Shown piece after piece: positions 1-64,000 of a stretch of DNA of 64,000 nucleotides (within the stretch, counting starts at the first letter, position 1; each line of letters begins with the position of its first letter). The notes beneath the pieces were generated by a model. The model did no database searches and was not told the DNA's origin. It was given only the letters and a program-made list of their open reading frames with translations. The position numbers and the translations under genes are program-made. The stretch spans positions 111,910-175,909 of the forward strand of contig CAWBMM010000017.1 in the NCBI GenBank assembly GCA_963789855.1. Reading direction: 5' to 3'. This DNA comes from an uncultured Actinomycetota bacterium (lineage in GTDB: Bacteria; Actinomycetota; Actinomycetes; JACCUZ01).

Positions 1-1240
1 GGATCGTGGCGGGGATGACGGGGTACCCGCCGGAGCTGTTGGACCTGGATCTGGACCTGGAGGCCGATCTGGGGGTGGACACGGTCAAGCAGGCCGAGGT
101 GTTCGCGGCGGTGCGGGAGCGGTTCGGGGTGGAGCGGGACGACAACCTGGCGTTGCGGGAGTTCCCGACGTTGGCGCACGTGATCGGCTGGATCCGGGAC
201 AAGACCGGTATCCAGCCGGTGGCGCCGGTTGCTGCGCCGGTGGCGCCGGCGGCGCCGGTGGCGCCTGCGCCGGTGGTGCCGGAGGTCGTGCTGTCGCCGG
301 TTCCGGTGCCGATGAGGTGACCGATGCGGTGGTGGGGATCGTGGCGGGGATGACGGGGTACCCGCCGGAGCTGTTGGACCTGGATCTGGACCTGGAGGCC
401 GATCTGGGGGTGGACACGGTCAAGCAGGCCGAGGTGTTCGCGGCGGTGCGGGAGCGGTTCGGGGTGGAGCGGGACGACAACCTGGCGTTGCGGGAGTTCC
501 CGACGTTGGCGCACGTGATCGGCTGGATCCGGGACAAGACCGGTATCCAGCCGGTGGCGCCGGTTGCTGCGCCGGTGGCCGCCGGTGGCCGCGGCTGCGC
601 CGGTGGTGCCGGAGCCGTGCTGAGGTCGCCGGTTCCGGTGGCCGATGAGGTGACCGATGCGGTGGTGGGGATCGTGGCGGGGATGACGGGGTACCCGCCG
701 GAGCTGTTGGACCTGGATCTGGACCTGGAGGCCGATCTGGGGGTGGACACGGTCAAGCAGGCCGAGGTGTTCGCGGCGGTGCGGGAGCGGTTCGGGGTGG
801 AGCGGGACGACAACCTGGCGTTGCGGGAGTTCCCGACGTTGGCGCACGTGATCGGCTGGATCCGGGACAAGACCGGTATCCAGCCGGTGGCGCCGGTGGC
901 TGCGCCGGCGGCCGCCGGTGGCGCCCGGTGGCCCGGCTGCGCCGGTGGTGTCGGAGCCCGCGCTTGTGGTCGTCGCCGGTTCCGGTGGCCGATGAGGTGA
1001 CCGATGCGGTGGTGGGGATCGTGGCGGGGATGACGGGGTACCCGCCGGAGCTGTTGGACCTGGATCTGGATCTGGAGGCCGATCTGGGGGTGGACACGGT
1101 CAAGCAGGCCGAGGTGTTCGCGGCGGTGCGGGAGCGGTTCGGGGTGGAGCGGGACGACAACCTGGCGTTGCGGGAGTTCCCGACGTTGGCGCACGTGATC
1201 GGCTGGGTCCGGGAGAAGACCGGTATCGCAGCCCGGTGGC
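1..1240 (+). repeat. Four tandem, near-identical coding repeats of about 330–348 bp, each one ACP domain plus an Ala/Pro/Val linker
   Basis: The string gatcgtggcggggatgacggggtacccgccggagctgttggacctggatctggacctggaggccgatctgggggtggacacggtcaagcaggccgaggtgttcgcggcggtgcgggagcggttcggggtggagcgggacgacaacctggcgttgcgggagttcccgacgttggcgcacgtgatcggctgg recurs at about 5, 339, 670 and 1018 with only a handful of differences. Confidence 0.9.
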
Positions 1241-3800
1241 AGCTGCCGGTCGCCGCGCCGGAAGCCGGCGTCGCCGGCGCCGTGGCCCAGGTGCACCCGA
1301 CGACCGTCGCCGGCGACCTCGACGCCGTCGACCGGATGCCGCGGCGGGTTCCCGTGCCGGTGCTGCGCCCCGCGCTCGGGCAGTGCCTGCCCACCGGCGT
1401 CACCCTGGGCGAGGGTGCCCGGGTGATCGTGATGCGCGACCAGGGCGGCGTCGCAGACGCACTTGTCGACCGCCTGACCAAGGCCGGTGTCACCGTGCTC
1501 GGGCTCGACCCGGCACGACCACGCGATGCCCTGCTGTCGGCGGTCGAGGACTGGCGAGCCGAGGGTCCGGTGACCGGTGTCTACTGGCTGGCCGCCCTGG
1601 ACGACGAGGGTCCGCACGAGGCCCTGGACCTCCCGGCCTGGCAGGAGGCGCTGCGCCGGCGGGTCAAGACCCTCTACGCGACGATGCGGCGGCTGTACGA
1701 CGACAGCCCGTTCCTGGTCACCGGGACCAGGCTGGGCGGGTACCACGGCTACGACGACGCCGGCGCCACCGCGCCGATGGGCGGGGCGGTGACCGGCTTC
1801 GCCAAGTCGTACAAGAAGGAGCGTCCGGAGGCGCTGGTCAAGGCGGTCGACCTGCCGGTCAACCGGAAGACGGCGCAGCCGGCACAGGCCGCTGATCGAC
1901 GAGACGCTGCGCGACCCGGGATGCGTCGAGGTGGGGCACGTCGACGGTCTGCGCTGGGGCGTCGGGCTCGTGGAGCGGCCGTTCCCACCGCAAGGTGAGC
2001 CCGCTCCGGACGCGCTCACGTTGGGGCCGGACAGTGTCGTCCTGGTCACCGGAGCGGCCGGCAGCATCGTGTCGGCGATCACGGCCGACCTGGCGGAGGC
2101 GACGGGCGCGACCTTCCACCTGCTCGACCTGACGCCGACGCCCGACCCTGCCGACCCGGACCTGCGTCGCTACCTCGAGGACCGGGACGGGCTCAAGGCC
2201 GACCTCGCGCAGCGGATCCGAGGACCGGGGTGAGCGGCCGACCCCGGTCGCCATCGAGACGGAGCTGGCTCGGTTCGAGCGGCTGGCCGCCGCGCTGGCC
2301 GCCATCGAGGCGGTCGAGGCCGCCGGTGGAACGCCGCACTACCACTCCGTCGACCTCACCGACGCCGACGCGGTCGATCGCGTCCTGGACGCGGTGCGAG
2401 CCACCAGCACCCGGGTGGACCTGCTGCTGCACGCCGCCGGCCTGGAGATCAGCCAGGCGCTGCCGGACAAGGAGCCGGCGGAGTTCGACCTCGTGTTCGG
2501 CGTGAAGAGCCGACGGCTGGTTCAACGTCCTGCACGGCGCCGGCGACCTGCCGATCGGCGCGACGGTCGTCTTCTCCTCGGTGGCCGGCCGGTTCGGCAA
2601 CGCGGGGCAGACCGACTACAGCGCCGCGAACGACCTGCTGTGCAAGGTCACCAGCAGCTTCCGCCGCACCCGCCCGGGAACCCGGGCGCTCGCCCTCGAC
2701 TGGACGGCGTGGGGCGGGATCGGCATGGCGACCCGCGGGTCGATCCCGAAGATCATGGAGATGGCCGGCGTCGAGGTGCTGCCCGCGGAGGCCGGCGTGG
2801 CCTGGATCCGCCGGGAGCTCACGGCGCACGCCTTCCGCGGCGAGGTCGTCGTGGCCGGCGAGCTGGGCCTGATGGCCGGCGGCGACCACCCGAGCGGCGG
2901 GCTCGACCCGGCGTCGCTGACGGTCGCCGGCTGCCGGTCCGATGGTCGGCGAGGTGGTCGAGGCCGACGTCCACGACGGACTGGTGGTGCGCAGCCACGC
3001 TCGACCCCGCGGCGCAGCCGTTCCTGGACCACCACCGCATCGACGGGACGGCGGTCCTGCCCGGAGTGATGGGGCATGGAGGCGTTCGCCGAGGCGGCGC
3101 GGCTGCTGGTGCCCGACTGGCACGTCGTCGGGGTGGAGGACGTCGACTTCCGGGCTCCGGTGAAGTTCTACCGGGACGAGCCGCGGACGCTCACGGTCAC
3201 TGCCCTGCTGCGGCCCGACGGGGCGGACCTGCTCGCCGAGTGCCGGCTCACGGCGGACCGGGTGCTGCCCGGCAGCGACGCACCACAGCGGACGGTGCAC
3301 TTCACCGGCGCCGGTGCGGCTGCGGGCGGAGCCACCCGAGCCGAGGACGACCGAGCCGCTGGAGCGCGCGGAGGACGCGCCGGTCGTGGCCCGCGAGGAC
3401 GTCTACCGGCTGTACTTCCACGGACCGGCGTACCAGGTGGTCGCCGAGGGCTGGCGGGACGACGGTACGGCGGTCACGCGGCTCGCTGACGCGACTGCCC
3501 GCCGAACCACGATCCGGCGGATCGCCGACCGTCCTCGCTCCCCGCCTGGTGGAGCTGTGCTTCCAGACCGCCGGGCTGTGGGAGGCCGGCCGGACCGGTC
3601 GGCTCGGGCTGCCCGCCCACGTCGACGCGGGTCCTGGTGGTCGGCGCACCCCCGCCCGACGGGGCGACCGGACGGGTGTACGCGGTGGCGCGTCCCGTTC
3701 CTGCCGGCGACGGCGAGGCGTTCGACTGCACCGTGCTCGACGGCGACGGACGGGTGATCCTGCGGGTCGAGGGCTACCGCACCGTCGCCCTGCCGGGGGC
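1..3800 (+). CDS. PfaA-like PUFA/secondary-lipid synthase (polyketide synthase), 3' portion only: 4 tandem ACP domains, then KR, then DH. The 5' end lies outside the window and the reading frame is interrupted by several frameshifts.
   Basis: Three consecutive ORFs (6..320, 317..1000, 928..1998) repeat the motif [63 protein letters not shown] four times, which matches the PfaA ACP fold (cf. Shewanella [30 protein letters not shown]). KR Rossmann signatures follow ([25 protein letters not shown]; [12 protein letters not shown]). A PfaA-type DH hot-dog region comes next ([25 protein letters not shown]; [13 protein letters not shown]; [17 protein letters not shown]). Frame changes occur near 310, 1000, 1990, 2230, 2590, 3070, 3300, 3500 and 3630. 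Confidence 0.8.
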
Positions 3801-3860
3801 GATTCCCGCCGGACGTGCGCGGGCCGCTGCAGACCGTGATGTCCGAGGCGGACGACGGGC

Positions 3861-9599
<5,739 letters not shown>

Positions 9600-10323
9600 G
9601 CAGGAAGGCGCCGTCGCGTCGCCACCAGCCGGACATCGTCCCGCCCTCGACGGTCGTCACCGCAAGGGCACCCCAGCCATCCCGGTCCGCTGCCGGATCG
9701 GGCTCGTGCACGGTGACCTCCACCGACCGGGTGTCCCGGCGCAGCCCGGTGCGCAGCACCTTGAGCGCGCTCTCCTTGGCGGACCACAGGAGGTTCGCGG
9801 CCGCGTCCCGCTCGTCGCCGTCCGCCTGTGCCGCGACGAAGTCCTGCTCGCCGTCGGTGAGGAAGTCGCTGACGAACCCGCGGGAGCGAGGCTCGACGAT
9901 CTCGAGGTCGCACCCCACCCGGTTGAGATCCGGGCCGACGACGCAGACGGCCCACCCGGCACGGTCGGTCAACGAGACGTCCAGCCCGAGCGGTCGGCCG
10001 TCGACGAGCACGTACGGGGCCCCGCTGGCGCGGTTGGCCACCTCGATGCCGGCCAGGTCGCCGGCACCGGTGGCCCGGCCGGTGCTGGCAGCCACGGCCT
10101 GCTTGCCGACCCAGCGGCGCAGCAGGTACTCGGACCGGCGTTTGGTGAACCGCATGCCCGCCGCCCGGTGGGCCTCGCGGGGGGTCAACCAGCTGTCGTC
10201 GGCCGGCAGCTCGTGCTCGCCGCGGGCCAGCCACCTCAGCGGCGCCTGCACCGGGCTCGCCTGCTCGGCGGGAGCGGCACCCGGGAGGAGCGGCTGGTTC
10301 CTGTTCCCCACCTGGTGAGTGTC

Positions 10324-10803
10324 TCAGCCCGGTGCCGGCTGGGCGGGGAAGTGCTCGCGCAGCGTGAAGGCGAACGGCGTCGGGCCCAGCCGGCGCAGCC
10401 CGCGGATGCGTTCCTCGGCTTCGGTCAGGGTCGGCCGACGGCCGGCGGGCACCCACCAGCAGGCGGTGTACGCCTCCCGCATCGGCTCGAACCACTCCCG
10501 CCGACGGCGCAGCACCCGACGGTGGGCCTCGCCGTAGACGAACGCTGCGAGGTGCTCGACGTCGACCCACACCGACATGTTCGTGATGACTCCTGCGCTG
10601 TCACCGATGTCCCAGGTGAAGGCATGGAACGACGTCGCGTTGCCGTCCTCCGACTGCAGGCGCCACACGAAGCCGGGTGCCAGCTCGGCGGCCAGGTTGA
10701 CGGGGTCCAGCGAGGTGACGAAGTCCGCCAGCTCGGGGCTCTCCAGCGGTGCGACGAGCCGCGCGACGTTGACCTGCGCCAGCTCAAGCCGGGCGCTGGG
10801 CAT
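10324..10803 (-). CDS. DUF3291-family protein
   Basis: 159-aa ORF (MPSARLELAQVNVARL ... WVDVEHLAAFVYGEAHRRV), typical of the actinobacterial DUF3291 family. Identified from recollection of the family, not by search. Confidence 0.5.
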   Translation of the reverse strand: MPSARLELAQVNVARLVAPLESPELADFVTSLDPVNLAAELAPGFVWRLQSEDGNATSFHAFTWDIGDSAGVITNMSVWVDVEHLAAFVYGEAHRRVLRRRREWFEPMREAYTACWWVPAGRRPTLTEAEERIRGLRRLGPTPFAFTLREHFPAQPAPG

Positions 10804-11062
10804 CGGCCACCTGCTGGATCTCGGCAGTGTGCGCCGCGACGAGCTCCGGTCGGCCGTGGTACTGCGCCGGTGTGGTCTGGAGCAGCGCGATGCGCCAACG
10901 CTCGTCGTCCTCGCACCGGGCGACGAGGGACCCGATCATCGCGCCGTCGTCGGCGAACAGGGCGGCGAAGGCAGCTGCATCGCGCGCGTTCCAGGCGCGC
11001 AGGAGCTGGGAGTAGAGGTCCCGCACCGCCGCCTCGTCGCGGTCACCGGTCACGGCACGCAT
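10784..11062 (-). CDS. SnoaL-like / NTF2-fold (SgcJ/EcaC-type) protein
   Basis: ORF 10784..11191. The likely start is the internal Met (MRAVTGDRDEAAVRDLYSQLLRAWNARDAAAFAALFADDGAMIGS), an NTF2-like signature. The 3' end overlaps the preceding gene by 20 nt. Confidence 0.45.
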   Translation of the reverse strand: MRAVTGDRDEAAVRDLYSQLLRAWNARDAAAFAALFADDGAMIGSLVARCEDDERWRIALLQTTPAQYHGRPELVAAHTAEIQQVADAQRPA

Positions 11063-11205
11063 CGTACGGCGGGCCGGACGAGCCGGTTTCGTGCCCTTCT
11101 CCTCCGGTCTGACCGGGGCGAGGGCGGAGCTGCGCGGGTGGCGGGCGGCGATGCCGGGGAGCCCCCTCCTGCTTCCCGGCACCGCCGACACCTGAAGCCT
11201 CTCCC

Positions 11206-11736
11206 ATGGCGCCGGTCGTCGCCATCGGCCGTTCGCCCCCGTCGTCAGTGGGACGTTCCGGCGGATGCGACGTCGTCCGGTCGGCCCAGCCTGCGGCCGG
11301 GGGAGGCGGCCGGCTCGGTCGTGCCGGCGGCTCCGGGGGCCGCTGCCTGGCAGACCCGGCCTCGGTCACCGGAATGCGCCGTTCGGGCCACATCGAGGTC
11401 AAGGTGCTTCCGCAAACCTGGGATCGGCGTCATGCTTCCCGCATGGCAGGCCAGCGCGACACCGATGCGACCAGGTCTGCCCTGGCGATGGTGCGGGCCG
11501 ACTGGCAGCAGGACGAGGCGAGCTGGGCGAACCTGTGGTCCCTGGCCGAGGACCACGGCGCCGTGGCCCGCGAGCTCACCCGGCTGTGCCGGGAGAACCT
11601 CGAACGGCTGGCATCGGTGGCGGGGATCTCTACGGCCGAGATGCTGCACCGGATGGCCGGGCACCTCATCCCGCACCCCGAGCCGGGGCGGGTGGACCTG
11701 CTGCACCTGCAGAGCCGAGCGGTCGACCGCGACTGA
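11206..11736 (+). CDS. Hypothetical protein
   Basis: 176-aa ORF with no recognised domain. Codon bias is consistent with coding. The start may lie internally (MRRSGHIEVKV...). Confidence 0.3.
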   Translation: MAPVVAIGRSPPSSVGRSGGCDVVRSAQPAAGGGGRLGRAGGSGGRCLADPASVTGMRRSGHIEVKVLPQTWDRRHASRMAGQRDTDATRSALAMVRADWQQDEASWANLWSLAEDHGAVARELTRLCRENLERLASVAGISTAEMLHRMAGHLIPHPEPGRVDLLHLQSRAVDRD

Positions 11737-11747
11737 GGGCCGGCCGG

Positions 11748-12599
11748 TCACCCGAGAGCCGTGAGCACCTCCGGCTCGCCGTCGGTGACCAGCAGGGTGT
11801 GCTCGAACTGCGCCGAGCGCTTGCGGTCACGGGTGACGACGGTCCAGCCGTCGTCCCACATCTCCCACTCGTGGCTGCCGAGGTTGAGCATCGGCTCGAT
11901 CGTGAACGTCATGCCCTCCTCGATGAGGATGTCGTGCGACGGGTCGTCGTAGTGCGGCACGACCAGACCGGAGTGGAACGCCGTGCCGATGCCGTGTCCG
12001 GTGAACTCCCGAACCACGCCGTAGCCGAACCGGCGCGCGTAGGACTCGATCACCCGGCCGATGACGCTGATCGGCCGGCCGGGCCGCACCGCCTTGATCG
12101 CCCGGCGGAGGGCCTCCTCGGTGCGCTCGACGAGCAACCGGTCCTCCTCGGCGACGTCTCCCACGAGGAACGTCGCGTCGGTGTCGCCGTGCACCCCGCC
12201 GAGGTAGGCCGTGATGTCGACGTTCACGATGTCCCCGTCCCGCAGCTCGGTGCTGTCGGGGATGCCGTGGCACACGACCTCGTTGACCGAGGTGCACAGG
12301 GACTTGGGAAAGCCCTTGTAGCCCAGGGTCGAGGGGTACGCCCCGTGGTCCAGCAGGAACTGGTGGCCGACCTGGTCCAGCTCGTCGGTGGTGACGCCGG
12401 GTGCCACCTGCCGGCCGACCTCCGCGAGCGCCTCGGCGGCGAGTCGACCCGCCACCCGCATCCGGGCGATGGTGTCCGCGTCCTTGACCTCGGGCCCGGT
12501 GTAGCGGGCGGGGGCCGGGCGCCCGACGTACTCGGGTCGCTCGATCGATGCGGGCACGGTCCGGAGGGGGGAGACCACGCCGGGGCTGAGGGTCGGCAT
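11748..12599 (-). CDS. map: Type I methionine aminopeptidase
   Basis: 283-aa ORF with the metal-ligand and pita-bread motifs [53 protein letters not shown] and TFTIEPML. Confidence 0.9.
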
Positions 12600-12634
12600 G
12601 GTGCAGGAGTCTAGTTTGCGGGCACGATGCCTTC

Positions 12635-12820
12635 ATGAGCGACGACGACGAGCAGTGGTACTACTGCCTGAAGCACAAGAAGATCGAGCAGGGGCAGGTC
12701 TGCGCCGGCACCGAGCGCCTCGGGCCCTATGCCACCGCGGCCGAGGCGGAGCGGGCCATCGCGCATGCTGCCGAGCGGACCGAGGCCTGGGACAGCGATC
12801 CCCGCTGGAAGGACGACTGA
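12635..12820 (+). CDS. Small conserved hypothetical protein (61 aa)
   Basis: MSDDDEQWYYCLKHKKIEQGQVCAGTERLGPYATAAEAERAIAHAAERTEAWDSD. Sits in the compact intergenic slot divergent from map and is followed by a strong hairpin. Confidence 0.45.
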   Translation: MSDDDEQWYYCLKHKKIEQGQVCAGTERLGPYATAAEAERAIAHAAERTEAWDSDPRWKDD

Positions 12821-12837
12821 GGCAGCCCTGCGCACAG

Positions 12838-12878
12838 CGAAGGGGGCCGACCCGGTCTCCCGGGCGGCCCCCTTCGGC
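12838..12878. terminator. Bidirectional intrinsic-terminator-like hairpin between convergent genes
   Basis: cgaagggggccg ... cggcccccttcg gives an 11–12-bp GC stem around acccggtctcccgg. It lies between the stop of the small + ORF (12820) and the stop of the – strand histone-like gene (12891). Confidence 0.6.
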
Positions 12879-12890
12879 GATGGCGGGCTG

Positions 12891-13490
12891 CTAGCGCTTG
12901 CGCGCCGGTGCCTTTCTGGCGGTCGTCTTGCGAGGGGTCGTCTTCTTCGCCGTCGTCCTCTTGGCGGTGGTCTTCTTGGCAGTCGCCTTGCGGGTGGTCG
13001 CGGCCTTCTTCGCCGCGGTCTTGCGGACGGTCGTCTTGCGGGCCCGGGTGGTCGCGGCCTTCTTCGCCGCGGTCTTGCGGACGGTCGTCTTGCGGGCCCG
13101 GGTGGTCGCGGCCTTCTTCGCCGCGGTCTTGCGGACGGTCGTCTTGCGGGCCCGGGTGGTCGCGGCCTTCTTCGCCGCCGTCTTGCGGACGGTCGTCTTG
13201 CGCGCGGTGGTCTTCTTCGCCGCGGTCTTGCGCGCCGGTGCCTTCTTGGCGGTGGTCTTGCGTGCGGTCGTCTTCTTCGCCGTGGTCTTCTTGGCGGCGG
13301 CCCGCTTCGTGGTGCGCTTGGCCGGAGCTCGCTTGGCGGTGGTCTTCTTGGCGGTCGCCTTCTTCGCCGTGCTGGTCTTCTTTGCCGGAGCCCTCTTGGC
13401 AGTGGTCGTCTTGCGCGTCGAGCTGGTTGCTGCTCTGGTCACCTTGGCGGTGTCGTCTTTCTCTGTGGCCGGCACACGTGCCTCCTGCAC
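12891..13490 (-). CDS. Histone H1-like / Lys-Ala-Thr-rich nucleoid-associated protein
   Basis: 199-aa ORF made almost entirely of AKK/TAKK/KTT repeats, including 4 exact copies of [18 protein letters not shown] (60-nt DNA period, 13010–13250). The composition resembles HupB C-terminal tails and Hc1-type proteins. Confidence 0.65.
13010..13250. repeat. Four perfect 60-nt tandem repeats inside the histone-like gene
   Basis: cgggtggtcgcggccttcttcgccgcggtcttgcggacggtcgtcttgcgggcc repeated four times. Confidence 0.85.
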
Positions 13491-13701
13491 TCGTACGTCG
13501 ACCCGATGGTCGACGTGTTCAACGTAAAGATCGCACTACCACGCGCGTGACACCAGCATTTCGCCGCAAGCCAGTTTTGCGTCGCGCGGCGCGGTGAGGT
13601 CGCGAGTTGTCGGTGCAACGACGCACGTGCTGCACATGCAGCGGCCGAAAACCCTTTCCGCGCAACGGTTTCGGCGCTCACCCCGTCATGCACGCATCGC
13701 G

Positions 13702-14340
13702 TCAACGACGTGGTGCGGGACCGCTGACACGATCGAGAAAACGTGCAAGCCGATCGCGCATCCCGACACGCGACGCGCTCTCACCGGCCGCGACACTCAC
13801 CAGGTGTTGCACCATCGCCATGTCGACGGTGGTGGGCATCGACCGGGCAACGACCAGCGACTCGTCCTGCGCAGGAACGACGATGCGGTCGTGCGCCAAC
13901 GATGCGAGCTCGTCGTCACCTTCGTCGATGGACAGGATCGTGGCACCGGTTCGTCGTGCATCGGCGACACGTTCGAGCAGCTGCTCGGGGGCATCGTCGG
14001 GTGCGACGACGAACACCGTCTCGTCACGGCGCGCGGCCTCGAGCCGCGCCAACGTCACCGAGAGGTGCGGCGGTGCCTGCGGTGGTGGGTCCCATCGGAC
14101 GAGCGTCGGCGACAGCTCGGGGATGCCGGCCAGCCGCGACTCGTCGTCGAGATGTGCCGCGAGGTGCCACGGCTCCTCGGTGGGCGTGCCGACGAGGAGC
14201 AGGCCGCCCGGCTGGTGGGTGGACCGTCGCAGGGTGGCCGCGAACGCCCTGGTCCGGTCGACCCATCCGGTGCTGGCCAGCAGCTCACGCAGCACCTGCA
14301 CGCGTTCGGCATCCACGCGCACAGCCTGCCGGTGCCGTCG
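13702..14340 (-). CDS. Hypothetical protein
   Basis: ORF 13702..14520 overlaps the panB 3' end, so the real start is probably internal (about 14340, VRVDAERVQVLRELL...). No recognised domain. Confidence 0.3.
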   Translation of the reverse strand, partial: RRHRQAVRVDAERVQVLRELLASTGWVDRTRAFAATLRRSTHQPGGLLLVGTPTEEPWHLAAHLDDESRLAGIPELSPTLVRWDPPPQAPPHLSVTLARLEAARRDETVFVVAPDDAPEQLLERVADARRTGATILSIDEGDDELASLAHDRIVVPAQDESLVVARSMPTTVDMAMVQHLVSVAAGESASRVGMRDRLARFLDRVSGPAPRR

Positions 14341-14366
14341 GCCACCGGGCGGGACCGACGCGCGCG

Positions 14367-15251
14367 TCAGTGGAAGGTGTGCTCCTCGCCGGGGAAGCCG
14401 CGCTGCGCCACGTCGTCGGCGAACGCCGCCGCGGCGTCGGTCAACGAGGTGCGCAGATCGGCGTACTGCTTGACGAATCGGGGCATCGCGCCGCGGCGAA
14501 GTCCCGCCATGTCCTGCCACACGAGGACCTGACCATCGCAGTCGGCACCGGCACCGATGCCGATGGTGGGGATGGTCAGCTCGGCGGTCACCCGCTTGGC
14601 GGCATCGGCCGGCACCATCTCCAGCACGACGGCGAAGGCACCGGCAACCTGTAGCGCGAGGGCGTCGTCGACAAGCCGGTCGCCCGCGTCGCCGCGGCCC
14701 TGCACCCGGTAGCCACCCAGGCCGTGCTCGCTCTGCGGGGTGAAGCCGATGTGCGCCATCACCGGGATGCCCGCAGCCACCAGGGCCCGCACCTGCGGTG
14801 CGACCGCAGCGCCGCCCTCCAGCTTCACCGCGTGTGCACCGCCCTCCTTCATGAAGCGCACGGACGTCTCCAGCGCCTGCTCCGGCGAGGACTGGTAGGA
14901 CCCGAACGGCAGGTCTGCCACGACCAGCGCGCGTCGTGCGCTCCGGCTCACCGCGCGCACCAGTGGCAGCAGCTCGTCGACGGTCACGGGCAGCGTCGTC
15001 TCGTAGCCGAGGACGTTGTTGGCCGCCGAGTCACCGACGAGCAGCACCGGGATGCCTGCCTCGTCGAAGATCTCTGCAGTCAGCTGGTCGTACGAGGTCA
15101 GCATGGCGAACCGGTCGCCGCGCTCCTTCATCGCCTGCAGGTGGTGGACCCGCACCCGCTTGCGCGGCGCCCCAGCCGCGGCGGGGCCGGTGCCGTAGGG
15201 GGCAGTGGTCTCCGGTGTGGTGGCGTCGGTCATGGTGAACCTCCGTAGCAA
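14367..15251 (-). CDS. panB: 3-methyl-2-oxobutanoate hydroxymethyltransferase
   Basis: 294-aa ORF with [44 protein letters not shown] and AHAVKLEGG (TIM-barrel KPHMT signature). Confidence 0.9.
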
Positions 15252-15311
15252 GCCTCGAGGCTCCTCCAGCGGGAGTCCCCGGACACCCTCATCGTGCCAC
15301 GTCCTGGACCA

Positions 15312-17084
15312 TCAGGACGGCGGGGCGTGCTCCTGCCAGCGGTTCGTGATCGGCAGCCGGCGATCCCTGCCGAAGGCCTTGAACGAGATCTTCGGTCCCG
15401 GCGGGTACTGCCGACGCTTGTACTCGGCGTGGTCGACGAGCCGCAGCACCTTCTCGACGAGCTCCTGGTCGAAGCCGGCGGCCAGCAGCTCGCCGGAGCC
15501 GCGGTCCTGCTCGACGTAGTCGTCGAGGATGTCGTCGAGCACCTCGTAGGCCGGCAGCGAGTCGGTGTCGAGCTGCCCTGGCCGCAGCTCGGCCGAGGGT
15601 TCCTTGCTGATCGACGCCTCGGGGATCGGGGGAGTCCCGCCGCACTCCTCGGCGTGCGCGTTGCGCCAGCGGGCGAGCCGCCACACCCACGTCTTCGGCA
15701 GGTCCTTGATCGGGGCGAAGCCGCCCACCGCGTCGCCGTAGATCGTGGAGTAGCCCACGGCCAGCTCGCTCTTGTTGCCCGGAGCGAGCACGAGGTGGCC
15801 GTGCTGGTTGGACAGCCCCATCAGGACCACTCCGCGCGCCCGGGCCTGCAGGTTCTCCTCGGCGAGCCCGGTCAGTGCGAGGGCACCGAGGAAGCTCTTC
15901 ACCATCGGGGCGATGGACACCGTCTGGAAGACGAGCCCGGTGCGCTCGGCCAGGTCGGCTGCGTCGGACCGCGAGTGCTCGGAGGAGTAGCTGCTGGGCA
16001 TCGACACGCCGTGCACGTTGGCGGCACCGATCGCGTCGCAGGCGATGGCTGCGGTGAGTGCCGAGTCGATGCCGCCCGAGAGTCCGATGACGACGCTGGA
16101 GAAGGCGTTCTTGCGCACGTAGTCGCGCACGCCGAGCACGAGTGCGCCGTACACCTCGGCCTCGTCCCCGAGGCGCTGCGCCACCGTGCCGGCGACGGGC
16201 TCCCAGCCAGGCAGCACGTCGGACGAGAGCACCACCCGCTCGATCGTGGTGGTCGAGCCGTCCGGCGCCTCAACGTGGCCTTCTGCCCCGACCGCTGAGG
16301 CTGCCGGCAGGTCGAGATCGACCACCAGCAGCTCGGTCTCGAACTGACCGGCGCGGGCCAGCAGGGCGCCGTCAGCAGCCACGACGAGGGAGTCGCCGTC
16401 GAAGACCAGCTCGTCCTGACCGCCGACCATGTTCACGTAGCCGAGCGTGCAGCCGGCGTCCGCGGCGCGCCGCTGCGCGAGGTCGAGCCGGACGTCGTCC
16501 TTGTTCCGCTCGTACGGCGAGCCGTTGATGACCAGCAGCAGCCCCGCTCCCGCCTCCCGGGTGACGGCGACCGGCCCGCCCTCCTGCCAGATGTCCTCGC
16601 AGATCGCCACCGCGACATCCACGCCGTGCACCCGCACCACGGTCGAGGAGGTGCCGGGCACGAAGTAGCGGTACTCGTCGAAGACGCCGTAGTTCGGCAG
16701 GTGGTGCTTGGCGTAACGACCGACGACCCGGCCGTGGTGCAGGATCGCGGCGGCGTTCTGCGGCGCGCCCTTCGGCGTACCGAGCACCGGAACGGCGTCC
16801 GGTGCCCCGTCGAGGAAGCCGACGACCACCAGCAGGTCGCCCAGGCCGTCGGTGGCGAGCTGCTCAGCCAGCCTGTCGACTGCCTGCCGGGACGCCTCCA
16901 CGAAAGAACGGCGCAGCGCGAGGTCCTCGACCGGGTAACCGGTCAGGGCCATCTCGGGGAACGCCACGACGTGTGCGCCGCTCTCGGCAGCCTTGCGCGA
17001 CCACTCCAGCACCTGCACCGCGTTGCCGTCGAGGTCCCCGACGACCGGGTTGAGCTGGGCTAGGGCGAGACGCAGCTGGGCCAC
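15312..17084 (-). CDS. nadE: Glutamine-dependent NAD+ synthetase (N-terminal CN-hydrolase domain plus C-terminal PP-loop synthetase)
   Basis: 590 aa. N-terminus: LALAQLNPVVGDLDGN ... VVAFPEMALTGYPVEDL (nitrilase fold). C-terminus: VVIGLSGGIDSALTAAIA (SGGxDS PP-loop). Confidence 0.9.
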   Translation of the reverse strand: MAQLRLALAQLNPVVGDLDGNAVQVLEWSRKAAESGAHVVAFPEMALTGYPVEDLALRRSFVEASRQAVDRLAEQLATDGLGDLLVVVGFLDGAPDAVPVLGTPKGAPQNAAAILHHGRVVGRYAKHHLPNYGVFDEYRYFVPGTSSTVVRVHGVDVAVAICEDIWQEGGPVAVTREAGAGLLLVINGSPYERNKDDVRLDLAQRRAADAGCTLGYVNMVGGQDELVFDGDSLVVAADGALLARAGQFETELLVVDLDLPAASAVGAEGHVEAPDGSTTTIERVVLSSDVLPGWEPVAGTVAQRLGDEAEVYGALVLGVRDYVRKNAFSSVVIGLSGGIDSALTAAIACDAIGAANVHGVSMPSSYSSEHSRSDAADLAERTGLVFQTVSIAPMVKSFLGALALTGLAEENLQARARGVVLMGLSNQHGHLVLAPGNKSELAVGYSTIYGDAVGGFAPIKDLPKTWVWRLARWRNAHAEECGGTPPIPEASISKEPSAELRPGQLDTDSLPAYEVLDDILDDYVEQDRGSGELLAAGFDQELVEKVLRLVDHAEYKRRQYPPGPKISFKAFGRDRRLPITNRWQEHAPPS

Positions 17085-17115
17085 GCCACGAGCCTAGTGC
17101 GGCATGACGAGGCGG

Positions 17116-18960
17116 TCAGACCCGCCGGATCCGGCGAACGTCCGGGTACTGCCCGCCGCCTCGGGCCGGCGCCGGCAGGGTCTCGGTCGCCTCGGCGCGC
17201 AACCGCGTCGCGTAGGACGCGAAGTGCTCGGAGAGCCACGGGGTCATCGCCTCGGCCGTCATCGGGCGGGCCAGGAAGTAGCCCTGCACGAGGTCGCAGC
17301 CGAAGGTCTGCAGCAGCCGCCAGGTGGCCTCGTCCTCGACGCCCTCGGCGACGACCCGCAGGCCCAGGTCGTGACCGAGGCCGATGACCGCCCGAACGAT
17401 GGCCTGGTCCTCCTTGCGCTCGGCCAGGTGCCGCACGAAGGAGCGGTCGACCTTGACCTCATGGACCGGCAGGCTGCGCAGCCGGGTGAGCGAGGAGTAG
17501 CCCGTGCCGAAGTCGTCGACCGAGACCAGCAGGCCCAGGTCGACGAGCCGCTCCAGTGCGCGGACCGCCCGCTCGGGGTCGGAGACGATCGCGCTCTCCG
17601 TCACCTCGAGCTTGAGCAGGGCGGCAGCGAGCCCGGCCTGCACCAGCAGTCGGGCGACGGTGTCCGCGAGCTCGGGCTCGAGCAGGTTGCGCATCGAGAC
17701 GTTCACGGCCATGAGGACCGGGGTGCCGGCGTCGCGCCAGCTGACGCACTGCCGGATGGCGGTCTCGACGACGAAGTTGGTCAACGGCTTGATGAGGCCG
17801 GTGTGCTCCGCCAGCGGGATGAACTCGTCCGGCGGGACGTTGCCCCACAGCGGGTGGTTCCAGCGCAGCAGCGCCTCGACCCCGGTCACCTGGCCGCTCT
17901 CCGGGTCTGCCTGCGGCTGGTAGTACAGCTCGAGGGTGCGCTCCTCGACGGCGCGGGCCAGGTCGCCGATCAGCGACAGCCGCCGCGAGCTGTACGGGTC
18001 ACGGTCGGGCGAGTAGCGCGCGACACCGGTGAGGCCGTGCTTGGCGTCGTACATCGCCACCTCGGCCCGCCGGAGCAGCAACGCCGCCGACGAGCCGTCG
18101 CGTGGCGTCGCGGCGATGCCGATGGACGCCCGCACGTCGAGGGTGACCTCGCCGAGGTCGAACGGCCGCGCGATGTCGCGGGTGATGCGCGAGACCATGC
18201 CTTCGATGTGCACGTCGTCGCCGCCGAGCAGGACGGCGAACTCGTCGCCACCGAGCCGGGCCACGACGGTCTCACCGCGCTCGACCTGGCGGAGCCGGCG
18301 GCCGACCTCGCGGAGCAGCCGGTCACCGACGTCGTGCCCGAGGGTGTCGTTGACCTCCTTGAAGCGGTCGACGTCCATCAGGAGCACGGCGGCCGAACCG
18401 TCGGACAGCAACCGGCGCTCGAGCCGCTGCTGGAAGTGCAGCCGGTTGGGCAGCCCCGTCAGCGGGTCGTGCAGTGACAGGTGCTCGGTCTCCTGGGCGG
18501 CTGCCCGGACGCGGGCCACCAGGCCGGAGTTCGTCAGCGCCACGCTGGCGTGACCGGCCAGCGCCTCGAACAGCTTGAGGTCCTCGCGGTCGAAGGTGCT
18601 CAGGTCGTCGAGCCGGTCGGTCACCAGGAACACGCCGGTGATCTCGCCGCCGTCGCGCAGCGGCGCCGCCATCGCGTCGACGTGGCCCTCGGCCTTGAGC
18701 AGCTCGTGGCTGGTGCTCTCACCACCGCGGGCCAGCAGGACCGGCGTGCCGTTGCAGGCCGGCGCCCACCAGTCGCTGGAGTTGGGCTGGCAGAGCACGA
18801 CCGAGGCGTTGCGGGCCCGCAGCAGCTCGCAGGCTTCCGCGCGGACGGTCTCCATCACCGACTCGTCCTGCAGCGCGCGGTCGACCGAGCCGGTGAACCG
18901 GTAGAGCAGCTCCAACCGGCTGTAGCGCAGCCGCTGCACGTGGAATCCGCGGTACAGCAC
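17116..18960 (-). CDS. GAF–GGDEF–EAL c-di-GMP turnover protein. An N-terminal multi-TM sensor region continues upstream to about 19657 in shifted frames.
   Basis: GGDEF: HDPLTGLPNRLHF and RLGGDEFAVLL. EAL: YQPQADPESGQVTGVEALLRWNHP, DDFGTGYSSL and EVKVDRSFV. Hydrophobic TM-like segments (LIWLVTGLLAAAGATLW, VVALLFALTAAFVV, LVLGLFFLTTNGLMAAALL) lie in ORFs 19208..19657 and 18966..19643 in different frames. Confidence 0.85.
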   Translation of the reverse strand: MLYRGFHVQRLRYSRLELLYRFTGSVDRALQDESVMETVRAEACELLRARNASVVLCQPNSSDWWAPACNGTPVLLARGGESTSHELLKAEGHVDAMAAPLRDGGEITGVFLVTDRLDDLSTFDREDLKLFEALAGHASVALTNSGLVARVRAAAQETEHLSLHDPLTGLPNRLHFQQRLERRLLSDGSAAVLLMDVDRFKEVNDTLGHDVGDRLLREVGRRLRQVERGETVVARLGGDEFAVLLGGDDVHIEGMVSRITRDIARPFDLGEVTLDVRASIGIAATPRDGSSAALLLRRAEVAMYDAKHGLTGVARYSPDRDPYSSRRLSLIGDLARAVEERTLELYYQPQADPESGQVTGVEALLRWNHPLWGNVPPDEFIPLAEHTGLIKPLTNFVVETAIRQCVSWRDAGTPVLMAVNVSMRNLLEPELADTVARLLVQAGLAAALLKLEVTESAIVSDPERAVRALERLVDLGLLVSVDDFGTGYSSLTRLRSLPVHEVKVDRSFVRHLAERKEDQAIVRAVIGLGHDLGLRVVAEGVEDEATWRLLQTFGCDLVQGYFLARPMTAEAMTPWLSEHFASYATRLRAEATETLPAPARGGGQYPDVRRIRRV

Positions 18961-19721
18961 ATAGCTCAGGACTCGCGAGGATCGCCAGCAGCGCCAGCGC
19001 AGCCGGCGAGTCGCGCAGGATCAGCGACCGTGATGAGCGCGAGATCCGTGACCACGAAGTGCCGATCGCGGCGGCACCCAAGGTGCGGGCGAGGCCGCGG
19101 AGGTCCCAGGAACTGAGCCGCAGGCTGATGATGACGAAGACTGCGACGTTGGCGAGCGACGTCGGCTATCAATGTCGCGGCGAGTGCTGACAGCCAGACG
19201 AGCGGCGTCAGGTCGCTCGGCGGAGCACGTCGAACAAGGCGAGGCGTGCCGGAGAAGACGAGGCACGCGACGGGAACCTGGGTGAACGACGGAGGCCATG
19301 TTGAAGGCCAGCTTGATCGCCGGATTGCGGCGTACGACGAGCTGGACGAAGCCGCAGCCCGAGCAAGGCCGCGGCCATCAGACCGTTCGTCGTCAGGAAG
19401 AACAGGCCGAGCACCAACGGTGCCTGATTCAGGGCCAGGCTGTGGTTGTCGCGCCCGAACGGAAGGTGGACGACGAAGGCCGCAGTCAGGGCGAACAGGA
19501 GCGCGACGACCGGCCACCACTGGGGCGACAGTGCCGGCAGCTGCGGAGTGACCGACCACAGAGTCGCCCCCGCCGCAGCCAGCAGCCCCGTCACCAGCCA
19601 GATCAGCTGGTCCGGGGTTGCTCTCCGGACGGTCGCCACACACTGATTGTGGGGCATACAGCAGCGCTGCGTGACCGAACCGACTCAGTCCTGGCCTCGG
19701 GATAGCCCGATTGGCCCAGTA

Positions 19722-19964
19722 TCAGTTCCAGATGGCGCCGCTAGGGTCCACCTTCTTGTTCCAGATGACGCCGGCCAGCTCGACAGGCTTCTTGTTCCAG
19801 ATCGCGCCGGCCTGGTGGGCCGACTTCTTGTTCCAGATGGCGCCGGCCTGGTCGTGGGCGGCGGAGGAGAAGGCTCCGACGAGCAGGGCGGCCGCGACGA
19901 GTGCCAGTGCGGCCAGGAGGCCGATGACGGGGGAGAGGGAGCGGGCGGCGAATGCGCGTGTCAT
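19722..19964 (-). CDS. Small secreted repeat peptide: signal peptide followed by 4 tandem 12-aa repeats with core AG(A/V)IWNKK
   Basis: ORF 19722..19976. ATG at 19964 has a GGAG 7 nt upstream. MTRAFAARSLSPVIGLLAALALVAAALLVGAFSSAA|HDQAGAIWNKKSAHQAGAIWNKKPVELAGVIWNKKVDPSGAIWN. The DNA repeat period is 36 nt. Lys uses aag and codon bias is GC3, which favours this strand over the mirror + ORF (that one uses rare ttg Leu). Confidence 0.4.
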   Translation of the reverse strand: MTRAFAARSLSPVIGLLAALALVAAALLVGAFSSAAHDQAGAIWNKKSAHQAGAIWNKKPVELAGVIWNKKVDPSGAIWN

Positions 19965-20145
19965 GGGGAACTCCAATGTTGGCCCGGGGGTGGGGCGCTG
20001 TTTGTCAGTGGAAATGATCGACGTTGCTCATTCATGGATGAATCATGAGACTCCGTTGACTTGGCAAAGGATGGTCTCGCGTGGCATACGCGGGGACCAC
20101 AGCGACGTAACACGGCGGTAACACCGGCCCGGCACGATCGCGGGC

Positions 20146-21483
20146 ATGGACAAGCAGCAGGAGTTCGTCCTTCGTACGCTCGAGGAGCGGGACATCCGAT
20201 TCGTCCGCCTCTGGTTCACCGACGTGCTGGGCTTCCTGAAGTCGGTGGCCGTGGCGCCGGCCGAGCTGGAGGGCGCCTTCGACGAGGGTATCGGGTTCGA
20301 CGGCTCGGCCATCGAGGGCTTCGCCCGGGTCGCCGAGTCCGACATGCTGGCCAAACCGGACCCGGGGACCTTCCAGATCCTCCCGTGGCGCTCCGAGTCG
20401 CCCGGGACCGCGCGGATGTTCTGCGACATCGTGCTGCCGGACGGCACGCCGGCGTACGCCGACCCGCGACAGGTGCTCAAGCGGACGCTCGCGAAGGCGG
20501 CCGACCTGGGTTTCGCCTTCTACACCCACCCCGAGATCGAGTTCTTCCTGTTCCGGGACCAGCCCGAGGGTGGGCTGCCCCCGGCCCCGGTCGACCAGGG
20601 CGGCTACTTCGACCACATCGCGCACGGCATCGGGCACGACTTCCGCCGCGACGCGATCACCATGCTCGAGTCGATGGGGATCTCGGTGGAGTTCAGCCAC
20701 CACGAGGGCGCCCCCGGCCAGCAGGAGATCGACCTGCGCTACGCCGACGCGCTGTCCACTGCGGACAACATCATGACCTTCCGGCACGTGATGAAGCAGG
20801 TGGCGCTCAGCCAGGGCGTGTTCGCGTCGTTCATGCCCAAGCCGCTGACCGACCACCCCGGGTCGGGCATGCACACCCACCTCTCGCTGTTCGAGGGCGA
20901 GCGCAACGCGTTCTTCGAGGCCGGTGCGCCCTACCAGCTGTCGAAGGTGGCCCGCTCGTTCATCGCCGGCCTCCTGGTGCACGCCGGTGAGATCGCGGCG
21001 GTCACGAACCAGTGGGTCAACTCCTACAAGCGGCTGCTCGGCGGCGGCGAGGCACCGGCGTACGTCTGCTGGGGTCACAACAACCGCTCCGCCATGGTGC
21101 GGGTGCCGATGTACAAGCCGGCCAAGGGCCAGTCGACGCGGGTCGAGCTGCGCACCCCGGACTCGGCGTGCAACCCCTACCTCGCGTACGCCGTCATCCT
21201 CGGCGCCGGCCTCAAGGGCATCCAGGAGGGCTACGACCTGCCGGAGGGCGCCGAGGACGACGTCTGGGCGCTCACCGACGCCGAGCGTCGGGCGCTCGGC
21301 ATCGAGCCGCTGCCGACCAACCTCTCCGAGGCGATCCGGCGGATGGAGGGCAGCGAGCTGGTCGCCGAGGTCCTGGGCGAGCACGTCTTCGACTTCTTCC
21401 TGCGCAACAAGCGGGCCGAGTGGGTGGACTACCGGCGTGAGGTGACGCCGTTCGAGCTGGACCGCTACCTCTCGGTGCTGTGA
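20146..21483 (+). CDS. glnA2: Glutamine synthetase family protein (GlnA2-type, 445 aa)
   Basis: MDKQQEFVLRTLEERDIRFVRLWFTDVLGFLKSV ... FDGSAIEGF ... HHEGAPGQQEIDLRY ... NPYLAYAVILGAGL. Full-length and unframeshifted. Sits immediately upstream of glnE, as in mycobacteria. Confidence 0.85.
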   Translation: MDKQQEFVLRTLEERDIRFVRLWFTDVLGFLKSVAVAPAELEGAFDEGIGFDGSAIEGFARVAESDMLAKPDPGTFQILPWRSESPGTARMFCDIVLPDGTPAYADPRQVLKRTLAKAADLGFAFYTHPEIEFFLFRDQPEGGLPPAPVDQGGYFDHIAHGIGHDFRRDAITMLESMGISVEFSHHEGAPGQQEIDLRYADALSTADNIMTFRHVMKQVALSQGVFASFMPKPLTDHPGSGMHTHLSLFEGERNAFFEAGAPYQLSKVARSFIAGLLVHAGEIAAVTNQWVNSYKRLLGGGEAPAYVCWGHNNRSAMVRVPMYKPAKGQSTRVELRTPDSACNPYLAYAVILGAGLKGIQEGYDLPEGAEDDVWALTDAERRALGIEPLPTNLSEAIRRMEGSELVAEVLGEHVFDFFLRNKRAEWVDYRREVTPFELDRYLSVL

Positions 21484-22215
21484 GCGGGCCGCTCGTCCTC
21501 GTCGTCCAGCACGAGCCGGAGACCGGCCCCGGCTGGTTCGGCGACTGGCTGGCCGAGTCCGGGCTGGTGCTGGACGTCTGGCACGCCTACGCAGGGGACC
21601 CGCGACCGGAGCTGCAGGCGTACGCCGGCCTGCTGGTGCTGGGCGGCGCGATGGCCCCGGGCGACGACGAGGCCTGCCCCTGGCTGCCGGCCACCCGCTC
21701 GCTGCTGGTCGACGCCGTGTCCGCTCGGCCTGCCGACGTTCGGGATCTGCCTGGGCGCCGAGCTGCTGGCGGTCGGCTGCGGCGGCACGGTCCGGCGAGG
21801 GACGGCCGGGCCGGAGCTGGGCGTGCTGGGCATCGAGCTGGCGGAGGCCGCCGCGGCCGACCCGGTGCTCGGCGCCCTGGCCGGCCACCCGTCGGTGCTG
21901 CAGTGGCACTGGGAGGAGATCGCCGAGCTCCCCGCGGGCGCCGTACGCCTGGCGTCGTCCCCGGCGTACCCGAACCAGGCGTTCCGGCTCGGTGCCGCCG
22001 CGTGGGGCGTGCAGGGCCACCCGGAGGTGACCGGCGACATCGCCGCGGCCTGGGCGCGCGAGGACAGCCCGTTGCTGGTGGCCGAAGGACGCACGCCCGC
22101 CGACCTGGTCGCCGAGGTGCGGGCGGCCGAGGCCGAGCTGGCCCGCACCTGGGCACCGGTCGCCCGGGCCTTCGCGGCGGTCGTCCGCGACGGCCGCACC
22201 GCGGCTGCTCGATAG
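21480..22215 (+). CDS. Class I glutamine amidotransferase-like protein (frameshift near 21725)
   Basis: LVLVVQHEPETGPGWFGDWLAESG ... LLVLGGAM. An alternative frame reads LGLPTFGICLGAELLAVGCGG (GATase1 Cys motif), then ORF 21823..22215 continues QWHWEEI ... GVQGHPEV. Start overlaps the glnA2 stop. Confidence 0.6.
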
Positions 22216-22225
22216 CGTTGCCGGC

Positions 22226-25200
22226 GTGACGCGGGCCCGCGGCAGCAGTGCGGAGGCGCGGCTGGCGCGCCTCGGGTTCACCGAACCCGCGCAGGCAGCG
22301 GCCGCGCTGGACTCCGGGGCGCTCGACGGCCTGGTGGACGACGACGACGTGCTGGCCGACCTGGCCGCGACCGCCGACCCCGACGCAGGCGCTGCTGCGG
22401 CTGGCCCTGCTGCTCGAGGCGGAGGCGCGCGACGGCGGCAGGGACCTCGTGCCGACGCTGCGCGACGACCCCGAGCTGCGCCGCCGGCTGCTGACCGTCC
22501 TCGGCGCGAGCCAGGCCCTCGCCGACCACCTGGCCCGGGTGCCGGAGGGATGGCGGACCCTGCTGGCGGACCGCGACGTCCGGCCGACCGCGGCGGGCCT
22601 GCGGCTCGGCGTGCTGCGTGCCATCGACGCCGACCTCGACGCCGACGCACCGACCCTGCTCGGCGGCGCCGCGGCGGTCCGGAGCGCCACCGACGCGCTG
22701 CGACGCACCTACCGCGACTACCTCGTCGGCCTGGCAGCGCGCGACGTCGCCGACGGCGCTGACGTCGCCGACGTGGCCGCCGAGCTGGCCGACCTGGCCG
22801 GCGCCGTGCTCGAAGCCGCGCTGGCGATCGCCCGGGCCGAGCTGGGCGTTGCGGCGTCGACCTGCCGGCTGGCTGTCATCGCGATGGGCAAGTGCGGCGG
22901 CCGCGAGCTGAACTACGCCAGCGACGTCGACGTCGTGTTCGTGGCGGAGGCCGTCGAGGGCATCGCGGAGACTGCCGGCCTGAAGGCCGCCTCCGCACTC
23001 GCCTCGGCGATGATGCGGATCTGCTCGGCCAGCACCGCCGAGGGCACGATCTGGCCGGTCGATGCGGCCCTGCGGCCGGAGGGCAAGGCGGGTCCGCTGG
23101 TGCGGACGCTGGCCAGCCACCTGGCCTACTACCAGCGCTGGGCCAAGACCTGGGAGTTCCAGGCGCTGCTCAAGGCCCGACCGGTGGCGGGCGACCGGGC
23201 CCTGGGCGAGGCCTACCTCGACGCCGTCGCGCCGCTGGTGTGGCAGGCCGCCGAACGTCCCGACTTCGTGACCGACGTGCAGCAGATGCGCCGGCGGGTC
23301 GAGCAGAGCCTGTCGTTGGCCGACAGCCAGCGTGAGCTCAAGCTGGGCCCGGGCGGCCTGCGGGACGTGGAGTTCGCCGTCCAGCTGCTGCAGCTCGTGC
23401 ACGGCCGCACCGACGAGACGCTGCGCAGCCCCAACACCCTGGAGGCCCTCGAGGACCTCTCGACCAACGGCTACGTCGGCCGCGCCGACGCGGCCGAGCT
23501 GGACCGGGCGTACCGGTTCCTGCGCTCCGTCGAGCACCGGCTCCAGCTGCACCGGCTGCGACGCACCCACGTGATGCCGTCCGACGAGGCCGCGCTGCGA
23601 CGGGTCGGCCGCTCGCTGGGCCTGCGCACCGACCCGGTTGCCGAGCTCGACCGGCAGTGGCGGCGGCACGCCCGCGAGGTCCGGCGGCTGCACGAGAAGC
23701 TCTTCTACCGCCCGCTGCTCTCGTCGGTGGCACGGCTGGCGTCCGACGAGGCGCGGCTCACGCCGGAGGCGGCCCGCTCCCGGCTCGAGGCGCTGGGCTA
23801 CCGGGACCCGGCGGGCGCGCTGCGGCACCTCGAGGCGCTCACCGCGGGAGTCAGCCGGCGGGCGGCGATCCAGCGCACCCTGCTGCCGGTGCTGCTCGGC
23901 TGGTTCGCCGACGCCCCGGACCCCGACGGCGGTCTGCTCGCCTTCCGGCAGCTCAGCGACGCGCTGGGCACCACGCCCTGGTACCTCCGGCTGCTGCGCG
24001 ACGAAGGCACCGTGGCCCATCGGCTCGCGCTGCTGCTGGCGAGCAGCCGGTACGCCGTCGACCTGCTGGTCCGGGCGCCCGAGGCGGTGCGGCTGCTCGC
24101 GGACGACGCCGAGCTGGTGCCCCGCAGCCGGGCCGACCTCGGCAGCGAGCTGACCGCGGCGCTCGGTCGCCACGACGACCCGGACTCCGCCGTCGCGATG
24201 GCCCGCGGCGTACGACGTCGGGAGCTCTTCCGGGTGGCCGCGGCCGACCTGCTCGCCCTGGCGACCGTCGAGCAGGTCGAGGAGGCGCTCACCGATGTCG
24301 CCGCCGCCACCGTGCAGGCCGCGCTGGATGCCGCGATCCGGTCGGTGGAGACCTCCCGGGACGGTCCCCTGCCGACCCGGCTCGCGATCATCGCCATGGG
24401 CCGGTTCGGCGGTCGCGAGCTCGGCTACGCCAGCGACGCCGACGTGCTCTTCGTCCACGACCCGCTCGAGGGCGCCGACGAGCAGGACGCCTCGGAGGCC
24501 GCGCACGCCGCCGTTCAGGAGCTGCGCCGGCTGCTCGCGGTGCCCTCCCCGGACCCACCCCTGACGGTGGACGCCGACCTGCGGCCCGAGGGCCGTCAGG
24601 GGCCGCTGGTGCGCACCCTGGCGTCGTACGCCGCCTACTACGACCGCTGGTCGCTCGTCTGGGAGAGCCAGGCGCTGCTTCGGGCCGACCCGGTGGCGGG
24701 CGACCTGGCGCTGGGCGCGGCGTTCCGCACGCTGGTCGACCCGATCAGGTACCGGGAGGGCGGCCTGTCCGAGGCGGATGCCAGGGAGATCCGCCGGGTC
24801 AAGGCGCGGGTCGAGGCCGAACGGCTGCCGCGGGGCGCGGACCCGCAGCGGCACACCAAGCTCGGGCCGGGTGGGCTGGCCGACGTCGAGTGGACCGTGC
24901 AGCTGCTCCAGCTCCGGCACGCCGCCGGCGTCCCCGGACTGCGGACCACCCGGACCCTCCCTGCGCTGCAGGCGGCCGCGGACGCCGGCCTGGTCCGCCC
25001 CGAGCAGGCCCGGGTGCTCGCCCACGCGTGGCGTACCGCCAGCCGGGTGCGCAACGCGACCCTGCTGGTGCGCGGCCGACCGGGTGACACGTTGCCCACG
25101 GACCTGCGCGAACTCACCGGAGTGGCCCGCGTCCTGGGCTACCCTCCCGGCGCGGGGGAGACGCTGGTCGACGACTACCGTCGGGCGACCCGGCGGGCCA

Positions 25201-25232
25201 GAACGGTGGTGGAGCAGGTGTTCTACCGGTGA
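22226..25232 (+). CDS. glnE: Glutamine synthetase adenylyltransferase/adenylyl-removing enzyme (frameshift near 22385)
   Basis: N-terminus in frame 22226 (ARLARLGFTEPAQAAAALD). Remainder in ORF 22248..25232 (994 aa) with two nucleotidyltransferase halves (AMGKCGGRELNYASDVDVVFV and AMGRFGGRELGYASDADVLFV) plus GlnE helical domains. Confidence 0.9.
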
Positions 25233-26511
25233 CGGTGACGGGGGCGGCGCGCTCGGCCCGCGCTGTCCGCGGGCCCGGGACACCGACCTACCGGGGAGTC
25301 CTGCGCAACCCGGAGTTCCGCGGCCTCGTCGTCGCCCAGGTCGCCAGCGAGTGGGGCGACAACATCGCCCGGGTGGCGCTCGCCTCGCTGGTGCTGGTCC
25401 GCACCGACAGCGCCTTCCTCGCGGTGCTGGCCTTCGTGGTGAGCTTCGTGCCGGCCGTGTTCGGCTCCGGGCTGCTGGGGACGGCGGCGGACCGGCTGCC
25501 CCGCAAGGTGGTGCTGATCACCTGCGACCTCGCCCGCGCCGCGCTGATAGGCGTGCTCGCGCTGCTGGCCGTCGACGGGACGCCGGTCTGGGCCCTGCTC
25601 CTGCTGCTGCTCGCGGCCGAGACGTTCACCGCGCCGTTCGCGGCCGCCCATCGGTCGGTGGTGCCCGACGTCCTGCCCGACTCCCGGGAGTGCCTGGCCG
25701 GCTTCGGGATGCTGCGGGTGCTCAACCAGGTCGACCAGGTGGCGGGCATCGTGCTCGCAGGTGTCGTGATCGTGCTGGTGGGGGAGCAGGCCGGCCTGAT
25801 GCTCGACGTGGCGAGCTTCCTCGTCTCGGCCACGGTGCTGGCCCTGACCTTGCGCTGGCGCCCGGCGACCCGGGCCCCCGACGAGCACTCCACCCTGGTG
25901 GGCGACTTCCGGGCCGGCTGGCGGCTGGTCTTCGACGACCCGTCGCTGCGCGCGCTGGTGCTGCTCGGGTGGAGCGCGGCGGTCTTCCTGGTGGCTCCGG
26001 AGGCCGTGGCTCTGGCGTACGCGCGCAGACGACGGAGCCCCGGCGGTGGTCGGCGCCGCCCTGCTTGGCGGCGCTGCCGGCGGGAGCGGCCCTCGGGGCC
26101 TGGCTGGTGACCCGTCGCGACCCGGTCTGGCAGGTGCGCTCGATCGTTCCGCTGGCGGTGTGCGCCTGCCTGCCGCTGATGGTCACCTGTCTCGCCCCGC
26201 CGTGGCAGGTCGTGCTCCCGCTGTGGTTCCTCTCCGGCCTGGCGCAGGGCTTCATGGTGCCGCTGATGACCACGGTGAACCTGGTGTCGCCGGCCTCGAT
26301 GCGCGGCCGGGTGAACGGCCTGGCCGGAGCCGGGTTCTCGACCGTCACCGCCGCGGTCTTCCTGCTCGCGGCAGCCGTCGCCGACCTGGCGACCCCGGCG
26401 GTGGCGGTCACGCTGGCCGCGGTGGTGGGCCTGGCGCTGGTGGGCGTGGCGCACCACGGCTGGCCGAAGGCCGAGCTGCAACGGGTGGCCGTCCGGATCT
26501 ATCGCGGGTAG
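25229..26511 (+). CDS. MFS transporter (EntS/YbdA-like), frameshift near 26030
   Basis: ORF 25229..26110 (NPEFRGLVVAQVASEWGDNIARVALASLVL ... multiple TM helices) continues in the frame of ORF 24778..26511 (LAALPAGAALGAWLVTRRDPVWQVRSIVPLAV ... FSTVTAAVFLL). Confidence 0.7.
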
Positions 26512-26687
26512 CTGAACCGGACGACACGCTGATCTCGGGGCAATCGCCCCCATTCCCCGCGCCTGGCGGCGGCGTACGGCAGACTGATCGCGGCCCGGGG
26601 GGTCGCAGCGGCGCAGCCAGCCGTCGCGGGCAGCTCCCGACGCGGCCCGCCAGCCCGTCCTCGCCAGCCTCCAGGAAGTCCTCACTG

Positions 26688-27995
26688 ATGCGCATCGCCA
26701 GCCGACCGCCTCGGGTCCTCCGGCCGCTGCTCGCCGCAGCCCTCGCCGGTGTCCTTGCCGTCACCCTCCTCCCGGCGACCCCCGCGTCCGCCGCCAACGT
26801 CAAGATCGACAAGCGCCTGTTCGGCATGCACGACAGCGACCTGACCAGCTGGCCGGCCGTGTCGCCGGGCTCGGTACGGCTGTGGGACGCCGGGGTCACC
26901 TGGCGGGACATCGAACGCTCGCCCGGGGTGTACGACTTCTCCCGGCTCGACCAGTACGTGCGCGCGGCCAACGCCCACGGCGCCGAGGTGACCCTCGTCC
27001 TGGGGATGACCCCCGACTTCTACGCGCCGGCCGGGGGCAACGCCACCTCGATGCCGGCCGACCCTGCCGTCTGGACCAACTACGTGCGGGCCGTGGCGAC
27101 GCACTACAGCCCCGCCAACTGGCAGGGGCGGCGCGGGATCGCCGCCTACCAGGTGTGGAACGAGGCGAACGTCACCGGCTACTGGACGGGTACGCCGCTC
27201 GACATGGCCAAGCTGACCAAGGCCACCTGGAACGCGGTCAAGGCGGTGGACAAGGGAGCGCTGGTCATCAGCCCGGCGTTCGCGGCCCGGATCGCCGAGC
27301 AGATCCGTGGCATCCAGCGGTTCGCCTTCGCCAGGGTCAACGGCATCCCGGCCTGGCGGTACACCGATGCCATCTCGCTCAACCTCTACCCGAAGGACAA
27401 GTACGGCACCGCCCTCGGGACGCCCGAGACCTCGATGGCACTGCTGGCGACGGCCCGCAAGCTGCTCGGCTTCGGCGGCGTCCCGCCCACCAAGCCGATC
27501 TGGAACACCGAGGTCAACTACGGGCTCGCCTCCGGCGGGACGGGCAAGTCGACCGCGATCTCCGCCGAGAAGCAGGCGGCGTACGTGCTGCGGACCTTCC
27601 TGCTCAACGCGGCCAACGGGGTGCAGCGCGTCGACTGGTACATGTGGGACCGGCCGCAGCTCGGCAACACGAAGCTGACCACGAGCACAGGGGTGCCGAC
27701 GCTGGCGGGGCGGGCCTTCGGACTCGCCCGGTCCTGGATGGTCGGAGGCACGCTGGTCGGGCCGAGCAAGGCGGCCAAGCCCTGCGCCAGGGACCGGGCC
27801 GGCACCTACACCTGCGTGATCACCTACGCCGGCGGCGTCCGGCGGGTCTACTGGAACCCCACCAAGAAGGTGACCGTGAAAACGGCCAAGAGCGCCACGT
27901 TCAAGGTGGGCGTCTTCGGCAAGCGGACCAAGATCAAAGGTGGCTCTCGCCAGTCTGTCGACTACCGTCCTCTGATGGTCCGTTCCAAAGCCTGA
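26688..27995 (+). CDS. Secreted glycoside hydrolase (clan GH-A TIM barrel, GH5/GH39-like)
   Basis: Signal peptide (MRIASRPPRVLRPLLAAALAGVLAVTLLPATPASA). Acid/base-like YQVWNEANV and nucleophile-like PIWNTEVNYG motifs. C-terminal beta-rich tail. Confidence 0.65.
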   Translation: MRIASRPPRVLRPLLAAALAGVLAVTLLPATPASAANVKIDKRLFGMHDSDLTSWPAVSPGSVRLWDAGVTWRDIERSPGVYDFSRLDQYVRAANAHGAEVTLVLGMTPDFYAPAGGNATSMPADPAVWTNYVRAVATHYSPANWQGRRGIAAYQVWNEANVTGYWTGTPLDMAKLTKATWNAVKAVDKGALVISPAFAARIAEQIRGIQRFAFARVNGIPAWRYTDAISLNLYPKDKYGTALGTPETSMALLATARKLLGFGGVPPTKPIWNTEVNYGLASGGTGKSTAISAEKQAAYVLRTFLLNAANGVQRVDWYMWDRPQLGNTKLTTSTGVPTLAGRAFGLARSWMVGGTLVGPSKAAKPCARDRAGTYTCVITYAGGVRRVYWNPTKKVTVKTAKSATFKVGVFGKRTKIKGGSRQSVDYRPLMVRSKA

Positions 27996-28103
27996 CCAGA
28001 TTCTCGGAACCTCGGGACCGATTCACACGTCCTCGTAAGACCTGCCGGGCCCCATCGCGCCCCTGACCACCATGCCGCCTCACCACCGGGAAACCACTTT
28101 CAC

Positions 28104-29357
28104 ATGACTCGCTTCACGACTTTGTCCCGTCGGCTCCTCGCGATCGGGGCCGCGGTCGGCCTGGGGCTCACGCTCCTGCCCGCCGGCCCCGGCTGCGGCC
28201 GCCACCCCGCGCATCCCGGGGTCCTTCTTCGGCATGCACGACGGCGACGCCGTCAGCTTCCCGGCAGCGCCGGTCGGGGCGGTCCGGCTCTGGGACTCCG
28301 GCGTCAGCTGGCGCGAGATCGAGACGGCTCCCGGCCGTCTTCGACTTCACCCGCGTCGACGCCCAGGTGAACGCGGCCCGCGCGCACGGCGCGAGCGTGC
28401 TCCTGGTCCTCGGGCAGACGCCGCGCTTCCACTCGACCAAGCCAGGCAAGCGTGGCTCCTACGGCCTGGGCGCCGCGTCGATGCCCACCGAGACGTCCTG
28501 GAAGAACTACGTCTTCGCGGTGGTCAAGCACTTCAAGGGACGCGGCGTCGACTACCAGGTGTGGAACGAGGCCAACGTCGCGGGCTACTGGCAGGGCACC
28601 CCGAAGCAGATGGCCACCCTGACGCGACTGGCCTCGACGGTCGTCAACCGCAACGACTCGTCGGCGAAGGTCGTGTCGCCGGCGATGGCCACCCGCCTCT
28701 CCAGCCAGCGGTTGTGGCTGCGCACGTTCTACGCGCAGAAGACCGGCGGCAAGAAGGTCTCGGCCTACGTCGACGTGGTCTCGCTCAACCTCTACCCGCT
28801 CGCGAGCCAGAAGCCCGAGGCGTCGATGACGCTGCTGGCAGCGACCCGCACCATGCTTCGGGCCGCCGGCGTGCGGAAGCCCATCTGGAACACCGAGATC
28901 AACTACGGTCTCGCTCGGCGGCGGCACGGCGAAGACGGTCGCGGCGGACACCCAGGCGGCCTACGTCGGTCGCACGTTCCTGCTGAACGCCGCCAGCGAC
29001 GTGAAGCGCGTCTACTGGTACTCCTGGGACCTCCAGCGGCTGGCGAACACCAGGCTCACCTTCGCCGACGGAGTGACGCTGACCAGGGCGGGCACCGCCT
29101 ACAACGTGGTGCGCGGCTGGCTGCTCGGCTCACGGGTCAGCGGTTGCCCGCGGGACAAGGCGGGGACCTACATCTGCACGATGACCTACTCGGGCGGCGT
29201 GAAGCGGGTGTACTGGAACCCGTCCCGCAAGACGTCGGTGCGCACGGTCAAGTCGGCTCGCGCGGCGGTCAACCTGCTGGGCAGCGAGCGCGTCCTGCGC
29301 GGCGGCGAGCGCATCGCCGTCACCAAGTCGCCGGTCATGGTCAGGTCCGCGAAGTAG
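28104..29357 (+). CDS. Tandem paralogue of the preceding glycoside hydrolase, with 3 or more frameshifts
   Basis: The same motifs appear across ORFs 28104..28370, 28367..29497 and 29001..29357: FGMHDGDAVSFPAAP..VRLWDSGVSWREIE, YQVWNEANVAGYWQG, PIWNTEINYGL and VKRVYWYSWDLQRLANTRLT ... RVYWNPSRKTSVRTVKSA. Confidence 0.6.
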
Positions 29358-29370
29358 CTCTTCCTCGTCG

Positions 29371-29413
29371 ATCGAGAGGCCCTCGCCGGTACGTTCGGCG
29401 GGGGCCTCTCGGC
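29371..29413. terminator. Hairpin between convergent genes
   Basis: gagaggccctcgccggtacgttcggcgggggcctctc (stem GAGAGGCCC/GGGCCTCTC) lies between the GH stop at 29357 and the RDD stop at 29422. Confidence 0.5.
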
Positions 29414-29421
29414 GTACGACG

Positions 29422-29925
29422 TCAGGCTTCTGCGGCCGGCCCGGCTGCGGGCGGCGGAGGCAGCACCTGCGAGCCGCCCGGCACCGCCATCGGGTGACCC
29501 GGCTCCCGCAGTCGCGTCGTCCAGTCGTAGATCACCGAGGTACGCAGCACGGTGTCCTGCAACGACCGGTTGGACGGGCTGATCAGCACCCAGTAGAGGC
29601 CGATGGGCAGCACGGTGCAGAACGTTGCCCGCACCACCGCGCCGGACCAGCGCATCCGCTCGCCGCGGAAGTTCACCACCCTCAGCCCCAGCAGGTGGTT
29701 GCCGTAGGTGCGCCCCGTGGTCGCCCAGGACACCGTGAAGTAGATGATCAGCACGACGGCGCCGCAGGCGAGGATCACGATGAACTGAGGCGCGGGAAAG
29801 GTGAAACCCGTCGGGTTGATGAGGAAGCGGACGGCGCACCAGGTCACGTAGCCGGCGACGAGCACGCGCGACGTCGATACCGAAGTCGACGGCGTTCGCC
29901 AGGGTGCGGGTGACGGCGCCTGCAC
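29422..29925 (-). CDS. RDD-family membrane protein
   Basis: 167 aa with 3 predicted TM helices and RDD-family layout (VRFLINPTGFTFPAPQFIVILACGAVVLIIYF ... GNHLLGLRVVNFRGERMRWSGAVVRATFCTVLPIGLYWVLI). Sits immediately downstream of, and in the same phase as, the repeat-protein gene. Confidence 0.6.
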   Translation of the reverse strand: MQAPSPAPWRTPSTSVSTSRVLVAGYVTWCAVRFLINPTGFTFPAPQFIVILACGAVVLIIYFTVSWATTGRTYGNHLLGLRVVNFRGERMRWSGAVVRATFCTVLPIGLYWVLISPSNRSLQDTVLRTSVIYDWTTRLREPGHPMAVPGGSQVLPPPPAAGPAAEA

Positions 29926-30000
29926 GGCGGCCCTGGAACGGGCGAGCCTCCACCGGTACGGCGTCCACCGTGCGCGTCGCGGGTGGGAGCTCTCGCTCGG

Positions 30001-31743
30001 TCACGAAGGCCCCTTGGTCAGTGCGTCGTCGACGGACTCCGGCGACGTCGTGGGCTCGGGCACCGCGGCCTCCGGCGAGACGGTCTGCCGGCCGCGTCGG
30101 CGCAGCAGCACCCGGTCGACCATCCGCGCGACCGCGGCGTCCGCGTCGACGCTCTGCATCCGCATGCCGCGCACGGCCTCGGACGCCACCGAGCCGGTCG
30201 AGTCGCGGATGATCTCGGGCAGGTCGATGCCCTCCACGACGTACTCGGCGACGCCGATCAGGTCGACCTGCTGCAGCACGATCTGGGTCAGGTCCAGCCG
30301 CTGCAGGGCGGCCCCGACGACCAGGCCGAGGTCGACCCGGTCGACGACGATGGTGGTGAGGTCGAGCGTGTCGATCGCGCTCGTGACGACCTGCTCGAGG
30401 TCGACCCGGTCGAGCACCAGCGCGGTGAGGTCGAGCTGGTCGAGGACGTCGGAGACGAGCGGACCGAGCTGGATGCGCTGCACCGCCGCGGTCACGACGG
30501 CGTCGAGGTCCAGGCTCGCGACCACGGTGTCGACGAGGCGGCCGAGATCTATCCGGCCGAGCACCGCCGTCGCCGTGGCGTCCAGGTCCAGCTGCTGCAG
30601 CGCCGTGTCCACCGCGGCGTCGAGGTCGAGGCCGGTGAGGGCCGCAGCGACGACGCGATCGAGGTCGAGCCGGGCGACGACCGTCTCGGCCGCGGTCGTG
30701 AGGTCGACCCCCGCCACCACCGCGGCGACGGTGCGGTCCAGGTCCAACCCGGCCAGCACCGAGCCGACGGCCGCATCGAGGTCGAGGGCCGGTACCGCGG
30801 TCGCCACCAGCGCGTCGAGGTCCAGACCGCGGACGGCGGTGCTGGCCGCCCGCGTCAGGTCGAGGCGGTCCAGCGCGGTGGCCACCGCGCGGTCGAGGTC
30901 CAGCCGGGCGAGGACGGCGCCCACCACGCGGTCCAGGTCGAGCCGCTCGACCGCCTGCTCGGCGGCACCGGAGAGGTCCAGTCGCCCGAGCACGGTGGCG
31001 ACCGCCCGGTCGAGGTCGACCCGGTTGAGGGCTGTCGTCAGCAGGGCGTCCAGGTCGAGCCCGGCGAGAGCCTCGTCGACGACCCGGTCCAGGTCGGTGC
31101 TCTCGACGGCTGCCGACGCCACCCGGGTGAGGTCGATCCGGTCGAGCACGGCCAGGGTCACCGCCTCGACGTCCAGGCGCGCCACGACGTCGCTGACCAG
31201 AGCGTCGAGATCGAGCCGGTTGAGGACGACGCCGACGACGCGCTCGGAGTCGACCTGGCTCATCGCCGCATCGACTGCGCCGGGGAGCGCGGCAGCCGAC
31301 CAGCGGCCCAGCGAGCGCACCGTTTCCGGTCGGTCCCGCCGCCAGCGGTCGATCAGGAGCTGGGCCGTGTGGCCGGGCTGCAGGACGGGCGGCACCAGGG
31401 GCGGTCGAAGCGCGAGGTCGATCAGCGGTACGGCGACCCGCGATCCCGCGGCGGCCAGCCGTCCCGACAGCCGAGCCGCTCCCCAAGCGGTGCCGACCAC
31501 CAGGTCGGCGACCTCGACGAGCGGCACCCGGGCGCCGGGGTGCGCGTCGGCCGCTGCCGGCTCCCCGACGGTGCGCAGCGCGACACCGAGACCGACCGAG
31601 AGCAGGCCGAACCCGACGCGGACCGCCTGCGCGACCGCGTCCGCGAGGTCGGGCGCAGCAGGAGCGGGCCGAGGGTCGAGCACGATGACGCGCTCCTCGT
31701 CGCCCGGTCGCGGCACCGCTCCACCTCCCTGGTCAAAGGTCAC
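30001..31743 (-). CDS. Repeat protein: about 170-aa unique N-terminus followed by about 27 tandem 13-residue repeats with core (R/G)(L/V)DLD
   Basis: 580-aa ORF. The repeat units include RLDLDRVVGAVLA, RLDLDRAVATALD, GLDLDALVATAVPA and GLDLDAAVGSVLA. The DNA period is about 39 nt (gaggtcgac spacing). Ala/Leu/Val/Asp/Thr composition and the unique N-terminus support the minus strand. The two long + strand ORFs (29983..31764, 30014..31837) are mirror images. Confidence 0.6.
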   Translation of the reverse strand: MTFDQGGGAVPRPGDEERVIVLDPRPAPAAPDLADAVAQAVRVGFGLLSVGLGVALRTVGEPAAADAHPGARVPLVEVADLVVGTAWGAARLSGRLAAAGSRVAVPLIDLALRPPLVPPVLQPGHTAQLLIDRWRRDRPETVRSLGRWSAAALPGAVDAAMSQVDSERVVGVVLNRLDLDALVSDVVARLDVEAVTLAVLDRIDLTRVASAAVESTDLDRVVDEALAGLDLDALLTTALNRVDLDRAVATVLGRLDLSGAAEQAVERLDLDRVVGAVLARLDLDRAVATALDRLDLTRAASTAVRGLDLDALVATAVPALDLDAAVGSVLAGLDLDRTVAAVVAGVDLTTAAETVVARLDLDRVVAAALTGLDLDAAVDTALQQLDLDATATAVLGRIDLGRLVDTVVASLDLDAVVTAAVQRIQLGPLVSDVLDQLDLTALVLDRVDLEQVVTSAIDTLDLTTIVVDRVDLGLVVGAALQRLDLTQIVLQQVDLIGVAEYVVEGIDLPEIIRDSTGSVASEAVRGMRMQSVDADAAVARMVDRVLLRRRGRQTVSPEAAVPEPTTSPESVDDALTKGPS

Positions 31744-32069
31744 CGTCGGTCGCCGGAGCGGTGATCCGGATCACCCGCAGGGGATGACGCTCCATCGTGC
31801 CCTCAGCGGAAGGCGAATGCGCGGGTTTCCGGCGTAGATGTCCCGCTGTGGACGGGGACCCCGACAGGCTGTTCGACCGAACAGTCAGGATCGGGGGTTG
31901 ACCGCCGGGTCCGGTGGCCCGGATGGTGGTGGCAGCCGTGCACCGGCAAGCCGGCGCTGGGACGCGGTCAGGCCCGCGCGCTTCCGACACCCCCCCACGG
32001 AGGCACGCGGGCCGCCTTCGTTCGCCGTCCGGGGTCCGATCTCGTAGCGTTTCTGTCGACCGGCGGCGT

Positions 32070-33550
32070 TCAGTCGCGGTGTCGTTGGGTGAGCTGGGTG
32101 ACTGCGTATCGGTGGTGTTGTCGGGGCCGGCGGTCGGGGTCGATGGATGGCGGTGGTTCCAGCTGGGGGTGGCCGTTGGCGGCGAGGGTGACGGTCCAGC
32201 CTTGGCGGTGGACCATCCGGTGGTGGTAGGGGCAGAGCAGCGCGGCGTTGGTCAGGTCGGTGGGTCCGCCGTCGATCCAGTGCCTCGCGTGGTGGAGCTG
32301 GCAGGCGGCCGGTGGGCGGTCGCAGCCGGGGGCGGTGCAGCCGCGGTCGCGCAGGGCGGCGGCGCGGCGTTGGGCGCGGTTCCAGACTCGGGTGCTGCGG
32401 CCGAGGTCGAGGACCTGGGAGGGGCCGCCGAGCACGGCGGGGATCACGAGTGCGTCGCAGGCGAGCTGCCGCAGGGTGGCGGCGGAGATGGTGCCGCCGG
32501 TGTCCAGCCGGCCGGCGGCGGGCAGGGCGGCGCGTAGGCCGGTGGCGGTGGTGGTGATGGTGAGCAGCGCCAGGGGTGCGAGCGGCCCGCTCGGCGCGGT
32601 CTGCTCGCCGTCGGTGTCCTGTTCGTCGAGGGGGTCGGTGAGCGACCCGCCGACAATGCCGTCGCCGACGTCGTCGCCGTCGGGTGCCGCAGCGTCGGGT
32701 GCCGAGCCGTGGGGTGCCGGCAGCGGCGGCGGCGAGCAGCTCGACGATGGCGTCGCCGCGGCGTTCGGCGGGCAGCCGCTGGTCCGGCAGGCTGTCGGTG
32801 CCGGCGGCCGGCCGGTCGGGCGCGGTCGGTGCGGTCGGTGCGGCGTAGCCAGGCGTGCAGGGTGGCCTCGCCGAGGGGGCCGAGGTCGAGGACGGCTCGG
32901 AGCCGGCCGCGCCGGCGGGTCACCCGCAGGTCGTTGCGTTCGGCGGCTTGGGCGTCGGCTTCGGCGCGTTGCTGGTCCCGGTCGAGGGCGGCCGCCTCGG
33001 CGGGGTCGTCCTCTGACGGGGTGCGGGTGAGGGCTTCGACGACGGCTCGGCCGGCGCGGGCCAGCTCGGGTGGTGTCAGCGCGGCGCACTGCTCGAGGAG
33101 GAACCTGGCCGCCGCGGTGCGGTCCTGGTCGGCCAGCCCGGGCAGGGCGGCGACCTGGTCCAGCGTCGTGGCGACCGTGGTGGCCTGCTCGACGGTGACG
33201 GCGCCGGCGGTGAGGGCGTCGCGGACCGGCCGGTGGCGCAGCAGGTCGCCGGCCTGCCGGATCCGGGCGGCGGCGTCGGTGCGGGAGAGCCGGAACCGGT
33301 CGCCGAGCCAGCGGACCAGGTTCGGCGCGCCGGTGCGGGACTTCAGGTCCCGCTGGTCGGCCTCGCCCAGCAGCAGCCCCTGCAGCACCGCCGTCTTCGC
33401 CTGCACCTCGAACACGGTGGCGAGGGCGGTCTCGACCTGCTGGTCCGAGAGCTGCCAGACCTGGTCGGCAGCCGCGGACTCCAGGCCGGCCGACACCCCC
33501 TGCAGCCCGGCCACCACCGGGTGCTCGAACGTGACGTCGGCCTGACTCAT
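32070..33550 (-). CDS. DUF222 + HNH endonuclease protein (REP13E12-like), frameshift near 32700
   Basis: N-terminal DUF222 in ORF 32444..33550 (MSQADVTFEHP ... LSDQQVETALATVFEVQAKTAVLQGLLLGEADQRDLKSRTGAPNLVRWL). C-terminal HNH in ORF 32070..33590 (CTAPGCDRPPAACQLHHARHWIDGGPTDLTNAALLCPYHHRMVH). Confidence 0.75.
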
Positions 33551-33843
33551 GGGCCGAACCTAACCGGGACCCTGGACACAAACCCCGCATGACTCCGGGC
33601 CGAATACCGTTGTGGACAAAGGCTTTTCGGTGCCACCAAGGGCACTGGCATCTCGGCCTACGGCACGGGGCAGCCGGTCATGGCGTGAGTCAGCGCACTG
33701 CGAAGGCGAACCTCGGACAGAGGTCCCGGCGACGAGGTCGTTCGAAGCGCAGACTCGAAGCGCCGGAGGCTTAGCGAAATCCCTCTACTGCTGGAAGCGA
33801 AATCACCCGCGCCGGCGCCGAACACATCCGCCGCCACCCGACT

Positions 33844-34857
33844 TTAGTGTCTGCGAGCTCGCTCCACCGACAGTCGGCCAGGCACCAGGATCAGCAGAGC
33901 ACCGCTAAGAATCAGCACGAACGACAGTGCCAGCGTCGGAGCCGTTCCCAAGGGTGGGCCGGTGTGCGGCAAGGTGCCGCCACCAGAACCACCTTCGCCG
34001 CCAGCAGCGACTCCACCAGCGGCCGTCGTGCCAGCCTTCGTCGCCAACACCGAGGCCCCGGACGCGGCCGCTGAGGTGGCCGTCACTGTCACAGTGGGAC
34101 CGGATGCGGTCGCAGTCTGGGTCGCCGTGACCGTCACCGTCGAACCCGGGGCCGTAACTGTCGCCGTTGAACCTGGTGCCGTCACGGTCTCTGTTGAGCC
34201 CGGCGCGGTCACGGTGGTCGTGGCCGTCGTGGTCTCGGTCGGACCGGGCACGGTCACGGTGGTCGTGGCGGTCACTGTCGCCGTCTCCGTCTCAGTGCGG
34301 GTCGCCGTCGCCGTGACCGTCCGAGTCGCGGTCACGGTCTCGGTGGCCGTCGCGGTTGCAGTGGGTGTGGCGGTTATGGTGGCCGTCACGGTGCTCGTCC
34401 GGGACACCGTGATCGTGGGCCCGGTGACTGTCGACGTGACGGTGATCGTGGGGCCGGGAACTGGCGACGTGACGGTGATCGTGGGGCCGGGGGCAGTGGT
34501 CGTCACGGTGACCGTCGGCGTCGGAGCCGCCGGAGGATTGCAGTTGTTCGCCAAGATCAACTGACCCTCTGGCGACCAGTTGAGACCCGGAAACAGACCG
34601 TCGTCGTCCGCGAAGGGCGGAATGATGTCCCCCCAGTCGCTCAGGCCGGGCGCCCACACCGGACCGGTGTGCTCCCTGGCATGGTTCCGTGCCGAACTCT
34701 CCGAGACGGAGATCGTGAGGTAAGGATTGCTCGTCGCATTTGTCCGATGGCAGATCGTCACTTGGTCCTGTGCGCTGGCCACCCCAACGCCCATCCATGG
34801 CGCCAGCCCGAGCACCACGAGCAGGGCCCCGAGGGCTCGCAGAGCGTTGATCTTCAC
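33844..34857 (-). CDS. LPXTG-anchored Thr/Val/Ala-rich cell-surface protein
   Basis: GTG start at 34857 with GGAG upstream. Signal peptide VKINALRALGALLVVLGLAPWMGVGVASA. N-terminal domain QVTICHRTNATSNPYLTISVSESSARNHAREHTGP. Long TVTATxTATATATETVTAT low-complexity region. C-terminal LPHTG, hydrophobic helix, then RARRH (sortase sorting signal). Confidence 0.7.
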   Translation of the reverse strand: MKINALRALGALLVVLGLAPWMGVGVASAQDQVTICHRTNATSNPYLTISVSESSARNHAREHTGPVWAPGLSDWGDIIPPFADDDGLFPGLNWSPEGQLILANNCNPPAAPTPTVTVTTTAPGPTITVTSPVPGPTITVTSTVTGPTITVSRTSTVTATITATPTATATATETVTATRTVTATATRTETETATVTATTTVTVPGPTETTTATTTVTAPGSTETVTAPGSTATVTAPGSTVTVTATQTATASGPTVTVTATSAAASGASVLATKAGTTAAGGVAAGGEGGSGGGTLPHTGPPLGTAPTLALSFVLILSGALLILVPGRLSVERARRH

Positions 34858-35342
34858 GGGTACCACTCCTCGCCCGCGACTCAGGCCGGTCACCCACCAT
34901 GGAACAGGGACCCGGTGCGGCCTCAACTCGGCTGGGCTAGTCGACGACCAACACTTGGCATTCGCCTACCGATCAGGGCATGGCGCTCACGGTAGCCACC
35001 TGCAACAACCCGGTCTACCCCGTCATTCGGAACCGTCACCGCGGTTCATGGGGTGTGCGGCTTGGCAAGCCCGCGGCGGAGGTCTCAGGCATCGCCCGGG
35101 CGTACTGGATTCCGGGCTCGGTGTAGTCGCTCGCCACGACCTACTAGGAGCCGTCGCGGCTGCGGTACTGGTCGCGCAATGTGGCGATATACCAGGGCCG
35201 TCGTCGTGCTCGGCCACTTGTGGCCCGACGCAGATGAGTCCGCACGGGCCGCCGTCGGTTCGATGCTGGCGGCTCGTGCGGACTCCCTGCGGACTAGCGG
35301 ACCCCTCCAGGCGTAGAACCGCTGGTCACAGCCATGTTGATC

Positions 35343-36769
35343 TCAGATGTCGTAGTAGAGCTCGAACTCGTGCGGGTGCGGGCGCAGCCGGATCGGGTCG
35401 ATCTCGTGCGTCCGCTTGTAGTCGATCCAGGTCTCGATGAGGTCGTCGGTGAAGACGCCGCCCTCCTGCAGGTAGGCGTTGTCCTCCTCGAGTGCGGTGA
35501 GCACCTCGGGCAGCGACGCCGGGACCTGCGAGATCTCGGCGTGCTCGTCCGGGGCGAGCTCGTAGAGGTCCTTGTCGACCGGCTGCTCGGGCTCGATCTT
35601 GTTCCGGATCCCGTCGAGGCCGGCCATCAGCATCGCGGAGAACGCGAGGTAGGGGTTGGACGACGGGTCCGGCACCCGGAACTCGATGCGCTTCGCCTTC
35701 GGGTTCGAGCCGGTGATCGGGATGCGGATGCAGGCCGAGCGGTTGCGCTGGCAGTAGACCAGGTTGACGGGTGCCTCGAAGCCGGGCACCAGGCGGTGGT
35801 AGCTGTTCATCGTCGGGTTGGTGAACGCGAGCAGCGACGGGGCGTGCCGCGAGCAGGCCGCCGATGTAGTAGCGCGCCATGTCGGAGAGACCGGCGTACC
35901 CGAGCTCGTCGTAGAACAGCGGGTTGCCGTTGCTCCACAACGACTGGTGGCAGTGCATGCCCGAGCCGTTGTCGCCGAAGAGCGGCTTCGGCATGAACGT
36001 CGCCGTCTTGCCCGCGGCCCAGGCGACGTTCTTGACGATGTACTTGAACAGCATCAGCTGGTCGCCGGCATGCAGCAGGGTGTCGAACTTGTAGTTGATC
36101 TCGGCCTGGCCGGCGGTGCCGACCTCGTGGTGGGCGCGCTCGACCTGGATGCCGGCGGCGCCGAGCTGCGAGCGACATCTGGTCGCGCAGGTCGGCGTAG
36201 TGGTCGACCGGCGGCACCGGGAAGTAGCCGCCCTTGTACCGGGTCTTGTAGCCGCGGTTGCCGCCCTCCTCGACCCGCCCGGAGTTCCAGGCCCCTTCGA
36301 TGGAGTCGATGAAGTAGTAGCCCGCGTTCTGCTTGGTCTCGAAGCGCACGTCGTCGAAGACGTAGAACTCCGCCTCCGGCCCGAAGTACGCGGTGTCCGC
36401 GATCCCGGAACCCGCGAGGTAGGCCTCGGCCTTGGCCGCGATGTTGCGCGGGTCGCGGCTGTAGGGCTCGTCGGTGAACGGGTCGACGATCGAGAAGTTG
36501 AGCGCGAGCGTCTTCTCGGTGCGGAACGGGTCCAGGTAGGCCGTGGCGGGGTCGGGAATGAGCTTCATGTCCGACTCGTGGATCGCCTGGAAGCCGCGGA
36601 TCGACGAGCCGTCGAACATCTGCCCGTTGGTGAAGAAGTCGGCGTCCACCGACTCGGCTGGCACGTTGAAGTGCTGCATCACCCCGGGCAGGTCGCAGAA
36701 CCGGACGTCCACGAACTTGACGCCCTCGTCCTTGATGAACCGCAGGACCTCGTCCGCGTTGCTGAACAT
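35343..36769 (-). CDS. glnA: Glutamine synthetase type I, with 3 or more single-base frameshifts
   Basis: N-terminus [34 protein letters not shown] (ORF 35807..36769). Middle [25 protein letters not shown] (ORF 35326..36054). C-terminus [30 protein letters not shown] ... EFELYYDI (ORF 35343..35810). One shift is an inserted g (gcggcacgcc versus expected gcgcacgcc) near 35868. Confidence 0.9.
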
Positions 36770-36848
36770 CCATCCTCCTCATGAGCCGGCGGCCAACTGC
36801 CGTCTGGACGGGACGCTAGGGGGAGGGGATTTCCCTGTCGTGACCCGG

Positions 36849-37352
36849 ATGTTTCCGTCGTGTTACGGCTCCGGCAGTCGGCCTGCGGCCCCAACGTACG
36901 CTGGTCCGGTGGTGGAGAGGCGAGACGTCGCGACCTGGCTCGAGGGCCCGGGTGGCCGCCGGCCCCAACCCGGCGGGTACGCCGGTCAGCGGCTCGGGCT
37001 GCCGCAGCACGGGCCAGGCTCGATCGCCGGGTTCGGCGCCCGCCTGCTGGCCTTCGCCGTCGACTCGGTGATGTGCGCGGTCATCGCCTTCGGCCTGCTG
37101 CGCGACCAGGTCTGGACGACCGCGGTCTTCGCCCTCGAGGTCTTCGTGCTCACCTGGCTGGCCGGCGGCTCGGCAGGTCAGCTGATCCGCGGGTTGCGCG
37201 TCGTCCGCCTGGACGGCCGCCCCACCGGGCCGCTCCGCTCGCTGTTGCGCACGGTGCTGCTCTGCCTGCTCATCCCCGCACTGATCTGGGACCGGGACGG
37301 CCGAGGGCTGCACGACAAGGCGGCCGGCACCGCGGTGCTGCGGTCGCGCTGA
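36849..37352 (+). CDS. RDD-family membrane protein (Rv2219-like position next to glnA1)
   Basis: GFGARLLAFAVDSVMCAVIAFGLLRDQVWTTAVFALEVFVLTWLAGGSAGQLIRGLRVVRLDGRPTGPLRSLLRTVLLCLLIPALIWDRDGRGLHDKAAGTAVL. Start choice among 36849 (ATG) and 36909 (GTG) is uncertain. Confidence 0.65.
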   Translation: MFPSCYGSGSRPAAPTYAGPVVERRDVATWLEGPGGRRPQPGGYAGQRLGLPQHGPGSIAGFGARLLAFAVDSVMCAVIAFGLLRDQVWTTAVFALEVFVLTWLAGGSAGQLIRGLRVVRLDGRPTGPLRSLLRTVLLCLLIPALIWDRDGRGLHDKAAGTAVLRSR

Positions 37353-37361
37353 CCGTCAGCG

Positions 37362-38054
37362 TCAGCCGCGGGGGCCGCGGGGCATCCGGGCGTTGCGCGG
37401 CATCGGCCCCTTCGGGATCGGCAGGTTCATCGTGCCGAGCGCCTTGAGCCGCTTGTTGACCTCGGCAGCCTGGTCGGCCTTGAGGTTGCGCGGCAGCTTC
37501 AGCAGGTGCTTGTTGAGCTTGCGCAGCGGGATCTGCCCGGCCTCGTTGCCGGCCTGCAGGTCGTAGATCGGCACGTCCGGCACGAACCGGGCGACCTTCT
37601 TCTTCTCGGTCGCGAGCAGGCCGGTGACCCTCGTCGGCACGCCTTCGCCCACCAGCACGACGCCGGGCCGGCCGACGACCCGGTGCACGATGTCCTGGTT
37701 GCGCGTCACGGCCACCGCCGGGGTCACGGTCCAGCCCTTGCGCAGCATGTTCAGCGCCGCGGCAGCGGCACCCGGCTGCCCGTCGACCTGGGAGAAGGCG
37801 GCCTTCTCGGCGCGCCGGCCGAACACGAAGGTGCCGGCGAGCATCGCCAGCATCAGCCCGATGATCGCGGTGTAGACCGGATGTCCGACGACGAAGCCGA
37901 GCGCCAGCACGACCGCGAACGTCCCCACGACGACGGCCGCGGTGATCCAGCCCACCATCGGGTCGACCTTGCGGGTCATCGTGTACGCCGCGCGGATCTG
38001 CGCGACCCGGCCTTGCTTGGCCGGCGCGTCGCCGGGTGTGTCCTTGCGTGCCAT
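37362..38054 (-). CDS. DUF4191-family membrane protein (Rv2219A-like)
   Basis: MARKDTPGDAPAKQGRVAQIRAAYTMTRKVDPMVGWITAAVVVGTFAVVLALGF ... 2 TM helices and a conserved C-terminus. The position between the RDD gene and lipA matches mycobacterial synteny. Confidence 0.6.
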   Translation of the reverse strand: MARKDTPGDAPAKQGRVAQIRAAYTMTRKVDPMVGWITAAVVVGTFAVVLALGFVVGHPVYTAIIGLMLAMLAGTFVFGRRAEKAAFSQVDGQPGAAAAALNMLRKGWTVTPAVAVTRNQDIVHRVVGRPGVVLVGEGVPTRVTGLLATEKKKVARFVPDVPIYDLQAGNEAGQIPLRKLNKHLLKLPRNLKADQAAEVNKRLKALGTMNLPIPKGPMPRNARMPRGPRG

Positions 38055-38526
38055 GGCCGGAAGGATACGTGGCCCGCGGCCGGGCATCCCGGTCAGGCCG
38101 TCGAGCGCCTTCCGGCGGGGCGGTCGAGGCCGCCGGCTCCCGGGGCGGCAGGGCGGCCAGGACGTCGTGACCCTGCCGGGCCAGGTCGTAGCGGACCTCG
38201 AGGGCCTCGCGCGCGTTGCGCCGGGACCCCTCGGCCAGGTGGTGGGTGGCGGCTCGCAGGGCGGTGCTGACGAGCTCGGAGAAGGACGCCATCGGCGGCA
38301 AGGCTCGTGTCATGCCTCCACTGGACCCGACCACCGTTACGTGGGTGTGTCAGCCAGGGAAAGACCGGAGAAAACCTCGCGGCGGGTGCGGCCGCCACTG
38401 CGCCGATCCCGAACAACGCCGATCCCGGACAACGGATGTGGGAACGGGCCGAAAAGTGGCCGAACCAGTATCCGATGTGGGCGGAACGGCAGCGAGGCCG
38501 AGGCGACCCCCGGCAGCGCGAGCGGG

Positions 38527-39471
38527 TCAGGACGCCGGGACCGACGTGCCCTCGCGCGCCTCGATCGCCTGCCGGTAGAGCCTGCCGGCCCGGTAGGACG
38601 ACCGGACCAGCGGGCCGGACAGCACGCCGGCGAAGCCCACCTGCTCCGCCTCCGCCTGCAGCTCGACGAACTCCTCCGGCCGCACCCACCGGGTCACCGG
38701 GTGGTGCCGCGGCGACGGCCGCAGGTACTGGGTGATCGTCACCAGCTCGCAGCCGGCGGCATGCAGGTCGCGCAGCGCCTGGCTGACCTCGGCCCGCTCC
38801 TCGCCCATGCCGAGGATGAGGTTCGACTTGGTGACGAGCCCGGCCTCCCGGGCGGCGGTGAGCACCCCGAGCGAACGCTCGTAGGTGAAGGCCGGGCGGA
38901 TCCGCTTGAAGATCCGCGGCACCGTCTCGACGTTGTGCGCCAGCACCTCGGGGCGCGAGTCGAACACCTCGGCCAGCAGCTCCGGCCGGCCGTTGAAGTC
39001 GGGGATGAGGTTCTCGACACCGGTGCCGGGGTTCAGCTGGTGGATCGCCCGCACCGTCTCGGCGTACAGCCAGGCGCCTCCGTCGGGCAGGTCGTCGCGG
39101 GCGACCCCGGTGATGGTGGCGTAGCGCAGACCCATCGCCTGCACCGACTCGGCCACCCGGCGCGGCTCGTCCCGGTCCAGCGGCGCCGGCTTGCCGGTGT
39201 CGATCTGGCAGAAGTCGCAGCGCCGGGTGCACTGGTCGCCGCCGATGAGGAAGGTGGCCTCCCGGTCCTCCCAGCACTCGAAGATGTTGGGGCAGCCGGC
39301 CTCCTCGCAGACCGTGTGCAGGCCCTCGCGCTTCACCAGCGACTTCAGCTCGGTGTACTCCGGCCCCATCTTCGCCCGCGTCTTGATCCACGGCGGCTTC
39401 TTCTCGATCGGGGTCTCGGCGTTGCGGACCTCGAGGCGCAGCAGCTTGCGCCCGTCCGGAGCGATCGTCAC
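38527..39471 (-). CDS. lipA: Lipoyl synthase
   Basis: GTG start overlaps the lipB stop (GTGA). [13 protein letters not shown] plus radical-SAM [10 protein letters not shown], and [23 protein letters not shown]. Confidence 0.9.
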
Positions 39472-40118
39472 GCCGTCCAGCGTACGTCGGCGGCGCGCAG
39501 CACCTCGACCAGCCGCTTCTCGACGAACGGCGTGGCCTCGGCGACGGTGACGTCGCGACCGGTCTCGCGACTGAGCGAGGTCACGGTGGCGTCCGGCAGC
39601 CCGCACGGCACGATCCGGTCGTACGCCGTCAGGTCGCAGTCGCAGTTGAGCGCGAAGCCGTGCATCGTGACGCCCTGCGAGACCCGGATGCCGATGGCGG
39701 CGACCTTTCGGTCGGGGCCGCCCGAGGAGCCGGGCAGCCACACCCCGGAGCGGCCCTCGACGCGCGTGGTCTGCACCCCCAGGTCCGCGCAGGCCATGAT
39801 CAGCGCCTCCTCGACCCGGCGGACGTGGGCGACCACGTCGATCGGGTCGGGCAGCGCGAGGATCGGGTAGCCGACGAGCTGCCCCGGCCCGTGCCAGGTG
39901 ATCTTGCCGCCACGGTCGACGTCGATGACCGGCGTGCCGTCGACCGGGCGCTCGATGTCGAGCGTGCGCTTCCCGGCGGTGTAGACGGGCGGGTGCTCGA
40001 GCAGCAGGACGGTGTCCGGCGACGTGCCGGCGACCACCTCGGCGTGCACCCGGCGCTGTGCCTCCCAGGCCTCCAGGTAGGGCACGAGCCCGGCGTGCAC
40101 CAGCTCCAGCTCGCTCAC
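39468..40118 (-). CDS. lipB: Octanoyltransferase
   Basis: 216 aa. [29 protein letters not shown] and [21 protein letters not shown]. Confidence 0.85.
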
Positions 40119-40229
40119 CCGGCCAGCGTACGCGGCGGGTGCGGTGCCCGGCTGCCCTGCATCCGGCGCCGTCCGGGATCATGAACTCCAGGGCGACCAC
40201 CTCGTCCCCGACCCGAGGAGCCGCCCCAG

Positions 40230-42332
40230 ATGCCCCGACCAGCGCTGCTCCGCTGGCTCGTCCCCGCCCTGCTCATCCTCGGCTGGCTCGGCATCGGCGC
40301 CGTGGCCGGGCCGATGGCCGGCAAGGTCTCCGACGTGCAGAAGAACGACAACGCCTCGTTCCTGCCGGCCAACGCCGAGTCGACCAAGGCCCTCGAGCTG
40401 GACAAGGCCTTCACCGGCAGCGAGACCGTTCCGGCGATCGTCGTGTGGGAGCGCTCCAGCGGCCTGACCGCGGCAGACCGCGCCGCCATCGACGCCGCTG
40501 CCCGAGAAGATCGGCGACATCGACGGCCTCTCCGGACCGCCGAGCCCCGTCATCCCGTCGAAGGACGGCGCGGCCGCCCAGCTGGTGGTGCCCCTTCCGG
40601 GTGCGGACAGCTTCGACGGCGCCGGCCCGATCGTCGCGGAGATCCGGGTCGAGGCGGCCGAGGTCCCCGCCGGGGTGTCGTCGCACGTGACAGGGCCAGC
40701 CGGGTTCATCGCCGACCTGTCCAAGGCGTTCGAAGGCATCGACGGCCAGCTGCTCGTGGTGACCGGGCTGGTCGTCCTCGTCATCCTGCTCGTCGTCTAC
40801 CGCAGCCCGGTGTTCGTCCCGGTGCTGCTGTCGGCCGGGCTCGCCCTCACGACCGCCCAGGCAGCGGCGTACCAGCTGGCGAAGAACGAGGTGATCACCC
40901 TCAACGGGCAGAGCGCCGGCATCCTGCTCGTCCTGGTGTTCGGTGCCGGCACCGACTACGCGCTGCTGCTCATCAGCCGGTTCCGTGAGGAGCTGCACGT
41001 CCACGAGCGGTCCTGGGACGCCATGCGGGTGGCCTGGCGGGCCACCGCGGTGCCCGTCATCGCGTCGGGGTCGACAGTCGTGATCGGGTTGCTGTGCCTG
41101 CTGCTGTCGGACCTCAACTCCAACAGGTCGCTCGGCCCGACGGCAGCGGTGGGCATCGTCTCGGCGATGCTGGCCATGCTGACCTTCCTGCCCGCCCTCC
41201 TGCTGGTGCTGGGACGGCGCTGGTTCTGGCCGTTCCAGCCCGGGTGGGCGACGAGCACGACGTCGAGTCAGGGGTCTGGGGCAAGGTCGCCCGGCTCGTC
41301 GGCCTGCGGCCCGTCGCGGTGGCGGTGGTGACCACGCTGGCGTTGAGCATCCTCGCCCTGTTCGCGGTGACGTTGAACGCGACGGGCATCGAGTCGACCG
41401 ACCAGTTCGTCGGCAGCTCCGACGCCGTCGACGGCCAGGAGGCGCTGCTGCGGCACTTCCCGGGCGGCTCGGGGTCGCCGGTGACGGTCTACGGGCCGGC
41501 GGACCAGGCCGAGGAGCTGCAGCGGGTGGTCGCCGGCACCGACGGGGTCTCCGACGCGGCGCTGGTCGGCCAGGACGGGGTGCCGGCGCAGTCCGGGCCG
41601 CCGAAGGTGGTGGACGGCCAGGTGCTGGTGCAGGCCACCCTCGAGGACGCCCCCGACAGCCCGGCCGCCGAGTCGACCGTGAAGCGGCTGCGGCTCGCCG
41701 TCGACGACGTCTCTCCGGAGGTGCTCGTCGGGGGCACGACCGCGGTCAACCTCGACATCAAGACCGAGTCGACCCGGGACGCGCGTGTCATCATCCCGGT
41801 CGTCCTGGCGGTGATCTTCGTGATCCTGGCACTGCTGCTGAGGTCGCTGGTCGCGCCGGTGCTGCTCGTCGCGACGGTGGTGCTCTCGTTCTTCGCGACG
41901 CTCGGGGTGTGCGCGGTGGTCTTCCGGCACGTGCTGGGGTTCGCGGGGATCGACCCGTCGTTCCCGCTGTTCGCGTTCGTGTTCCTGGTCGCGCTCGGCA
42001 TCGACTACAACATCTTCCTGATGACCCGGGTGCGGGAGGAGTCCTGGAAGCTCGGCACCCGGCCGGGCACCTTGCGAGGACTCGCGGTCACCGGTGGAGT
42101 CATCACCTCAGCTGGTGTGGTCCTCGCCGCGACGTTCGCCGCCCTCGGGGTGCTGCCGCTGGTGCCGCTGGCCGAGATCGGGTTCGCGGTGGCGTTCGGA
42201 GTGCTGCTGGACACCCTCGTGGTGCGGTCTCTGCTGGTGCCGGCCGTCACCTACCTGCTGGACGGGCGCATCTGGTGGCCCGGTCGCCTGGCGTCGGTGA
42301 CCGCCCAGCCGCAAGACTCGCAGGATGACTGA
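40230..42332 (+). CDS. MMPL-family (RND superfamily) membrane transporter, frameshifts near 40500 and 41250
   Basis: ORFs 40230..40988, 40585..41331 and 41094..42332. Twelve-TM MMPL topology with [35 protein letters not shown] and a periplasmic loop. Confidence 0.8.
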
Positions 42333-43345
42333 CCTGCGCGTCGCCCTCGTCGGCTATGGCATGGCCGGGCGCGACTTCCATGCACCTCTGCTGCGTGCGG
42401 TCGACGGGCTGCAGCTCACCCACGTCGTCACCGGCAACCCCGAACGGGCGGTGGCGGCGCGGTCCGAGAACCCGGGCGTCATCGTGCTGCCGTCGACCGA
42501 CGAGCTGTGGTGGAAGGCGGACGAGGTCGACCTCGTCGTGCTGGCCTCACCGACGAACGTGCACGCCGAGCAGGCCACCCGGTCGCTCGGTCGCGACCTC
42601 CCGACCGTCGTGGACAAGCCGTTGGCCACCTCGGCCGCGGAAGCGCGGGACCTGGCGGCGCTCGCGGCCTCCCGCGGGGTGCTGCTGACCGTCTTCCACA
42701 ACCGCCGCTGGGACCCGGAGCACCTGACGGCGCGGGCGGTGCTCGCGTCGGGGGTGCTCGGCGAGGTGGTCCGCTACGAGGCGAGATACGAGCGGTGGCG
42801 GCCGGTGCCGAAGGCGCGCTGGCGCGAGCAGTCGACCAGCACCGAGGGCGGCGGCGTGCTGATGGACCTGCAGCCGCACCTCGTCGACAGCGCGCTGGAC
42901 CTGTTCGGCCCGGCGGTCTCGGTGTACGCCGAGCTGGCGGCGCTGACGACGGTCGGCGACGACGTCGCGTACCTGGCTGCTGCACCACGCCTCCGGGGTC
43001 ACCAGCCACCTCGGCGCGACCTCGCTCGCGGGCGCCCCCGGGCCACGGACCCGGCTGCTGGGGCGGGAGGCCTGCTACCTCGTCGCGGGCGTCGACGACG
43101 ACCCCACGGCGTACGCCGCGTGGACCGACCGCGACGACGGGCACCGCGGGTGGCTGGTGCGCGGCGAGCAGTCCGAGCCGGTGCCGCGGGCGCCGGGGGA
43201 GCGGGCCGACTTCTACGTCGCGGTGCGGGACGCGGTGCTCGACGGGTCGCCGCCTCCGGTGGCCGCCGCCGAGGCGGTCGCGGTGGTCGAGGTCCTGGAC
43301 GCGGCGCGTCGCTCGGCCGCCGAGAACGCCGTCGTCGAGCTCTGA
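42325..43345 (+). CDS. Gfo/Idh/MocA-family NAD(P)-dependent oxidoreductase, frameshift near 42980
   Basis: [23 protein letters not shown] ... VVLASPTNVHAEQA ... LTVFHNRRWD. The C-terminus continues in ORF 43157..43345. Confidence 0.7.
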
Positions 43346-43429
43346 GGGCTGCGGCCGGCGGTCGCCTCTTGTCGGGGGGCGCCCGTAGCGTGAGCGCGCT
43401 CAGGAGAAGCTCGCACCGGAGGAGGAGCC

Positions 43430-43981
43430 ATGACCACGCTGACCGAGCGCCCGCACACCGCGCTGCTCGTCATCGACGTCCAGAACGACGTCATGGCCGG
43501 CGCACACGACCGTGACGCCGTCATCGCCAACGTCGCCGCACTGGTCGACCGGGCACGGGACGAGAAGGTGCCAGTCGTGTGGGTGCAGCACTCCGACCAG
43601 GGGATGCCGCGGGGCAGCGACGGTTGGCGCTACGTCCCCGAGCTCGCCCAGGACACCTCGGAACCGGTGGTCCACAAGCAGTACGGCGACGCCTTCGAGG
43701 ACACCGACCTCGAGGCCGTGCTCGCCGAGCGCAAGGTCGGGCGCCTGGTCGTCGCCGGTGCCCAGACCGACGAGTGCATCCGGTCCACGCTGCACGGTGC
43801 GATCGTCCGGGGCTACGACGCGACGCTCGTCAGCGACGCCCACACCACGGAGGACCTCACCGAGTGGGGCGCGCCCTCGCCCGACAAGGTCATCGACCAC
43901 ACGAACCTCTACTGGGGCAACCACCGCGCCCCCGGCCGCGAGGCGGGCACGGCGACCACTCGCGAGGTCAGCCTCAGCTGA
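43430..43981 (+). CDS. Isochorismatase-family cysteine hydrolase
   Basis: 183 aa. ALLVIDVQNDV ... VVWVQH ... RLVVAGAQTDECIRSTLHGA. Confidence 0.8.
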   Translation: MTTLTERPHTALLVIDVQNDVMAGAHDRDAVIANVAALVDRARDEKVPVVWVQHSDQGMPRGSDGWRYVPELAQDTSEPVVHKQYGDAFEDTDLEAVLAERKVGRLVVAGAQTDECIRSTLHGAIVRGYDATLVSDAHTTEDLTEWGAPSPDKVIDHTNLYWGNHRAPGREAGTATTREVSLS

Positions 43982-44001
43982 CCGCGTCGAGGGTGCCGGC
44001 C

Positions 44002-44742
44002 TCAGCCCAGTGCCCGGTCGATCGCCGGAATGCGGTCCACCAGCGCGGCAAGCGCGTGAGCGGCGTCGGACGGCGCCCCCAGCGCGACCAGGTTCGCCAT
44101 GCCCTCGTCGCCGGCCGCCGCACGGGCGGTGATGCCGTCCACCATCAGCTGGATCCGCCCCGGCACGGCGTGCAGGAGCTCGCGGGCCGGGTGCGCACCG
44201 TAGGTGTCGACGATCAGCCGCAGCCGGGCGGCCGCCCGCCCGGGGCCGACGTCCTCCCAGAGGGGAACGCCGTTCCAGGCGATGAACGCCAGCTCGAGCA
44301 GCGGTGTCGACGGGCCGGCGAGGTCCCAGTCGAAGACACCGACCAGGTCGTCCCCGTCGAAGCAGAGGTTGTAGAAGCCGAGGTCGTTGTGGGCGACCAT
44401 CGTCGGCTCCGGGACCTCGAAGAACCGCCACGGACCGCGGTGGTCGAAGTCGGCGACCGCCCGGTGGAAGGCCCGCGTCCAGCCGACCAGCGACACGAGC
44501 TGACCCGTCGTCAGCCGCTCGGTGGTCGCGTCGAGCACGTGACCCGGCAGGTAGTCGAGGACCTCGCGTCCCTGGTCGTCGATGCCGTGCACCCTCGGGA
44601 CGTGCGGCACCCGGCTGCCGACGTGGTCGAGCAGGGCGTGCACCGCAGCGGTCCAGGGGCCGGTCGGCCGGTGCACCCGGTCGCCGATGCGGACGGCGCC
44701 GCCGACGCGACCGACCAGTCGCTGCTCGTCGGCGCCGGGCAC
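44002..44742 (-). CDS. Aminoglycoside/choline-kinase-like phosphotransferase (APH fold)
   Basis: 246 aa. VAHNDLGFYNLCFDGDD (Brenner motif HNDxxxxN) and VGVFDWDLAG (DWD metal-binding motif). Confidence 0.7.
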   Translation of the reverse strand: MPGADEQRLVGRVGGAVRIGDRVHRPTGPWTAAVHALLDHVGSRVPHVPRVHGIDDQGREVLDYLPGHVLDATTERLTTGQLVSLVGWTRAFHRAVADFDHRGPWRFFEVPEPTMVAHNDLGFYNLCFDGDDLVGVFDWDLAGPSTPLLELAFIAWNGVPLWEDVGPGRAAARLRLIVDTYGAHPARELLHAVPGRIQLMVDGITARAAAGDEGMANLVALGAPSDAAHALAALVDRIPAIDRALG

Positions 44743-44747
44743 GGTGG

Positions 44748-45470
44748 TCAGGTCCCGAGCAGGCGCGGCTCGACGCGGGTCTCGACCGCGGTGCCGTCCG
44801 GGCCGCGTTCGACGACGTACGCCGCGGCTCCCGTCCGGTCGGCGACCGCCTCCACCAGCTCGGTGCCCTCGTAGACGAGCCCGACGCCGTCATCGGTGGC
44901 GTGCGAGGTCGGCAGCACCTGCTCGGCCACCAGCCGGTGCAGCAGGGGGCGGCGCTGCTCCTCGGAGTCGTAGTGGACGCCGTTGCCGTAGGGCAGCAGG
45001 GCCAACCCGTTGAGCACCGGGCGCAGGTCGCGGCCGAAGCTGTCGGTCGGCCCACCGACGTACCAGCAGATGGAGCCCGCGGACACGCCGCCGAGCACGA
45101 CGCCCTCCTCCCAGCACTCCCGGAGCACCTCGTCGAGGCGGTGGGTGCGCCAGACGGCCAGCAGGTTGGCCACCGACCCGCCGCCGACCCAGATGACGTC
45201 CTGGGACAGCAGGTGGGCCCGGACGTCGTCGACGTTGGGCATCATGAACAGCTCGAGGTGCGAGGCGCGGACGTCCGAGCCCGCGAACGCGCGGTAGAAC
45301 CCGGCGGTGCCGTTCAGGCTGTCACCGGTGGCGGTGCCGACGTAGCAGAACCGGGGGCGGTCCGGGTTGCCGGCGAGCGCGATCGCGTGCTCGATCAGCG
45401 GGCCGCGCTGCCACTGGAACGGGCCGAGGTCGGTGGGCAGGAAGCCGCCCGAGGTCGCCAGGATCTTCAC
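44748..45470 (-). CDS. Peptidase E / S51-family (type-1 glutamine-amidotransferase-like fold) peptidase
   Basis: 240 aa. MKILATSGGF ... IWVGGGSVANLL ... LGGVSAGSICW. Confidence 0.65.
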   Translation of the reverse strand: MKILATSGGFLPTDLGPFQWQRGPLIEHAIALAGNPDRPRFCYVGTATGDSLNGTAGFYRAFAGSDVRASHLELFMMPNVDDVRAHLLSQDVIWVGGGSVANLLAVWRTHRLDEVLRECWEEGVVLGGVSAGSICWYVGGPTDSFGRDLRPVLNGLALLPYGNGVHYDSEEQRRPLLHRLVAEQVLPTSHATDDGVGLVYEGTELVEAVADRTGAAAYVVERGPDGTAVETRVEPRLLGT

Positions 45471-45537
45471 CTGCCGACCCTACGACGACCACCCCTCCGC
45501 CGGCCGACCGGCCGCGCGTCGGTCACCTCCCCAGCGG

Positions 45538-46660
45538 TCAGGTCAGGCAGCTGCCGTCGCGCGCCCCGACGTAGGCGAGGCCGGCCCGGTCGCCGAGCTG
45601 GAAGTCCGCAGTGCCCTGCAGGCTCGGGTACATCACCTGGTCGGGGTTGACGGTGTGGCCGAGCCCGACGGCATGGCCGAGCTCGTGCAGCAGGAGCTCC
45701 CCGCCGACCGGGCCGCGCGAGGAGTCGAAGTCGGACCCTCGGGTGGCGAGCCACTCCTGCTCGACCACCATCTCCACCTGCTCGATGACCGCGGCCGTCG
45801 ACGTCCGGCGGGCCCGGTCGATCTGCGTCCAGCCGATGAGCCCGCCGGCCAGCTCGGGCGTCTGCGCCTCGGGTGACACCGCGATGACGAGGTCGGTGTC
45901 CGCCGGCCAGGCCGCCTGGGTGCGGCCGGAGAAGTCGACCCGGTAGTCGGTGCTGCCGGCGTCGACGAAGGTGAGCCCGGTCGCGACCGAGAGCCGGCGG
46001 ATCGCCTCGGTGAGGTCGGCCCCGAAGGTCGGGGTGGGCGGCGACTGGTAGAGGTGCACGCGGTACCTGATCGGGGTGCAGGGGTTCCAGCGGTACGCCG
46101 GGTCGCCGGCGTCCGAGGTCGGCATGAGGGTCCAGGCGTCGGCCGGGCCGAGCAACCCGGAGGGGACGCCCGGAGCGGTGGGGACCGCGACGACAGGGCA
46201 GGTCCCTGATGACGCGGACGGCGTGCCGGCGCGACCGCTTCGCCGGACCCCGGCCGGTCGCCGGGGCGAAGGCCCGGTAGACGGAGCGGGCGGCGAGCGA
46301 GCCGTGCCGCAACCGCACCGTGAGGCTGCCGTCCCGCCGGGTGCGGCCGGCGGCGACGGTGCGCCAGCGCCCGTGGGAGACCGCTTGCAGCAGCACGGTG
46401 CGCACCGGACCGGGGCCGCGGACGTGCATCACGGCGGTCAGGTCGGTGCCCGGCGGAACGTCGAACTCGGCTCCGACGGCGTAGCGGGCGGCTTCGAAGT
46501 GCAGGCTGACGCCGAGCCGGACACCTCCCCGACGGGACGTGGCAGCGGCCGCGGCGCTGATGTCGGAGTCGCCCCTCGGGGCAGCTGCGGGGATCAGTGC
46601 GGCGGCGGCCCCGAGCAGCAGCAGGGTGGTGATACGCGTCGCGCGTGCGTACCTCATGTG
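45538..46660 (-). CDS. Secreted zinc metalloprotease (matrixin/M10-like HExxHxxGxxH), frameshift near 46200
   Basis: Signal peptide and propeptide-like region in ORF 45467..46852 (MRYARATRITTLLLLGAAAALIPAAAP). Catalytic domain in ORF 45538..46155 (GGELLLHELGHAVGLGHTVNPDQVMYP). Confidence 0.7.
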
Positions 46661-46852
46661 CTGCTCCCGTCGGCGGCGAAATGCCTCCCTCCAAAGATCG
46701 GGATTGCGACGCGGTCGGCGGCAGAGGCGAAGGCACCCGCCTAGATGCACTAGGAGGCCAGGCAGCGGGGCCTGGTGGACGACTCCGGGCCCGCGCCGCC
46801 TGTGGACAACTCGGGCGCTGCCTGGTGGCGGCTGCGGCAGGCTCTGCGTCAT

Positions 46853-48312
46853 GAGCGAGCTGGTCGTGCCGGGGTACGACGTCGTGGAGCTGCTCGGCTA
46901 CGGCTCGGGTGGCGAGGTGTGGCTCGGGCGGGAGCGCGCCACCGGCCTGCCGGTCGCCCTGAAGCGGGTGCCCGCCGGCGCCGATCTGGCCGCGCGTGAC
47001 CGGCTCCGCCGCGAGGCGGCCGTGCTGGCCGGGGTGCAGCACCCGCACGTGGTGCGGCTCCGCGGGGTGCACGGCGTCGACGACGCCCTGGTGCTGGTGC
47101 TCGACCTGGCGCCGGGGGGCAGCCTGGCCCGGCTGCTCGCCACCCGCGGCACGCTCAGCCCGGGCGAGGTGGTCACGCTCGGCGTCCCTCTCGCGCAGGC
47201 CCTGGCCGCCGTGCACGCGCAGGGCCTGGTGCACGGCGACGTGACGCCGGCGAACGTGCTGTTCGCGGCCGACGGACGGCCGCTGCTCGGCGACCTGGGC
47301 GTGGCCGGGCTCACCGGCCTGCCACCCGGGGAGGTCGGCGGCACGAGCGGTTTCGTCGACCCGGCCGTGCTGGCCGGTGCCGCGCCGGGGCCGGCCTCGG
47401 ACGTCCATGGCCTCGCCGCCACCTGCCTCGCCGCGCTCACCGGCCGGCCGCCGTACGACGAGCAGGGACGGCGGGTGCCCCTCACCGATGCACCGACGAT
47501 GGTGGCTGCCCTCGAGCCGGCGCTGGCTGCCGACCCCGTCGCGCGTCCGACGGCCGAGCGGCTCGCGGTGGCGCTCTTCGAGGCAGCCGTCGCCGAGCCG
47601 GTGCGGCTCGACCGGTCGGCCGGCCCGCTGCTCTCGCAACCGTCCAGCGGCTCAGCCGCTGCCGCCGCCCACCTACCGGGTGGCTCCCGCGTCGGCGCCG
47701 GTGACCGGCGCGGACCCGCCCCGCCGGCACGGCCGGGCCCGGATCCCCTCGAGGACCGTGCTGGGGGCCGCGGTCGCCGCTGCGGCTGTCGGGCTGGCGA
47801 CGGTCACCGGCATCGCCTGGGCCGACGCCGGGGGTGCGCCGAGGGCGGGTGCGCCGAGGGCGGCCGACGTGAGCGGCCGCCCCGCAGTCGGGGCTCAGCG
47901 GGTCCCGACAGCGTCGAAGCCCCCGTCGGTGGAAGGCTGGGCGGCCACCCTGGCCGCGCTCGACCGGGCCCGCTCACAGGCGTTCGCGTCGGGCGACCCG
48001 ATGCGGTTGACCAGCGTCTACGCCCCCGGGGCGCCGGCCCTGCGCCGTGACCAGGCCGTGCTGCGCCGGCTCACCCGCGCGGGCCTGCGGGCGGCCGGCC
48101 TCCGGCTGCGGGTCACCGCTGTGACCGCTGCGAGTCGGGCCGCCGACGGCCGGGTCCGGCTCGCGGTCACCGATGTGATGCCGCCGTACCGGCTGGTCGA
48201 CGACGGCGGCACCGTCGTCGAGGCGCGTCCGGGGCGGCGCGAGCGCTCCTGGACGGTCGTCCTGGCGCGCAGCGCCGGCCGTTGGCGGGTCTACGACGTG
48301 GTGCGGGGGTGA
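46853..48312 (+). CDS. Hanks-type Ser/Thr protein kinase-like membrane protein with a non-canonical catalytic loop, frameshift near 47650
   Basis: Gly loop [16 protein letters not shown]-like PVALKRV. Catalytic loop [13 protein letters not shown] (HGDxTxxN instead of HRDxKxxN). DLG in place of DFG. A TM segment ([21 protein letters not shown]) and an extracellular domain lie in ORF 47377..48312. Confidence 0.7.
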
Positions 48313-49200
48313 CCCTGGGCGAGCACCTCGCGCAGGGCCGGCTCGAAGGTGGGGTGGGCGAAGGCGAATCCGGCGTCGAGCAGCCGCCGTGGCAGCACGC
48401 GCTGACCGCCGAGGAGGTCCTCCGCGAAGTCGCGCAGCGGCAGCTTCATCGCCCAGCCGGGCGCGGTGAACACCGTCGGCCGGTGCAGCACCCGCCCCAT
48501 CGCCGCTGTCATGTCAGCGTTGGTCAGCGGCTCGGGGGCACTGAGGTTCACCGGGCCGGCCAGCTCGTCCCGGTCGAGCACGAAGCGCACGCAGCGCAGG
48601 TAGTCGTCGAGGGTGATCCAGGACCACCACTGCCGGCCCGAGCCGATCTTGCCGCCGAGCCCGAGCCGGAACAGCGGCAGCAGCCGGCCGTAGGCACCGC
48701 CCTTCGCCGAGAGCACCACGGCGGTCCGGGCCAGCACCACGCGCGCGCCGCCCGCGACAGCGGCCTCCGTCGCGGCCTCCCACGCGGCGGCGATGTCGGC
48801 GATGTACGTCGACCCGCGCGGTGACTCCTCGTCGAGCACCTGGTCGCCCGGGTTCCCGTAGTAGCCGACCCCGGAGGCCGAGACGAGGACGGGCACGCCG
48901 TGCTCCGCGACGGCGCGGGCGATCGTCGTGGTGCCCTCGACCCGGCTGTCCAGGACGGCACGCCGGTGCGCCGCGGTCCACGGCTTGTCGCCGAGCCCGA
49001 CGCCCGCGAGGTGCACCACGGCGGCGGCGCCCTGCAGCGCGGCGTTGTCCACCGTGCCTCCGGCCGGGTCCCAGCGGGCTTCGTCCGGGCCGGCCGGCTC
49101 GCGGCGGACCAGCCGGACCACGTCGTGCCCGTCGGCGCGCAGCGACGCGGCGAGGGCAGGACCGAGCAGACCGGACGCGCCGGTGAGGACGACCTTCACG
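48291..49200 (-). CDS. TIGR01777/DUF1731-family NAD-dependent epimerase-like protein (Rv2216-like)
   Basis: [20 protein letters not shown] ... C-terminal DUF1731-like region. It is the 3' part of the artefactual 965-aa ORF 48291..51188. Lies adjacent to dlaT as in mycobacteria. Confidence 0.65.
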
Positions 49201-49213
49201 CGGTGTCTTCTGC

Positions 49214-51152
49214 CTACAGACCCAGATCGGACTCGAACGCGCCGTCTTCCAGCCTGGCCTTGACGGTGCCCAGGAAGCGCGCCGCGTCGGCGCCGTCCAC
49301 GATCCGGTGGTCGTAGGACAGTGCCAGGTAGCACATCGACCGGATCGCGATCGTCTCGCCGAGCTCCGAGTCGTCGACGACCACCGCGCGCTTCACGACC
49401 GCTCCGGTGCCGAGGATCCCCACCTGCGGCTGGTTGATGATCGGGGTGTCGAACAGGGCTCCGCGGCTGCCGGTGTTGGTCAGCGTGAAGGTGCCGCCGC
49501 CGAGCTCGTCCGGCGTGATCTTGTTGCTCCGGGTGCGCTCGGCCAGGTCGGCGATCTTGCGGGCCAGCCCGGCGATGTTCAGGTCGCCGGCGTCCTTGAC
49601 CACCGGCACCAGCAGGCCGCGCTCGGTGTCGACCGCGACGCCCAGGTGCTCGGCGCCGTGGTAGGTGATCTCGCCCTTCTCGGTGTCGATGCTCGCGTTG
49701 ACCACCGGGTGCGCCTTGAGCGCCTCGACGGTCGCCTTGGCGAGGAACGGCAGGAACGAGAGCTTGACGCCCTCGCGCGCCTCGAAGTCGGCCTTGGCCC
49801 GCTGCCGCAGCCGGGCCACCTTGGTCAGGTCGACCTCGACGACTGTCGTCAGCTGCGCCGAGACCTGCAGCGACTCCACCATCCGGCTCGCGATGACCTT
49901 GCGGAGCCGGGACATCTTCTCGGTGGTGCCGCGCAGCGGCGAGCTGCCCGTGGCGGCGGCGGGTGCCGGTGCCGCGGCGGCCCCGGTCGGCGCCGGGGCG
50001 GCCTTGGCGGCCGCGGCCGCCTCCAGGACGTCCTGCTTGCGGATCCGGCCCCCGACCCCCGTGCCCTGGAGGGTCCCGAGGTCGACGCCGTGCTCGGTCG
50101 CGAGCTTGCGGACCAGCGGCGTGACGTAGGCCGGCTCCGCCGCCGCCGTCCTGAGCCGCCTGGGGCGGCGGCGCGGGTGCCTGCGCCGCGGGCTGTGCCT
50201 GCTGCGGCTGCGGTGCCTGCTGTGGCTGCGGGGCCGGCGCCTGCGCTGCCGGAGCTGCCTGCTGCGGGGCGGGTGCGGAGATCAGCGACGGGGCCGGTGC
50301 GGCCGGCGGCGCGCTGCTGCTGTTGCTGCTGGGGCGCGGCTGGCTGCTCCTGGGGGCGGCGGCGTCCTGCTGCGGGGCGGCGTCCTGCTGCGGGGCGGCC
50401 GACGTCGCGCCGCCGGCGCCGCCGATCCGGGCCAGCTCGGCGCCTACGGGGACGGTCTCGTCCTCGCCGACGAGGATCTTGGTCAGCACGCCGGCCGCGG
50501 GGGACGGGATCTCGGTGTCGACCTTGTCGGTCGAGACCTCGAGGAGCGGCTCGTCGACGTTGACCTGCTCGCCCTCCTGCTTGAGCCACCGGGTGACGGT
50601 GCCCTCGGTCACGCTCTCGCCGAGCGCCGGCATGGTGACCGCGGTGCCGTCGCCGGACTGGTCGTCGCCGGACTGGCCGTCGCCCGACTCGCCGTCCCCG
50701 CCGGCCGGCTGGCCGGCGTCCTCGGTCGGCCGCGGACTCGGCCTGCTGCTCGGCGGGCTGCTGCTCGGCGGGCTGCTGCTCGGTGGCTGCTGTTCGGCTG
50801 CGGCCGGCTGCTGCCCGTCGGACTGGTCGCCGGCGGACTGCTGCTCCTGCTGCCCGGCCGGGGCCTGGTCAGCCTGCTGCCCGCCGTCCGCGGAGCCCGA
50901 CGGGTCGCCGTCGCCCTCGCCGCCGATCACGGCGAGCTCGGTGCCGACCGCGACGGTCTCGTCCTCGGCGACCACGATCTTGGTCAGCACGCCGGACGCC
51001 GGGGACGGGATCTCGGTGTCGACCTTGTCGGTGGAGACCTCGAGGAGTGGCTCGTCGGCGTTGACCTGCTCGCCCTCCTGCTTGAGCCACCGGGTGACGG
51101 TGCCTTCGCTCACGCTCTCGCCCAGAGCCGGCATGGTTACCGAGGTCGACAT
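49214..51152 (-). CDS. dlaT: Dihydrolipoamide acyltransferase E2 (2 lipoyl domains, PSBD, catalytic domain), frameshifted
   Basis: Lipoyl domains: [27 protein letters not shown] ... [14 protein letters not shown] (twice). PSBD: [34 protein letters not shown], only readable in an alternate frame near 50000–50120. Catalytic: ORF 49214..49915 with [19 protein letters not shown]. Confidence 0.85.
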
Positions 51153-51209
51153 CTGCTCTCGTGCTCCTTCAGGTCGGGCGGTAGGCAACGTGACCGTGGG
51201 TCCGCTGGA

Positions 51210-52598
51210 CTATCCGTGCGCGTGCAGGGGCTTGCCGGCCAGGGCGAGGTGAGCCTCGCCGACGGCCTCGGTCTGGGTCGGGTGGGCGTGGATGAGCTGG
51301 GCGACGTCCTCGGGGTAGGCCTCCCAGCCGTAGATCAGCTGAGCCTCCGCGATCAGCTCGCCGACCCGGCTGCCGACCATGTGGATGCCCACGACCGGGC
51401 CGTCCTTCTGTCGCACCAGCTTGACGAAGCCGGCGGTCTTGAGGATCTGGCTCTTGCCGTTGCCTGCGAGGTCGTAGGTCACGGTCTCGACCGCGTCGGC
51501 GCCGTACGTCTCTTTCGCCCGTGCCTCGGTGATGCCCACCGAGGCGACCTCGGGCTCGGAGTAGGTGACGCGGGGAACGCCGTCGTAGTCGATCGGAGCC
51601 GGCTCGAGCCCGGCCAGCCGCTCAGCCACCATGATCCCCTCGCCGAACCCGACGTGGGCCAGCTGCAGCGTCGGGACGAGGTCGCCGACGGCGGAGATCG
51701 TGGCGACGCTCGTCTGGCAGTGCGCGTCGACCTTGACGAACCCGCGCTCCATCTCGACGCCGGCCTGCTCGTAGCCCAGCTCCTGGGAGACCGGCCCGCG
51801 GCCGACGGCGACGAGCAGCAGGTCCGCCTCGATCGTCTTGCCGTTCTCCAGCGAGACCTTGACGCCGGAGTCGGTCTTCTCGACGCCGGCGAAGCGGGCG
51901 CCCAGCTCGAAACCGATCTTGCGCTTGCGGAAGGCGCGCTCGAGAGCCTTGGACGCCTGCTCGTCCTCCAGCGGCACCAGGTGGGGGAGCGCCTCGACGA
52001 TCGTCACGTCGGCGCCGAAGGAGCGCCACACGCTGGCGAACTCGCAGCCGATGACGCCACCGCCGAGCACGACCACCGAGGCCGGCACGGAGTCGAGTCG
52101 CAGCGCGTGGTCGCTGTTCAGCACGAGGCGGCCGTCGATCTCGAGGCCGGGAAGGCTCTTCGGCACCGAGCCGGTCGCCAGGACGACGTGCCGGCCCTCG
52201 TAGCGCTGACCGTCGACCTCCACCGCGGTGGGGCTGACCAGGCGGCCGAGACCTTCGACGTAGGTGATCTTGCGGCTCTTGACCAGGCCCTGGAGGCCCT
52301 TGTGGAGCCGGGCGACGACACCGTCCTTGTACTCGTTCACGGCGGGCATGTCGATGCCCTCGAACGTGGAGCGGACGCCGAACTGCTCGCTCTCCCGCGA
52401 GGAGTCGGCCACCTCGGCCGCGTGCAGCAGGGCCTTGGTCGGGATGCAGCCGCGGTGCAGGCAGGTGCCGCCCAGCTCGCCCTTCTCGACGAGCACGACC
52501 TGAAGCCCGAGCTGCGCCGCCCGCAGGGCGCAGGCGTAGCCGCCGCTGCCGCCGCCGAGGATGACGACGTCGTACACGGTGCCGGCGTTGTCCGCCAC
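51210..52598 (-). CDS. lpd: Dihydrolipoyl dehydrogenase (E3)
   Basis: 462 aa. YDVVILGGGSGGYACALRAAQLG ... GGTCLHRGCIPTKALL (redox disulfide) ... HAHPTQTEA. Confidence 0.9.
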   Translation of the reverse strand: MADNAGTVYDVVILGGGSGGYACALRAAQLGLQVVLVEKGELGGTCLHRGCIPTKALLHAAEVADSSRESEQFGVRSTFEGIDMPAVNEYKDGVVARLHKGLQGLVKSRKITYVEGLGRLVSPTAVEVDGQRYEGRHVVLATGSVPKSLPGLEIDGRLVLNSDHALRLDSVPASVVVLGGGVIGCEFASVWRSFGADVTIVEALPHLVPLEDEQASKALERAFRKRKIGFELGARFAGVEKTDSGVKVSLENGKTIEADLLLVAVGRGPVSQELGYEQAGVEMERGFVKVDAHCQTSVATISAVGDLVPTLQLAHVGFGEGIMVAERLAGLEPAPIDYDGVPRVTYSEPEVASVGITEARAKETYGADAVETVTYDLAGNGKSQILKTAGFVKLVRQKDGPVVGIHMVGSRVGELIAEAQLIYGWEAYPEDVAQLIHAHPTQTEAVGEAHLALAGKPLHAHG

Positions 52599-52811
52599 GG
52601 AGCACTCCTCGCGGTCTGCAGGGCTGAGCAGGGTCTCGTGGACCCGTCGGTCGACGTCATCCTGTCACCGCTGGCACGCTCAGGGGCAAGTGGGTCGGCG
52701 GCGGAACCAGCGGAACTCTGGACCGGTGCCCTACCGTTGCTCAGCGAAACGGCGGCAAGCGTGCCGAGGCGGCGAACTGGCGCCCTCGGCCGGGACGGAG
52801 TACGGGTGCGA

Positions 52812-53156
52812 CTGTTCCGCAGACGGTCGCGCGCCGGTGTCGTGCGGCAGGCCGACGGGGCCGACGTCGCGCACCTGGCGGAGTTCGCGCGGTCGCACAC
52901 CGGGGTGGAGGCGTTCGTCGAGCCACCCACGACCGTGTCGACGACCACGGTCGTGTTCGTGGCCAGCACCGGGGAGTGGACCCGACGCCGGATCCGGGAC
53001 GCCCGGTCGGCGCACGAGCTGGCCAACCGCCTCGGCGTGCCGTCCTACGACGCTGCGGTGGTCGGTTACCCGCAGCGGATGCGGGACTGGAACGCCCGCC
53101 GCGCGGCGGGCGGCGGGTCGGACGCCGGCTCGACCGGCCCGGCTGCTCCGGCCTGA
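52812..53156 (+). CDS. Hypothetical small protein
   Basis: Tail of artefactual ORF 51216..53156. VRLFRRRSRAGVVRQADGADVAHLAEFARSHTGVEAFVEPPTTVSTTTVVFVASTGEWTRRRIRDARSAHELANRLGVPSYDAAVVGYPQRMRDWNARR reads protein-like. Possible GTG start around 52812. Confidence 0.3.
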   Translation: MFRRRSRAGVVRQADGADVAHLAEFARSHTGVEAFVEPPTTVSTTTVVFVASTGEWTRRRIRDARSAHELANRLGVPSYDAAVVGYPQRMRDWNARRAAGGGSDAGSTGPAAPA

Positions 53157-53172
53157 CGGATCGGCCGTGCGC

Positions 53173-53844
53173 TCACCTCGCCGCGTGCTCGGCTGACTCT
53201 GCCGGTGCGGTGCGGCCCGGTGCTCGGCTGATTTCCCGTGCGGTGCGGCCCGGTGCTCGGCGGATTTCCCGTGCGGTGCGGCCCGGTGCTCGGCGCCGTG
53301 TCCCGGGCCCGTCGGCGGCCCGTGCTCGGCGCCGTCGGCGGCTCCGGTCGCCGGACGGGTCGGCTTGCCGCAGTCGGACCGCGCAGCCGCGCTCACCAGC
53401 GCCCCGCGGTCGGCCTTGCCCTCGGTGGCGGCGGCGACCTGAGCGACGTAGTCGCCGTGGTGGAGGGCGGCGGCGCAGGCGGCCGGGTCGACCGAGCGCG
53501 GCGGGAGCTGTGCTCGCGCCGTGCTTCGGCTTGGCCGACTCCTTGGCCGCCTTCGGCTTCGAGGTCTCGGTGCCGGCCGGCTCGTCCGCGTCGTCCGCGT
53601 CGTCCGCGTCGTCCGCGTCGTCCGACGGATGGCCGGCGGAGGCTACGGCGCTCGGCCCGGCGCTCGGCGTCGTGTCGGCCACCGTCGCGACGGTCGCGGC
53701 CGCGCCGCTGGCGCCCAGGACCGCGGCAGCGACCGCGATCGAGGCGACTCGCACGTTGCGGGCCAGAGCAGCAGCGAGGGCAGTGCGCACGGCAGCCTCC
53801 GAGAGCGGGCGGGCGCGACCGCGACCGGCCTCGCACCCGTGCAT
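53173..53844 (-). CDS. Hypothetical secreted Asp/Ala-rich protein (boundaries and frame uncertain)
   Basis: Signal-peptide-like VRTALAAALARNVRVASIAVAAAVLGASGAAATVA, then DDADDADDADDADE and a KPKAAKESAKPK tract. The 3' part contains three tandem ~36-nt DNA repeats. Frame continuity is unclear. Confidence 0.25.
   Translation of the reverse strand: MHGCEAGRGRARPLSEAAVRTALAAALARNVRVASIAVAAAVLGASGAAATVATVADTTPSAGPSAVASAGHPSDDADDADDADDADEPAGTETSKPKAAKESAKPKHGASTAPAALGRPGRLRRRPPPRRLRRSGRRRHRGQGRPRGAGERGCAVRLRQADPSGDRSRRRRRARAADGPGTRRRAPGRTAREIRRAPGRTAREISRAPGRTAPAESAEHAAR
53190..53300. repeat. Three tandem ~36-nt direct repeats
   Basis: ggtgcggcccggtgctcggc(t/g)gatttcccgtgc repeated three times, followed by a degenerate fourth copy. 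Confidence 0.7.
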
Positions 53845-53884
53845 CGGCCGCCTCGCAGCGGCCGTTACGAGCGGGGCGCCCGCG

Positions 53885-55427
53885 TCACCCGATCAGCCCT
53901 TCGCGAGCGCACCGTCCGCGAGCTGCTCGGCCAGCCGCACCAGGGTGCGCACCGGGTGCCCGGTGCCGCCCTTCGGGGTGTACCCGTGCGGTGCCGCGTC
54001 GTTGTAGGACGGCCCGGCGATGTCCAGGTGCGCCCAGCGGATGCCGGGGCCGACGAACTCCTTGAGGAAGAGCCCAGCGGTCAGCATGCCGCCGTACTTG
54101 TCGCCCATGTTGGCGATGTCGGCGACCGGTCGATCCATCGCCGGTGCGCAGCTCGGCGGGCAGCGGCATCGGCCACATCTGCTCGCCGGCCTCACCTGCT
54201 GCGGCGACGATCGCCTGCTGCAGTTCGTCGTCGTTGGCCATGACGCCCGACGGTGCGGGCGCCCAGCGCGACCAGCTGGGCGCCGGTGAGCGTCGCCACG
54301 TCGATGATGATGTCCGGCTCGTCCTCGCTGGCGCGCGCGATGCGCGTCGGCGAGCACCAGGCGGCCCTCGGCGTCGGTGTTGAGCACCTCGACCGTGGTG
54401 CCGCCGTAGATGCGTGAGGACGTCGGACGGCCGCTGGGCCGAGCCCGACGGCATGTTCTCGGCCATCGGCGCCCAAGCCGTGACGTTGACCTGAGGCCGA
54501 GCCGGGCGATGGCGGTGATCGCGGCGATGACGGCGGCCGCGCCACCCATGTCGCACTTCATCGCACTCCATCGCGGTCGACGGCTTGAGCGACAGGCCGC
54601 CGGAGTCGAAGGTGATGCCCTTGCCGACCAGCGCCAGGTTCGTCTTGCCCCGGCGCCCCGGTAGCTGAGCCTCACCAGCCGCGGCGGGCGTGACGAGCCC
54701 TGCCGACGCCGAGGATCCCGCCGTACCCGGCCTTCTTCAGGGCCTTCTCGTCGAGCACCTCGACGGTGACGCCGGCGGCCTTGGCGGCCGTGACGGCCCG
54801 CGCGGCGAGCTCGGCCGGCGGCAGGTCGCCGGGCGGCATGTTCACCCAGTCGCGCGCCAGGTGCACGGCCTCGACGACGGTGCCCGCCCGGGCGGCAGCC
54901 GCCTTGACGGCCCGGTCCCGGGCGGCGCCGGAGATCAGGGTGAACGACTCGACCGGGGGCCGGTTCCGGTCCAGGCTCGTCACCCGGAAGCTGCGGAACG
55001 CGTAGGCACCGAGCAGCGCGCCCTCGGCGACCCCGGCCGCATCCTCAGGGGTCTCCGCGGGGAGCGCGAGACCCACCTTCGCCGTGCCGGCCAGGGCGCG
55101 CGCCGCCGCGCCGGCAGCCCGGCGGAGCGACTCGTGGTCGTACGTCGGTGCGCTGCCGTTCTTGGCGCCGGCGGCCTTGCCGACGCAGACCGCGACCACG
55201 ATGGGTGCGGTCGTGGCACCCAGCGAGGACAGCTTGGAGACCTCGTTCGGGTTGCCCAGGTTGCCCATCGCCGCGACCGTCTCGGCGATCTTGCCCTTGA
55301 AGGCCTTGTCGACCTCCTCCGCCCCCGGCAGCAGGACGAAACCGTCCGGTGTCTTCGCGAAGCCGACGACGAGGGCGTCGACCTTCAGCGTCGTGGGCTT
55401 GCTGGTGCTGAGCGTGAGCGTTGCCAA
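53885..55427 (-). CDS. pepA: Leucyl aminopeptidase (M17), heavily frameshifted (4 or more shifts)
   Basis: N-terminal domain in ORF 54672..55943 ([16 protein letters not shown] ... [31 protein letters not shown]). Catalytic-domain fragments in ORFs 53893..54675, 54192..54545 and 53885..54571 ([62 protein letters not shown]). Start at TTG 55427 is tentative. Confidence 0.8.
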
Positions 55428-55505
55428 GGCGCTGCCGTCCTGTTCGCGGTTGGTCGGACTCGTGGGGGTCTGAGCAGGTCCGCTGGCGATGCTAGCGTCC
55501 GGCCG

Positions 55506-56623
55506 ATGAGCGAGCAGACCGGCCTCCGACGTTCCCCGCTGCACGACCGGCACACGGCGCTCGGCGCCAAGATGGCCGACTTCGGTGGCTGGGAGATGCC
55601 GATCGAGTACCCCGGCGGCGGGGTGGTGAAGGAGCACACCGCGGTGCGGGAGGCGGTCGGCGTGTTCGACGTGAGCCACCTCGGCAAGGCCGTCGTGCGC
55701 GGGCCGGGCGCCGCGGCGTTCGTCAACGGCACGCTCACCAACGACCTCGACCGGATCGGCCCGGGCAAGGCGCAGTACACGCTGTGCTGCGACGACGCGA
55801 CCGGCGGCGTGGTCGACGACCTCATCGCCTACTACCGCAGCGACGACGAGGTCTTCCTGATCCCCAACGCCGCGAACACCGCCGAGGTCGTCCGCCGGCT
55901 GTCGGCCGGCGCACCGGACGGCGTCGAGGTGCTCGACCAGCACGAGGCGTACGGCGTGCGTCGCGGTGCAGGGCCCGACGAGCGACGAGACCCTCGAGGC
56001 GCTCGGGCTGCCGACCGGTCACGACTACATGTCCTTCGTGGCCCTCGACTGGCGCGGCAGCGAGCTCGTGGTCTGCCGCACCGGCTACACCGGCGAGCAC
56101 GGCTACGAGCTGGTGCCCCGCTGGGACGACACGCCGGCGCTGTGGGACGCCGTGCTCGAGGCGGGCGCGCCGTTCGGCATCCGGCCGGCCGGCCTGGGCG
56201 CTCGCGACACGCTGCGCACCGAGATGGGCTACCCGCTGCACGGCCAGGACCTGTCCCTCGACATCACGCCCGGTGCAGGCGCGCTGCGGGTGGGCCGTCG
56301 GCTGGGAGAAGCCGCAGTTCTGGGGCCGCGACGTGCTGCTGGCCGAGAAGGAGGCCGGCGCCGCGCGGCTGGCCTGGGGGCTGGAGGGCCTCGAGCGGGC
56401 CATCCCGCGCGCCCACATGGCGGTGACGACGTCGGACGGTACGGCGGTCGGCGAGGTCACCAGCGGCACCTTCTCGCCGACCCGCAAGGTCGGCATCGCC
56501 CTCGCCCTGCTCGACCGCGGTGTCGCGGCGGGCGACGAGGTGCTGGTCGACGTCCGCGGCCGCCCGGCCCGGTTCCGCGTCGTCAAGCCGCCCTTCGTCA
56601 CCCCGTCGACTCGCGAGGCCTGA
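55506..56623 (+). CDS. gcvT: Glycine cleavage system aminomethyltransferase (T protein), 2 frameshifts
   Basis: [38 protein letters not shown] ... VFDVSHLGK. Then ORF 55966..57150 ([13 protein letters not shown]) and ORF 55784..56623 ([14 protein letters not shown] ... TSGTFSPT). Confidence 0.85.
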
Positions 56624-56625
56624 CG

Positions 56626-57150
56626 GTGGCCGGCGGGGTCCAGAAGGTGCTGCTGATGGGCATGATGGGGGCGGGCAAGACCTCGGTGGGCAACGCGATC
56701 AGCGCGCGCACCGGCTGGCCCTACCGCGACAACGACGAGGCCGTCGAGATGATCACCGGCCTGCCCACCCGCGAGCTGCTCGACCGGCGCGGGCCGGCCG
56801 CCCTGCGCACCGCCGAGTCGCAGGCCCTCGCCTCGGCGCTGGCGGAGGACCCGCCGCTGGTCGCCGGCGTCGCGGGCGGCGTGGTCGAGTCGGCCGCCGA
56901 CCTCGGCTCGCTGCGAGGCACCGACGCGTTGGTGGTCTACCTGCACACCCCGCTGGAGGTGCTGGTGCAGCGGGTGGGCGACGGGGCCGGCCGGCCGTGG
57001 CTGCAGCCCGACCCGGCGACCGCCCTGCGCACCCTGTTCGAGGGCCGCGAGCCGCTCTACCGGGAGGTCGCCGACCTGGTGGTCGACACCTCGACCGGCG
57101 ACGCCGAGAGCCACGCCGACCAGGTGGTGCGCGCACTGCGCGACCGCTAG
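56626..57150 (+). CDS. Shikimate-kinase-family (P-loop NMP-kinase-like) protein
   Basis: [19 protein letters not shown] ... YRDNDEAVE (Walker A plus the DxD/E of the AroK/gluconokinase family). About 175 aa. Confidence 0.6.
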
Positions 57151-57160
57151 CCGCCGACCG

Positions 57161-58045
57161 CTAACCCCCCACCGCGGCCCGGACCACCGGGACGGCGAGC
57201 AGCGCCCCCGTGCCGTCGTCGCCGCGCAGGCCGAGGTCGAGCAGCGGCTCCAGCGACAGCCGGTCGAGCGCGACCTGGTGCGCCGGGTCCGGCGACAGGT
57301 GTCCGGCGAGCCACCAGTCCGGGGCCCGGAACGACAGCCGGGCCGCGACGAGGGCGGCGGCACAGCTGACCGGTCCGTCCAGCACCACCGGCGTACGGCG
57401 GGCGGCCGCCTGCAGCAGCAGCCCGGTCGCGGCCGCGAGGTCCTCCCCGCCCACCGACGCCAGCAGGGCGACCTGGTCCGCCATCACCGGACGGCCCCGC
57501 CGCATGGCGTCCCGGGTCGCCGCACAGGCGACCATCCAGGCCGCGTCGTCCTGACCGGTCGCGGTGACCGCCGACGCGTCGGACCTCGTGAGCAGCCCGA
57601 CGAGCGTCGCCGCCGGCACGGCCAGGTCGGCGTCGGGGAGGGCGAGCACCAGCAGGTCGGCACCGGCGTCGACCTCCTCGTCGGCGAGGCTCGCACCGGC
57701 GAAGACGGCCGCCAGCGCCGCGCTCTCGTCGCAGGCGTCCGACATCTCGACCGGCCGGCCGACGGGTCCGCGCCGGCCGACGACGCGGACCTCGGCCCGG
57801 ACGTCGGCCGCGACCCGCGACGGCCCGGCGGGCAGCTCGTCGGCCAGCACGAGCAGCCGGGTCCGGGCCGGCGGCTGCGCCGGCGCCCGGCCCTGCACGC
57901 CGGCCAGCCAGACGGCCAGGTCGACCAGGCGCCCGCCGTTGCCCTGCCCGGCCAGCAGGCCGCTGGCCTCGCGCCGGGCGTCGTCGTCCGGCCGGTCCAC
58001 GGCGACGGCCAGCTCGTCGACGGTGATCTTCGGAGGGTCGGTCAC
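57161..58045 (-). CDS. CobT-family (nicotinate-nucleotide:dimethylbenzimidazole phosphoribosyltransferase-like) protein, short and motif-divergent
   Basis: Aligns to CobT blocks: GRLVDLAVWLAGVQG...RLLVLADE (cf. LGRLETLAVQLAG...VLVMCADHG); VGGEDLAAATGLLLQAAARRTPVVLDGPVSCAAALVA (cf. [37 protein letters not shown]); SLEPLLDLGLRGDDGTGALLAVPVV (cf. [25 protein letters not shown]). Lacks the GxGNTT block. GTG start overlaps the EcfS stop (GTGA). Confidence 0.6.
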   Translation of the reverse strand: MTDPPKITVDELAVAVDRPDDDARREASGLLAGQGNGGRLVDLAVWLAGVQGRAPAQPPARTRLLVLADELPAGPSRVAADVRAEVRVVGRRGPVGRPVEMSDACDESAALAAVFAGASLADEEVDAGADLLVLALPDADLAVPAATLVGLLTRSDASAVTATGQDDAAWMVACAATRDAMRRGRPVMADQVALLASVGGEDLAAATGLLLQAAARRTPVVLDGPVSCAAALVAARLSFRAPDWWLAGHLSPDPAHQVALDRLSLEPLLDLGLRGDDGTGALLAVPVVRAAVGG

Positions 58046-58886
58046 GGGGACATCGTGCCCACCGGCGGGTCGAACGTCGCGACCGCCTCGAACTCCGCGC
58101 GTCGCGACGCCCGTCGCAGCGCGAGCAGCACCGGGCGCGCGGCCACCGCGACGAGCGCCGCGGTCAGCAGGGCGCGGGGCACGTCGAAGCCCAGCGAGGT
58201 GGCCAGGGTGAAGGCCAGGAACCGGGCCAGGTTCGCGGTGATCGGGTCGCCGGGGACGTAGGAGATGCTGCTGTCCAGCCCGAGGGTGAACGGCCAGAAC
58301 CACAGGTTCATGAGCAGGCCGTAGCCGAGCCCCGCCGCCGCGCCGTACGCCGCCAGCAGCGCCACCTCGGCCCGCCCGGTGGCCCGCGGCAGGCAGCCCG
58401 CCGAGGAAGCCGACCCAGCCGGCGGCGAGCATCTGGAACGGCAGCCACGGCCCGACGCCCGCCGGTGAGCAGGGCCGACGCGAACAGGGTGAGCGCCCCC
58501 AGCACGAAGCCCGAACCCGCGCCCGAGCACCCGCCCGGCGATGACCAGCAGGAAGAACACCGGCTCGAAGCCGGCCACGCCGCCGCCGAGCGGGCGCAGC
58601 GCCGCGCCCACCGCGGCCAGCACGCCGAGCAGCGCGACCGCCTTGGCGTCCATGCCGCCGTCGGCGATCTCGGCCAGCACGACCCCGAGCAGCAGCGGCA
58701 GCAGCAGCGACGAACAGCCACGGCGCGTCGGACCGGCCGGCCAGCGACGAGCCCGGGCTGCACGAACAGCGGCCAGCCGAAGGCGAGCAGGCCGACCGCG
58801 CTGACCACGGTCAGCGCGACGGTGGCCCGCGAGCGCAGTCGCAGCCGCCCGGGTCGCGGGGCTGCCGGTGCAGCGCGGCCGTCGTC
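58042..58886 (-). CDS. Putative ECF-transporter S (substrate-capture) component, 3 or more frameshifts
   Basis: Hydrophobic 5–6 TM protein pieced from three frames: LTVVSAVGLLAFGWPLFVQPGL; VVLAEIADGGMDAKAVALLGVLAAVGAAL; FVLGALTLFASALLTGG; MLAAGWVGFLGG; LLAAYGAAAGLGYGLLMNLWFWPFTLGLDSSISYVPGDP. The position between EcfA and cobT-like supports the assignment. An alternative CobS call was considered (see rejected list). Confidence 0.4.
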
Positions 58887-58887
58887 A

Positions 58888-60506
58888 TCAGCCGGCCCGC
58901 AGCGAGGCTGCGACCTCGGCGACGGTGAGCCACGGCAGCGGTGCCAGCACCTTGGCCACCTGCGGGGCGAACACCGGGGAGGACATGACGACCTCGCGGG
59001 CCGGGCCGTCGCCGACGACCTCGCCGTCGGCGAGCACCACGATGCGGTCGGCGACGTCGGCGGCCAGCTCGACGTCGTGGGTGGCGAGGACCACCGCGTG
59101 GCCGGCCGCCGCCAGGTCGCGCAGCGCGACCACGAGCGCGCTCCTTGGCCGGGGTAGTCGAGCCCGCGGGTCGGCTCGTCGAGCAGCACCACCGGCGGTC
59201 GGCGGCCAGCACCACGGCCAGGGCCAGCGCCAGCCGCTGGCCCTCGGACAGGTCGCGCGGGTGGGTGCCCGCCGAGGCGCCGGGCGACGAGCCGGGCGAG
59301 CAGCGTCGACGCCGTGCCGGCAGGGACACCCGCGTCGTGGTCGGCGTCGGCGCACTCGGCCCCGACGGTGTCGGCGTAGAGCAGGTCGCCCGGCTCCTGG
59401 GGCACCAGGCCGACCCGGCGGACCAGGTCGCCGGGGCCAGCGTGGTGGGGTCGGCCCCGGTCACGGTGACCGACCCGGCCGTCCGGGGCGGCGCAGGCCG
59501 ACCAGGGCGCCAGCAGCGTCGACTTGCCGGCGCCGTTGCGGCCCATGAGGGCGACGACCTCGCCCGGCCCGCAGCCGCAGGTCGACGCCCGCGCAGCGCC
59601 GGCTCGCCGTCGTACCGCACGACCACGCCGCGCGCCTCGCACGACGACGTCGGCGTCGGAGACCGGCGCGACCGGCGGTGTCGGTGCCGGTCGGAGCCGG
59701 GCCGACAGGTCGCCGGCCCGACGGCGGGCGTCGCGCACCGACAGCGGCAGCGGCGACCAGCCGGCCAGCCGGCCCAGCTCGACCACCGGCGGCGCGACCG
59801 GCGCGGTGGCCAGCACCTCGGCGGGCTCGCCGACGACGACCGGCGCGGCCGGCGCCGGGCACCAGGACCACGCGGTCGGCGTACTGCACGACCCGCTCGA
59901 GCCGGTGCTCGGCCAGCAGCACGGTGATGCCGAGGTCGTGCACCAGCCGCTGCAGCGCGGCGAGCACCTCCTCGGCCGCGGCCGGGTCGAGGGCCGAGGT
60001 CGGCTCGTCGAGCACGAGCACCCGCGGGTGCGGCGGTGAGCACCGAGCCGATCGCGACCCGCTGCTGCTGCCCGCCCGAGAGCGTGCTCAGCGGACGGGA
60101 TCGCAGATCGCGCCAGGCCGAGCAGGTCGAGGGTCTCCTCGACCCGGCGGCGCATCACGTCCGGCGCCACGCCGAGGGACTCCATGCCGTAGGCGAGCTC
60201 GTCCTCGACGGTGTCGGTGACGAAGCCGGACAGCGGGTCCTGCCCGACGTACCCCGACGACGTCGGCGAGGTCGCGCGGCCGGTGCTCGCGGGTGTCCCG
60301 TCCGGCGACGGTCACCCGGCCGGTGAGCAGCCCGCCGGTGAAGTGCGGCACCAGGCCGTTGACGGCGCGCAGCAGCGTCGACTTGCCCGACCCGGTGCGG
60401 CCGACGACCAGGCCAGCTCGCCCTCGGGCACGTGCAGGTCGACCCCGGACAGCACCGCGGCGCTGCGGCCCGGGTAGCGCACGCCGACCTGCTCGAACCG
60501 GATCAT
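58888..60506 (-). CDS. Fused tandem ECF-transporter ATPase (EcfA1-EcfA2-like, two ABC nucleotide-binding domains), frameshifted
   Basis: NBD1: MIRFEQVGVRYPG ... GRTGSGKSTLLRAVNGLV (ORF 60088..61062) and LVLDEPTSALDPAAAEEV (ORF 59461..60021). NBD2: MGRNGAGKSTLLA (ORF 58308..60185), VVLLDEPTRGLDY and VLATHDVELAADVADRIVVLADGEVV (ORF 58888..59355). ATG overlaps the EcfT stop (ATGA). Confidence 0.75.
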
Positions 60507-61705
60507 GACCGCCCTCCGGCGGGCGGCAGATCGTTCGCGACGTCGGCGGCAACTCGCCGCGGCGAGTTGCCGCCGAACGTCGCGAACGATCTTGTGCGTC
60601 GGCGGGCGGCGGGGCGACCCAGGCCGGCAGCAGCGCGACGAGCACCGCGAGGGCGGGGACGACGGGCAGCTCGGGAACCACCAGCGGGGACGTCGACGGA
60701 GCCAGCGCCGCCGGGTCGAGGGAGGCTGCGACGAGCACGCCTGCCGCGGCGACGACGCCGCTGGCGGAGACGACCCACTCCTGCAGGCGCCAGGGGTCCG
60801 GGCGGTAGCGGCTGCGGGTCGCCCGCCGGCCGCCGAGAGCCAGCCCGGCGGTCGCGAGCGCCGCGCCGGCGGCCAGCACGGGCAGCCCGAGCGCCGGCCG
60901 GCGACCCGGCATCCAGCAGGCCGAACAGGCCGATGCACACGCCGAGCAGGCCGGCCAGCGTGAGGGCGCCCGACCGTCGCCGACCCCGCCGGTCACCCGC
61001 GTCCCGGCCGAAGCCGCGGGCGTCCATCGCCGCCGCGAGGTCGACCGAGCGCTCCAGCGCACCCTCGAGCACCGGCATGGCCACGCCGCGCAGCCCGCGC
61101 AGGCCGGTGTGCGGCCGGCCGCGCAGCCGGCGGGCGGCCCGCACCCGGCCGACGCCCTCGATCAGCTGCGGCGCGAAGCTGAGCGCCACCACGACCGCCA
61201 CCCCGACCTCGTAGAGCGCACCGGGGACCGACTTCAGCAGCCGGCGCGGGTTGGCCAGCGCGTTCGCGGCGCCGACGCAGGCGAGCATCGTGGCCAGCTG
61301 CAGCCCGGCGTACAGCGCGCCCGCGACAGCCTCCAGGGTCACGTCACCGCCGAGCCGGACACCGGCCGCCCAGCTCGGCAGCCCGACCTCGGGCAGCTGC
61401 AGCAGCGCGTGGCCCGGCACCGGAGCGCCGAGCAGGGCCGCGAAGACGACCCGGATCGCGATGACGACCAGACCCATCTTCAGGTAGAAGCCGTAGGCCT
61501 TGGCCCACGGGGCGTGCGTCCGGCGGGCCGCGACCACGTAGCCCGCGACGGCGAGGATCAGCCCGAGCAGCAGCGGGTTGGTGGTGCGGCTGGCGGCGGT
61601 GGCCAGCCCGATCGCCCACAGCCACCAGGCGCCCGGGTGCAGCGCGCGCAGGTGCCGCAGCGAGGGCAGCGACCGGGGCACCGGCCGGGCTGCGGTGGCC
61701 GTCAC
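60503..61705 (-). CDS. ECF-transporter T component (EcfT/CbiQ family)
   Basis: 400-aa ORF. N-terminal 270 aa is a 5–6 TM CbiQ-like protein (LRHLRALHPGAWWLWAIGLATAASRTTNPLLLGLILAVAGYVVAARR ... ARRLRG ... LEGALERSVDLAAAMDARG, the conserved EcfT coupling helices with the ARG motif). The Arg/Gly-rich tail probably runs past the true start of the next gene. Confidence 0.75.
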   Translation of the reverse strand: MTATAARPVPRSLPSLRHLRALHPGAWWLWAIGLATAASRTTNPLLLGLILAVAGYVVAARRTHAPWAKAYGFYLKMGLVVIAIRVVFAALLGAPVPGHALLQLPEVGLPSWAAGVRLGGDVTLEAVAGALYAGLQLATMLACVGAANALANPRRLLKSVPGALYEVGVAVVVALSFAPQLIEGVGRVRAARRLRGRPHTGLRGLRGVAMPVLEGALERSVDLAAAMDARGFGRDAGDRRGRRRSGALTLAGLLGVCIGLFGLLDAGSPAGARAARAGRRRGARDRRAGSRRPAGDPQPLPPGPLAPAGVGRLRQRRRRRGRRARRSLPRPGGAGSVDVPAGGSRAARRPRPRGARRAAAGLGRPAARRRTRSFATFGGNSPRRVAADVANDLPPAGGRS

Positions 61706-62612
61706 GGCGACGGCCCGCTACGCCGCGAGCGAGCGAGCGCCGCGCCACCGAGCAGCGCCACCAGCAGCCCGCCGGCCGCGAGGCCGACCCACGGCGGGCC
61801 GCCGCCGCTGCTGTCCTGCGCGGCTGCCGGTGCGGCGGTGACCGGGGTGCTGCCCGGCGAGGTGACCTCGCTGGTGGTCGCTGCGCCGCTGGAGGGTGCT
61901 GCCGCGGTAGTGGTGGCTGCGCGGTGGTGGTTGCGGCGCCGCTCGAGGTCGCTGAGCGGCTCGGGGTGGCGCTCGTCGCGGGTGCAGCCGAGTCGGTCGC
62001 CGGCTTGGGATGCTTCCGGGCCCGGGACGTCGCGGACGCCGTCGGGGCGGCCCCCGTCGATGCGGACGCCCGCGTGGTCGGCGGGCTGCTGGTCGGCGTC
62101 CCGGGGCTGGTGGCCTGCGGGCAGACGGTCCGGAAGGCGATGTCCGGCGGCTCGCGGCGGCCGCCCTCCTGCCACACCCACCCCTCGGTGTCGCCGGGCT
62201 TCGGGTCATGGCTGCCGGCGCCACTGGTGGCGTAGACCCAGCGGCTGGAGCCCTTGGCGCGCCACCAGTAGGACCAGTAGGTGTCGGCGGAGTTGCGCGA
62301 GCACTCGGGCAGCCCGTCGAGCTGGCAGACCTGCCCGGGCACCCGGGGCACGAACGCATAGCTGATGCCGGCGTCGGTCAGCGCCTCGAGCCCCGAGCGG
62401 GGGTCACCGGTCGCGCAGCCGGTCTGCACCGTGCCGCCGGCCAGCCGGCCGTCGACGATGACCCCGACGCAGGGCTTGGTCGTCGCGTCGGCCCGTACGG
62501 CCGGCCCGAGCACCGTCGCGGCCAGCGCCAGCACCGACCCCGCACCCCCGAGCATGGCGGGGGCGAGCAGCGCCGCGACGAGCAACCGGGCCGACCGCAC
62601 GGGAGCATGCAC
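61702..62612 (-). CDS. Secreted, C-terminally membrane-anchored protein (possible surface cobalamin-binding accessory, DUF4430-like), frameshift near 62200
   Basis: GTG start at 62612 immediately after the upstream stop. Signal peptide VRSARLLVAALLAPAMLGGAGSVLALAATVLGPAVRA. Domain TKPCVGVIVDGRLAGGTVQTGCATGDPRSGLEALTDAGISYAFVPRVPGQVCQLDGLPE ... TYWSYWW ... GWVWQEGG. Ser/Thr/Pro/Ala linker. C-terminal TM WVGLAAGGLLVALLGGAALARSRRS (ORF 61702..62181). Confidence 0.5.
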
Positions 62613-62614
62613 CC

Positions 62615-63688
62615 CTAGCAGGCCAGCGTCGGCAGGCCCTTGGCGGAGCCGTCCGAGCTGATGTCGGCCAGGGTCGCCTGGGCCAGCGCAGGCACGGCCT
62701 GGCTGGTCGCCCGCACCGGGTCGCCGGAGCTGGCCCGGTCGTAGCGGATCTTTCCGCGCGCCGCGACCGATGCACCGCAGCGCGCCTGCAGGGTCAGCAG
62801 GAACTCCCGTGCCTTCGCCGCCGCCGTGTCGCGGCCGACCGCGGTCAGGGCCTGGGCCGCGAGCGCCGTGCTGTTGGCGTTGCGGCTCCCGTTGCCCGAG
62901 AACGAGCCGTTGGGGTGCTGGTGGCGCTTGAGCCAGCGGCCACCGGCCTCGGCGGCCGCGTCGGCCTTCGGCCCGCCGACGGTCATCAGCGCCTGCACGG
63001 CGAAACCGGTGGCGTCGACCGACGGGGTGCACGGCGTCGCACCGAAGGTCTCCGGGTAGGCGCCGCTCGCACACTGCTGGTCGACGAGGTAGGTCACCGC
63101 GGCGCGGGACGGGCCGCGCTTCGTCGTCCGCTCCAGGCCGATCAGCGCCAGCGACTGGGTGAACGGGCTGCTGAAGTCGCCGAACTGGCTGCGGTCGGAG
63201 AACCGGCCCTTGTCCGCGGCGGGGCAGTCGGTGCGCCCCCGCGTGCCGCACTCGAGGCCGGTCAAGCCGGCGACGAGGTCCTTGCGCGGCCCGGAGCCGA
63301 ACGCCGTCGGGTCGCTGCCCTGCGCTGCGGCGACCACGAGCAGCTTGCTGAACGAGCCGGCGTAGAACTCGGTGGCGACGCCGCCCCCGGTGTAGGCGAG
63401 CACGTGCGCCTTCAGGGCCCGGGTGGCGCGCTTCGCCGCGGCCCGGCCGACCTTGGTGGCGTCGAGGGCGAGGACGGTGTCGGCGGTCACGCCGTAGTCG
63501 GGGCCGAACTGGCCGACCACGACGTTGCTGTCCGGGTCGAGCTGGCGGCCGAGCCAGCCGGCGGCGGCGTCGACCCGGTCGTGGGTCGTGGCGGCCGCGG
63601 CCGAGCCGGGAGTCGACAGCGCGACGGCCGGGGCCGCCAGCAGGGCGATCGCCGCGAGCAGCGGTGTGCGCAGACGGGTGTGGAGCAC
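62615..63688 (-). CDS. Secreted prenyltransferase/squalene-oxidase-repeat (alpha/alpha-toroid) protein
   Basis: GTG start at 63688 with AAAGGA 7 nt upstream. Signal peptide LLAAIALLAAPAVALSTPGSAAAATTHD. Repeated QxxxGxF-type terpenoid-cyclase-like units (DQQCASGAYPETFG, RHQHPNGSFSGNGSRNANSTALAAQAL, GQFGPDYGVTADTVLAL). Confidence 0.6.
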   Translation of the reverse strand: MLHTRLRTPLLAAIALLAAPAVALSTPGSAAAATTHDRVDAAAGWLGRQLDPDSNVVVGQFGPDYGVTADTVLALDATKVGRAAAKRATRALKAHVLAYTGGGVATEFYAGSFSKLLVVAAAQGSDPTAFGSGPRKDLVAGLTGLECGTRGRTDCPAADKGRFSDRSQFGDFSSPFTQSLALIGLERTTKRGPSRAAVTYLVDQQCASGAYPETFGATPCTPSVDATGFAVQALMTVGGPKADAAAEAGGRWLKRHQHPNGSFSGNGSRNANSTALAAQALTAVGRDTAAAKAREFLLTLQARCGASVAARGKIRYDRASSGDPVRATSQAVPALAQATLADISSDGSAKGLPTLAC

Positions 63689-63789
63689 GGTGAGACGTCC
63701 TTTCACGGGAGCGATCCGCGACGGGTCCCTGACGTCCGACCCCGCAACGACGACGCCCCCGACGCGAACGTGTCGCGCGGGGGGCGGAA

Positions 63790-63975
63790 GGTGCGGGCGC
63801 GATGCGCCCGGGCTCCGCCCCGCATACCTCGACGGAATGAGTGGAGCCGCTCGCGCCCGCCCAGGTGCTCCGACTCGCCGCGGTGTCCGGAGGTGCTCTC
63901 CGGCTGCGGCCTACGGTTGCGGGTCAGTGCCGGATTCCGACCGGTCTTCCCCTGCGTGGGCGCGTGTTCAGTTGT
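63790..63975 (-). promoter_or_regulatory. Putative cobalamin (B12) riboswitch in the 5' leader of the prenyltransferase-like/ECF/cobT-like operon
   Basis: The minus-strand transcript reads CAGGGGAAGACCGGUCGGAAUCCGGCACUGACCCGCAACCGUAGG ... GAGUCGGAGCACCUGGGCGGG. This matches the conserved cobalamin-aptamer core (AGGGAA..CGGU...AAUCCG...C.G.CCCGC.AC.GUA) and a B12-box-like element. A GC-rich hairpin GGGCGCAUCGCGCCC and the SD AAAGGA follow. Confidence 0.55.
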
Positions 63976-64000
63976 GGCCGGCCCCACGACGTACGCCGCC

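What the first reader, a model, noticed from the sequence alone, without database searches (positions are those of the whole stretch)
1..1240. All four tandem PfaA-type ACP domains carry Thr instead of the phosphopantetheinyl-acceptor Ser
Each repeat aligns residue-for-residue with PUFA-synthase ACPs (…MEADLGIDSIKRVEIL… in Shewanella PfaA). At the invariant DSL serine it reads [13 protein letters not shown], with codon acg in all four copies. Sfp-type PPTases are only known to modify Ser. So this is either an array of catalytically dead ACP-like 'spacer' domains or an unprecedented carrier chemistry. The copies are near-identical at the DNA level, so a systematic read error is unlikely. Concerted evolution is the more likely cause, although a collapsed repeat assembly remains possible.
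Basis: partly seen in the sequence, partly recalled or inferred. Interest (0 to 1): 0.7.

Follow-up and report, generated by a model that had tools for sequence, protein, structure and literature searches.

The report
Carrier domains with threonine acceptor site
The four repeated carrier domains of this fatty-acid/polyketide synthase do carry threonine where all studied carrier proteins carry the cofactor-bearing serine; the same is true of hundreds of related synthases in several phyla, so threonine probably holds the cofactor, which has not been shown for any carrier protein as far as I could find.

Summary
Window 1-1240 holds four tandem PfaA-type ACP units reading [13 protein letters not shown]. 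The Thr codon is ACG at 81, 416, 749 and 1096, exactly at the phosphopantetheine-Ser position. The units contain no Ser at all.

It is neither a read error nor private to this genome. The same motif has Thr in 293/294, 121/122 and 187/187 instances in three homolog sets, written with four synonymous codons. The hosts span Actinomycetota, Chloroflexota, Acidobacteriota and Myxococcota.

The host gene is a KS-AT-KS-ACPn-KR-DH synthase, matching Shulse & Allen's uncharacterised "Type R". It lies in a conserved cluster: ETF, acyl-CoA dehydrogenase, synthase, single-chain acetyl-CoA carboxylase, Sfp-type PPTase. Catalytic motifs are present where checked, no other ACP lies nearby, and the PPTase is in 32 of 36 loci.

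One relative has a mixed array with Ser in ACP1 and Thr in ACP2-4.

The best reading is that these are working carriers with phosphopantetheine on Thr. This is inferred, not shown. "Dead spacers" is disfavoured.

The frameshifts in the linkers are assembly indels, and copy number is uncertain. No report of this feature was found.

The parts
1..215 (+). ACP unit 1, cut by the window edge; frame 3; Thr codon ACG at 81-83
   Evidence: Pfam PP-binding
308..553 (+). ACP unit 2; frame 2; Thr codon ACG at 416-418
641..886 (+). ACP unit 3; frame 2; Thr codon ACG at 749-751
988..1230 (+). ACP unit 4; frame 1; Thr codon ACG at 1096-1098; continues into the KR region
   Evidence: AF2 model; Foldseek
1336..2850 (+). 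Ketoreductase region of the same synthase, split over 3 frames by indels; YSAAN motif present
   Evidence: tblastn with the L026 KR, 59-82% identity; motif scan
2994..3807 (+). PKS-type dehydratase domain (HxxxGxxxxP present), at the C-terminus of the synthase
   Evidence: tblastn; motif scan; Pfam PS-DH and PKS_DH_N on ortholog L026
3862..9599 (+). Single-chain acetyl/acyl-CoA carboxylase (BC-BCCP-central-CT), fragmented by indels
   Evidence: tblastn to the 1820-aa ACC of L026; Pfam domains on L026; same protein class as the essential SACE_4237 (PMC6491548)
9466..10311 (-). Sfp-type 4'-phosphopantetheinyl transferase, convergent with the ACC; present in 32 of 36 related loci that reach this far
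   Evidence: Pfam ACPS E=2.9e-17; alignment to Sfp conserves the GxDxE and WSxKExxxK residues; synteny table

Best explanation
The array is the carrier module of an iterative type I fatty-acid/polyketide synthase of the PfaA-like kind. Its architecture is KS-AT-KS-ACPn-KR-DH. The window shows only ACP4-KR-DH.

The synthase sits in a conserved cluster. Upstream are ETF and an acyl-CoA-dehydrogenase-type enzyme, the likely trans enoyl reductase. Downstream are a single-chain acetyl-CoA carboxylase that supplies malonyl-CoA, and an Sfp-type PPTase.

In this whole family the acceptor residue at the N-terminus of ACP helix II is Thr, not Ser. The most likely mechanism runs as follows. A PPTase, by default the one encoded in the cluster, transfers 4'-phosphopantetheine from CoA onto the Thr hydroxyl, a secondary alcohol. 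The resulting holo-ACPs then carry malonyl and growing acyl thioesters between AT, KS, KR, DH and the trans reductase, as Ser-ACPs do in PUFA synthases.

Shown here:
- Thr is at the acceptor position.
- It is under purifying selection family-wide.
- The fold is an ACP fold.
- Partner-domain catalytic motifs are present where checked.
- The PPTase is linked to the synthase.
- No other ACP lies nearby.
- Ser and Thr interchange at this site within one array.

Inferred:
- That Thr is actually phosphopantetheinylated.
- Which PPTase does it.
- That the ACAD/ETF pair is the reductase.
- The nature of the lipid product.
For: 1. Register. Thr aligns with the Ppant Ser in PDB ACPs and in PfaA-type Ser ACPs with near-identical flanks. 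It is the first residue of helix II in the model.

2. Conservation. Thr occurs in 293/294 motif instances in 120 homologs, 121/122 in 38 genome loci plus the window, with codons ACG 61, ACC 58, ACT 2, and 187/187 in a second set. Named members of these sets come from Chloroflexia, Anaerolineae, Caldilinea, Terriglobales, Bryobacteraceae, Thermoanaerobaculia, Methylomirabilis and Myxococcales. The positions around the Thr (L28, D29, E31, D33-G35, D37, V39, Q41) are invariant in 207 distinct domains, and no Ser is conserved anywhere in the domain.

3. Breadth. In an exhaustive phmmer search of 1.84 billion representatives, 106 of the 139 new representatives among the top 150 hits are Thr-only.

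4. Diverged copies. Arrays whose copies have diverged still have Thr in every Thr-type copy (L042 at 0.77 and L043 at 0.68 DNA identity). Homogenisation alone does not explain it.

5. Working synthase. The intact ortholog L026 has KS1 Cys/His/His, AT GHSxG plus HAFH, KS2 Cys/His/His, KR YSAAN and DH HxxxGxxxxP. The strict motif scan found KS2, AT and HAFH in 26-27 loci and KR and DH in most loci; KS1 was matched in only 16, a figure not checked with looser patterns.

6. No other carrier. An ACP HMM finds no ACP-like ORF outside the array within 10 kb either side in any locus.

7. PPTase. It is present in 32/36 loci and directly downstream of the synthase in a non-actinobacterial member (L042). 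Its Mg2+-binding and catalytic residues align with Sfp D107, E109, E151 and K155.

8. Natural Ser/Thr swap. L043 has the same architecture with ACP1 = DLGVDSIKQAE (TCG) and ACP2-4 = DLGIDTVKQAE (ACC, ACA, ACA). One Ser-type domain (P0194) nests among Thr-type domains in an NJ tree.
Against: No direct evidence of the modification exists here.

The only experimental datum found on a Ser-to-Thr carrier is negative. E. coli ACP S36T cannot be modified and is non-functional (PMC3340395).

No precedent for Thr phosphopantetheinylation was found in the searchable literature.

No PPTase sequence signature that tracks the Thr state was found. The one candidate failed.

In L040 and L043 no PPTase lies within 10 kb.

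The NJ tree rests on 76 columns and is weakly resolved.

In the window itself the genes are broken by indels, so function in this particular genome rests on reading these as assembly errors.
Confidence: 0.7

Rival explanations
1. The Thr domains are ACP-shaped but never receive phosphopantetheine. They would act as spacers, scaffolds or docking modules, and the chain would be carried by free CoA or by an ACP encoded elsewhere.
For: Ser-to-Thr abolishes modification of E. coli ACP (PMC3340395). The cluster's reductase candidate belongs to the acyl-CoA dehydrogenase family, which usually acts on CoA thioesters. L043 has one Ser-ACP ahead of three Thr-ACPs, which could be read as one real carrier plus accessory domains.
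Against: Spacers would not keep the acceptor-loop and helix-II motif close to invariant across phyla. Most synthases in the family have no Ser-ACP at all. No other ACP is found within 10 kb either side. AT, KS, KR and DH are domains that act on carrier-bound substrates. The PPTase would have no evident substrate. Acyl-ACP and aminoacyl-carrier dehydrogenases of the ACAD family do exist; MbtN, PigA and RedW models appear among the hits.
Confidence: 0.13
2. The Thr carries something other than phosphopantetheine. One option is direct O-acylation by the AT, giving an oxoester carrier. Another is a different phosphodiester-linked prosthetic group. A third is that the cofactor sits on one of the other invariant Thr residues (the Thr of KTGYP or of FPTL).
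For: Three Thr positions are nearly invariant in the domain: columns 17, 38 and 67. Nothing here identifies the modification chemically.
Against: The motif Thr occupies the canonical acceptor geometry at the N-terminus of helix II. A direct ester would lack the roughly 20 Å arm that type I synthase active sites need (general knowledge of FAS/PKS). The linked transferase is a standard PPTase with CoA- and Mg2+-binding residues. The natural Ser/Thr swap is at the motif position.
Confidence: 0.07
3. It is an artefact: a systematic base-calling error or a collapsed, chimeric repeat created Thr codons from Ser codons in this assembly.
For: The window is full of indel errors. Units 1-3 are identical over 215 bp, as a collapsed repeat would be.
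Against: Thr to Ser needs a substitution, not an indel. The same Thr is found in hundreds of independent assemblies, including isolate genomes (Nonomuraea composti, Kineosporia sp., Nostocoides sp., Paractinoplanes durhamensis). It is written with four different codons.
Confidence: 0.01

Closest known systems
PfaA tandem ACP domains of bacterial PUFA synthases (TIGR02813 family)
   Same: Tandem ACP repeats separated by Ala/Pro-rich linkers. They sit between AT/KS and KR in a multidomain iterative synthase. The local sequence is near-identical (KTGYP..ML.L.xDLExDLG[IV]D-x-[IV]K). Repeats evolve in concert. A PPTase gene lies in the cluster.
   Different: Acceptor residue is Thr instead of Ser, and helix II reads TVKQAE.F instead of SIKRVEIL. 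The synthase has a second Cys-bearing KS between AT and the ACPs and a PKS-type DH after the KR. No PfaB, PfaC or PfaD partners are seen; ACAD/ETF and a single-chain ACC are there instead. The ortholog scores 808.5 bits against the 1010.1 cut-off of TIGR02813.
Shulse & Allen (2011) 'Type R' secondary lipid synthase cluster (PMC3098273)
   Same: Architecture as described in the paper: KS-MAT-CLF-ACP(3-6)-KR followed by a PPTase gene, with an ACC gene between them in Koribacter. The product is unknown. Relatives of the window's synthase occur in the same lineages: Terriglobales, Bryobacteraceae and Chloroflexia.
   Different: The paper does not mention Thr (0 occurrences of 'threonine') and did not list Actinobacteria under Type R. 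The 'CLF' here has an active-site Cys. A DH domain follows the KR. ACAD/ETF genes are part of the conserved block. Placement in their KS tree was not tested.
Ser-type sister synthases: the 'DLGIDSIKKAQ' group (e.g. P0186) and P0194 (KS-AT-KS-ACP4-KR-DH with a fused PPTase)
   Same: Same ACP subfamily and largely the same domain order. They lie next to or inside the Thr clade in the ACP tree.
   Different: They keep Ser. P0186 sits in a different gene context, with a condensation domain and 3-hydroxyacyl-CoA dehydrogenase. P0194 carries its PPTase as a C-terminal domain.
E. coli AcpP S36T mutant
   Same: The same residue change at the same position of an ACP.
   Different: It is an engineered change in a Ser-adapted system. 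It cannot be modified by 4'-PP and cannot support growth (PMC3340395). Here Thr is the selected native state of a whole family.

Membership tests
Carrier protein / PP-binding domain (PF00550) | Sequence match to the family profile above the curated threshold | tested here: met
   29.5 and 30.7 bits against a gathering score of 20.8
Carrier protein / PP-binding domain (PF00550) | Four-helix ACP fold | tested here: met
   AF2 model with pLDDT 83.6 and helices 4-17, 30-34, 38-52 and 68-79. Foldseek top hits are ACPs with TM 0.8-0.87.
Carrier protein / PP-binding domain (PF00550) | Conserved Ser at the N-terminus of helix II, in the (D/H)S(L/I) motif, as the phosphopantetheine acceptor | tested here: not met
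   Thr in all four units and in more than 99% of family instances. No Ser anywhere in the unit.
Carrier protein / PP-binding domain (PF00550) | Covalent 4'-phosphopantetheine on the acceptor residue | not testable with these tools
   Needs mass spectrometry of the protein.
PfaA (PUFA synthase subunit A, TIGR02813) | Whole-protein score at or above the curated cut-off | tested here: not met
   Ortholog L026 scores 808.5 against 1010.1.
PfaA (PUFA synthase subunit A, TIGR02813) | KS-MAT-ACPn-KR order with tandem ACPs | tested here: inconclusive
   Orthologs are KS-AT-KS-ACPn-KR-DH, with an extra KS and a DH. The window shows only ACP4-KR-DH.
PfaA (PUFA synthase subunit A, TIGR02813) | Cluster partners PfaB, PfaC (KS-CLF-DH2) and PfaD (NMO-type ER) | tested here: not met
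   The conserved neighbours are ETF, ACAD, a single-chain ACC and a PPTase. An NMO-type ER appears only in the distant member P0151.
Shulse-Allen Type R secondary lipid synthase | One pfaA homolog, KS-MAT-CLF-ACP(3-6)-KR, followed by a PPTase gene (with ACC between in Koribacter) | tested here: met
   L026, L042 and most loci fit. The window has ACP>=4-KR-DH, then ACC, then PPTase.
Shulse-Allen Type R secondary lipid synthase | Placement of the proximal KS in the Type R clade of their KS tree | not tested
The only support is shared taxa among relatives.
Sfp-type PPTase (window 9466-10311) | ACPS superfamily match; about 230-280 aa with two pseudo-symmetric halves | tested here: met
   PF01648 E=2.9e-17. 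The N-terminal half aligns to AcpS and the C-terminal half to Sfp.
Sfp-type PPTase (window 9466-10311) | Mg2+/catalytic residues (Sfp D107, E109, E151, K155) | tested here: met
   GCDLE and WSAKESALK align with GIDIE and WSMKESFIK. They are invariant in 14 cluster PPTases.
Sfp-type PPTase (window 9466-10311) | Conserved His of the (I/V)S-H-(S/T) motif (Sfp H90) | tested here: not met
   Actinobacterial cluster PPTases read VS[LIVM][TS]DRAG. The non-actinobacterial Thr-cluster PPTase keeps ISISHS, so this loss is lineage-specific and not linked to Thr.

The most novel reading that the evidence does not exclude
4'-Phosphopantetheine attached to threonine is a natural and widespread prosthetic linkage. 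A whole clade of PfaA-like synthases would run entirely on Thr-linked holo-ACPs. These synthases occur in Actinomycetota, Chloroflexota, Acidobacteriota and Myxococcota, and in some MAGs labelled archaeal. Their PPTases would accept a secondary alcohol. Because a housekeeping AcpS does not modify an E. coli Ser-to-Thr ACP, the ACP/PPTase pairs could be naturally orthogonal. A further, less likely extension is that this cluster is a self-contained primary fatty-acid synthase in some of these lineages. The grounds for that extension are its own eukaryote-like ACC, its ACAD/ETF reductase, and its position in the core glnA-panB-lipB chromosome block.
Probability: 0.65. Interest if true: 0.8.

Novelty: new variant of a known kind. 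Interest (0 to 1): 0.68.

Why it matters
Every textbook and motif definition of carrier proteins (FAS, PKS, NRPS) names a conserved serine as the cofactor site. Ser-to-Thr is used in the laboratory as a null mutation.

A large, phylogenetically broad family that has fixed Thr there means one of two things. Either phosphopantetheinyl transfer has a wider acceptor chemistry than assumed, or a major class of 'ACP' domains does something else. The first option has practical consequences:
- PPTase specificity would need revisiting.
- Orthogonal ACP/PPTase pairs could be used in engineering.
- The phosphodiester would probably resist beta-elimination better than a Ser-linked one (my inference from general phospho-Ser/Thr chemistry).

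It also bears on annotation. Rule-based site prediction, which looks for the Ser, will not mark an acceptor site in these domains.

The test is cheap: one 80-residue domain, one PPTase and a mass spectrometer.

The synthase family itself (Type R) has had no known product since 2011, as far as the searchable literature shows. Here it sits beside an ACC of the class shown to be the essential one in Saccharopolyspora erythraea.

Tried and rejected
1. A Thr-specific PPTase signature. Actinobacterial cluster PPTases lack the conserved His of the SISHS motif and read VSLTDR. I considered this a co-adaptation to Thr. It is rejected because the PPTase next to a non-actinobacterial Thr-type synthase (L042:19240-19914) keeps ISISHS.

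2. An alternative Ser or a shifted alignment. Rejected: the unit has no Ser, and the flanks match PfaA ACPs residue for residue.

3. A hidden stand-alone ACP in the cluster. An HMM scan of all six-frame segments of 43 loci found ACP-like hits only inside the synthase.

4. Pseudogene. The frameshifts in 1-9600 look like decay. However, every piece keeps 42-82% identity to the intact ortholog, and the linker indels examined fall in G/C runs. They are treated as assembly errors.

5. Source organism. P0001 is 100% identical and comes from a 385-kb contig, but it could not be traced to a record.

6. Literature. Ten searches were run: motif strings, 'threonine phosphopantetheinylation', S36T, Type R taxa and the multidomain ACC. 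None reported Thr-ACPs. The Beld et al. PPTase review could not be opened.

7. Monophyly of the Thr clade. The NJ tree on 76 columns gives one large Thr clade, one nested Ser domain and one boundary Thr group. It is too weakly resolved to count transitions.

8. Primary-FAS hypothesis. It could not be tested, because whole genomes cannot be scanned here for fab genes.

Full report
**1. What is in the window**

Positions 1-1240 are a tandem array with a 333-bp period, 3.7 copies and 95% matches. Translation shows four ACP units with the sequence ...([10 protein letters not shown])[63 protein letters not shown](I/V)R(D/E)KTG....

The Thr codon is ACG at 81-83, 416-418, 749-751 and 1096-1098. Units 1-3 are identical over a 215-bp core. 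Unit 4 has three substitutions in the core.

The units lie in frames 3, 2, 2 and 1. The Ala/Pro linkers are 120, 118 and 132 bp long and differ by single-base indels in G/C runs. The same problem runs through the whole window. The KR/DH region is split over three frames and the downstream carboxylase into about ten pieces, yet each piece keeps 42-82% identity to intact orthologs. I read these as assembly indels, not decay. Unit 1 is cut by the window edge, so four copies is a minimum.

**2. Is the Thr really at the acceptor position?**

Yes, on four grounds.
- Pfam PP-binding matches above threshold.
- phmmer against all PDB chains places the Thr on the Ser of DSI/DSL in PigH, mitochondrial ACP, Aquifex ACP and Streptomyces ACP.
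- An exhaustive phmmer search of 1.84 billion representative proteins retrieved canonical PfaA-type ACPs. Their consensus is KTGYP.EMLEL.MDLE.DLGIDSIKRVEIL, against [19 protein letters not shown][IV]DTVKQAE.F for this type. The register is fixed by identical flanks.
- An AlphaFold2 model (pLDDT 83.6) has the Thr as the first residue of helix II. Its best structural matches are ACPs at TM about 0.8.

**3. It is a family trait under selection**

| Set | Thr at the motif | Source |
|---|---|---|
| 120 closest homologs | 293 of 294 (the exception is Pro) | |
| 38 loci from species-representative genomes, plus the window | 121 of 122, with codons ACG 61, ACC 58, ACT 2 | |
| Second homolog set seeded from a Chloroflexia protein | 187 of 187 | |

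Named members of the second set come from Chloroflexia, Anaerolineae, Caldilinea, Promineofilum, Terriglobales, Bryobacteraceae, Thermoanaerobaculia, Methylomirabilis, Myxococcales, Polyangiales and several actinobacterial orders.

In 207 distinct domains, L28, D29, E31, D33-G35, D37, V39 and Q41 around the Thr are invariant, and no Ser is conserved anywhere. Among the 139 new representatives in the top 150 hits of the exhaustive search, 106 are Thr-only, 32 Ser-only and one mixed.

Copies within an array are homogenised: DNA identity averages 0.91 within arrays against 0.74 between loci. Arrays whose copies have diverged to 0.68-0.77 still have Thr in each Thr-type copy. A read error or a collapsed repeat therefore cannot explain the Thr.

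**4. The machine around it**

The intact ortholog in Nonomuraea composti (L026) is a 2880-aa protein with these features:
- KS with Cys/His/His;
- AT with GHSxG and HAFH;
- a second KS with Cys/His/His;
- two ACPs;
- KR with YSAAN;
- DH with HxxxGxxxxP.

The flanking genes are conserved in almost all loci. Upstream are ETF-beta/alpha and a 560-aa acyl-CoA-dehydrogenase-family protein. Downstream are a 1820-aa single-chain carboxylase (BC-BCCP-central-CT) and an Sfp-type PPTase, present in 32 of the 36 loci that reach that far.

The window shows the distal part: KR 1336-2850, DH 2994-3807, ACC 3862-9599 and PPTase 9466-10311 on the minus strand.

The carboxylase belongs to the class of SACE_4237, the essential malonyl-CoA supplier of Saccharopolyspora erythraea (PMC6491548).

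An ACP HMM finds no ACP-like ORF outside the array in any locus.

Thr-type ACPs also occur in variant architectures. P0151 has a fused N-terminal NMO-type ER, followed by a biotin ligase, an ACC and BioY. P0121 has the ACAD-synthase-PPTase arrangement in a non-actinobacterial contig.

**5. How it most likely works**

The AT, KS, KR and DH domains carry their catalytic motifs where checked, and they act on carrier-bound thioesters. The only carriers available are the Thr-ACPs, and a PPTase travels with them. The economical reading is that the Thr hydroxyl receives 4'-phosphopantetheine and the domains work like PfaA ACPs.

A natural experiment supports equivalence of Ser and Thr at this site. 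L043 has the same architecture, with ACP1 = DLGVDSIKQAE (TCG) followed by three DLGIDTVKQAE units (ACC, ACA, ACA). One Ser-type synthase (P0194, with a fused PPTase) nests among Thr types in an ACP tree.

Against this reading:
- The only experimental datum I found on Ser-to-Thr is negative. E. coli ACP S36T is not modified and is non-functional (PMC3340395).
- I found no PPTase signature that tracks the Thr state. The loss of the SISHS His in actinobacterial cluster PPTases is not shared by the L042 PPTase.

I therefore put 0.7 on 'functional carriers with phosphopantetheine on Thr', 0.13 on 'unmodified ACP-like modules', 0.07 on another modification or site, and about 0.01 on artefact.

The roles of ACAD/ETF as trans enoyl reductase and of the cluster as a saturated-chain fatty-acid synthase are inferences from domain content. 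The product is unknown.

**6. Comparison with what is known**

The architecture and gene order match the 'Type R' secondary lipid synthase cluster catalogued by Shulse & Allen in 2011. That type is KS-MAT-CLF-ACP(3-6)-KR plus a PPTase, with an ACC in between in Koribacter, and it is found in Acidobacteria, Chloroflexi and Elusimicrobia with no known product (PMC3098273). The relatives found here come from the same lineages.

That paper does not mention threonine. Neither the motif strings nor any phrase for threonine phosphopantetheinylation occurs in the 8 million searchable papers. Public annotations call these proteins 'phosphopantetheine-binding protein' or 'SDR family oxidoreductase'.

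It is not a PfaA in the strict sense. It scores 808.5 against the 1010.1 cut-off, has an extra KS and a DH, and lacks PfaB, PfaC and PfaD. It fails the one residue-level criterion of a canonical carrier protein while meeting the fold and profile criteria.

**7. Verdict**

The Thr is real and selected, 'dead spacer' is unlikely, and new carrier chemistry is likely but unproven. The feature belongs to a large family and is not peculiar to this locus.

I rate it a new variant of a known kind. It would surprise carrier-protein specialists, and one expression experiment with mass spectrometry would test it.

Noticed in passing
window 1-9600 (also 25088-26107, 40468-42329 and 44005-45479): Genes are broken by many single-base indels. 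The PKS KR/DH is in 3 frames and the ACC in about 10 pieces, while similarity to intact orthologs stays high. This looks like an error-prone long-read assembly. The public gene calls P0001 and P0060 are fragments of the same array.
   Followed up: partly
window 3862-9599: Eukaryote-like single-chain acetyl/acyl-CoA carboxylase (BC-BCCP-central-CT) directly after the synthase. It is the same class as SACE_4237, the essential ACC of Saccharopolyspora erythraea. It is conserved next to the Thr-type synthase in nearly all loci.
   Followed up: partly
window 9466-10311 (-) and the PPTases of L001-L038: Actinobacterial cluster PPTases read VS[LIVM][TS]DRAG where AcpS/Sfp-type enzymes have the conserved (I/V)S-H-(S/T) His. 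The PPTase of the non-actinobacterial Thr cluster (L042:19240-19914) keeps ISISHS. The functional meaning is unknown.
   Followed up: yes
L043:10580-11700: Mixed array in one synthase. ACP1 has Ser (TCG, DLGVDSIKQAE) and ACP2-4 have Thr (ACC, ACA, ACA). ACP1 is also the most divergent unit.
   Followed up: yes
L040:10001-29321: Thr-type synthase of 4019 aa with an N-terminal NMO (PfaD-like) enoyl reductase fused. It is followed by a biotin protein ligase, a 1941-aa single-chain ACC and BioY. A FixABCX-like ETF set lies upstream on the other strand.
   Followed up: partly
P0166, P0194 (database proteins): A Thr-type synthase is labelled as a Thermoplasmatota archaeon MAG. A Ser-type KS-AT-KS-ACP4-KR-DH-PPTase fusion is labelled as a Heimdallarchaeota MAG. 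Either these are bacterial-type fatty-acid/polyketide synthases in archaeal bins, or they are binning contamination.
   Followed up: no
window 10324-57147: The cluster sits in a housekeeping gene block: DUF3291, map, panB, nadE, a GAF-GGDEF-EAL protein, glnA, glnE, a second glnA fragment, lipB, MMPL, sucB (E2), lpdA, pepA and gcvT/aroK. From memory this resembles the Rv2211-Rv2225 region of M. tuberculosis, whose FAS-II operon lies nearby; that comparison was not tested here. This placement suggests a core rather than an accessory function.
   Followed up: partly
L026:2862-4568 and orthologs: The cluster's acyl-CoA-dehydrogenase-family protein is about 560 aa. It has a C-terminal extension of about 190 aa with no Pfam match. 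Its best NCBIfam hit is the ETF-dependent acryloyl-CoA reductase AcrC.
   Followed up: no

Follow-up and report, generated by a model that had tools for sequence, protein, structure and literature searches.

An uncultured soil Actinomycetota bacterium carries, in the 64,000-nucleotide stretch of DNA analysed here (the window), a minus-strand reading frame with a long array of short acidic repeats, followed by a gene for an RDD-family membrane protein. Is the array the product of a genuine gene, is its length real, how would it fold and does it belong with the RDD protein behind it? We find a selected gene that is obligately paired with a dedicated RDD partner, and tentatively suggest how the two products might work together.

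The repeat-protein gene

The gene and its parts are as follows:

30001..31716, minus strand: repeat-protein gene, 571 aa from GTG 31716 (or 580 aa if translation begins upstream at the alternative GTG 31743), stop TGA at 30003..30001
31724..31729, minus strand: Shine-Dalgarno-like GGGAGG, read from the sequence
31219..31716, minus strand: conserved N-terminal non-repeat region, ~166 aa, four predicted helices (alignments)
30193..31218, minus strand: array of 27 units (24 x 13 aa + 3 x 10 aa), residues 176-517 (autocorrelation, alignment, AF2)
30004..30192, minus strand: C-terminal region, one long predicted helix, then a basic patch and a tail that varies

The earlier note described a protein of 580 aa. 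The corresponding minus-strand ORF (30001..31743, counted from the first GTG) is present in the ORF list, but the gene probably starts at GTG 31716, because GGGAGG lies 7 nt upstream of this codon, homologues begin with 'MP...' and the same start is called on a sister contig. The latter (ENA ERZ25039490 contig_4324, located via glnA) is independent of the window and 98.96% identical to it over 21.3 kb. Exact database look-up of the window protein with either start returned no record.

Several frames on both strands hold long ORFs, as expected at 72-76% GC, and one could suppose that the ORF merely arises from a DNA repeat of high GC, or that a plus-strand ORF is the real one. We give this a negligible probability. 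The codon-position GC pattern favours the minus frame (GC1/2/3 = 0.85/0.47/0.92), and 30 of the 39 strain-level differences to the sister contig fall at codon position 3 of that frame. These differences amount to 29 synonymous and 9 non-synonymous changes, a ratio that is worse in the other five frames, and there are no indels in the gene. Moreover, the family comprises 1,521 protein clusters at 50% identity, in Actinomycetota, with the non-repeat ends conserved. The repeat gene is genuine and evolves under purifying selection, and the plus-strand ORFs are its antisense shadows, mirror images of the repeat as had been supposed.

Repeat array and unit number

The number of about 27 tandem repeats given in the earlier note stands, although three units are 10 aa long and only 24 have the 13 residues attributed to all. 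The first 20 units are exactly 13 aa each and the final seven run 10/13/10/13/10/13/13, with the consensus [R/Q]-h-D-h-[D/T]-x-h-h-x-x-h-h-[D/E]. Lag-13 identity is 0.345, whereas 2000 composition-preserving shuffles give 0.126 +/- 0.018 (z = 12.4), and lags 26 and 39 also peak; in the DNA, TRF reports periods of 39, 78 and 117 nt (65-77% matches). 'Near-perfect', as the array had been called, fits the register but not the sequence, with units sharing 41-79% identity in DNA and ~40-50% in protein. Each unit contains two Asp, one of which is invariant in every unit. The net charge is -36 for the array and -37 for the whole protein.

Unit counts made with flexible spacing (9-, 10- and 13-residue units) range from a handful to ~20 in complete homologues, with a median of 9 against 27 in the window and at least 37 at locus L009. 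According to the alignment, units ~6-19 of the window array are surplus relative to homologues; the family-wide conserved part consists of the terminal 3 x (10+13) units. In some arrays (P0002, L009) units were amplified recently and are near-identical.

The sister contig confirms the repeat number: it encodes 571 aa with the same 27 units, identical to the window protein at 562/571 positions and aligned to it free of gaps. An assembly artefact is ruled out by this second count together with the 41-79% DNA identity between units. Over their shared length the two contigs differ by 30 indels and 189 substitutions, a pattern typical of long-read error.

The RDD gene

Directly behind the repeat gene lie the following features:

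29422..30004, minus strand: RDD-family membrane protein gene, 193 aa after removal of a 1-nt insertion, split into two frames as written
30001..30004, minus strand: 4-nt GTGA overlap of the RDD start (GTG) and the repeat-gene stop (TGA), seen in the DNA; ATGA in the sister contig
29866: one base too many, in a GCGCG context (three-frame translation against homologues, DNA, sister-contig alignment)

That an RDD protein is encoded downstream was correctly noticed before: ORF 29422..29925 (167 aa) matches Pfam PF06271 with E 8e-10 and 39.6 bits (cut-off 24.1) over profile positions 25-135. The ORF boundaries were wrong, however, as this is only the 3' part of a gene that begins at GTG 30004. In the window the gene is not an intact ORF, since the insertion at 29866 splits it. 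The 'same phase' of both genes, which had been read as a sign of pairing, is apparent only, because the inserted base throws the RDD frame into that of the repeat gene. After correction, the 193-aa protein matches PF06271 over profile positions 2-135 of 137 (E 5.7e-11, 43.3 bits).

The insertion is most likely an assembly error, because the intact 193-aa form occurs in four other assemblies: protein P0274, identical to the corrected window protein at 192/193 positions, is encoded on 4 short-read contigs, which come from 4 samples. We also considered that the module is decaying in this host, with a genuine RDD frameshift and a long array that reflects relaxed constraint. The gene is indeed frameshifted as written, several further accessory genes are split within the window and the array is far longer than the family median. 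Yet this insertion is absent from the sister contig, whose RDD gene has an indel of its own at another place; the 30 indels against 189 substitutions between both contigs resemble long-read error, and the repeat gene shows its 29:9 ratio free of indels. Together with the four intact copies, this makes decay very unlikely. A pseudogene status for the RDD gene was rejected on the intact copies and the absence of the insertion from the sister contig.

The corrected protein has the conserved Arg and two Asp of the RDD family (R...D close to TM1 and a D behind the last TM). It also contains in full the motifs rAG.vtR..a...D and nrS.QD.vLrtsV.yDW, which are conserved over 80 partner RDDs (capitals mark conservation of at least 90%, small letters of at least 60%). 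Kyte-Doolittle windows of 19 residues peak in the 167-aa ORF at 2.68 (residues ~48-66) and 1.80 (~97-115), and a third, weaker hydrophobic segment (FGIDVAVLVAGYVTWCAVRFL) lies N-terminal of these two. Judged by hydropathy, the RDD protein would be multi-pass with two to three TM helices. Arg residues are concentrated in its N-terminal segment and in the TM2-TM3 loop (considered under the positive-inside rule).

Conservation of the gene pair

The earlier note proposed that both genes form a pair, to be sought in other actinobacteria. In 80/80 genome loci examined, from different species genomes, an RDD gene lies directly downstream of the repeat gene on the same strand. A 4-nt NTGA stop/start overlap is seen in at least 41/80 loci and longer overlaps in several more; the GTGA form in the window suggests translational coupling of the two genes. 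The partner RDDs match the window RDD ORF with phmmer E values of ~1e-13 to 1e-59 (the match is weak at one locus, L067). They form a tight, dedicated subfamily with many near-invariant positions and an N-terminal P.EARPFQGxRAG extension, and its members are located behind the repeat gene at every locus examined. The pairing is obligate. It spans Nocardioides to Frankiaceae and Nanopelagicales MAGs and occurs in cultured Nocardioides, Terrabacter and Pedococcus strains, with mostly uncultured soil actinobacteria as carriers. The cultured carriers include N. terrigena KCTC 19217, N. ungokensis LMG 28591, T. lapilli JCM 15628 and P. cremeus.

At 2 of the 80 loci (L012, L023) the repeat protein and RDD are read in a single open frame, the repeat protein first, which gives indirect support to a physical complex. 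Both loci derive from long-read MAGs with indel errors and may have lost their stops. A fused repeat-RDD form was absent among the 120 closest RDD homologues, and one cluster at 90% mixes repeat and RDD proteins.

All-against-all ORF clustering of the 80 loci yielded no third conserved neighbour (best cluster 24/80), and the gene neighbourhood offers no functional context. The recurrent neighbour clusters are noisy, being contaminated with antisense shadow ORFs of high-GC DNA. Rfam and promoter/terminator scans around the operon gave nothing credible; the sole line, mir-598 at E 0.44, is a chance match.

Database searches

We found 251 homologues of the window repeat protein, and ~330 species genomes encode a relative; the 80 loci examined come from this pool. 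Pfam and NCBIfam contain no family for the window protein, a typical homologue or 138 diverse representatives. For the window protein the sole Pfam line is non-significant (ARM_KDM8_N, E 0.72, scoring 10.3 bits where the cut-off is 27), and the representatives gave two isolated single-member matches and no repeat family. At E <= 0.1, PADLOC had no match for the window repeat protein, the homologue P0005 or the corrected RDD, nor did PHROGs for the two repeat proteins. The PDB yielded no match by sequence, for the whole protein or for its N- and C-terminal regions, and none by Foldseek at E <= 0.001. The repeat could not be assigned to a known family when it was first noticed, and this still applies: as far as its sequence tells, the protein is in no described family.

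A few homologues bear the JGI label Pentapeptide repeat (COG1357 YjbI). We rejected this candidate on the period of 13, a lag-5 signal at background and the lack of a Pentapeptide Pfam match. Literature searches on 13-residue repeats returned unrelated papers only, such as those on paxillin LD motifs; those on RDD proteins returned precedents, none of which concerns a repeat-protein/RDD pair.

Predicted structure

The Leu-Asp-Leu-Asp alternation had led the earlier note to suggest a beta-solenoid, with structure prediction as the way to tell a solenoid from a helical bundle. Two AF2 runs agree on short helices in every unit and zero strands in both models: in the 13-aa unit 11 residues are predicted helical and two form a break, and the 10-aa unit has an 8-residue helix. 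On these grounds the array is predicted to be all-alpha and not a beta-solenoid; the other option of the earlier note, an amphipathic repeat scaffold, may hold. For the homologue that had the deep alignment, pLDDT is 70-87 over most of its repeats. With a pTM of only 0.23-0.26, however, the models would be compatible with a rod, a superhelix or a bundle.

A beta-solenoid or exported surface protein thus appears highly improbable. The alternation is strand-like and Val is abundant, but a beta-solenoid is contradicted by both independent predictions and by the unit lengths of the sub-families (9, 10 and 13), which differ by about one helical turn. Pfam and NCBIfam, Pentapeptide and other repeat families included, gave no match despite the 'YjbI' label. 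Export is opposed by the absence of a signal peptide and TM segment: hydropathy and sequence reveal neither a charge-free hydrophobic stretch nor an N-terminal signal-like segment. Thirteen residues are also very short for one beta-helix coil.

The non-repeat ends are strongly conserved. Two homologue alignments show invariant or near-invariant P, W and R columns in the N-terminal region, with the motifs AQAVRVGFG, GTAWGAARLSGR, LRPPLVPxxLQP and RWxRDRPET; AF2 places helices at 33-60, 75-112, 123-137 and 139-163. The first of these was ruled out as a TM anchor, since homologues have Asp, Glu or Arg inside it. The most conserved stretch of the protein, (GIDLP)EIIRDSTGSVASEAVRGxRMQxVDAD...VDRxLxRRR, spans the end of unit 27 and the C-terminal region. 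Its columns are invariant or near-invariant in the homologue alignments and it coincides with a predicted helix (508-545).

Proposed role

We tentatively prefer to read the repeat protein as an acidic helical rod of variable length that lies in the cytoplasm and is anchored at the membrane through its dedicated RDD partner. The locus would be a self-contained, translationally coupled two-gene operon of many Actinomycetota. Its first product would be a cytoplasmic, strongly acidic protein composed of a helical N-terminal region, the array and the conserved C-terminal helix with its basic patch. The invariant Asp of h-D-h-[D/T], in the 2-residue break ahead of each helix, is read as a putative helix N-cap, and the hydrophobic stripe i, i+3, i+4, i+7, i+8 would pack the helices of the array. 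The second product would be a three-TM RDD protein with its Arg-rich N-terminus toward the cytoplasm. Both proteins may form a membrane complex in which the RDD ties the repeat protein by its C-terminal end to the inner membrane face; the array would then serve as an elongated rod or scaffold, its length set by unit number, that keeps the N-terminal region off the membrane. Complex formation, cytoplasmic location and orientation, the rod-like tertiary shape and the spacer or scaffold role are what we infer. What counts against the tether is that proteins at an anionic membrane do not usually present an acidic polar face.

We know of no alpha-solenoid repeat as short as this predicted single-helix unit of 9-13 residues. 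A bolder version, which we regard as doubtful, is that the protein represents an undescribed alpha-helical tandem-repeat class (7-11-residue helix, Asp cap, 9-13 residues per unit) acting as a length-tunable acidic rod whose C-terminal helix docks on the cytoplasmic RDD N-terminus.

Two other explanations concern what the pair does. It could be an ion-handling module in which the RDD is a cation/proton transporter and the Asp-rich array binds or buffers cations (Ca2+, Mg2+, polyamines) at its cytoplasmic mouth, gating or regulating transport. The array is very acidic with its invariant Asp per unit, a Na_H_Exchanger gene adjoins the pair at one locus, and the RDD protein of Halobacillus andaensis is a Na+(Li+,K+)/H+ antiporter that relies on conserved R and D residues (PMC5996927). 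We nevertheless consider this unlikely: the close RDD relative SppI of B. subtilis has no salt or pH phenotype (PMC7568657), the position of the invariant Asp in the pre-helix break points to a structural role, we found neither an EF-hand nor an RTX or other known geometry for cation binding in the protein, and no Pfam match, and the neighbouring transporter is not conserved over the 80 loci. Less likely still is that the genes are co-transcribed but independent, the repeat protein being soluble in the cytoplasm, with a scaffold or storage-like role, and sharing the operon by chance. RDD proteins are widespread with many different neighbours, and the interaction of these two is putative. Chance sharing is hard to reconcile, however, with adjacency at all 80 loci from Nocardioides to Frankiaceae and Nanopelagicales MAGs, with the conserved stop/start overlap and with an RDD subfamily that co-varies with the pair.

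Many bacterial membrane proteins contain an RDD domain, whose role is debated (cation/proton antiport, protease regulation or an intramembrane ligand site). One subfamily that is locked to a single soluble partner at all loci examined provides a clean system to find out what an RDD domain binds and does. If the docking rod is correct, the domain would gain a defined, genetically tractable protein ligand, and RDD proteins might be general membrane adaptors. The ~1,500-cluster family, which has no Pfam coverage, and its unusually short one-helix units (9, 10 and 13 residues) should also be of interest to the fields of repeat proteins and protein design. With unit numbers from a handful to more than 35, it is a natural experiment on array length versus function.

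Comparison with known systems

The closest precedent is SppA-SppI (YteJ) of B. subtilis, where the RDD protein SppI forms a complex with its operon partner and regulates it (PMC7568657). The present pair resembles it in that the RDD gene and its partner are neighbours on the same strand. The partner, however, is an unclassified acidic helical-repeat protein, with neither an SppA-type peptidase nor any other peptidase or Pfam domain; gene order and stop/start overlap are particular to the repeat-RDD module, and a complex is here only proposed. Other RDD combinations are a predicted RDD-C40 peptidase heterodimer (PMC13181095), RDD fused to VanZ (PMC12419801) and the RDD domain of Mas1B/Mam1B (PMC1810536).

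The second gene itself fits PF06271, to which it matches at full length and above the gathering threshold, with the R/D motifs and the expected hydrophobic segments. It differs by its place in a distinct, tightly conserved actinobacterial subfamily, marked by the N-terminal extension.

The repeat protein would share with alpha-solenoids such as HEAT, TPR, Sel1 and the 24-residue LRV short tandem amphipathic helices, tight turns, a variable repeat number and a probable scaffold role. Those proteins build each unit from 24-40 residues and two or three helices, whereas the units here would be single helices of 9-13 residues, with no similarity to a Pfam repeat family and no Foldseek match in the PDB. 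Membership of a known alpha-solenoid family (HEAT, ARM, TPR, Sel1, LRV or PPR; 24-42 residues, 2-3 helices) was rejected on the 13-residue one-helix unit and the lack of a profile match. A second putative likeness, in periodic short amphipathic helices and long arrays of varying length, is to the 11-mer repeat proteins, namely apolipoproteins, perilipins, alpha-synuclein and group 3 LEA, whose polar face is Lys-rich. The repeat protein differs from these in its period of 13 (or 9/10), the Asp break in each unit and the acidic polar face, and its array sits between conserved non-repeat regions and is tied to a membrane-protein gene.

Repeat array and coding strand

The protein with tandem units and its membrane partner occupy two overlapping minus-strand genes:

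30001..31743, minus strand: repeat-protein ORF, 580 aa counted from the first GTG
29422..30004, minus strand: RDD gene, the downstream partner

By motif scan, residues 176-517 of the protein contain 27 occurrences of the h-D-h core, in agreement with an earlier note that had claimed about 27 tandem 13-residue units. The spacing is exactly 13 residues for units 1-20 and 10/13/10/13/10/13/13 for the last seven. Residue identity at lag 13 is 0.345 against 0.126 +/- 0.018 in composition-preserving shuffles (z = 12.4), equal autocorrelation peaks occur at lags 26 and 39, and at the DNA level Tandem Repeats Finder reports periods of 39, 78 and 117 nt, at which 65-77% of positions match. The array had also been called near-perfect, which holds for its register but not for the units themselves: in pairs they are 41-79% identical as DNA and, on average, about 40-50% identical as protein. 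The array is therefore old and diverged, and not a repeat type that assemblers collapse or inflate.

The repeat number is reproduced on an independently assembled sister contig (ENA ERZ25039490 contig_4324; loci L084 and L085), a 1.2-Mb sequence from a soil metagenome which is 98.96% identical to the window across 21.3 kb. Its gene call is a 571-aa protein that aligns gap-free with ours (562/571 identical) and thus has the same 27 units. The two genes differ at 39 nucleotides, 30 of which are at codon position 3 of the minus frame. In that frame 29 codon changes are synonymous and 9 non-synonymous, and the ratios in the other five frames are all worse (8:30, 22:15, 2:35, 5:32 and 2:35), which shows directly that the minus-strand protein is under purifying selection. 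GC content at codon positions 1/2/3 of this frame is 0.85/0.47/0.92. The plus-strand ORFs, which might suggest that the minus frame is not a gene at all, are shadows, as had been supposed when they were described as mirror images of the repeat; the substitution pattern favours the minus frame alone and the absence of a gene is unlikely. Translation probably starts at GTG 31716 rather than at 31743, because GGGAGG lies 7 nt upstream, homologues open with 'MP...' there and the sister call has 571 aa.

The RDD gene and its frameshift

The RDD membrane protein was said to follow in the same phase. Its family assignment is real, as the 167-aa ORF at 29422..29925 matches Pfam RDD (E 8e-10), but from profile position 25 only, and this ORF is just part of a 193-aa gene. 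In homologues the RDD start overlaps the repeat-gene stop codon by 4 nt, and the window has the same GTGA overlap at 30004..30001. The frame opening at 30004 encodes VTERELPPATRTVDAVPVEARPFQGRRAGAVTRTLANAVDFGIDVA, the conserved N-terminus of the RDD subfamily; register is then lost, and from there on the protein is read in the 167-aa ORF's frame. When the window is aligned with the sister contig, one extra base at 29866 emerges as the cause, and the shared phase is a by-product of this insertion. Without the base, the 193-aa protein matches Pfam RDD over positions 2-135 of 137, retains the motifs that at least 90% of the 80 partner RDDs share and is 192/193 identical to the intact RDD protein P0274. 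P0274 is encoded on four short-read contigs, each from a different sample and each with a 4-nt overlap with the upstream gene.

The RDD gene of the sister contig carries its own, different indel, and in total 30 indels (mostly 1 nt) and 189 substitutions separate both contigs over window positions 10143..31489. Some genes are frameshifted in the window but intact on the sister contig, and the reverse is seen as well. Split genes elsewhere in the window are the biotin carboxylase, the DUF222-HNH gene and a glycoside-hydrolase paralogue; glnA, glnE, nadE, lpd and the GGDEF-EAL gene are intact. The indel pattern looks like long-read assembly error in both contigs, so that ORF boundaries in the window need checking. 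A genuinely decaying module is unlikely: a biological frameshift was rejected given the intact P0274 in four samples and the lack of the extra base on the sister contig. We conclude that either an assembly error or a rare allele, rather than biology, accounts for the frameshift.

A family of variable arrays

Searching 5.8 billion proteins yields 251 relatives of the repeat protein, all from Actinomycetota MAGs, with lengths of 320-440 aa and a best identity of 49-50% over about 70% of the query. They are labelled hypothetical or pentapeptide-repeat, and the latter label is wrong. When 1.84 billion 50%-identity representatives are searched exhaustively with a profile, 1,521 clusters score E <= 1e-3, of which 1,099 reach E <= 1e-10. 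The repeat had been considered unassignable to a known family; likewise, no family member scanned matches Pfam, NCBIfam, PADLOC or PHROGs.

The architecture is constant. About 165 aa form an N-terminal region whose W, P and R positions are near-invariant (GTAWGAARLSGR, LRPPLVPxxLQP, RWxRDRPET). It is followed by a variable unit run, then by three (10+13)-residue double units that form a conserved block, and last by the most conserved stretch (GIDLPEIIRDSTGSVASEAVRGxRMQGVDAD...VDRxLxRRR). Pooled 13-mers follow the consensus [R/Q]-[V/L]-D(94%)-[L/V]-[D/G/E/T]-x-[V/L/I]-[V/A]-x-x-[V/A]-[L/V/I]-[D/E] and the 10-mers [Q/R]-h-D(95%)-L-T(87%)-x-h-V-h-[D/E]; certain sub-families are built from 9- and 10-residue units instead. 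Among 198 complete proteins the median unit count is 9 and the maximum 20, against 27 in the window. The latter is the longest 13-mer array seen, yet not the longest array: locus L009 (4025..6008, MAG MFD05674.bin.1.215) has at least 37 units of 9-10 residues in about nine near-identical 37-aa blocks (IVAGVDIDAVATRIDIEAILNRLDLTALVQQRVDLNA), and since an apparent indel puts its upstream part into a different frame, the array must in truth be even longer. L009 is a recent, large amplification. As counts vary widely, and as three identical 23-aa blocks occur in the repeat protein P0002 and near-identical blocks in L009, arrays expand repeatedly and independently.

Conservation of the gene pair

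Across 185,579 species, each represented by one scanned genome, 330 stretches encode a relative of the repeat protein, and the pair was analyzed in the best 80 of these loci. They include isolates of Nocardioides, Terrabacter and Pedococcus, and MAGs of Dermatophilaceae, Nanopelagicales, Frankiaceae, Jiangellales and Streptosporangiaceae. The suggested pairing is seen in 80/80 loci: an RDD homologue (phmmer E-values 1e-13 to 1e-59, with L067 as one weak exception) lies on the same strand and ends 320-880 nt past the repeat gene. Stop and start overlap as NTGA in 41/80 loci, and by 8 nt in several more. Loci L012 (3881..5494) and L023 (3907..5506) have a single open frame of 532-538 codons, repeat protein then RDD (residues 389-512 of the L012 product, Pfam), with a Pro/Ala-rich linker between the halves; either the fusion is genuine, or the stop was lost in a long-read MAG. 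One 90%-identity cluster contains both repeat and RDD proteins. No third gene is conserved among the 80 loci, so the module is a self-contained, putatively translationally coupled pair.

Predicted structure

AlphaFold2 gives a mean pLDDT of 62.9 (pTM 0.26) for the window protein with a 27-sequence alignment, and 67.2 for the 372-aa homologue P0005 with 121 sequences (70-87 over most repeats). In both runs each 13-residue unit is an 11-residue helix with a 2-residue break at h-D, and each 10-residue unit an 8-residue helix; four helices are predicted in the N-terminal region and one long helix at the C-terminus. The sequence pattern fits: the invariant Asp sits in the break directly before each predicted helix, with D/T following in the first turn, hydrophobic positions 4, 7, 8, 11 and 12 make up one helical face, and the 9-, 10- and 13-residue classes differ by about one turn. 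We read the Asp position as a probable helix N-cap. Neither run predicts a beta strand. The beta-solenoid offered in the earlier note is thus not supported, and 'helical repeat scaffold' describes the array better.

Genomic surroundings

Directly upstream of the repeat gene lies a DUF222 + HNH endonuclease gene (32070..33590, minus), split over two frames: DUF222 profile positions 4-207 fall in ORF 32444..33550, and 233-306 plus HNH in ORF 32070..33590; the sister contig has a 283-aa version only. A 360-aa protein (33844..34926, minus) combines a hydrophobic segment at its N-terminus with long low-complexity Thr-Val-Thr-Ala-Thr repeats and, at the C-terminus, an LPHTG motif and then a hydrophobic tail. 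No Pfam model matches it, and it resembles a sortase-anchored wall protein. Facing the RDD gene in convergent orientation are two tandem paralogous secreted glycoside-hydrolase-like genes (26646..27995 and 28104..29357, plus) with weak GH39/Glyco_hydro_cc matches, the second in at least 3 frames in the window and intact (416 aa) on the sister contig.

Four tandem 111-aa ACP-like domain copies (1..1240, plus; 333-nt period, 95% identical), with Thr in the motif where carrier proteins usually have Ser, precede a biotin carboxylase (Biotin_carb_N, CPSase_L_D2, Biotin_carb_C) and carboxyltransferase domain extending to about 9600; these parts are in different frames, implying several frameshifts. 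A 54-nt tandem repeat (12991..13202, minus coding; 3.9 copies, 99% identical) encodes 18-residue units in a Lys/Ala/Thr-rich basic protein resembling a histone H1 or HU tail, of which the sister-contig counterpart has no Pfam match. A 33-nt tandem repeat (GTGCTCGGCTGATTTCCCGTGCGGTGCGGCCCG) lies at 53185..53294 (3.3 copies, 93% identical). Intact genes comprise NAD synthase, a GAF-GGDEF-EAL protein, glutamine synthetase and GlnE adenylyltransferase (15300..25300), an MMPL transporter (41094..42332) and an Lpd-like pyridine nucleotide-disulphide oxidoreductase (51213..52598). Given these intact core nitrogen and cofactor genes, the window is chromosomal and not a mobile element.

Proposed role and alternatives

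We take the repeat protein to be cytoplasmic, since it lacks a signal peptide, the only windows of borderline hydrophobicity (Kyte-Doolittle about 1.6) include Arg or Asp, and the N-terminal helix bears Asp or Glu in several homologues. In the RDD protein, arginines cluster in the N-terminal segment and in the loop between TM2 and TM3, which by the positive-inside rule would place the RDD N-terminus in the cytoplasm. In L012 and L023 this N-terminus directly follows the C-terminus of the repeat protein. Our best, tentative explanation is that the RDD protein anchors the conserved C-terminal end of the array at the inner membrane face. The elongated acidic helical array would then serve the N-terminal region as a spacer or scaffold of variable length.

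An ion-handling module is the main rival: the RDD protein would be a transporter, and the Asp-rich array would buffer or gate its cations. It seems considerably less probable. In published work, one RDD protein shows cation/proton antiport activity (PMC5996927), and an intramembrane site that faces the cytoplasm has been attributed to the domain (PMC12419801). The invariant Asp itself is predicted in the break ahead of each helix. Products that function independently are unlikely, as the genes are adjacent in every locus analyzed. An exported beta-solenoid, for which the alternating core once spoke, is improbable next to helical predictions and a protein devoid of a signal peptide.

Comparison with known systems

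Gene 2 is an ordinary member of the known, poorly understood RDD family. Gene 1 represents a sizeable family, undescribed in the libraries queried, with an unusually short single-helix repeat, and we found no paper describing its obligate pairing with RDD. Because the fold prediction is only moderate, we do not rate the module as categorically new. As a conserved uncharacterised module it makes the RDD question more testable, though the mechanism itself is not surprising. Both kinds involved are already known: helical tandem-repeat scaffolds, and RDD proteins with an operon partner, such as SppI, which forms a complex with SppA (PMC7568657), and the predicted RDD-C40 peptidase heterodimer (PMC13181095).

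Follow-up and report, generated by a model that had tools for sequence, protein, structure and literature searches.

How might a Gram-positive bacterium gather vitamin B12 at its surface, and is a gene cluster behind a cobalamin-type leader in an uncultured soil actinobacterium built for this task? We addressed the question in a 64,000-nucleotide stretch of contig CAWBMM010000017.1 (the window). An operon of six co-directional minus-strand genes (63688-57161) lies 3' of a cobalamin aptamer (63964-63852), as read from the open reading frame list, GC3 phase, Pfam, and NCBIfam. It encodes a toroid protein (g1), a tethered protein (g2), an EcfT, a fused A-A' ATPase and an S component (g3 to g5), and a CobT-like protein (g6). 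Intact syntenic orthologues in loci L015 to L017 back this layout, and the preliminary description of a leader with the cobalamin-aptamer core before six co-directional genes was upheld. The features are as follows.

63965 to 64000, minus strand: 5' leader before P1, in which ACAACUG is invariant and into which a variable hairpin partly extends (leader alignments A1 and A5)
63852 to 63964, minus strand: cobalamin-riboswitch aptamer, a divergent variant without the P2 hairpin (RF00174, RNAalifold, leader orthologues)
63746 to 63830, minus strand: expression platform (RNAalifold on 18 sequences, A8)
63697 to 63729, minus strand: invariant GGGACCCGUCGCGGAUCGCUC (63729-63709), complementary to 63830-63810, then the Shine-Dalgarno sequence GAAAGGA (63703-63697) (RNAalifold, leader alignments)
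62615 to 63688, minus strand: g1, secreted alpha/alpha-toroid protein of 357 aa, transcobalamin alpha-domain-like (Pfam, NCBIfam, AF2, Foldseek)
61702 to 62612, minus strand: g2, type I tethered protein with a predicted transcobalamin beta-domain (SLBB/DUF4430-like) fold (AF2, Foldseek, NCBIfam, transmembrane [TM] segments)
60503 to 61705, minus strand: g3, EcfT (CbiQ-type) transmembrane component with a C-terminal extension (Pfam CbiQ, 3.6e-7)
58888 to 60506, minus strand: g4, fused EcfA-EcfA' double ABC ATPase with at least six frame switches (L016 orthologue profiles, tblastn)
58042 to 58891, minus strand: g5, ECF substrate-specific (S) component of ~280 aa with at least four frame switches and an uncertain start (homologues, TM segments)
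57161 to 58045, minus strand: g6, truncated CobT-derived protein of 294 aa, gene intact in the window (Pfam DBI_PRT, 2e-50)

The genes had been called start/stop-overlapping. GTGA overlaps are directly visible only at g2/g3 (61705-61702) and g5/g6 (58045-58042), and a 2-nt gap lies between g1 and g2. The start of g1 was corrected to GTG 63688, which follows the Shine-Dalgarno sequence GAAAGGA and coincides in position with an ATG in L019; the database protein P0001 is likewise 357 aa. The earlier gene reading also overlooked frameshifts. Because the reading frames of g2 to g5 are interrupted in the window, their sequences are reconstructions: g2 has one frameshift near 61890-61930, g3 switches frame near 60895 and regains its frame before the stop, and the tblastn pieces of g4 are spread over three frames. 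At least 14 frame switches in g2 to g5 beside intact g1 and g6, together with the patchy placement of indels along the sequence, might indicate a decaying pseudogene cluster in which the frameshifts are real and no functional product is made. We consider this highly unlikely. In the near-identical strain L018, in which g1 is also intact, the same genes carry frameshifts at different positions; gaps between the window and L018 are mostly single-base (151 of 169; ~1 per 68 nt), and indels also strike housekeeping genes (gcvT, pepA, M48 peptidase, and aldo-keto reductase). Orthologues in L015 to L017 are intact, and the naming style of records such as "contig_14605" suggests long-read metagenome assemblies. 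The frameshifts in g2 to g5 are almost certainly long-read assembly errors.

Regulation is the first indication of what the operon handles. In the aptamer, P1 pairs 63964-63958 with 63858-63852 and P3 pairs 63954-63951 with 63865-63862; P4, P5, and P6 are located in between, with a B12-box-like GAGUCGGAGCACCUGG at ~63876-63861. Comparison of the leader with RF00174 had a mixed outcome: the model matched 63951-63882(-) at 23.1 bits (E = 8e-4; model positions 46 to 168; E-value mode, 601-nt search), which is below its gathering cut-off of 31.5 bits, and an Rfam scan of the whole window returned no match at the gathering threshold. Because the full-length leaders of L018 (23.1 bits) and L017 (23.2 bits) score alike, the low score reflects divergence and not the window edge. 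The aptamer from P1 to P1' (63964-63852) is entirely within the window, and only the promoter and the variable 5' hairpin extend past 64000. The sequence past the end of the window, taken from L018, contains a promoter-like TTGACG...TACC and the probable start of the transcript; a simple sigma-70 scan found nothing, so this promoter was read by eye only. RNAalifold on 18 clade leaders recovered P1, P3, P4, P5, and P6, with compensatory changes in P1 (CG 9, UA 6, UG 2). The leader shares with RF00174 the conserved core elements (GGGAA, the P4 hairpin, CUGxCCCGCAACxGUA, and the B12-box-like element), the P1/P3-P6 architecture, and a position 5' of B12-related transport genes, but differs in its score (23 bits against a gathering score of 31.5 bits), its short P6 extension, and the absence of a P2 hairpin between P1 and P3. 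The orthologous leader of L001 scored 38.2 bits, above the gathering score. Cobalamin riboswitches above the Rfam threshold lie directly 5' of a g1 homologue in 23 of the 40 related metagenomic loci scanned, in addition to L001, and L069 carries a second, divergently transcribed g1-like/g2-like/T/AA'/S operon with its own riboswitch.

The expression platform contains an invariant GAGGUAUGCGGGGCGGAGCCC (63830-63810), including a GCGGG complementary to the CCCGC of L5. It also holds a small hairpin (63812-63794), in which three pairs show compensatory changes, and a GC-rich terminator-like hairpin (63786-63754), in which four stem pairs do so and which is followed by UCGUCGUU (63753-63746); both were obtained with RNAalifold (n = 18). 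A simple terminator scan found no canonical U-tract terminator. Complementarity suggests an alternative pairing of 63822-63813 with 63790-63781. A long-range helix between 63729-63709 and 63830-63810 was also predicted (RNAalifold, n = 18), and covariation speaks neither for nor against it because every pair is invariant. We infer that the leader would fold into a cobalamin aptamer whose bound form lowers downstream expression, likely by freeing the terminator-like hairpin, with the long-range helix beside the ribosome-binding site possibly adding to repression.

When B12 is scarce, two extracytoplasmic proteins, g1 and g2, would be made. Both have signal peptides and conserved Cys residues. 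The single hydrophobic segment of g1 is N-terminal, so this protein, which has six invariant Cys, has no membrane anchor. It had been described as a secreted toroid of prenyltransferase/squalene-oxidase-repeat likeness, and the signal peptide, a Pfam match to SQHop_cyclase_C (1.5e-7), and a toroid model (AF2, pLDDT 91) agree with this. The L016 orthologue scored 117 bits against the 300-bit cutoff of NCBIfam SCO2321_fam, which makes g1 a sub-cutoff relative of that family. Foldseek matched the model to class II terpene cyclases (1.5e-7) and to transcobalamin (8.8e-7; TM 0.56); the terpene-cyclase DxDD motif is absent, and the position reads S-V-D-A. Judged by its model, g1 resembles the transcobalamin alpha domain about as closely as it does terpene cyclases, and it would be the secreted equivalent of the former.

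The preliminary description of g2 as a TM-anchored protein with a Trp-rich domain was confirmed by prediction: a signal peptide precedes a Cys-/Trp-rich domain of ~120 aa, a Ser/Thr/Pro/Ala linker of ~100 aa, and a C-terminal TM anchor. The domain was modeled at a pLDDT of about 90 or above (AF2 on A2), and its 14 best PDB matches in Foldseek consisted only of beta domains from transcobalamin or haptocorrin and of the DUF4430 protein 3u7z. These had probabilities of 0.97 to 1.0 (0.11 for the next match), modest E values (5e-3 to 7e-2), and target-normalized TM scores of 0.63 to 0.71 against standalone beta-domain/DUF4430 entries. The matches include 5np4, a crystal structure of the isolated beta domain of human transcobalamin with bound cyanocobalamin. 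At the sequence level, g2 scored below the cutoff of NCBIfam SCO2322_fam and had no significant match to DUF4430 or Cobalamin_bind; one relative had a coincident weak DUF4430 match (E = 0.013). The domain would be a beta-grasp (SLBB) counterpart of the beta domain in transcobalamin, with the long flexible linker and the anchor keeping it at the membrane. The animal carriers transcobalamin, intrinsic factor, and haptocorrin sandwich one B12 molecule in a two-domain clamp, formed by an alpha6/alpha6 toroid together with a beta-grasp domain. The models of g1 and g2 match the two domains of this clamp, although structure-based sequence identity is only 12 to 19%. The animal carriers are soluble, receptor-recognized single polypeptides, whereas the window has two genes, one with a membrane-tethered product, and a proposed delivery to an ABC/ECF importer.

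The two genes travel together and with a transporter. In 51 of 53 related loci, g2 is found within 1.5 kb 3' of g1, and T, AA', and S genes follow downstream in 14 of 15. One natural fusion (P0386) joins a g1-like domain, two g2-like domains, and three CWB2 domains, which serve as a cell-wall anchor, in the same N-to-C order as transcobalamin; another (P0480) joins a g2-like domain to CbiQ (EcfT), which argues for a substrate-delivery role. The proposal of surface cobalamin capture feeding an ECF transporter is supported computationally by the riboswitches, folds, adjacency, and fusions. We consider it probable that the operon serves B12 (corrinoid) salvage under repression by B12, with a split transcobalamin-like pair, g1 and g2, feeding a dedicated ECF importer.

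Within the ECF module, g3 aligned with its L016 counterpart at 86% and 77% identity in two frames (tblastn). The L016 orthologue of g4 has two ABC_tran matches at 9.7e-55, matches to ECF_ATPase_1 (1e-90) and ECF_ATPase_2 (6e-88), and a cbiO score (TIGR01166) of 252 bits, above the 211.8-bit cutoff. Multiple TM segments were seen in g5, and its homologues contain PF12822; JGI and NCBI name these homologues "ECF transporter S component." With T and ATPase components that match CbiQ and cbiO, and with cobalt transporters reportedly often under B12 riboswitches (Rodionov et al. 2003), the operon might instead encode a B12-regulated CbiMNQO-type cobalt-ion importer. In that case, the riboswitch would adjust how much cobalt reaches de novo B12 synthesis, and the role of the surface proteins would be unrelated or accessory. 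This has very little probability in our estimation: none of the Pfam and NCBIfam models, including those for CbiM and CbiN, matched the S component, a separate CbiN-like gene is missing, both large ligand-binding folds resemble B12 carriers and not metal binders, and g2 is fused to EcfT in P0480.

The corrinoid importer that we favor resembles ECF-CbrT, a Lactobacillus delbrueckii B12 ECF transporter with a T/A/A' module (Santos et al. 2018, PMC5997447), and BtuM (PMC6072759) in that bacteria lacking BtuB would import cobalamin via an S-component-type membrane protein. In contrast to both, its module is dedicated (group I), with T and fused AA' in the same operon. We know of no extracytoplasmic binding proteins in the ECF-CbrT and BtuM systems. 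The label "CbrT-like" was dropped as a statement of membership: at E ≤ 10, the S-component profile still failed to retrieve CbrT or any other solved S component. The window S component has no detectable sequence similarity to those solved, and by sequence it appears unlike any characterized B12 S component.

The last gene had been called CobT-like. Its family stands (DBI_PRT, 2e-50), but its degenerate state had been missed: g6 scored 154 bits on TIGR03160 (cutoff, 319 bits), and when aligned with ArsA and CobT, it retains an N-terminal GxxGRL and the C-terminal domain but lacks ~50 aa, among them the DHGV region and the GIGNTT loop, and has Asp at the catalytic Glu position. Among the orthologues aligned in A7, L039 has a near-canonical copy (GIGNTT and DHGV region), whereas those of the window and L015 to L018 are shortened. 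A CobT-family gene at the end of the operon in this clade, with a near-canonical copy in L039, raises the idea that the substrate is the lower-ligand part of the cofactor, for example DMB or alpha-ribazole, salvaged by a CblT/CblS-like route in which the CobT homologue would process the imported base. B12 riboswitches can regulate such lower-ligand salvage genes. According to a passage in Burroughs et al. (PMC1796856), the transcobalamin beta domain touches the nucleotide side of B12. The idea is nevertheless very unlikely, given that, of the 12 loci extending far enough downstream, only 4 have a CobT-like gene after the S component, that the window g6 lacks the catalytic hallmarks, and that a transcobalamin-sized two-domain clamp is oversized for a benzimidazole. 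With a whole corrinoid as the cargo, g6, which probably no longer activates a lower base in this clade, may bind imported corrinoids at the nucleotide-loop end or assist in their remodeling.

The idea of corrinoid capture by such proteins is not new in kind and was foreseen by Burroughs et al. in 2007 (PMC1796856). In the passages concerned, Burroughs, Balaji, Iyer, and Aravind describe bacterial transcobalamin-like SLBB and alpha/alpha-toroid proteins in CbiO/CbiQ operons as predicted scavengers of B12 or its precursors (PMC1796856). As in the window, a secreted or anchored beta-grasp domain and a toroid are encoded beside CbiQ-like and CbiO-like genes; both fused and split architectures exist, P0386 being a fused example found here. 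That work is purely computational and is centered on low-GC Gram-positives and archaea; in these passages, it argues from domain architecture and gene neighborhood, and riboswitch evidence is absent from them (PMC1796856). Unlike that set, the window proteins are missed by the DUF4430 Pfam model and fall near the unannotated NCBI families SCO2321 and SCO2322.

The sole experimentally studied system of the same build is tied to heme and not to B12. In L. sakei, the ECF-like operon Lsa1836-1840, with transcobalamin alpha- and beta-like subunits, is needed for heme uptake, which was impaired by deletion of the cluster (bioRxiv 10.1101/864751). Compared by build, both clusters have separate alpha-like and beta-like extracytoplasmic subunits with ECF T, ATPase, and S components. 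A heme ligand for the window system is very improbable, even though the five-gene build (alpha-like, beta-like, T, A-A', S) is the same and folds alone do not settle the ligand. A heme-specific role is hard to reconcile with a cobalamin riboswitch controlling the gene set, as it does in the clade of the window and in no fewer than 24 related loci, and a CobT or CobT-derived gene lies within the operon in this clade. The L. sakei system is from a Firmicute, is linked to heme by experiment, and has no CobT-like gene; the word "riboswitch" is absent from the text of the paper (bioRxiv 10.1101/864751).

For a corrinoid ligand, we infer from the analogy to transcobalamin and intrinsic factor that g1 and g2 would enclose one molecule at the cell surface. 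They would pass it to the dedicated ECF importer, in which g5 is the S component, g3 is EcfT, and g4 is the fused A-A' ATPase. The pair would thus stand in for the periplasmic binding protein absent in a Gram-positive cell, and the operon of this soil actinobacterium is a strong candidate for Gram-positive surface B12 capture.

The operon consists of six co-directional minus-strand genes that run from 63688 to 57161 behind a leader of ~280 nt. The assignments of g1 to g6 come from Pfam and NCBIfam runs that covered the window as well as intact orthologues; the genes and their downstream neighbors are as follows.

62615-63688, minus: g1, secreted protein with squalene-hopene-cyclase/prenyltransferase-type alpha/alpha-toroid repeats (Pfam, NCBIfam)
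61702-62612, minus: g2, without a Pfam family, weak match to the NCBI "SCO2322 family"
60503-61705, minus: g3, CbiQ/EcfT
58888-60506, minus: g4, fused double ECF ATPase
58042-~58891, minus: g5, ECF S component
57161-58045, minus: g6, DBI_PRT/CobT homologue
about 56600-57150, plus: shikimate-kinase-like gene, convergent downstream neighbor
about 55500-56620, plus: gcvT aminomethyltransferase, split across three frames
about 54672-55500, minus: pepA/M17 leucyl aminopeptidase, downstream neighbor, in a gene order that agrees with L016

The gene list and coordinates in the preliminary description proved right, since the related locus L016 carries all six genes intact, with shikimate-kinase-like and gcvT genes in convergent orientation after them and pepA beyond, and loci L015 and L017 have the L016 gene order with minor variations. 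Insertions around the CobT-like gene in clade members are lineage specific: a 1157-aa VWA-domain protein and a 259-aa protein separate the S component from the CobT-like gene in L015 (15651-19911), and a 1237-aa protein without a Pfam match lies 3′ of the CobT-like gene in L017 (16487-20200). Four long relatives also share a conserved small ORF of 61 to 69 aa on the other strand, immediately 5′ of the operon promoter region, for which no Pfam or NCBIfam match was found and whose position would fall just past the window end.

L015 9396-9599, minus: called small ORF
L016 9447-9632, minus: called small ORF
L017 9416-9625, minus: called small ORF
L018 9386-9589, minus: called small ORF

None of the genes g2, g3, g4, and g5 has an uninterrupted reading frame in the window. 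The GC3 phase flips repeatedly from about 61000 to 58100, and tblastn with the intact L016 proteins breaks g2 to g5 into pieces that occupy all three frames and imply at least 14 switches. L018, a near-identical strain, aligns at positions 9689-21074 to window positions 64000-52670 (11.4 kb, 94.7% identity) with 169 gap openings, 151 of them single-base and 120 of them bases absent from the window. These gaps are very patchy, with nearly none in 61500-64000 and 56500-58000 and 10 to 21 per 500 nt elsewhere. Frameshifts in L018 strike the same genes at other positions, both assemblies have disrupted housekeeping genes, and both keep g1 and g6 intact. We read the gap pattern as the mark of a noisy long-read assembly and not of pseudogenization, and gene calls in the window require frameshift-aware handling.

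The leader had been described as matching the cobalamin-aptamer core. RF00174 in E-value mode does match this core at 63951-63882 on the minus strand (E = 8e-4), but its 23.1 bits lie below the Rfam gathering score of 31.5 bits, and an Rfam scan of the window at the gathering threshold gave no match to any family. Truncation of the aptamer by the window edge was considered and rejected: the complete leaders of L018 (23.1 bits) and L017 (23.2 bits) score the same, both below the gathering score, and P1 was recovered by RNAalifold, so the bit deficit reflects divergence. The leader is near-invariant over 22 loci of the window's clade. RNAalifold on 18 leaders recovered P1, P3, P4, P5, and P6, the last with a variable tip; P1 (63964-63958 with 63858-63852) shows compensatory CG/UA/UG changes, P3 to P5 are invariant, and the P2 hairpin is absent between P1 and P3. 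Because of this absence, only RF00174 model positions 45-169 align to the window leader, with high posterior probability in the core. The B12 box is one G shorter than the pattern first searched. In comparison with the RF00174 family, the leader is a P2-less aptamer variant that is missed by Rfam's threshold. MFE folding of the leader was uninformative at such GC content (z-score, -0.63), and subthreshold Rfam matches to mir-2518, HTT-AS1_3, and ncS035, two of them within the g1 coding region, were dismissed as chance matches in GC-rich sequence.

Related loci gave stronger matches. RF00174 was found directly 5′ of the g1 homologue at 38.2 bits in L001, an Acidimicrobiales MAG, and at 33.6 to 48.6 bits, on the same strand, in 23 of the 40 scanned metagenomic loci. 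A contig scan with g1 alone had returned 14 loci, mostly irrelevant planctomycete matches, with L001 as the sole useful locus. This comparative evidence is decisive for a predicted cobalamin riboswitch ahead of g1. At locus L069 the cluster is duplicated, and each copy has its own cobalamin riboswitch and is divergently transcribed. One riboswitch drives an operon of g1-like (491 aa, TM-anchored), g2-like (247 aa), T, AA′, and S genes at 556-6509 on the minus strand, and the other drives a second, separate g1-g2 pair at 6610-8442 on the plus strand; the putative capture proteins are therefore paralogously duplicated. Other arrangements include a second RF00174 match inside the L050 cluster (2834-2912, 38 bits), 3′ of the g2 homologue, with about 2.3 kb separating it from the T component, and, in L055, L057, and L089, divergent minus-strand riboswitches that adjoin the g1 leader.

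Several further leader elements, 3′ of the aptamer, are candidates for an expression platform.

63830-63810 and 63729-63709, minus: two invariant segments, mutually complementary over ~15 pairs (18 leaders)
63812-63794, minus: small covarying hairpin
63786-63754, minus: GC-rich hairpin supported by covariation, then UCGUCGUU

The sequence GCGGG (63823-63819) is complementary to CCCGC of L5, both being invariant in the clade and hence showing no covariation, and the first invariant segment (63830-63810) can alternatively pair with 63790-63781. Together, this complementarity and alternative pairing suggest a terminator/antiterminator choice that may be controlled by a kissing loop. Paired with each other, the two invariant segments would bracket the terminator-like hairpin and stop immediately 5′ of the Shine-Dalgarno sequence, where they could form a third alternative structure or have a role in translational control. 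A simple scan of the leader for promoters and terminators found none; actinobacterial signals do not fit its E. coli-type consensus.

The two surface proteins were compared with solved structures. The AlphaFold2 model of g1 (pLDDT, 91) matched class II terpene cyclases best in Foldseek (E = 1.5e-7) and, from rank 11, transcobalamin (E = 8.8e-7 to 1.8e-5; TM score of about 0.55 to 0.56) and haptocorrin. As modeled, g1 would have the N-terminal alpha6/alpha6 toroid of transcobalamin-type binders, but class II terpene cyclases score equally well, and the g1 fold alone therefore does not discriminate. A g1 sequence profile against the PDB retrieved terpene cyclases only and no transcobalamin. At the site of the cyclase DxDD motif (DVDDTA in squalene-hopene cyclase), g1 has S-V-D-A-T; D231 and T233 are invariant in the homologue alignment and S229, V230, and A232 nearly so. 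The g1 protein carries a signal peptide and six invariant cysteines and lacks a membrane anchor. The missing DxDD, the signal peptide, and the transporter-operon context led us to reject the reading of g1 as a secreted terpene cyclase or prenyltransferase; of the earlier label "secreted prenyltransferase-like," the secreted toroid thus stands, whereas the prenyltransferase identity does not. One of the six cysteines is C-terminal (LPxLAC-stop; window 62615-62640) and invariant in g1 and all 42 aligned homologues, with a disulfide or covalent attachment as possible purposes.

For g2, a conserved domain of ~120 residues, with a YWSYWW motif and five invariant cysteines, was modeled at a pLDDT of about 90 or above. 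Its best 14 PDB matches in Foldseek, at probabilities of 0.97 to 1.0, comprised only beta domains of transcobalamin or haptocorrin and the DUF4430 protein 3u7z, and the next match dropped to 0.11. The model thus identifies g2, at the fold level, as a C-terminal beta-grasp (SLBB/DUF4430) domain of transcobalamin type. After this domain come a Ser/Thr/Pro/Ala linker of ~100 residues and, at the C terminus, a TM anchor that ends in an RR tail, which bears out the earlier account of g2 as a TM-anchored, Trp-rich protein. Pfam on g2 and 41 homologues gave no Cobalamin_bind (PF01122), no DUF4430 (PF14478), and no other match at an E value of ≤10, and a g2 sequence profile against the PDB retrieved nothing useful and no transcobalamin. 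The sole sequence-level trace is a weak DUF4430 match (E = 0.013) in P0463, a relative from the g2-domain profile search, which coincides with its SCO2322-like domain. The link of g1 and g2 to transcobalamin, as predicted from the models, is therefore one of fold only, and at that level the two proteins together reproduce both halves of the transcobalamin clamp. By NCBI's definition they are relatives and not members of SCO2321_fam and SCO2322_fam, as judged from profile scores: L016 g1 scored 117.1 bits against a 300-bit cutoff, and L016 g2 scored 22.5 bits against an 85-bit cutoff.

Unlike transcobalamin, which is one polypeptide, g1 and g2 are separate adjacent genes. In 51 of 53 fetched loci, g1 is followed by a g2 homologue at a distance of ≤1.5 kb, and T, AA′, and S genes follow downstream in 14 of 15, the exception (L095) having the same genes in permuted order. 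An exhaustive g2-domain profile search returned 2,548 cluster representatives at an E value of ≤1e-3, among them two informative fusions. In P0386, a toroid resembling g1 (31% identity, E = 1e-15) is joined to two g2-like domains (hhalign probability, 98.5%) and then to three CWB2 (cell-wall-binding) domains; P0386 is a natural g1/g2 fusion in the alpha-to-beta order of transcobalamin. In P0480, a g2-like domain is fused to CbiQ/EcfT (probability, 99.5%). Another relative, P0423, has two copies of the g2-type domain and CWB2 repeats. The transcobalamin-like two-part binder is thus tied to the ECF module by three independent lines: conserved cobalamin riboswitches, near-obligate adjacency, and natural fusions.

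The importer genes are more conventional. g3 matches Pfam CbiQ (3.6e-7), the L016 orthologue of g4 matches ECF_ATPase_1 (1e-90), ECF_ATPase_2 (6e-88), and, above cutoff, cbiO, and g5 homologues form a large family that carries PF12822 and is named as ECF S components. A T component, two ABC ATPase domains, and an S component in one operon predict a dedicated-type ECF transporter. The module had been called CbrT-like; the T, AA′, and S families are present, but g5 has no detectable sequence similarity to CbrT, and a profile of 32 g5 homologues against the PDB (E ≤ 10) matched no solved S component, CbrT included.

The sixth gene is a CobT homologue, as first described, but not a canonical CobT. 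It scores below cutoff for TIGR03160 (154 versus 319 bits) and PRK00105 (177 versus 306 bits), the profile match being limited to positions from about 120 to 135 onward, and it aligns to ArsA/CobT only from about residue 140 on, plus an N-terminal GxxGRL motif. Three catalytic hallmarks are lost: the phosphate-binding loop GEMGIGNTT is replaced by LPDADLAVP, ~50 aa including the DHGV substrate region are deleted, and the catalytic Glu site (GEGSG) is Asp (DDGTG). Since the L039 orthologue is near-canonical, keeping GIGNTT and the DHGV region, and that of L029 is intermediate, the window clade has a reduced derivative of a formerly operon-borne CobT. Of 12 loci, only 4 have a CobT-like gene 3′ of the S component; CobT-like genes are accessory, outside the conserved five-gene core.

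ECF transporters are the textbook case of importers that operate without soluble binding proteins, and to our knowledge, corrinoid capture in Gram-positive bacteria, above all in Actinomycetota, is poorly understood. The locus described here is an actinobacterial case of an already known kind and is not categorically new. Burroughs et al. 2007 (PMC1796856) defined the SLBB superfamily and described transcobalamin-like domains in bacteria, either fused to alpha/alpha toroids or adjacent to them; finding such domains in CbiO/CbiQ operons of organisms without B12 synthesis, they predicted B12 scavenging. In Lactobacillus sakei, a five-gene ECF-like cluster that includes alpha-like and beta-like transcobalamin subunits is required for heme uptake (Verplaetse et al., bioRxiv 10.1101/864751), and the characterized non-BtuFCD B12 importers are ECF-CbrT (PMC5997447) and BtuM. 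In comparison with the Burroughs and Verplaetse systems, the present locus is actinobacterial and adds riboswitch, fusion, and fold evidence for a B12 reading, as well as a degenerate CobT accessory. The 2007 in silico prediction thereby gains a direct regulatory link to B12. A full-text literature search found no report on the function of SCO2321-2326, and the operon family points to a likely function for the SCO2321 and SCO2322 families, which NCBI leaves unannotated. These families are present in Streptomyces.

The preliminary interpretation, that the surface proteins capture cobalamin for an ECF importer, is supported by the riboswitches, folds, adjacency, and fusions, with a corrinoid as the probable ligand. 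When B12 is scarce, the operon would be transcribed, and g1 and the tethered g2, presumably as a heterodimer, would capture corrinoid at the cell surface and hand it over to the S/T/AA′ importer; cobalamin bound in the aptamer would shut the operon off. The intact orthologues in L015, L016, and L017 are available as concrete material for binding and transport assays. More tentatively, and with somewhat less than even confidence, we propose that in soil Actinomycetota and across the wider ~2,500 g2-domain clusters, a B12-riboswitch-controlled "split transcobalamin" (a secreted alpha toroid and a membrane-tethered beta-grasp domain on a leash of ~100 residues) clamps corrinoid and docks on a dedicated ECF transporter, with the shortened CobT serving as a noncatalytic cytoplasmic corrinoid acceptor. 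This would be the missing capture step of Gram-positive corrinoid uptake and, if true, the first ECF system dependent on extracytoplasmic binding proteins for a vitamin. The split pair would then be a prokaryotic prototype of animal transcobalamin and intrinsic factor, and the operon family is relevant to the proposal that animal B12 carriers originated in bacteria.
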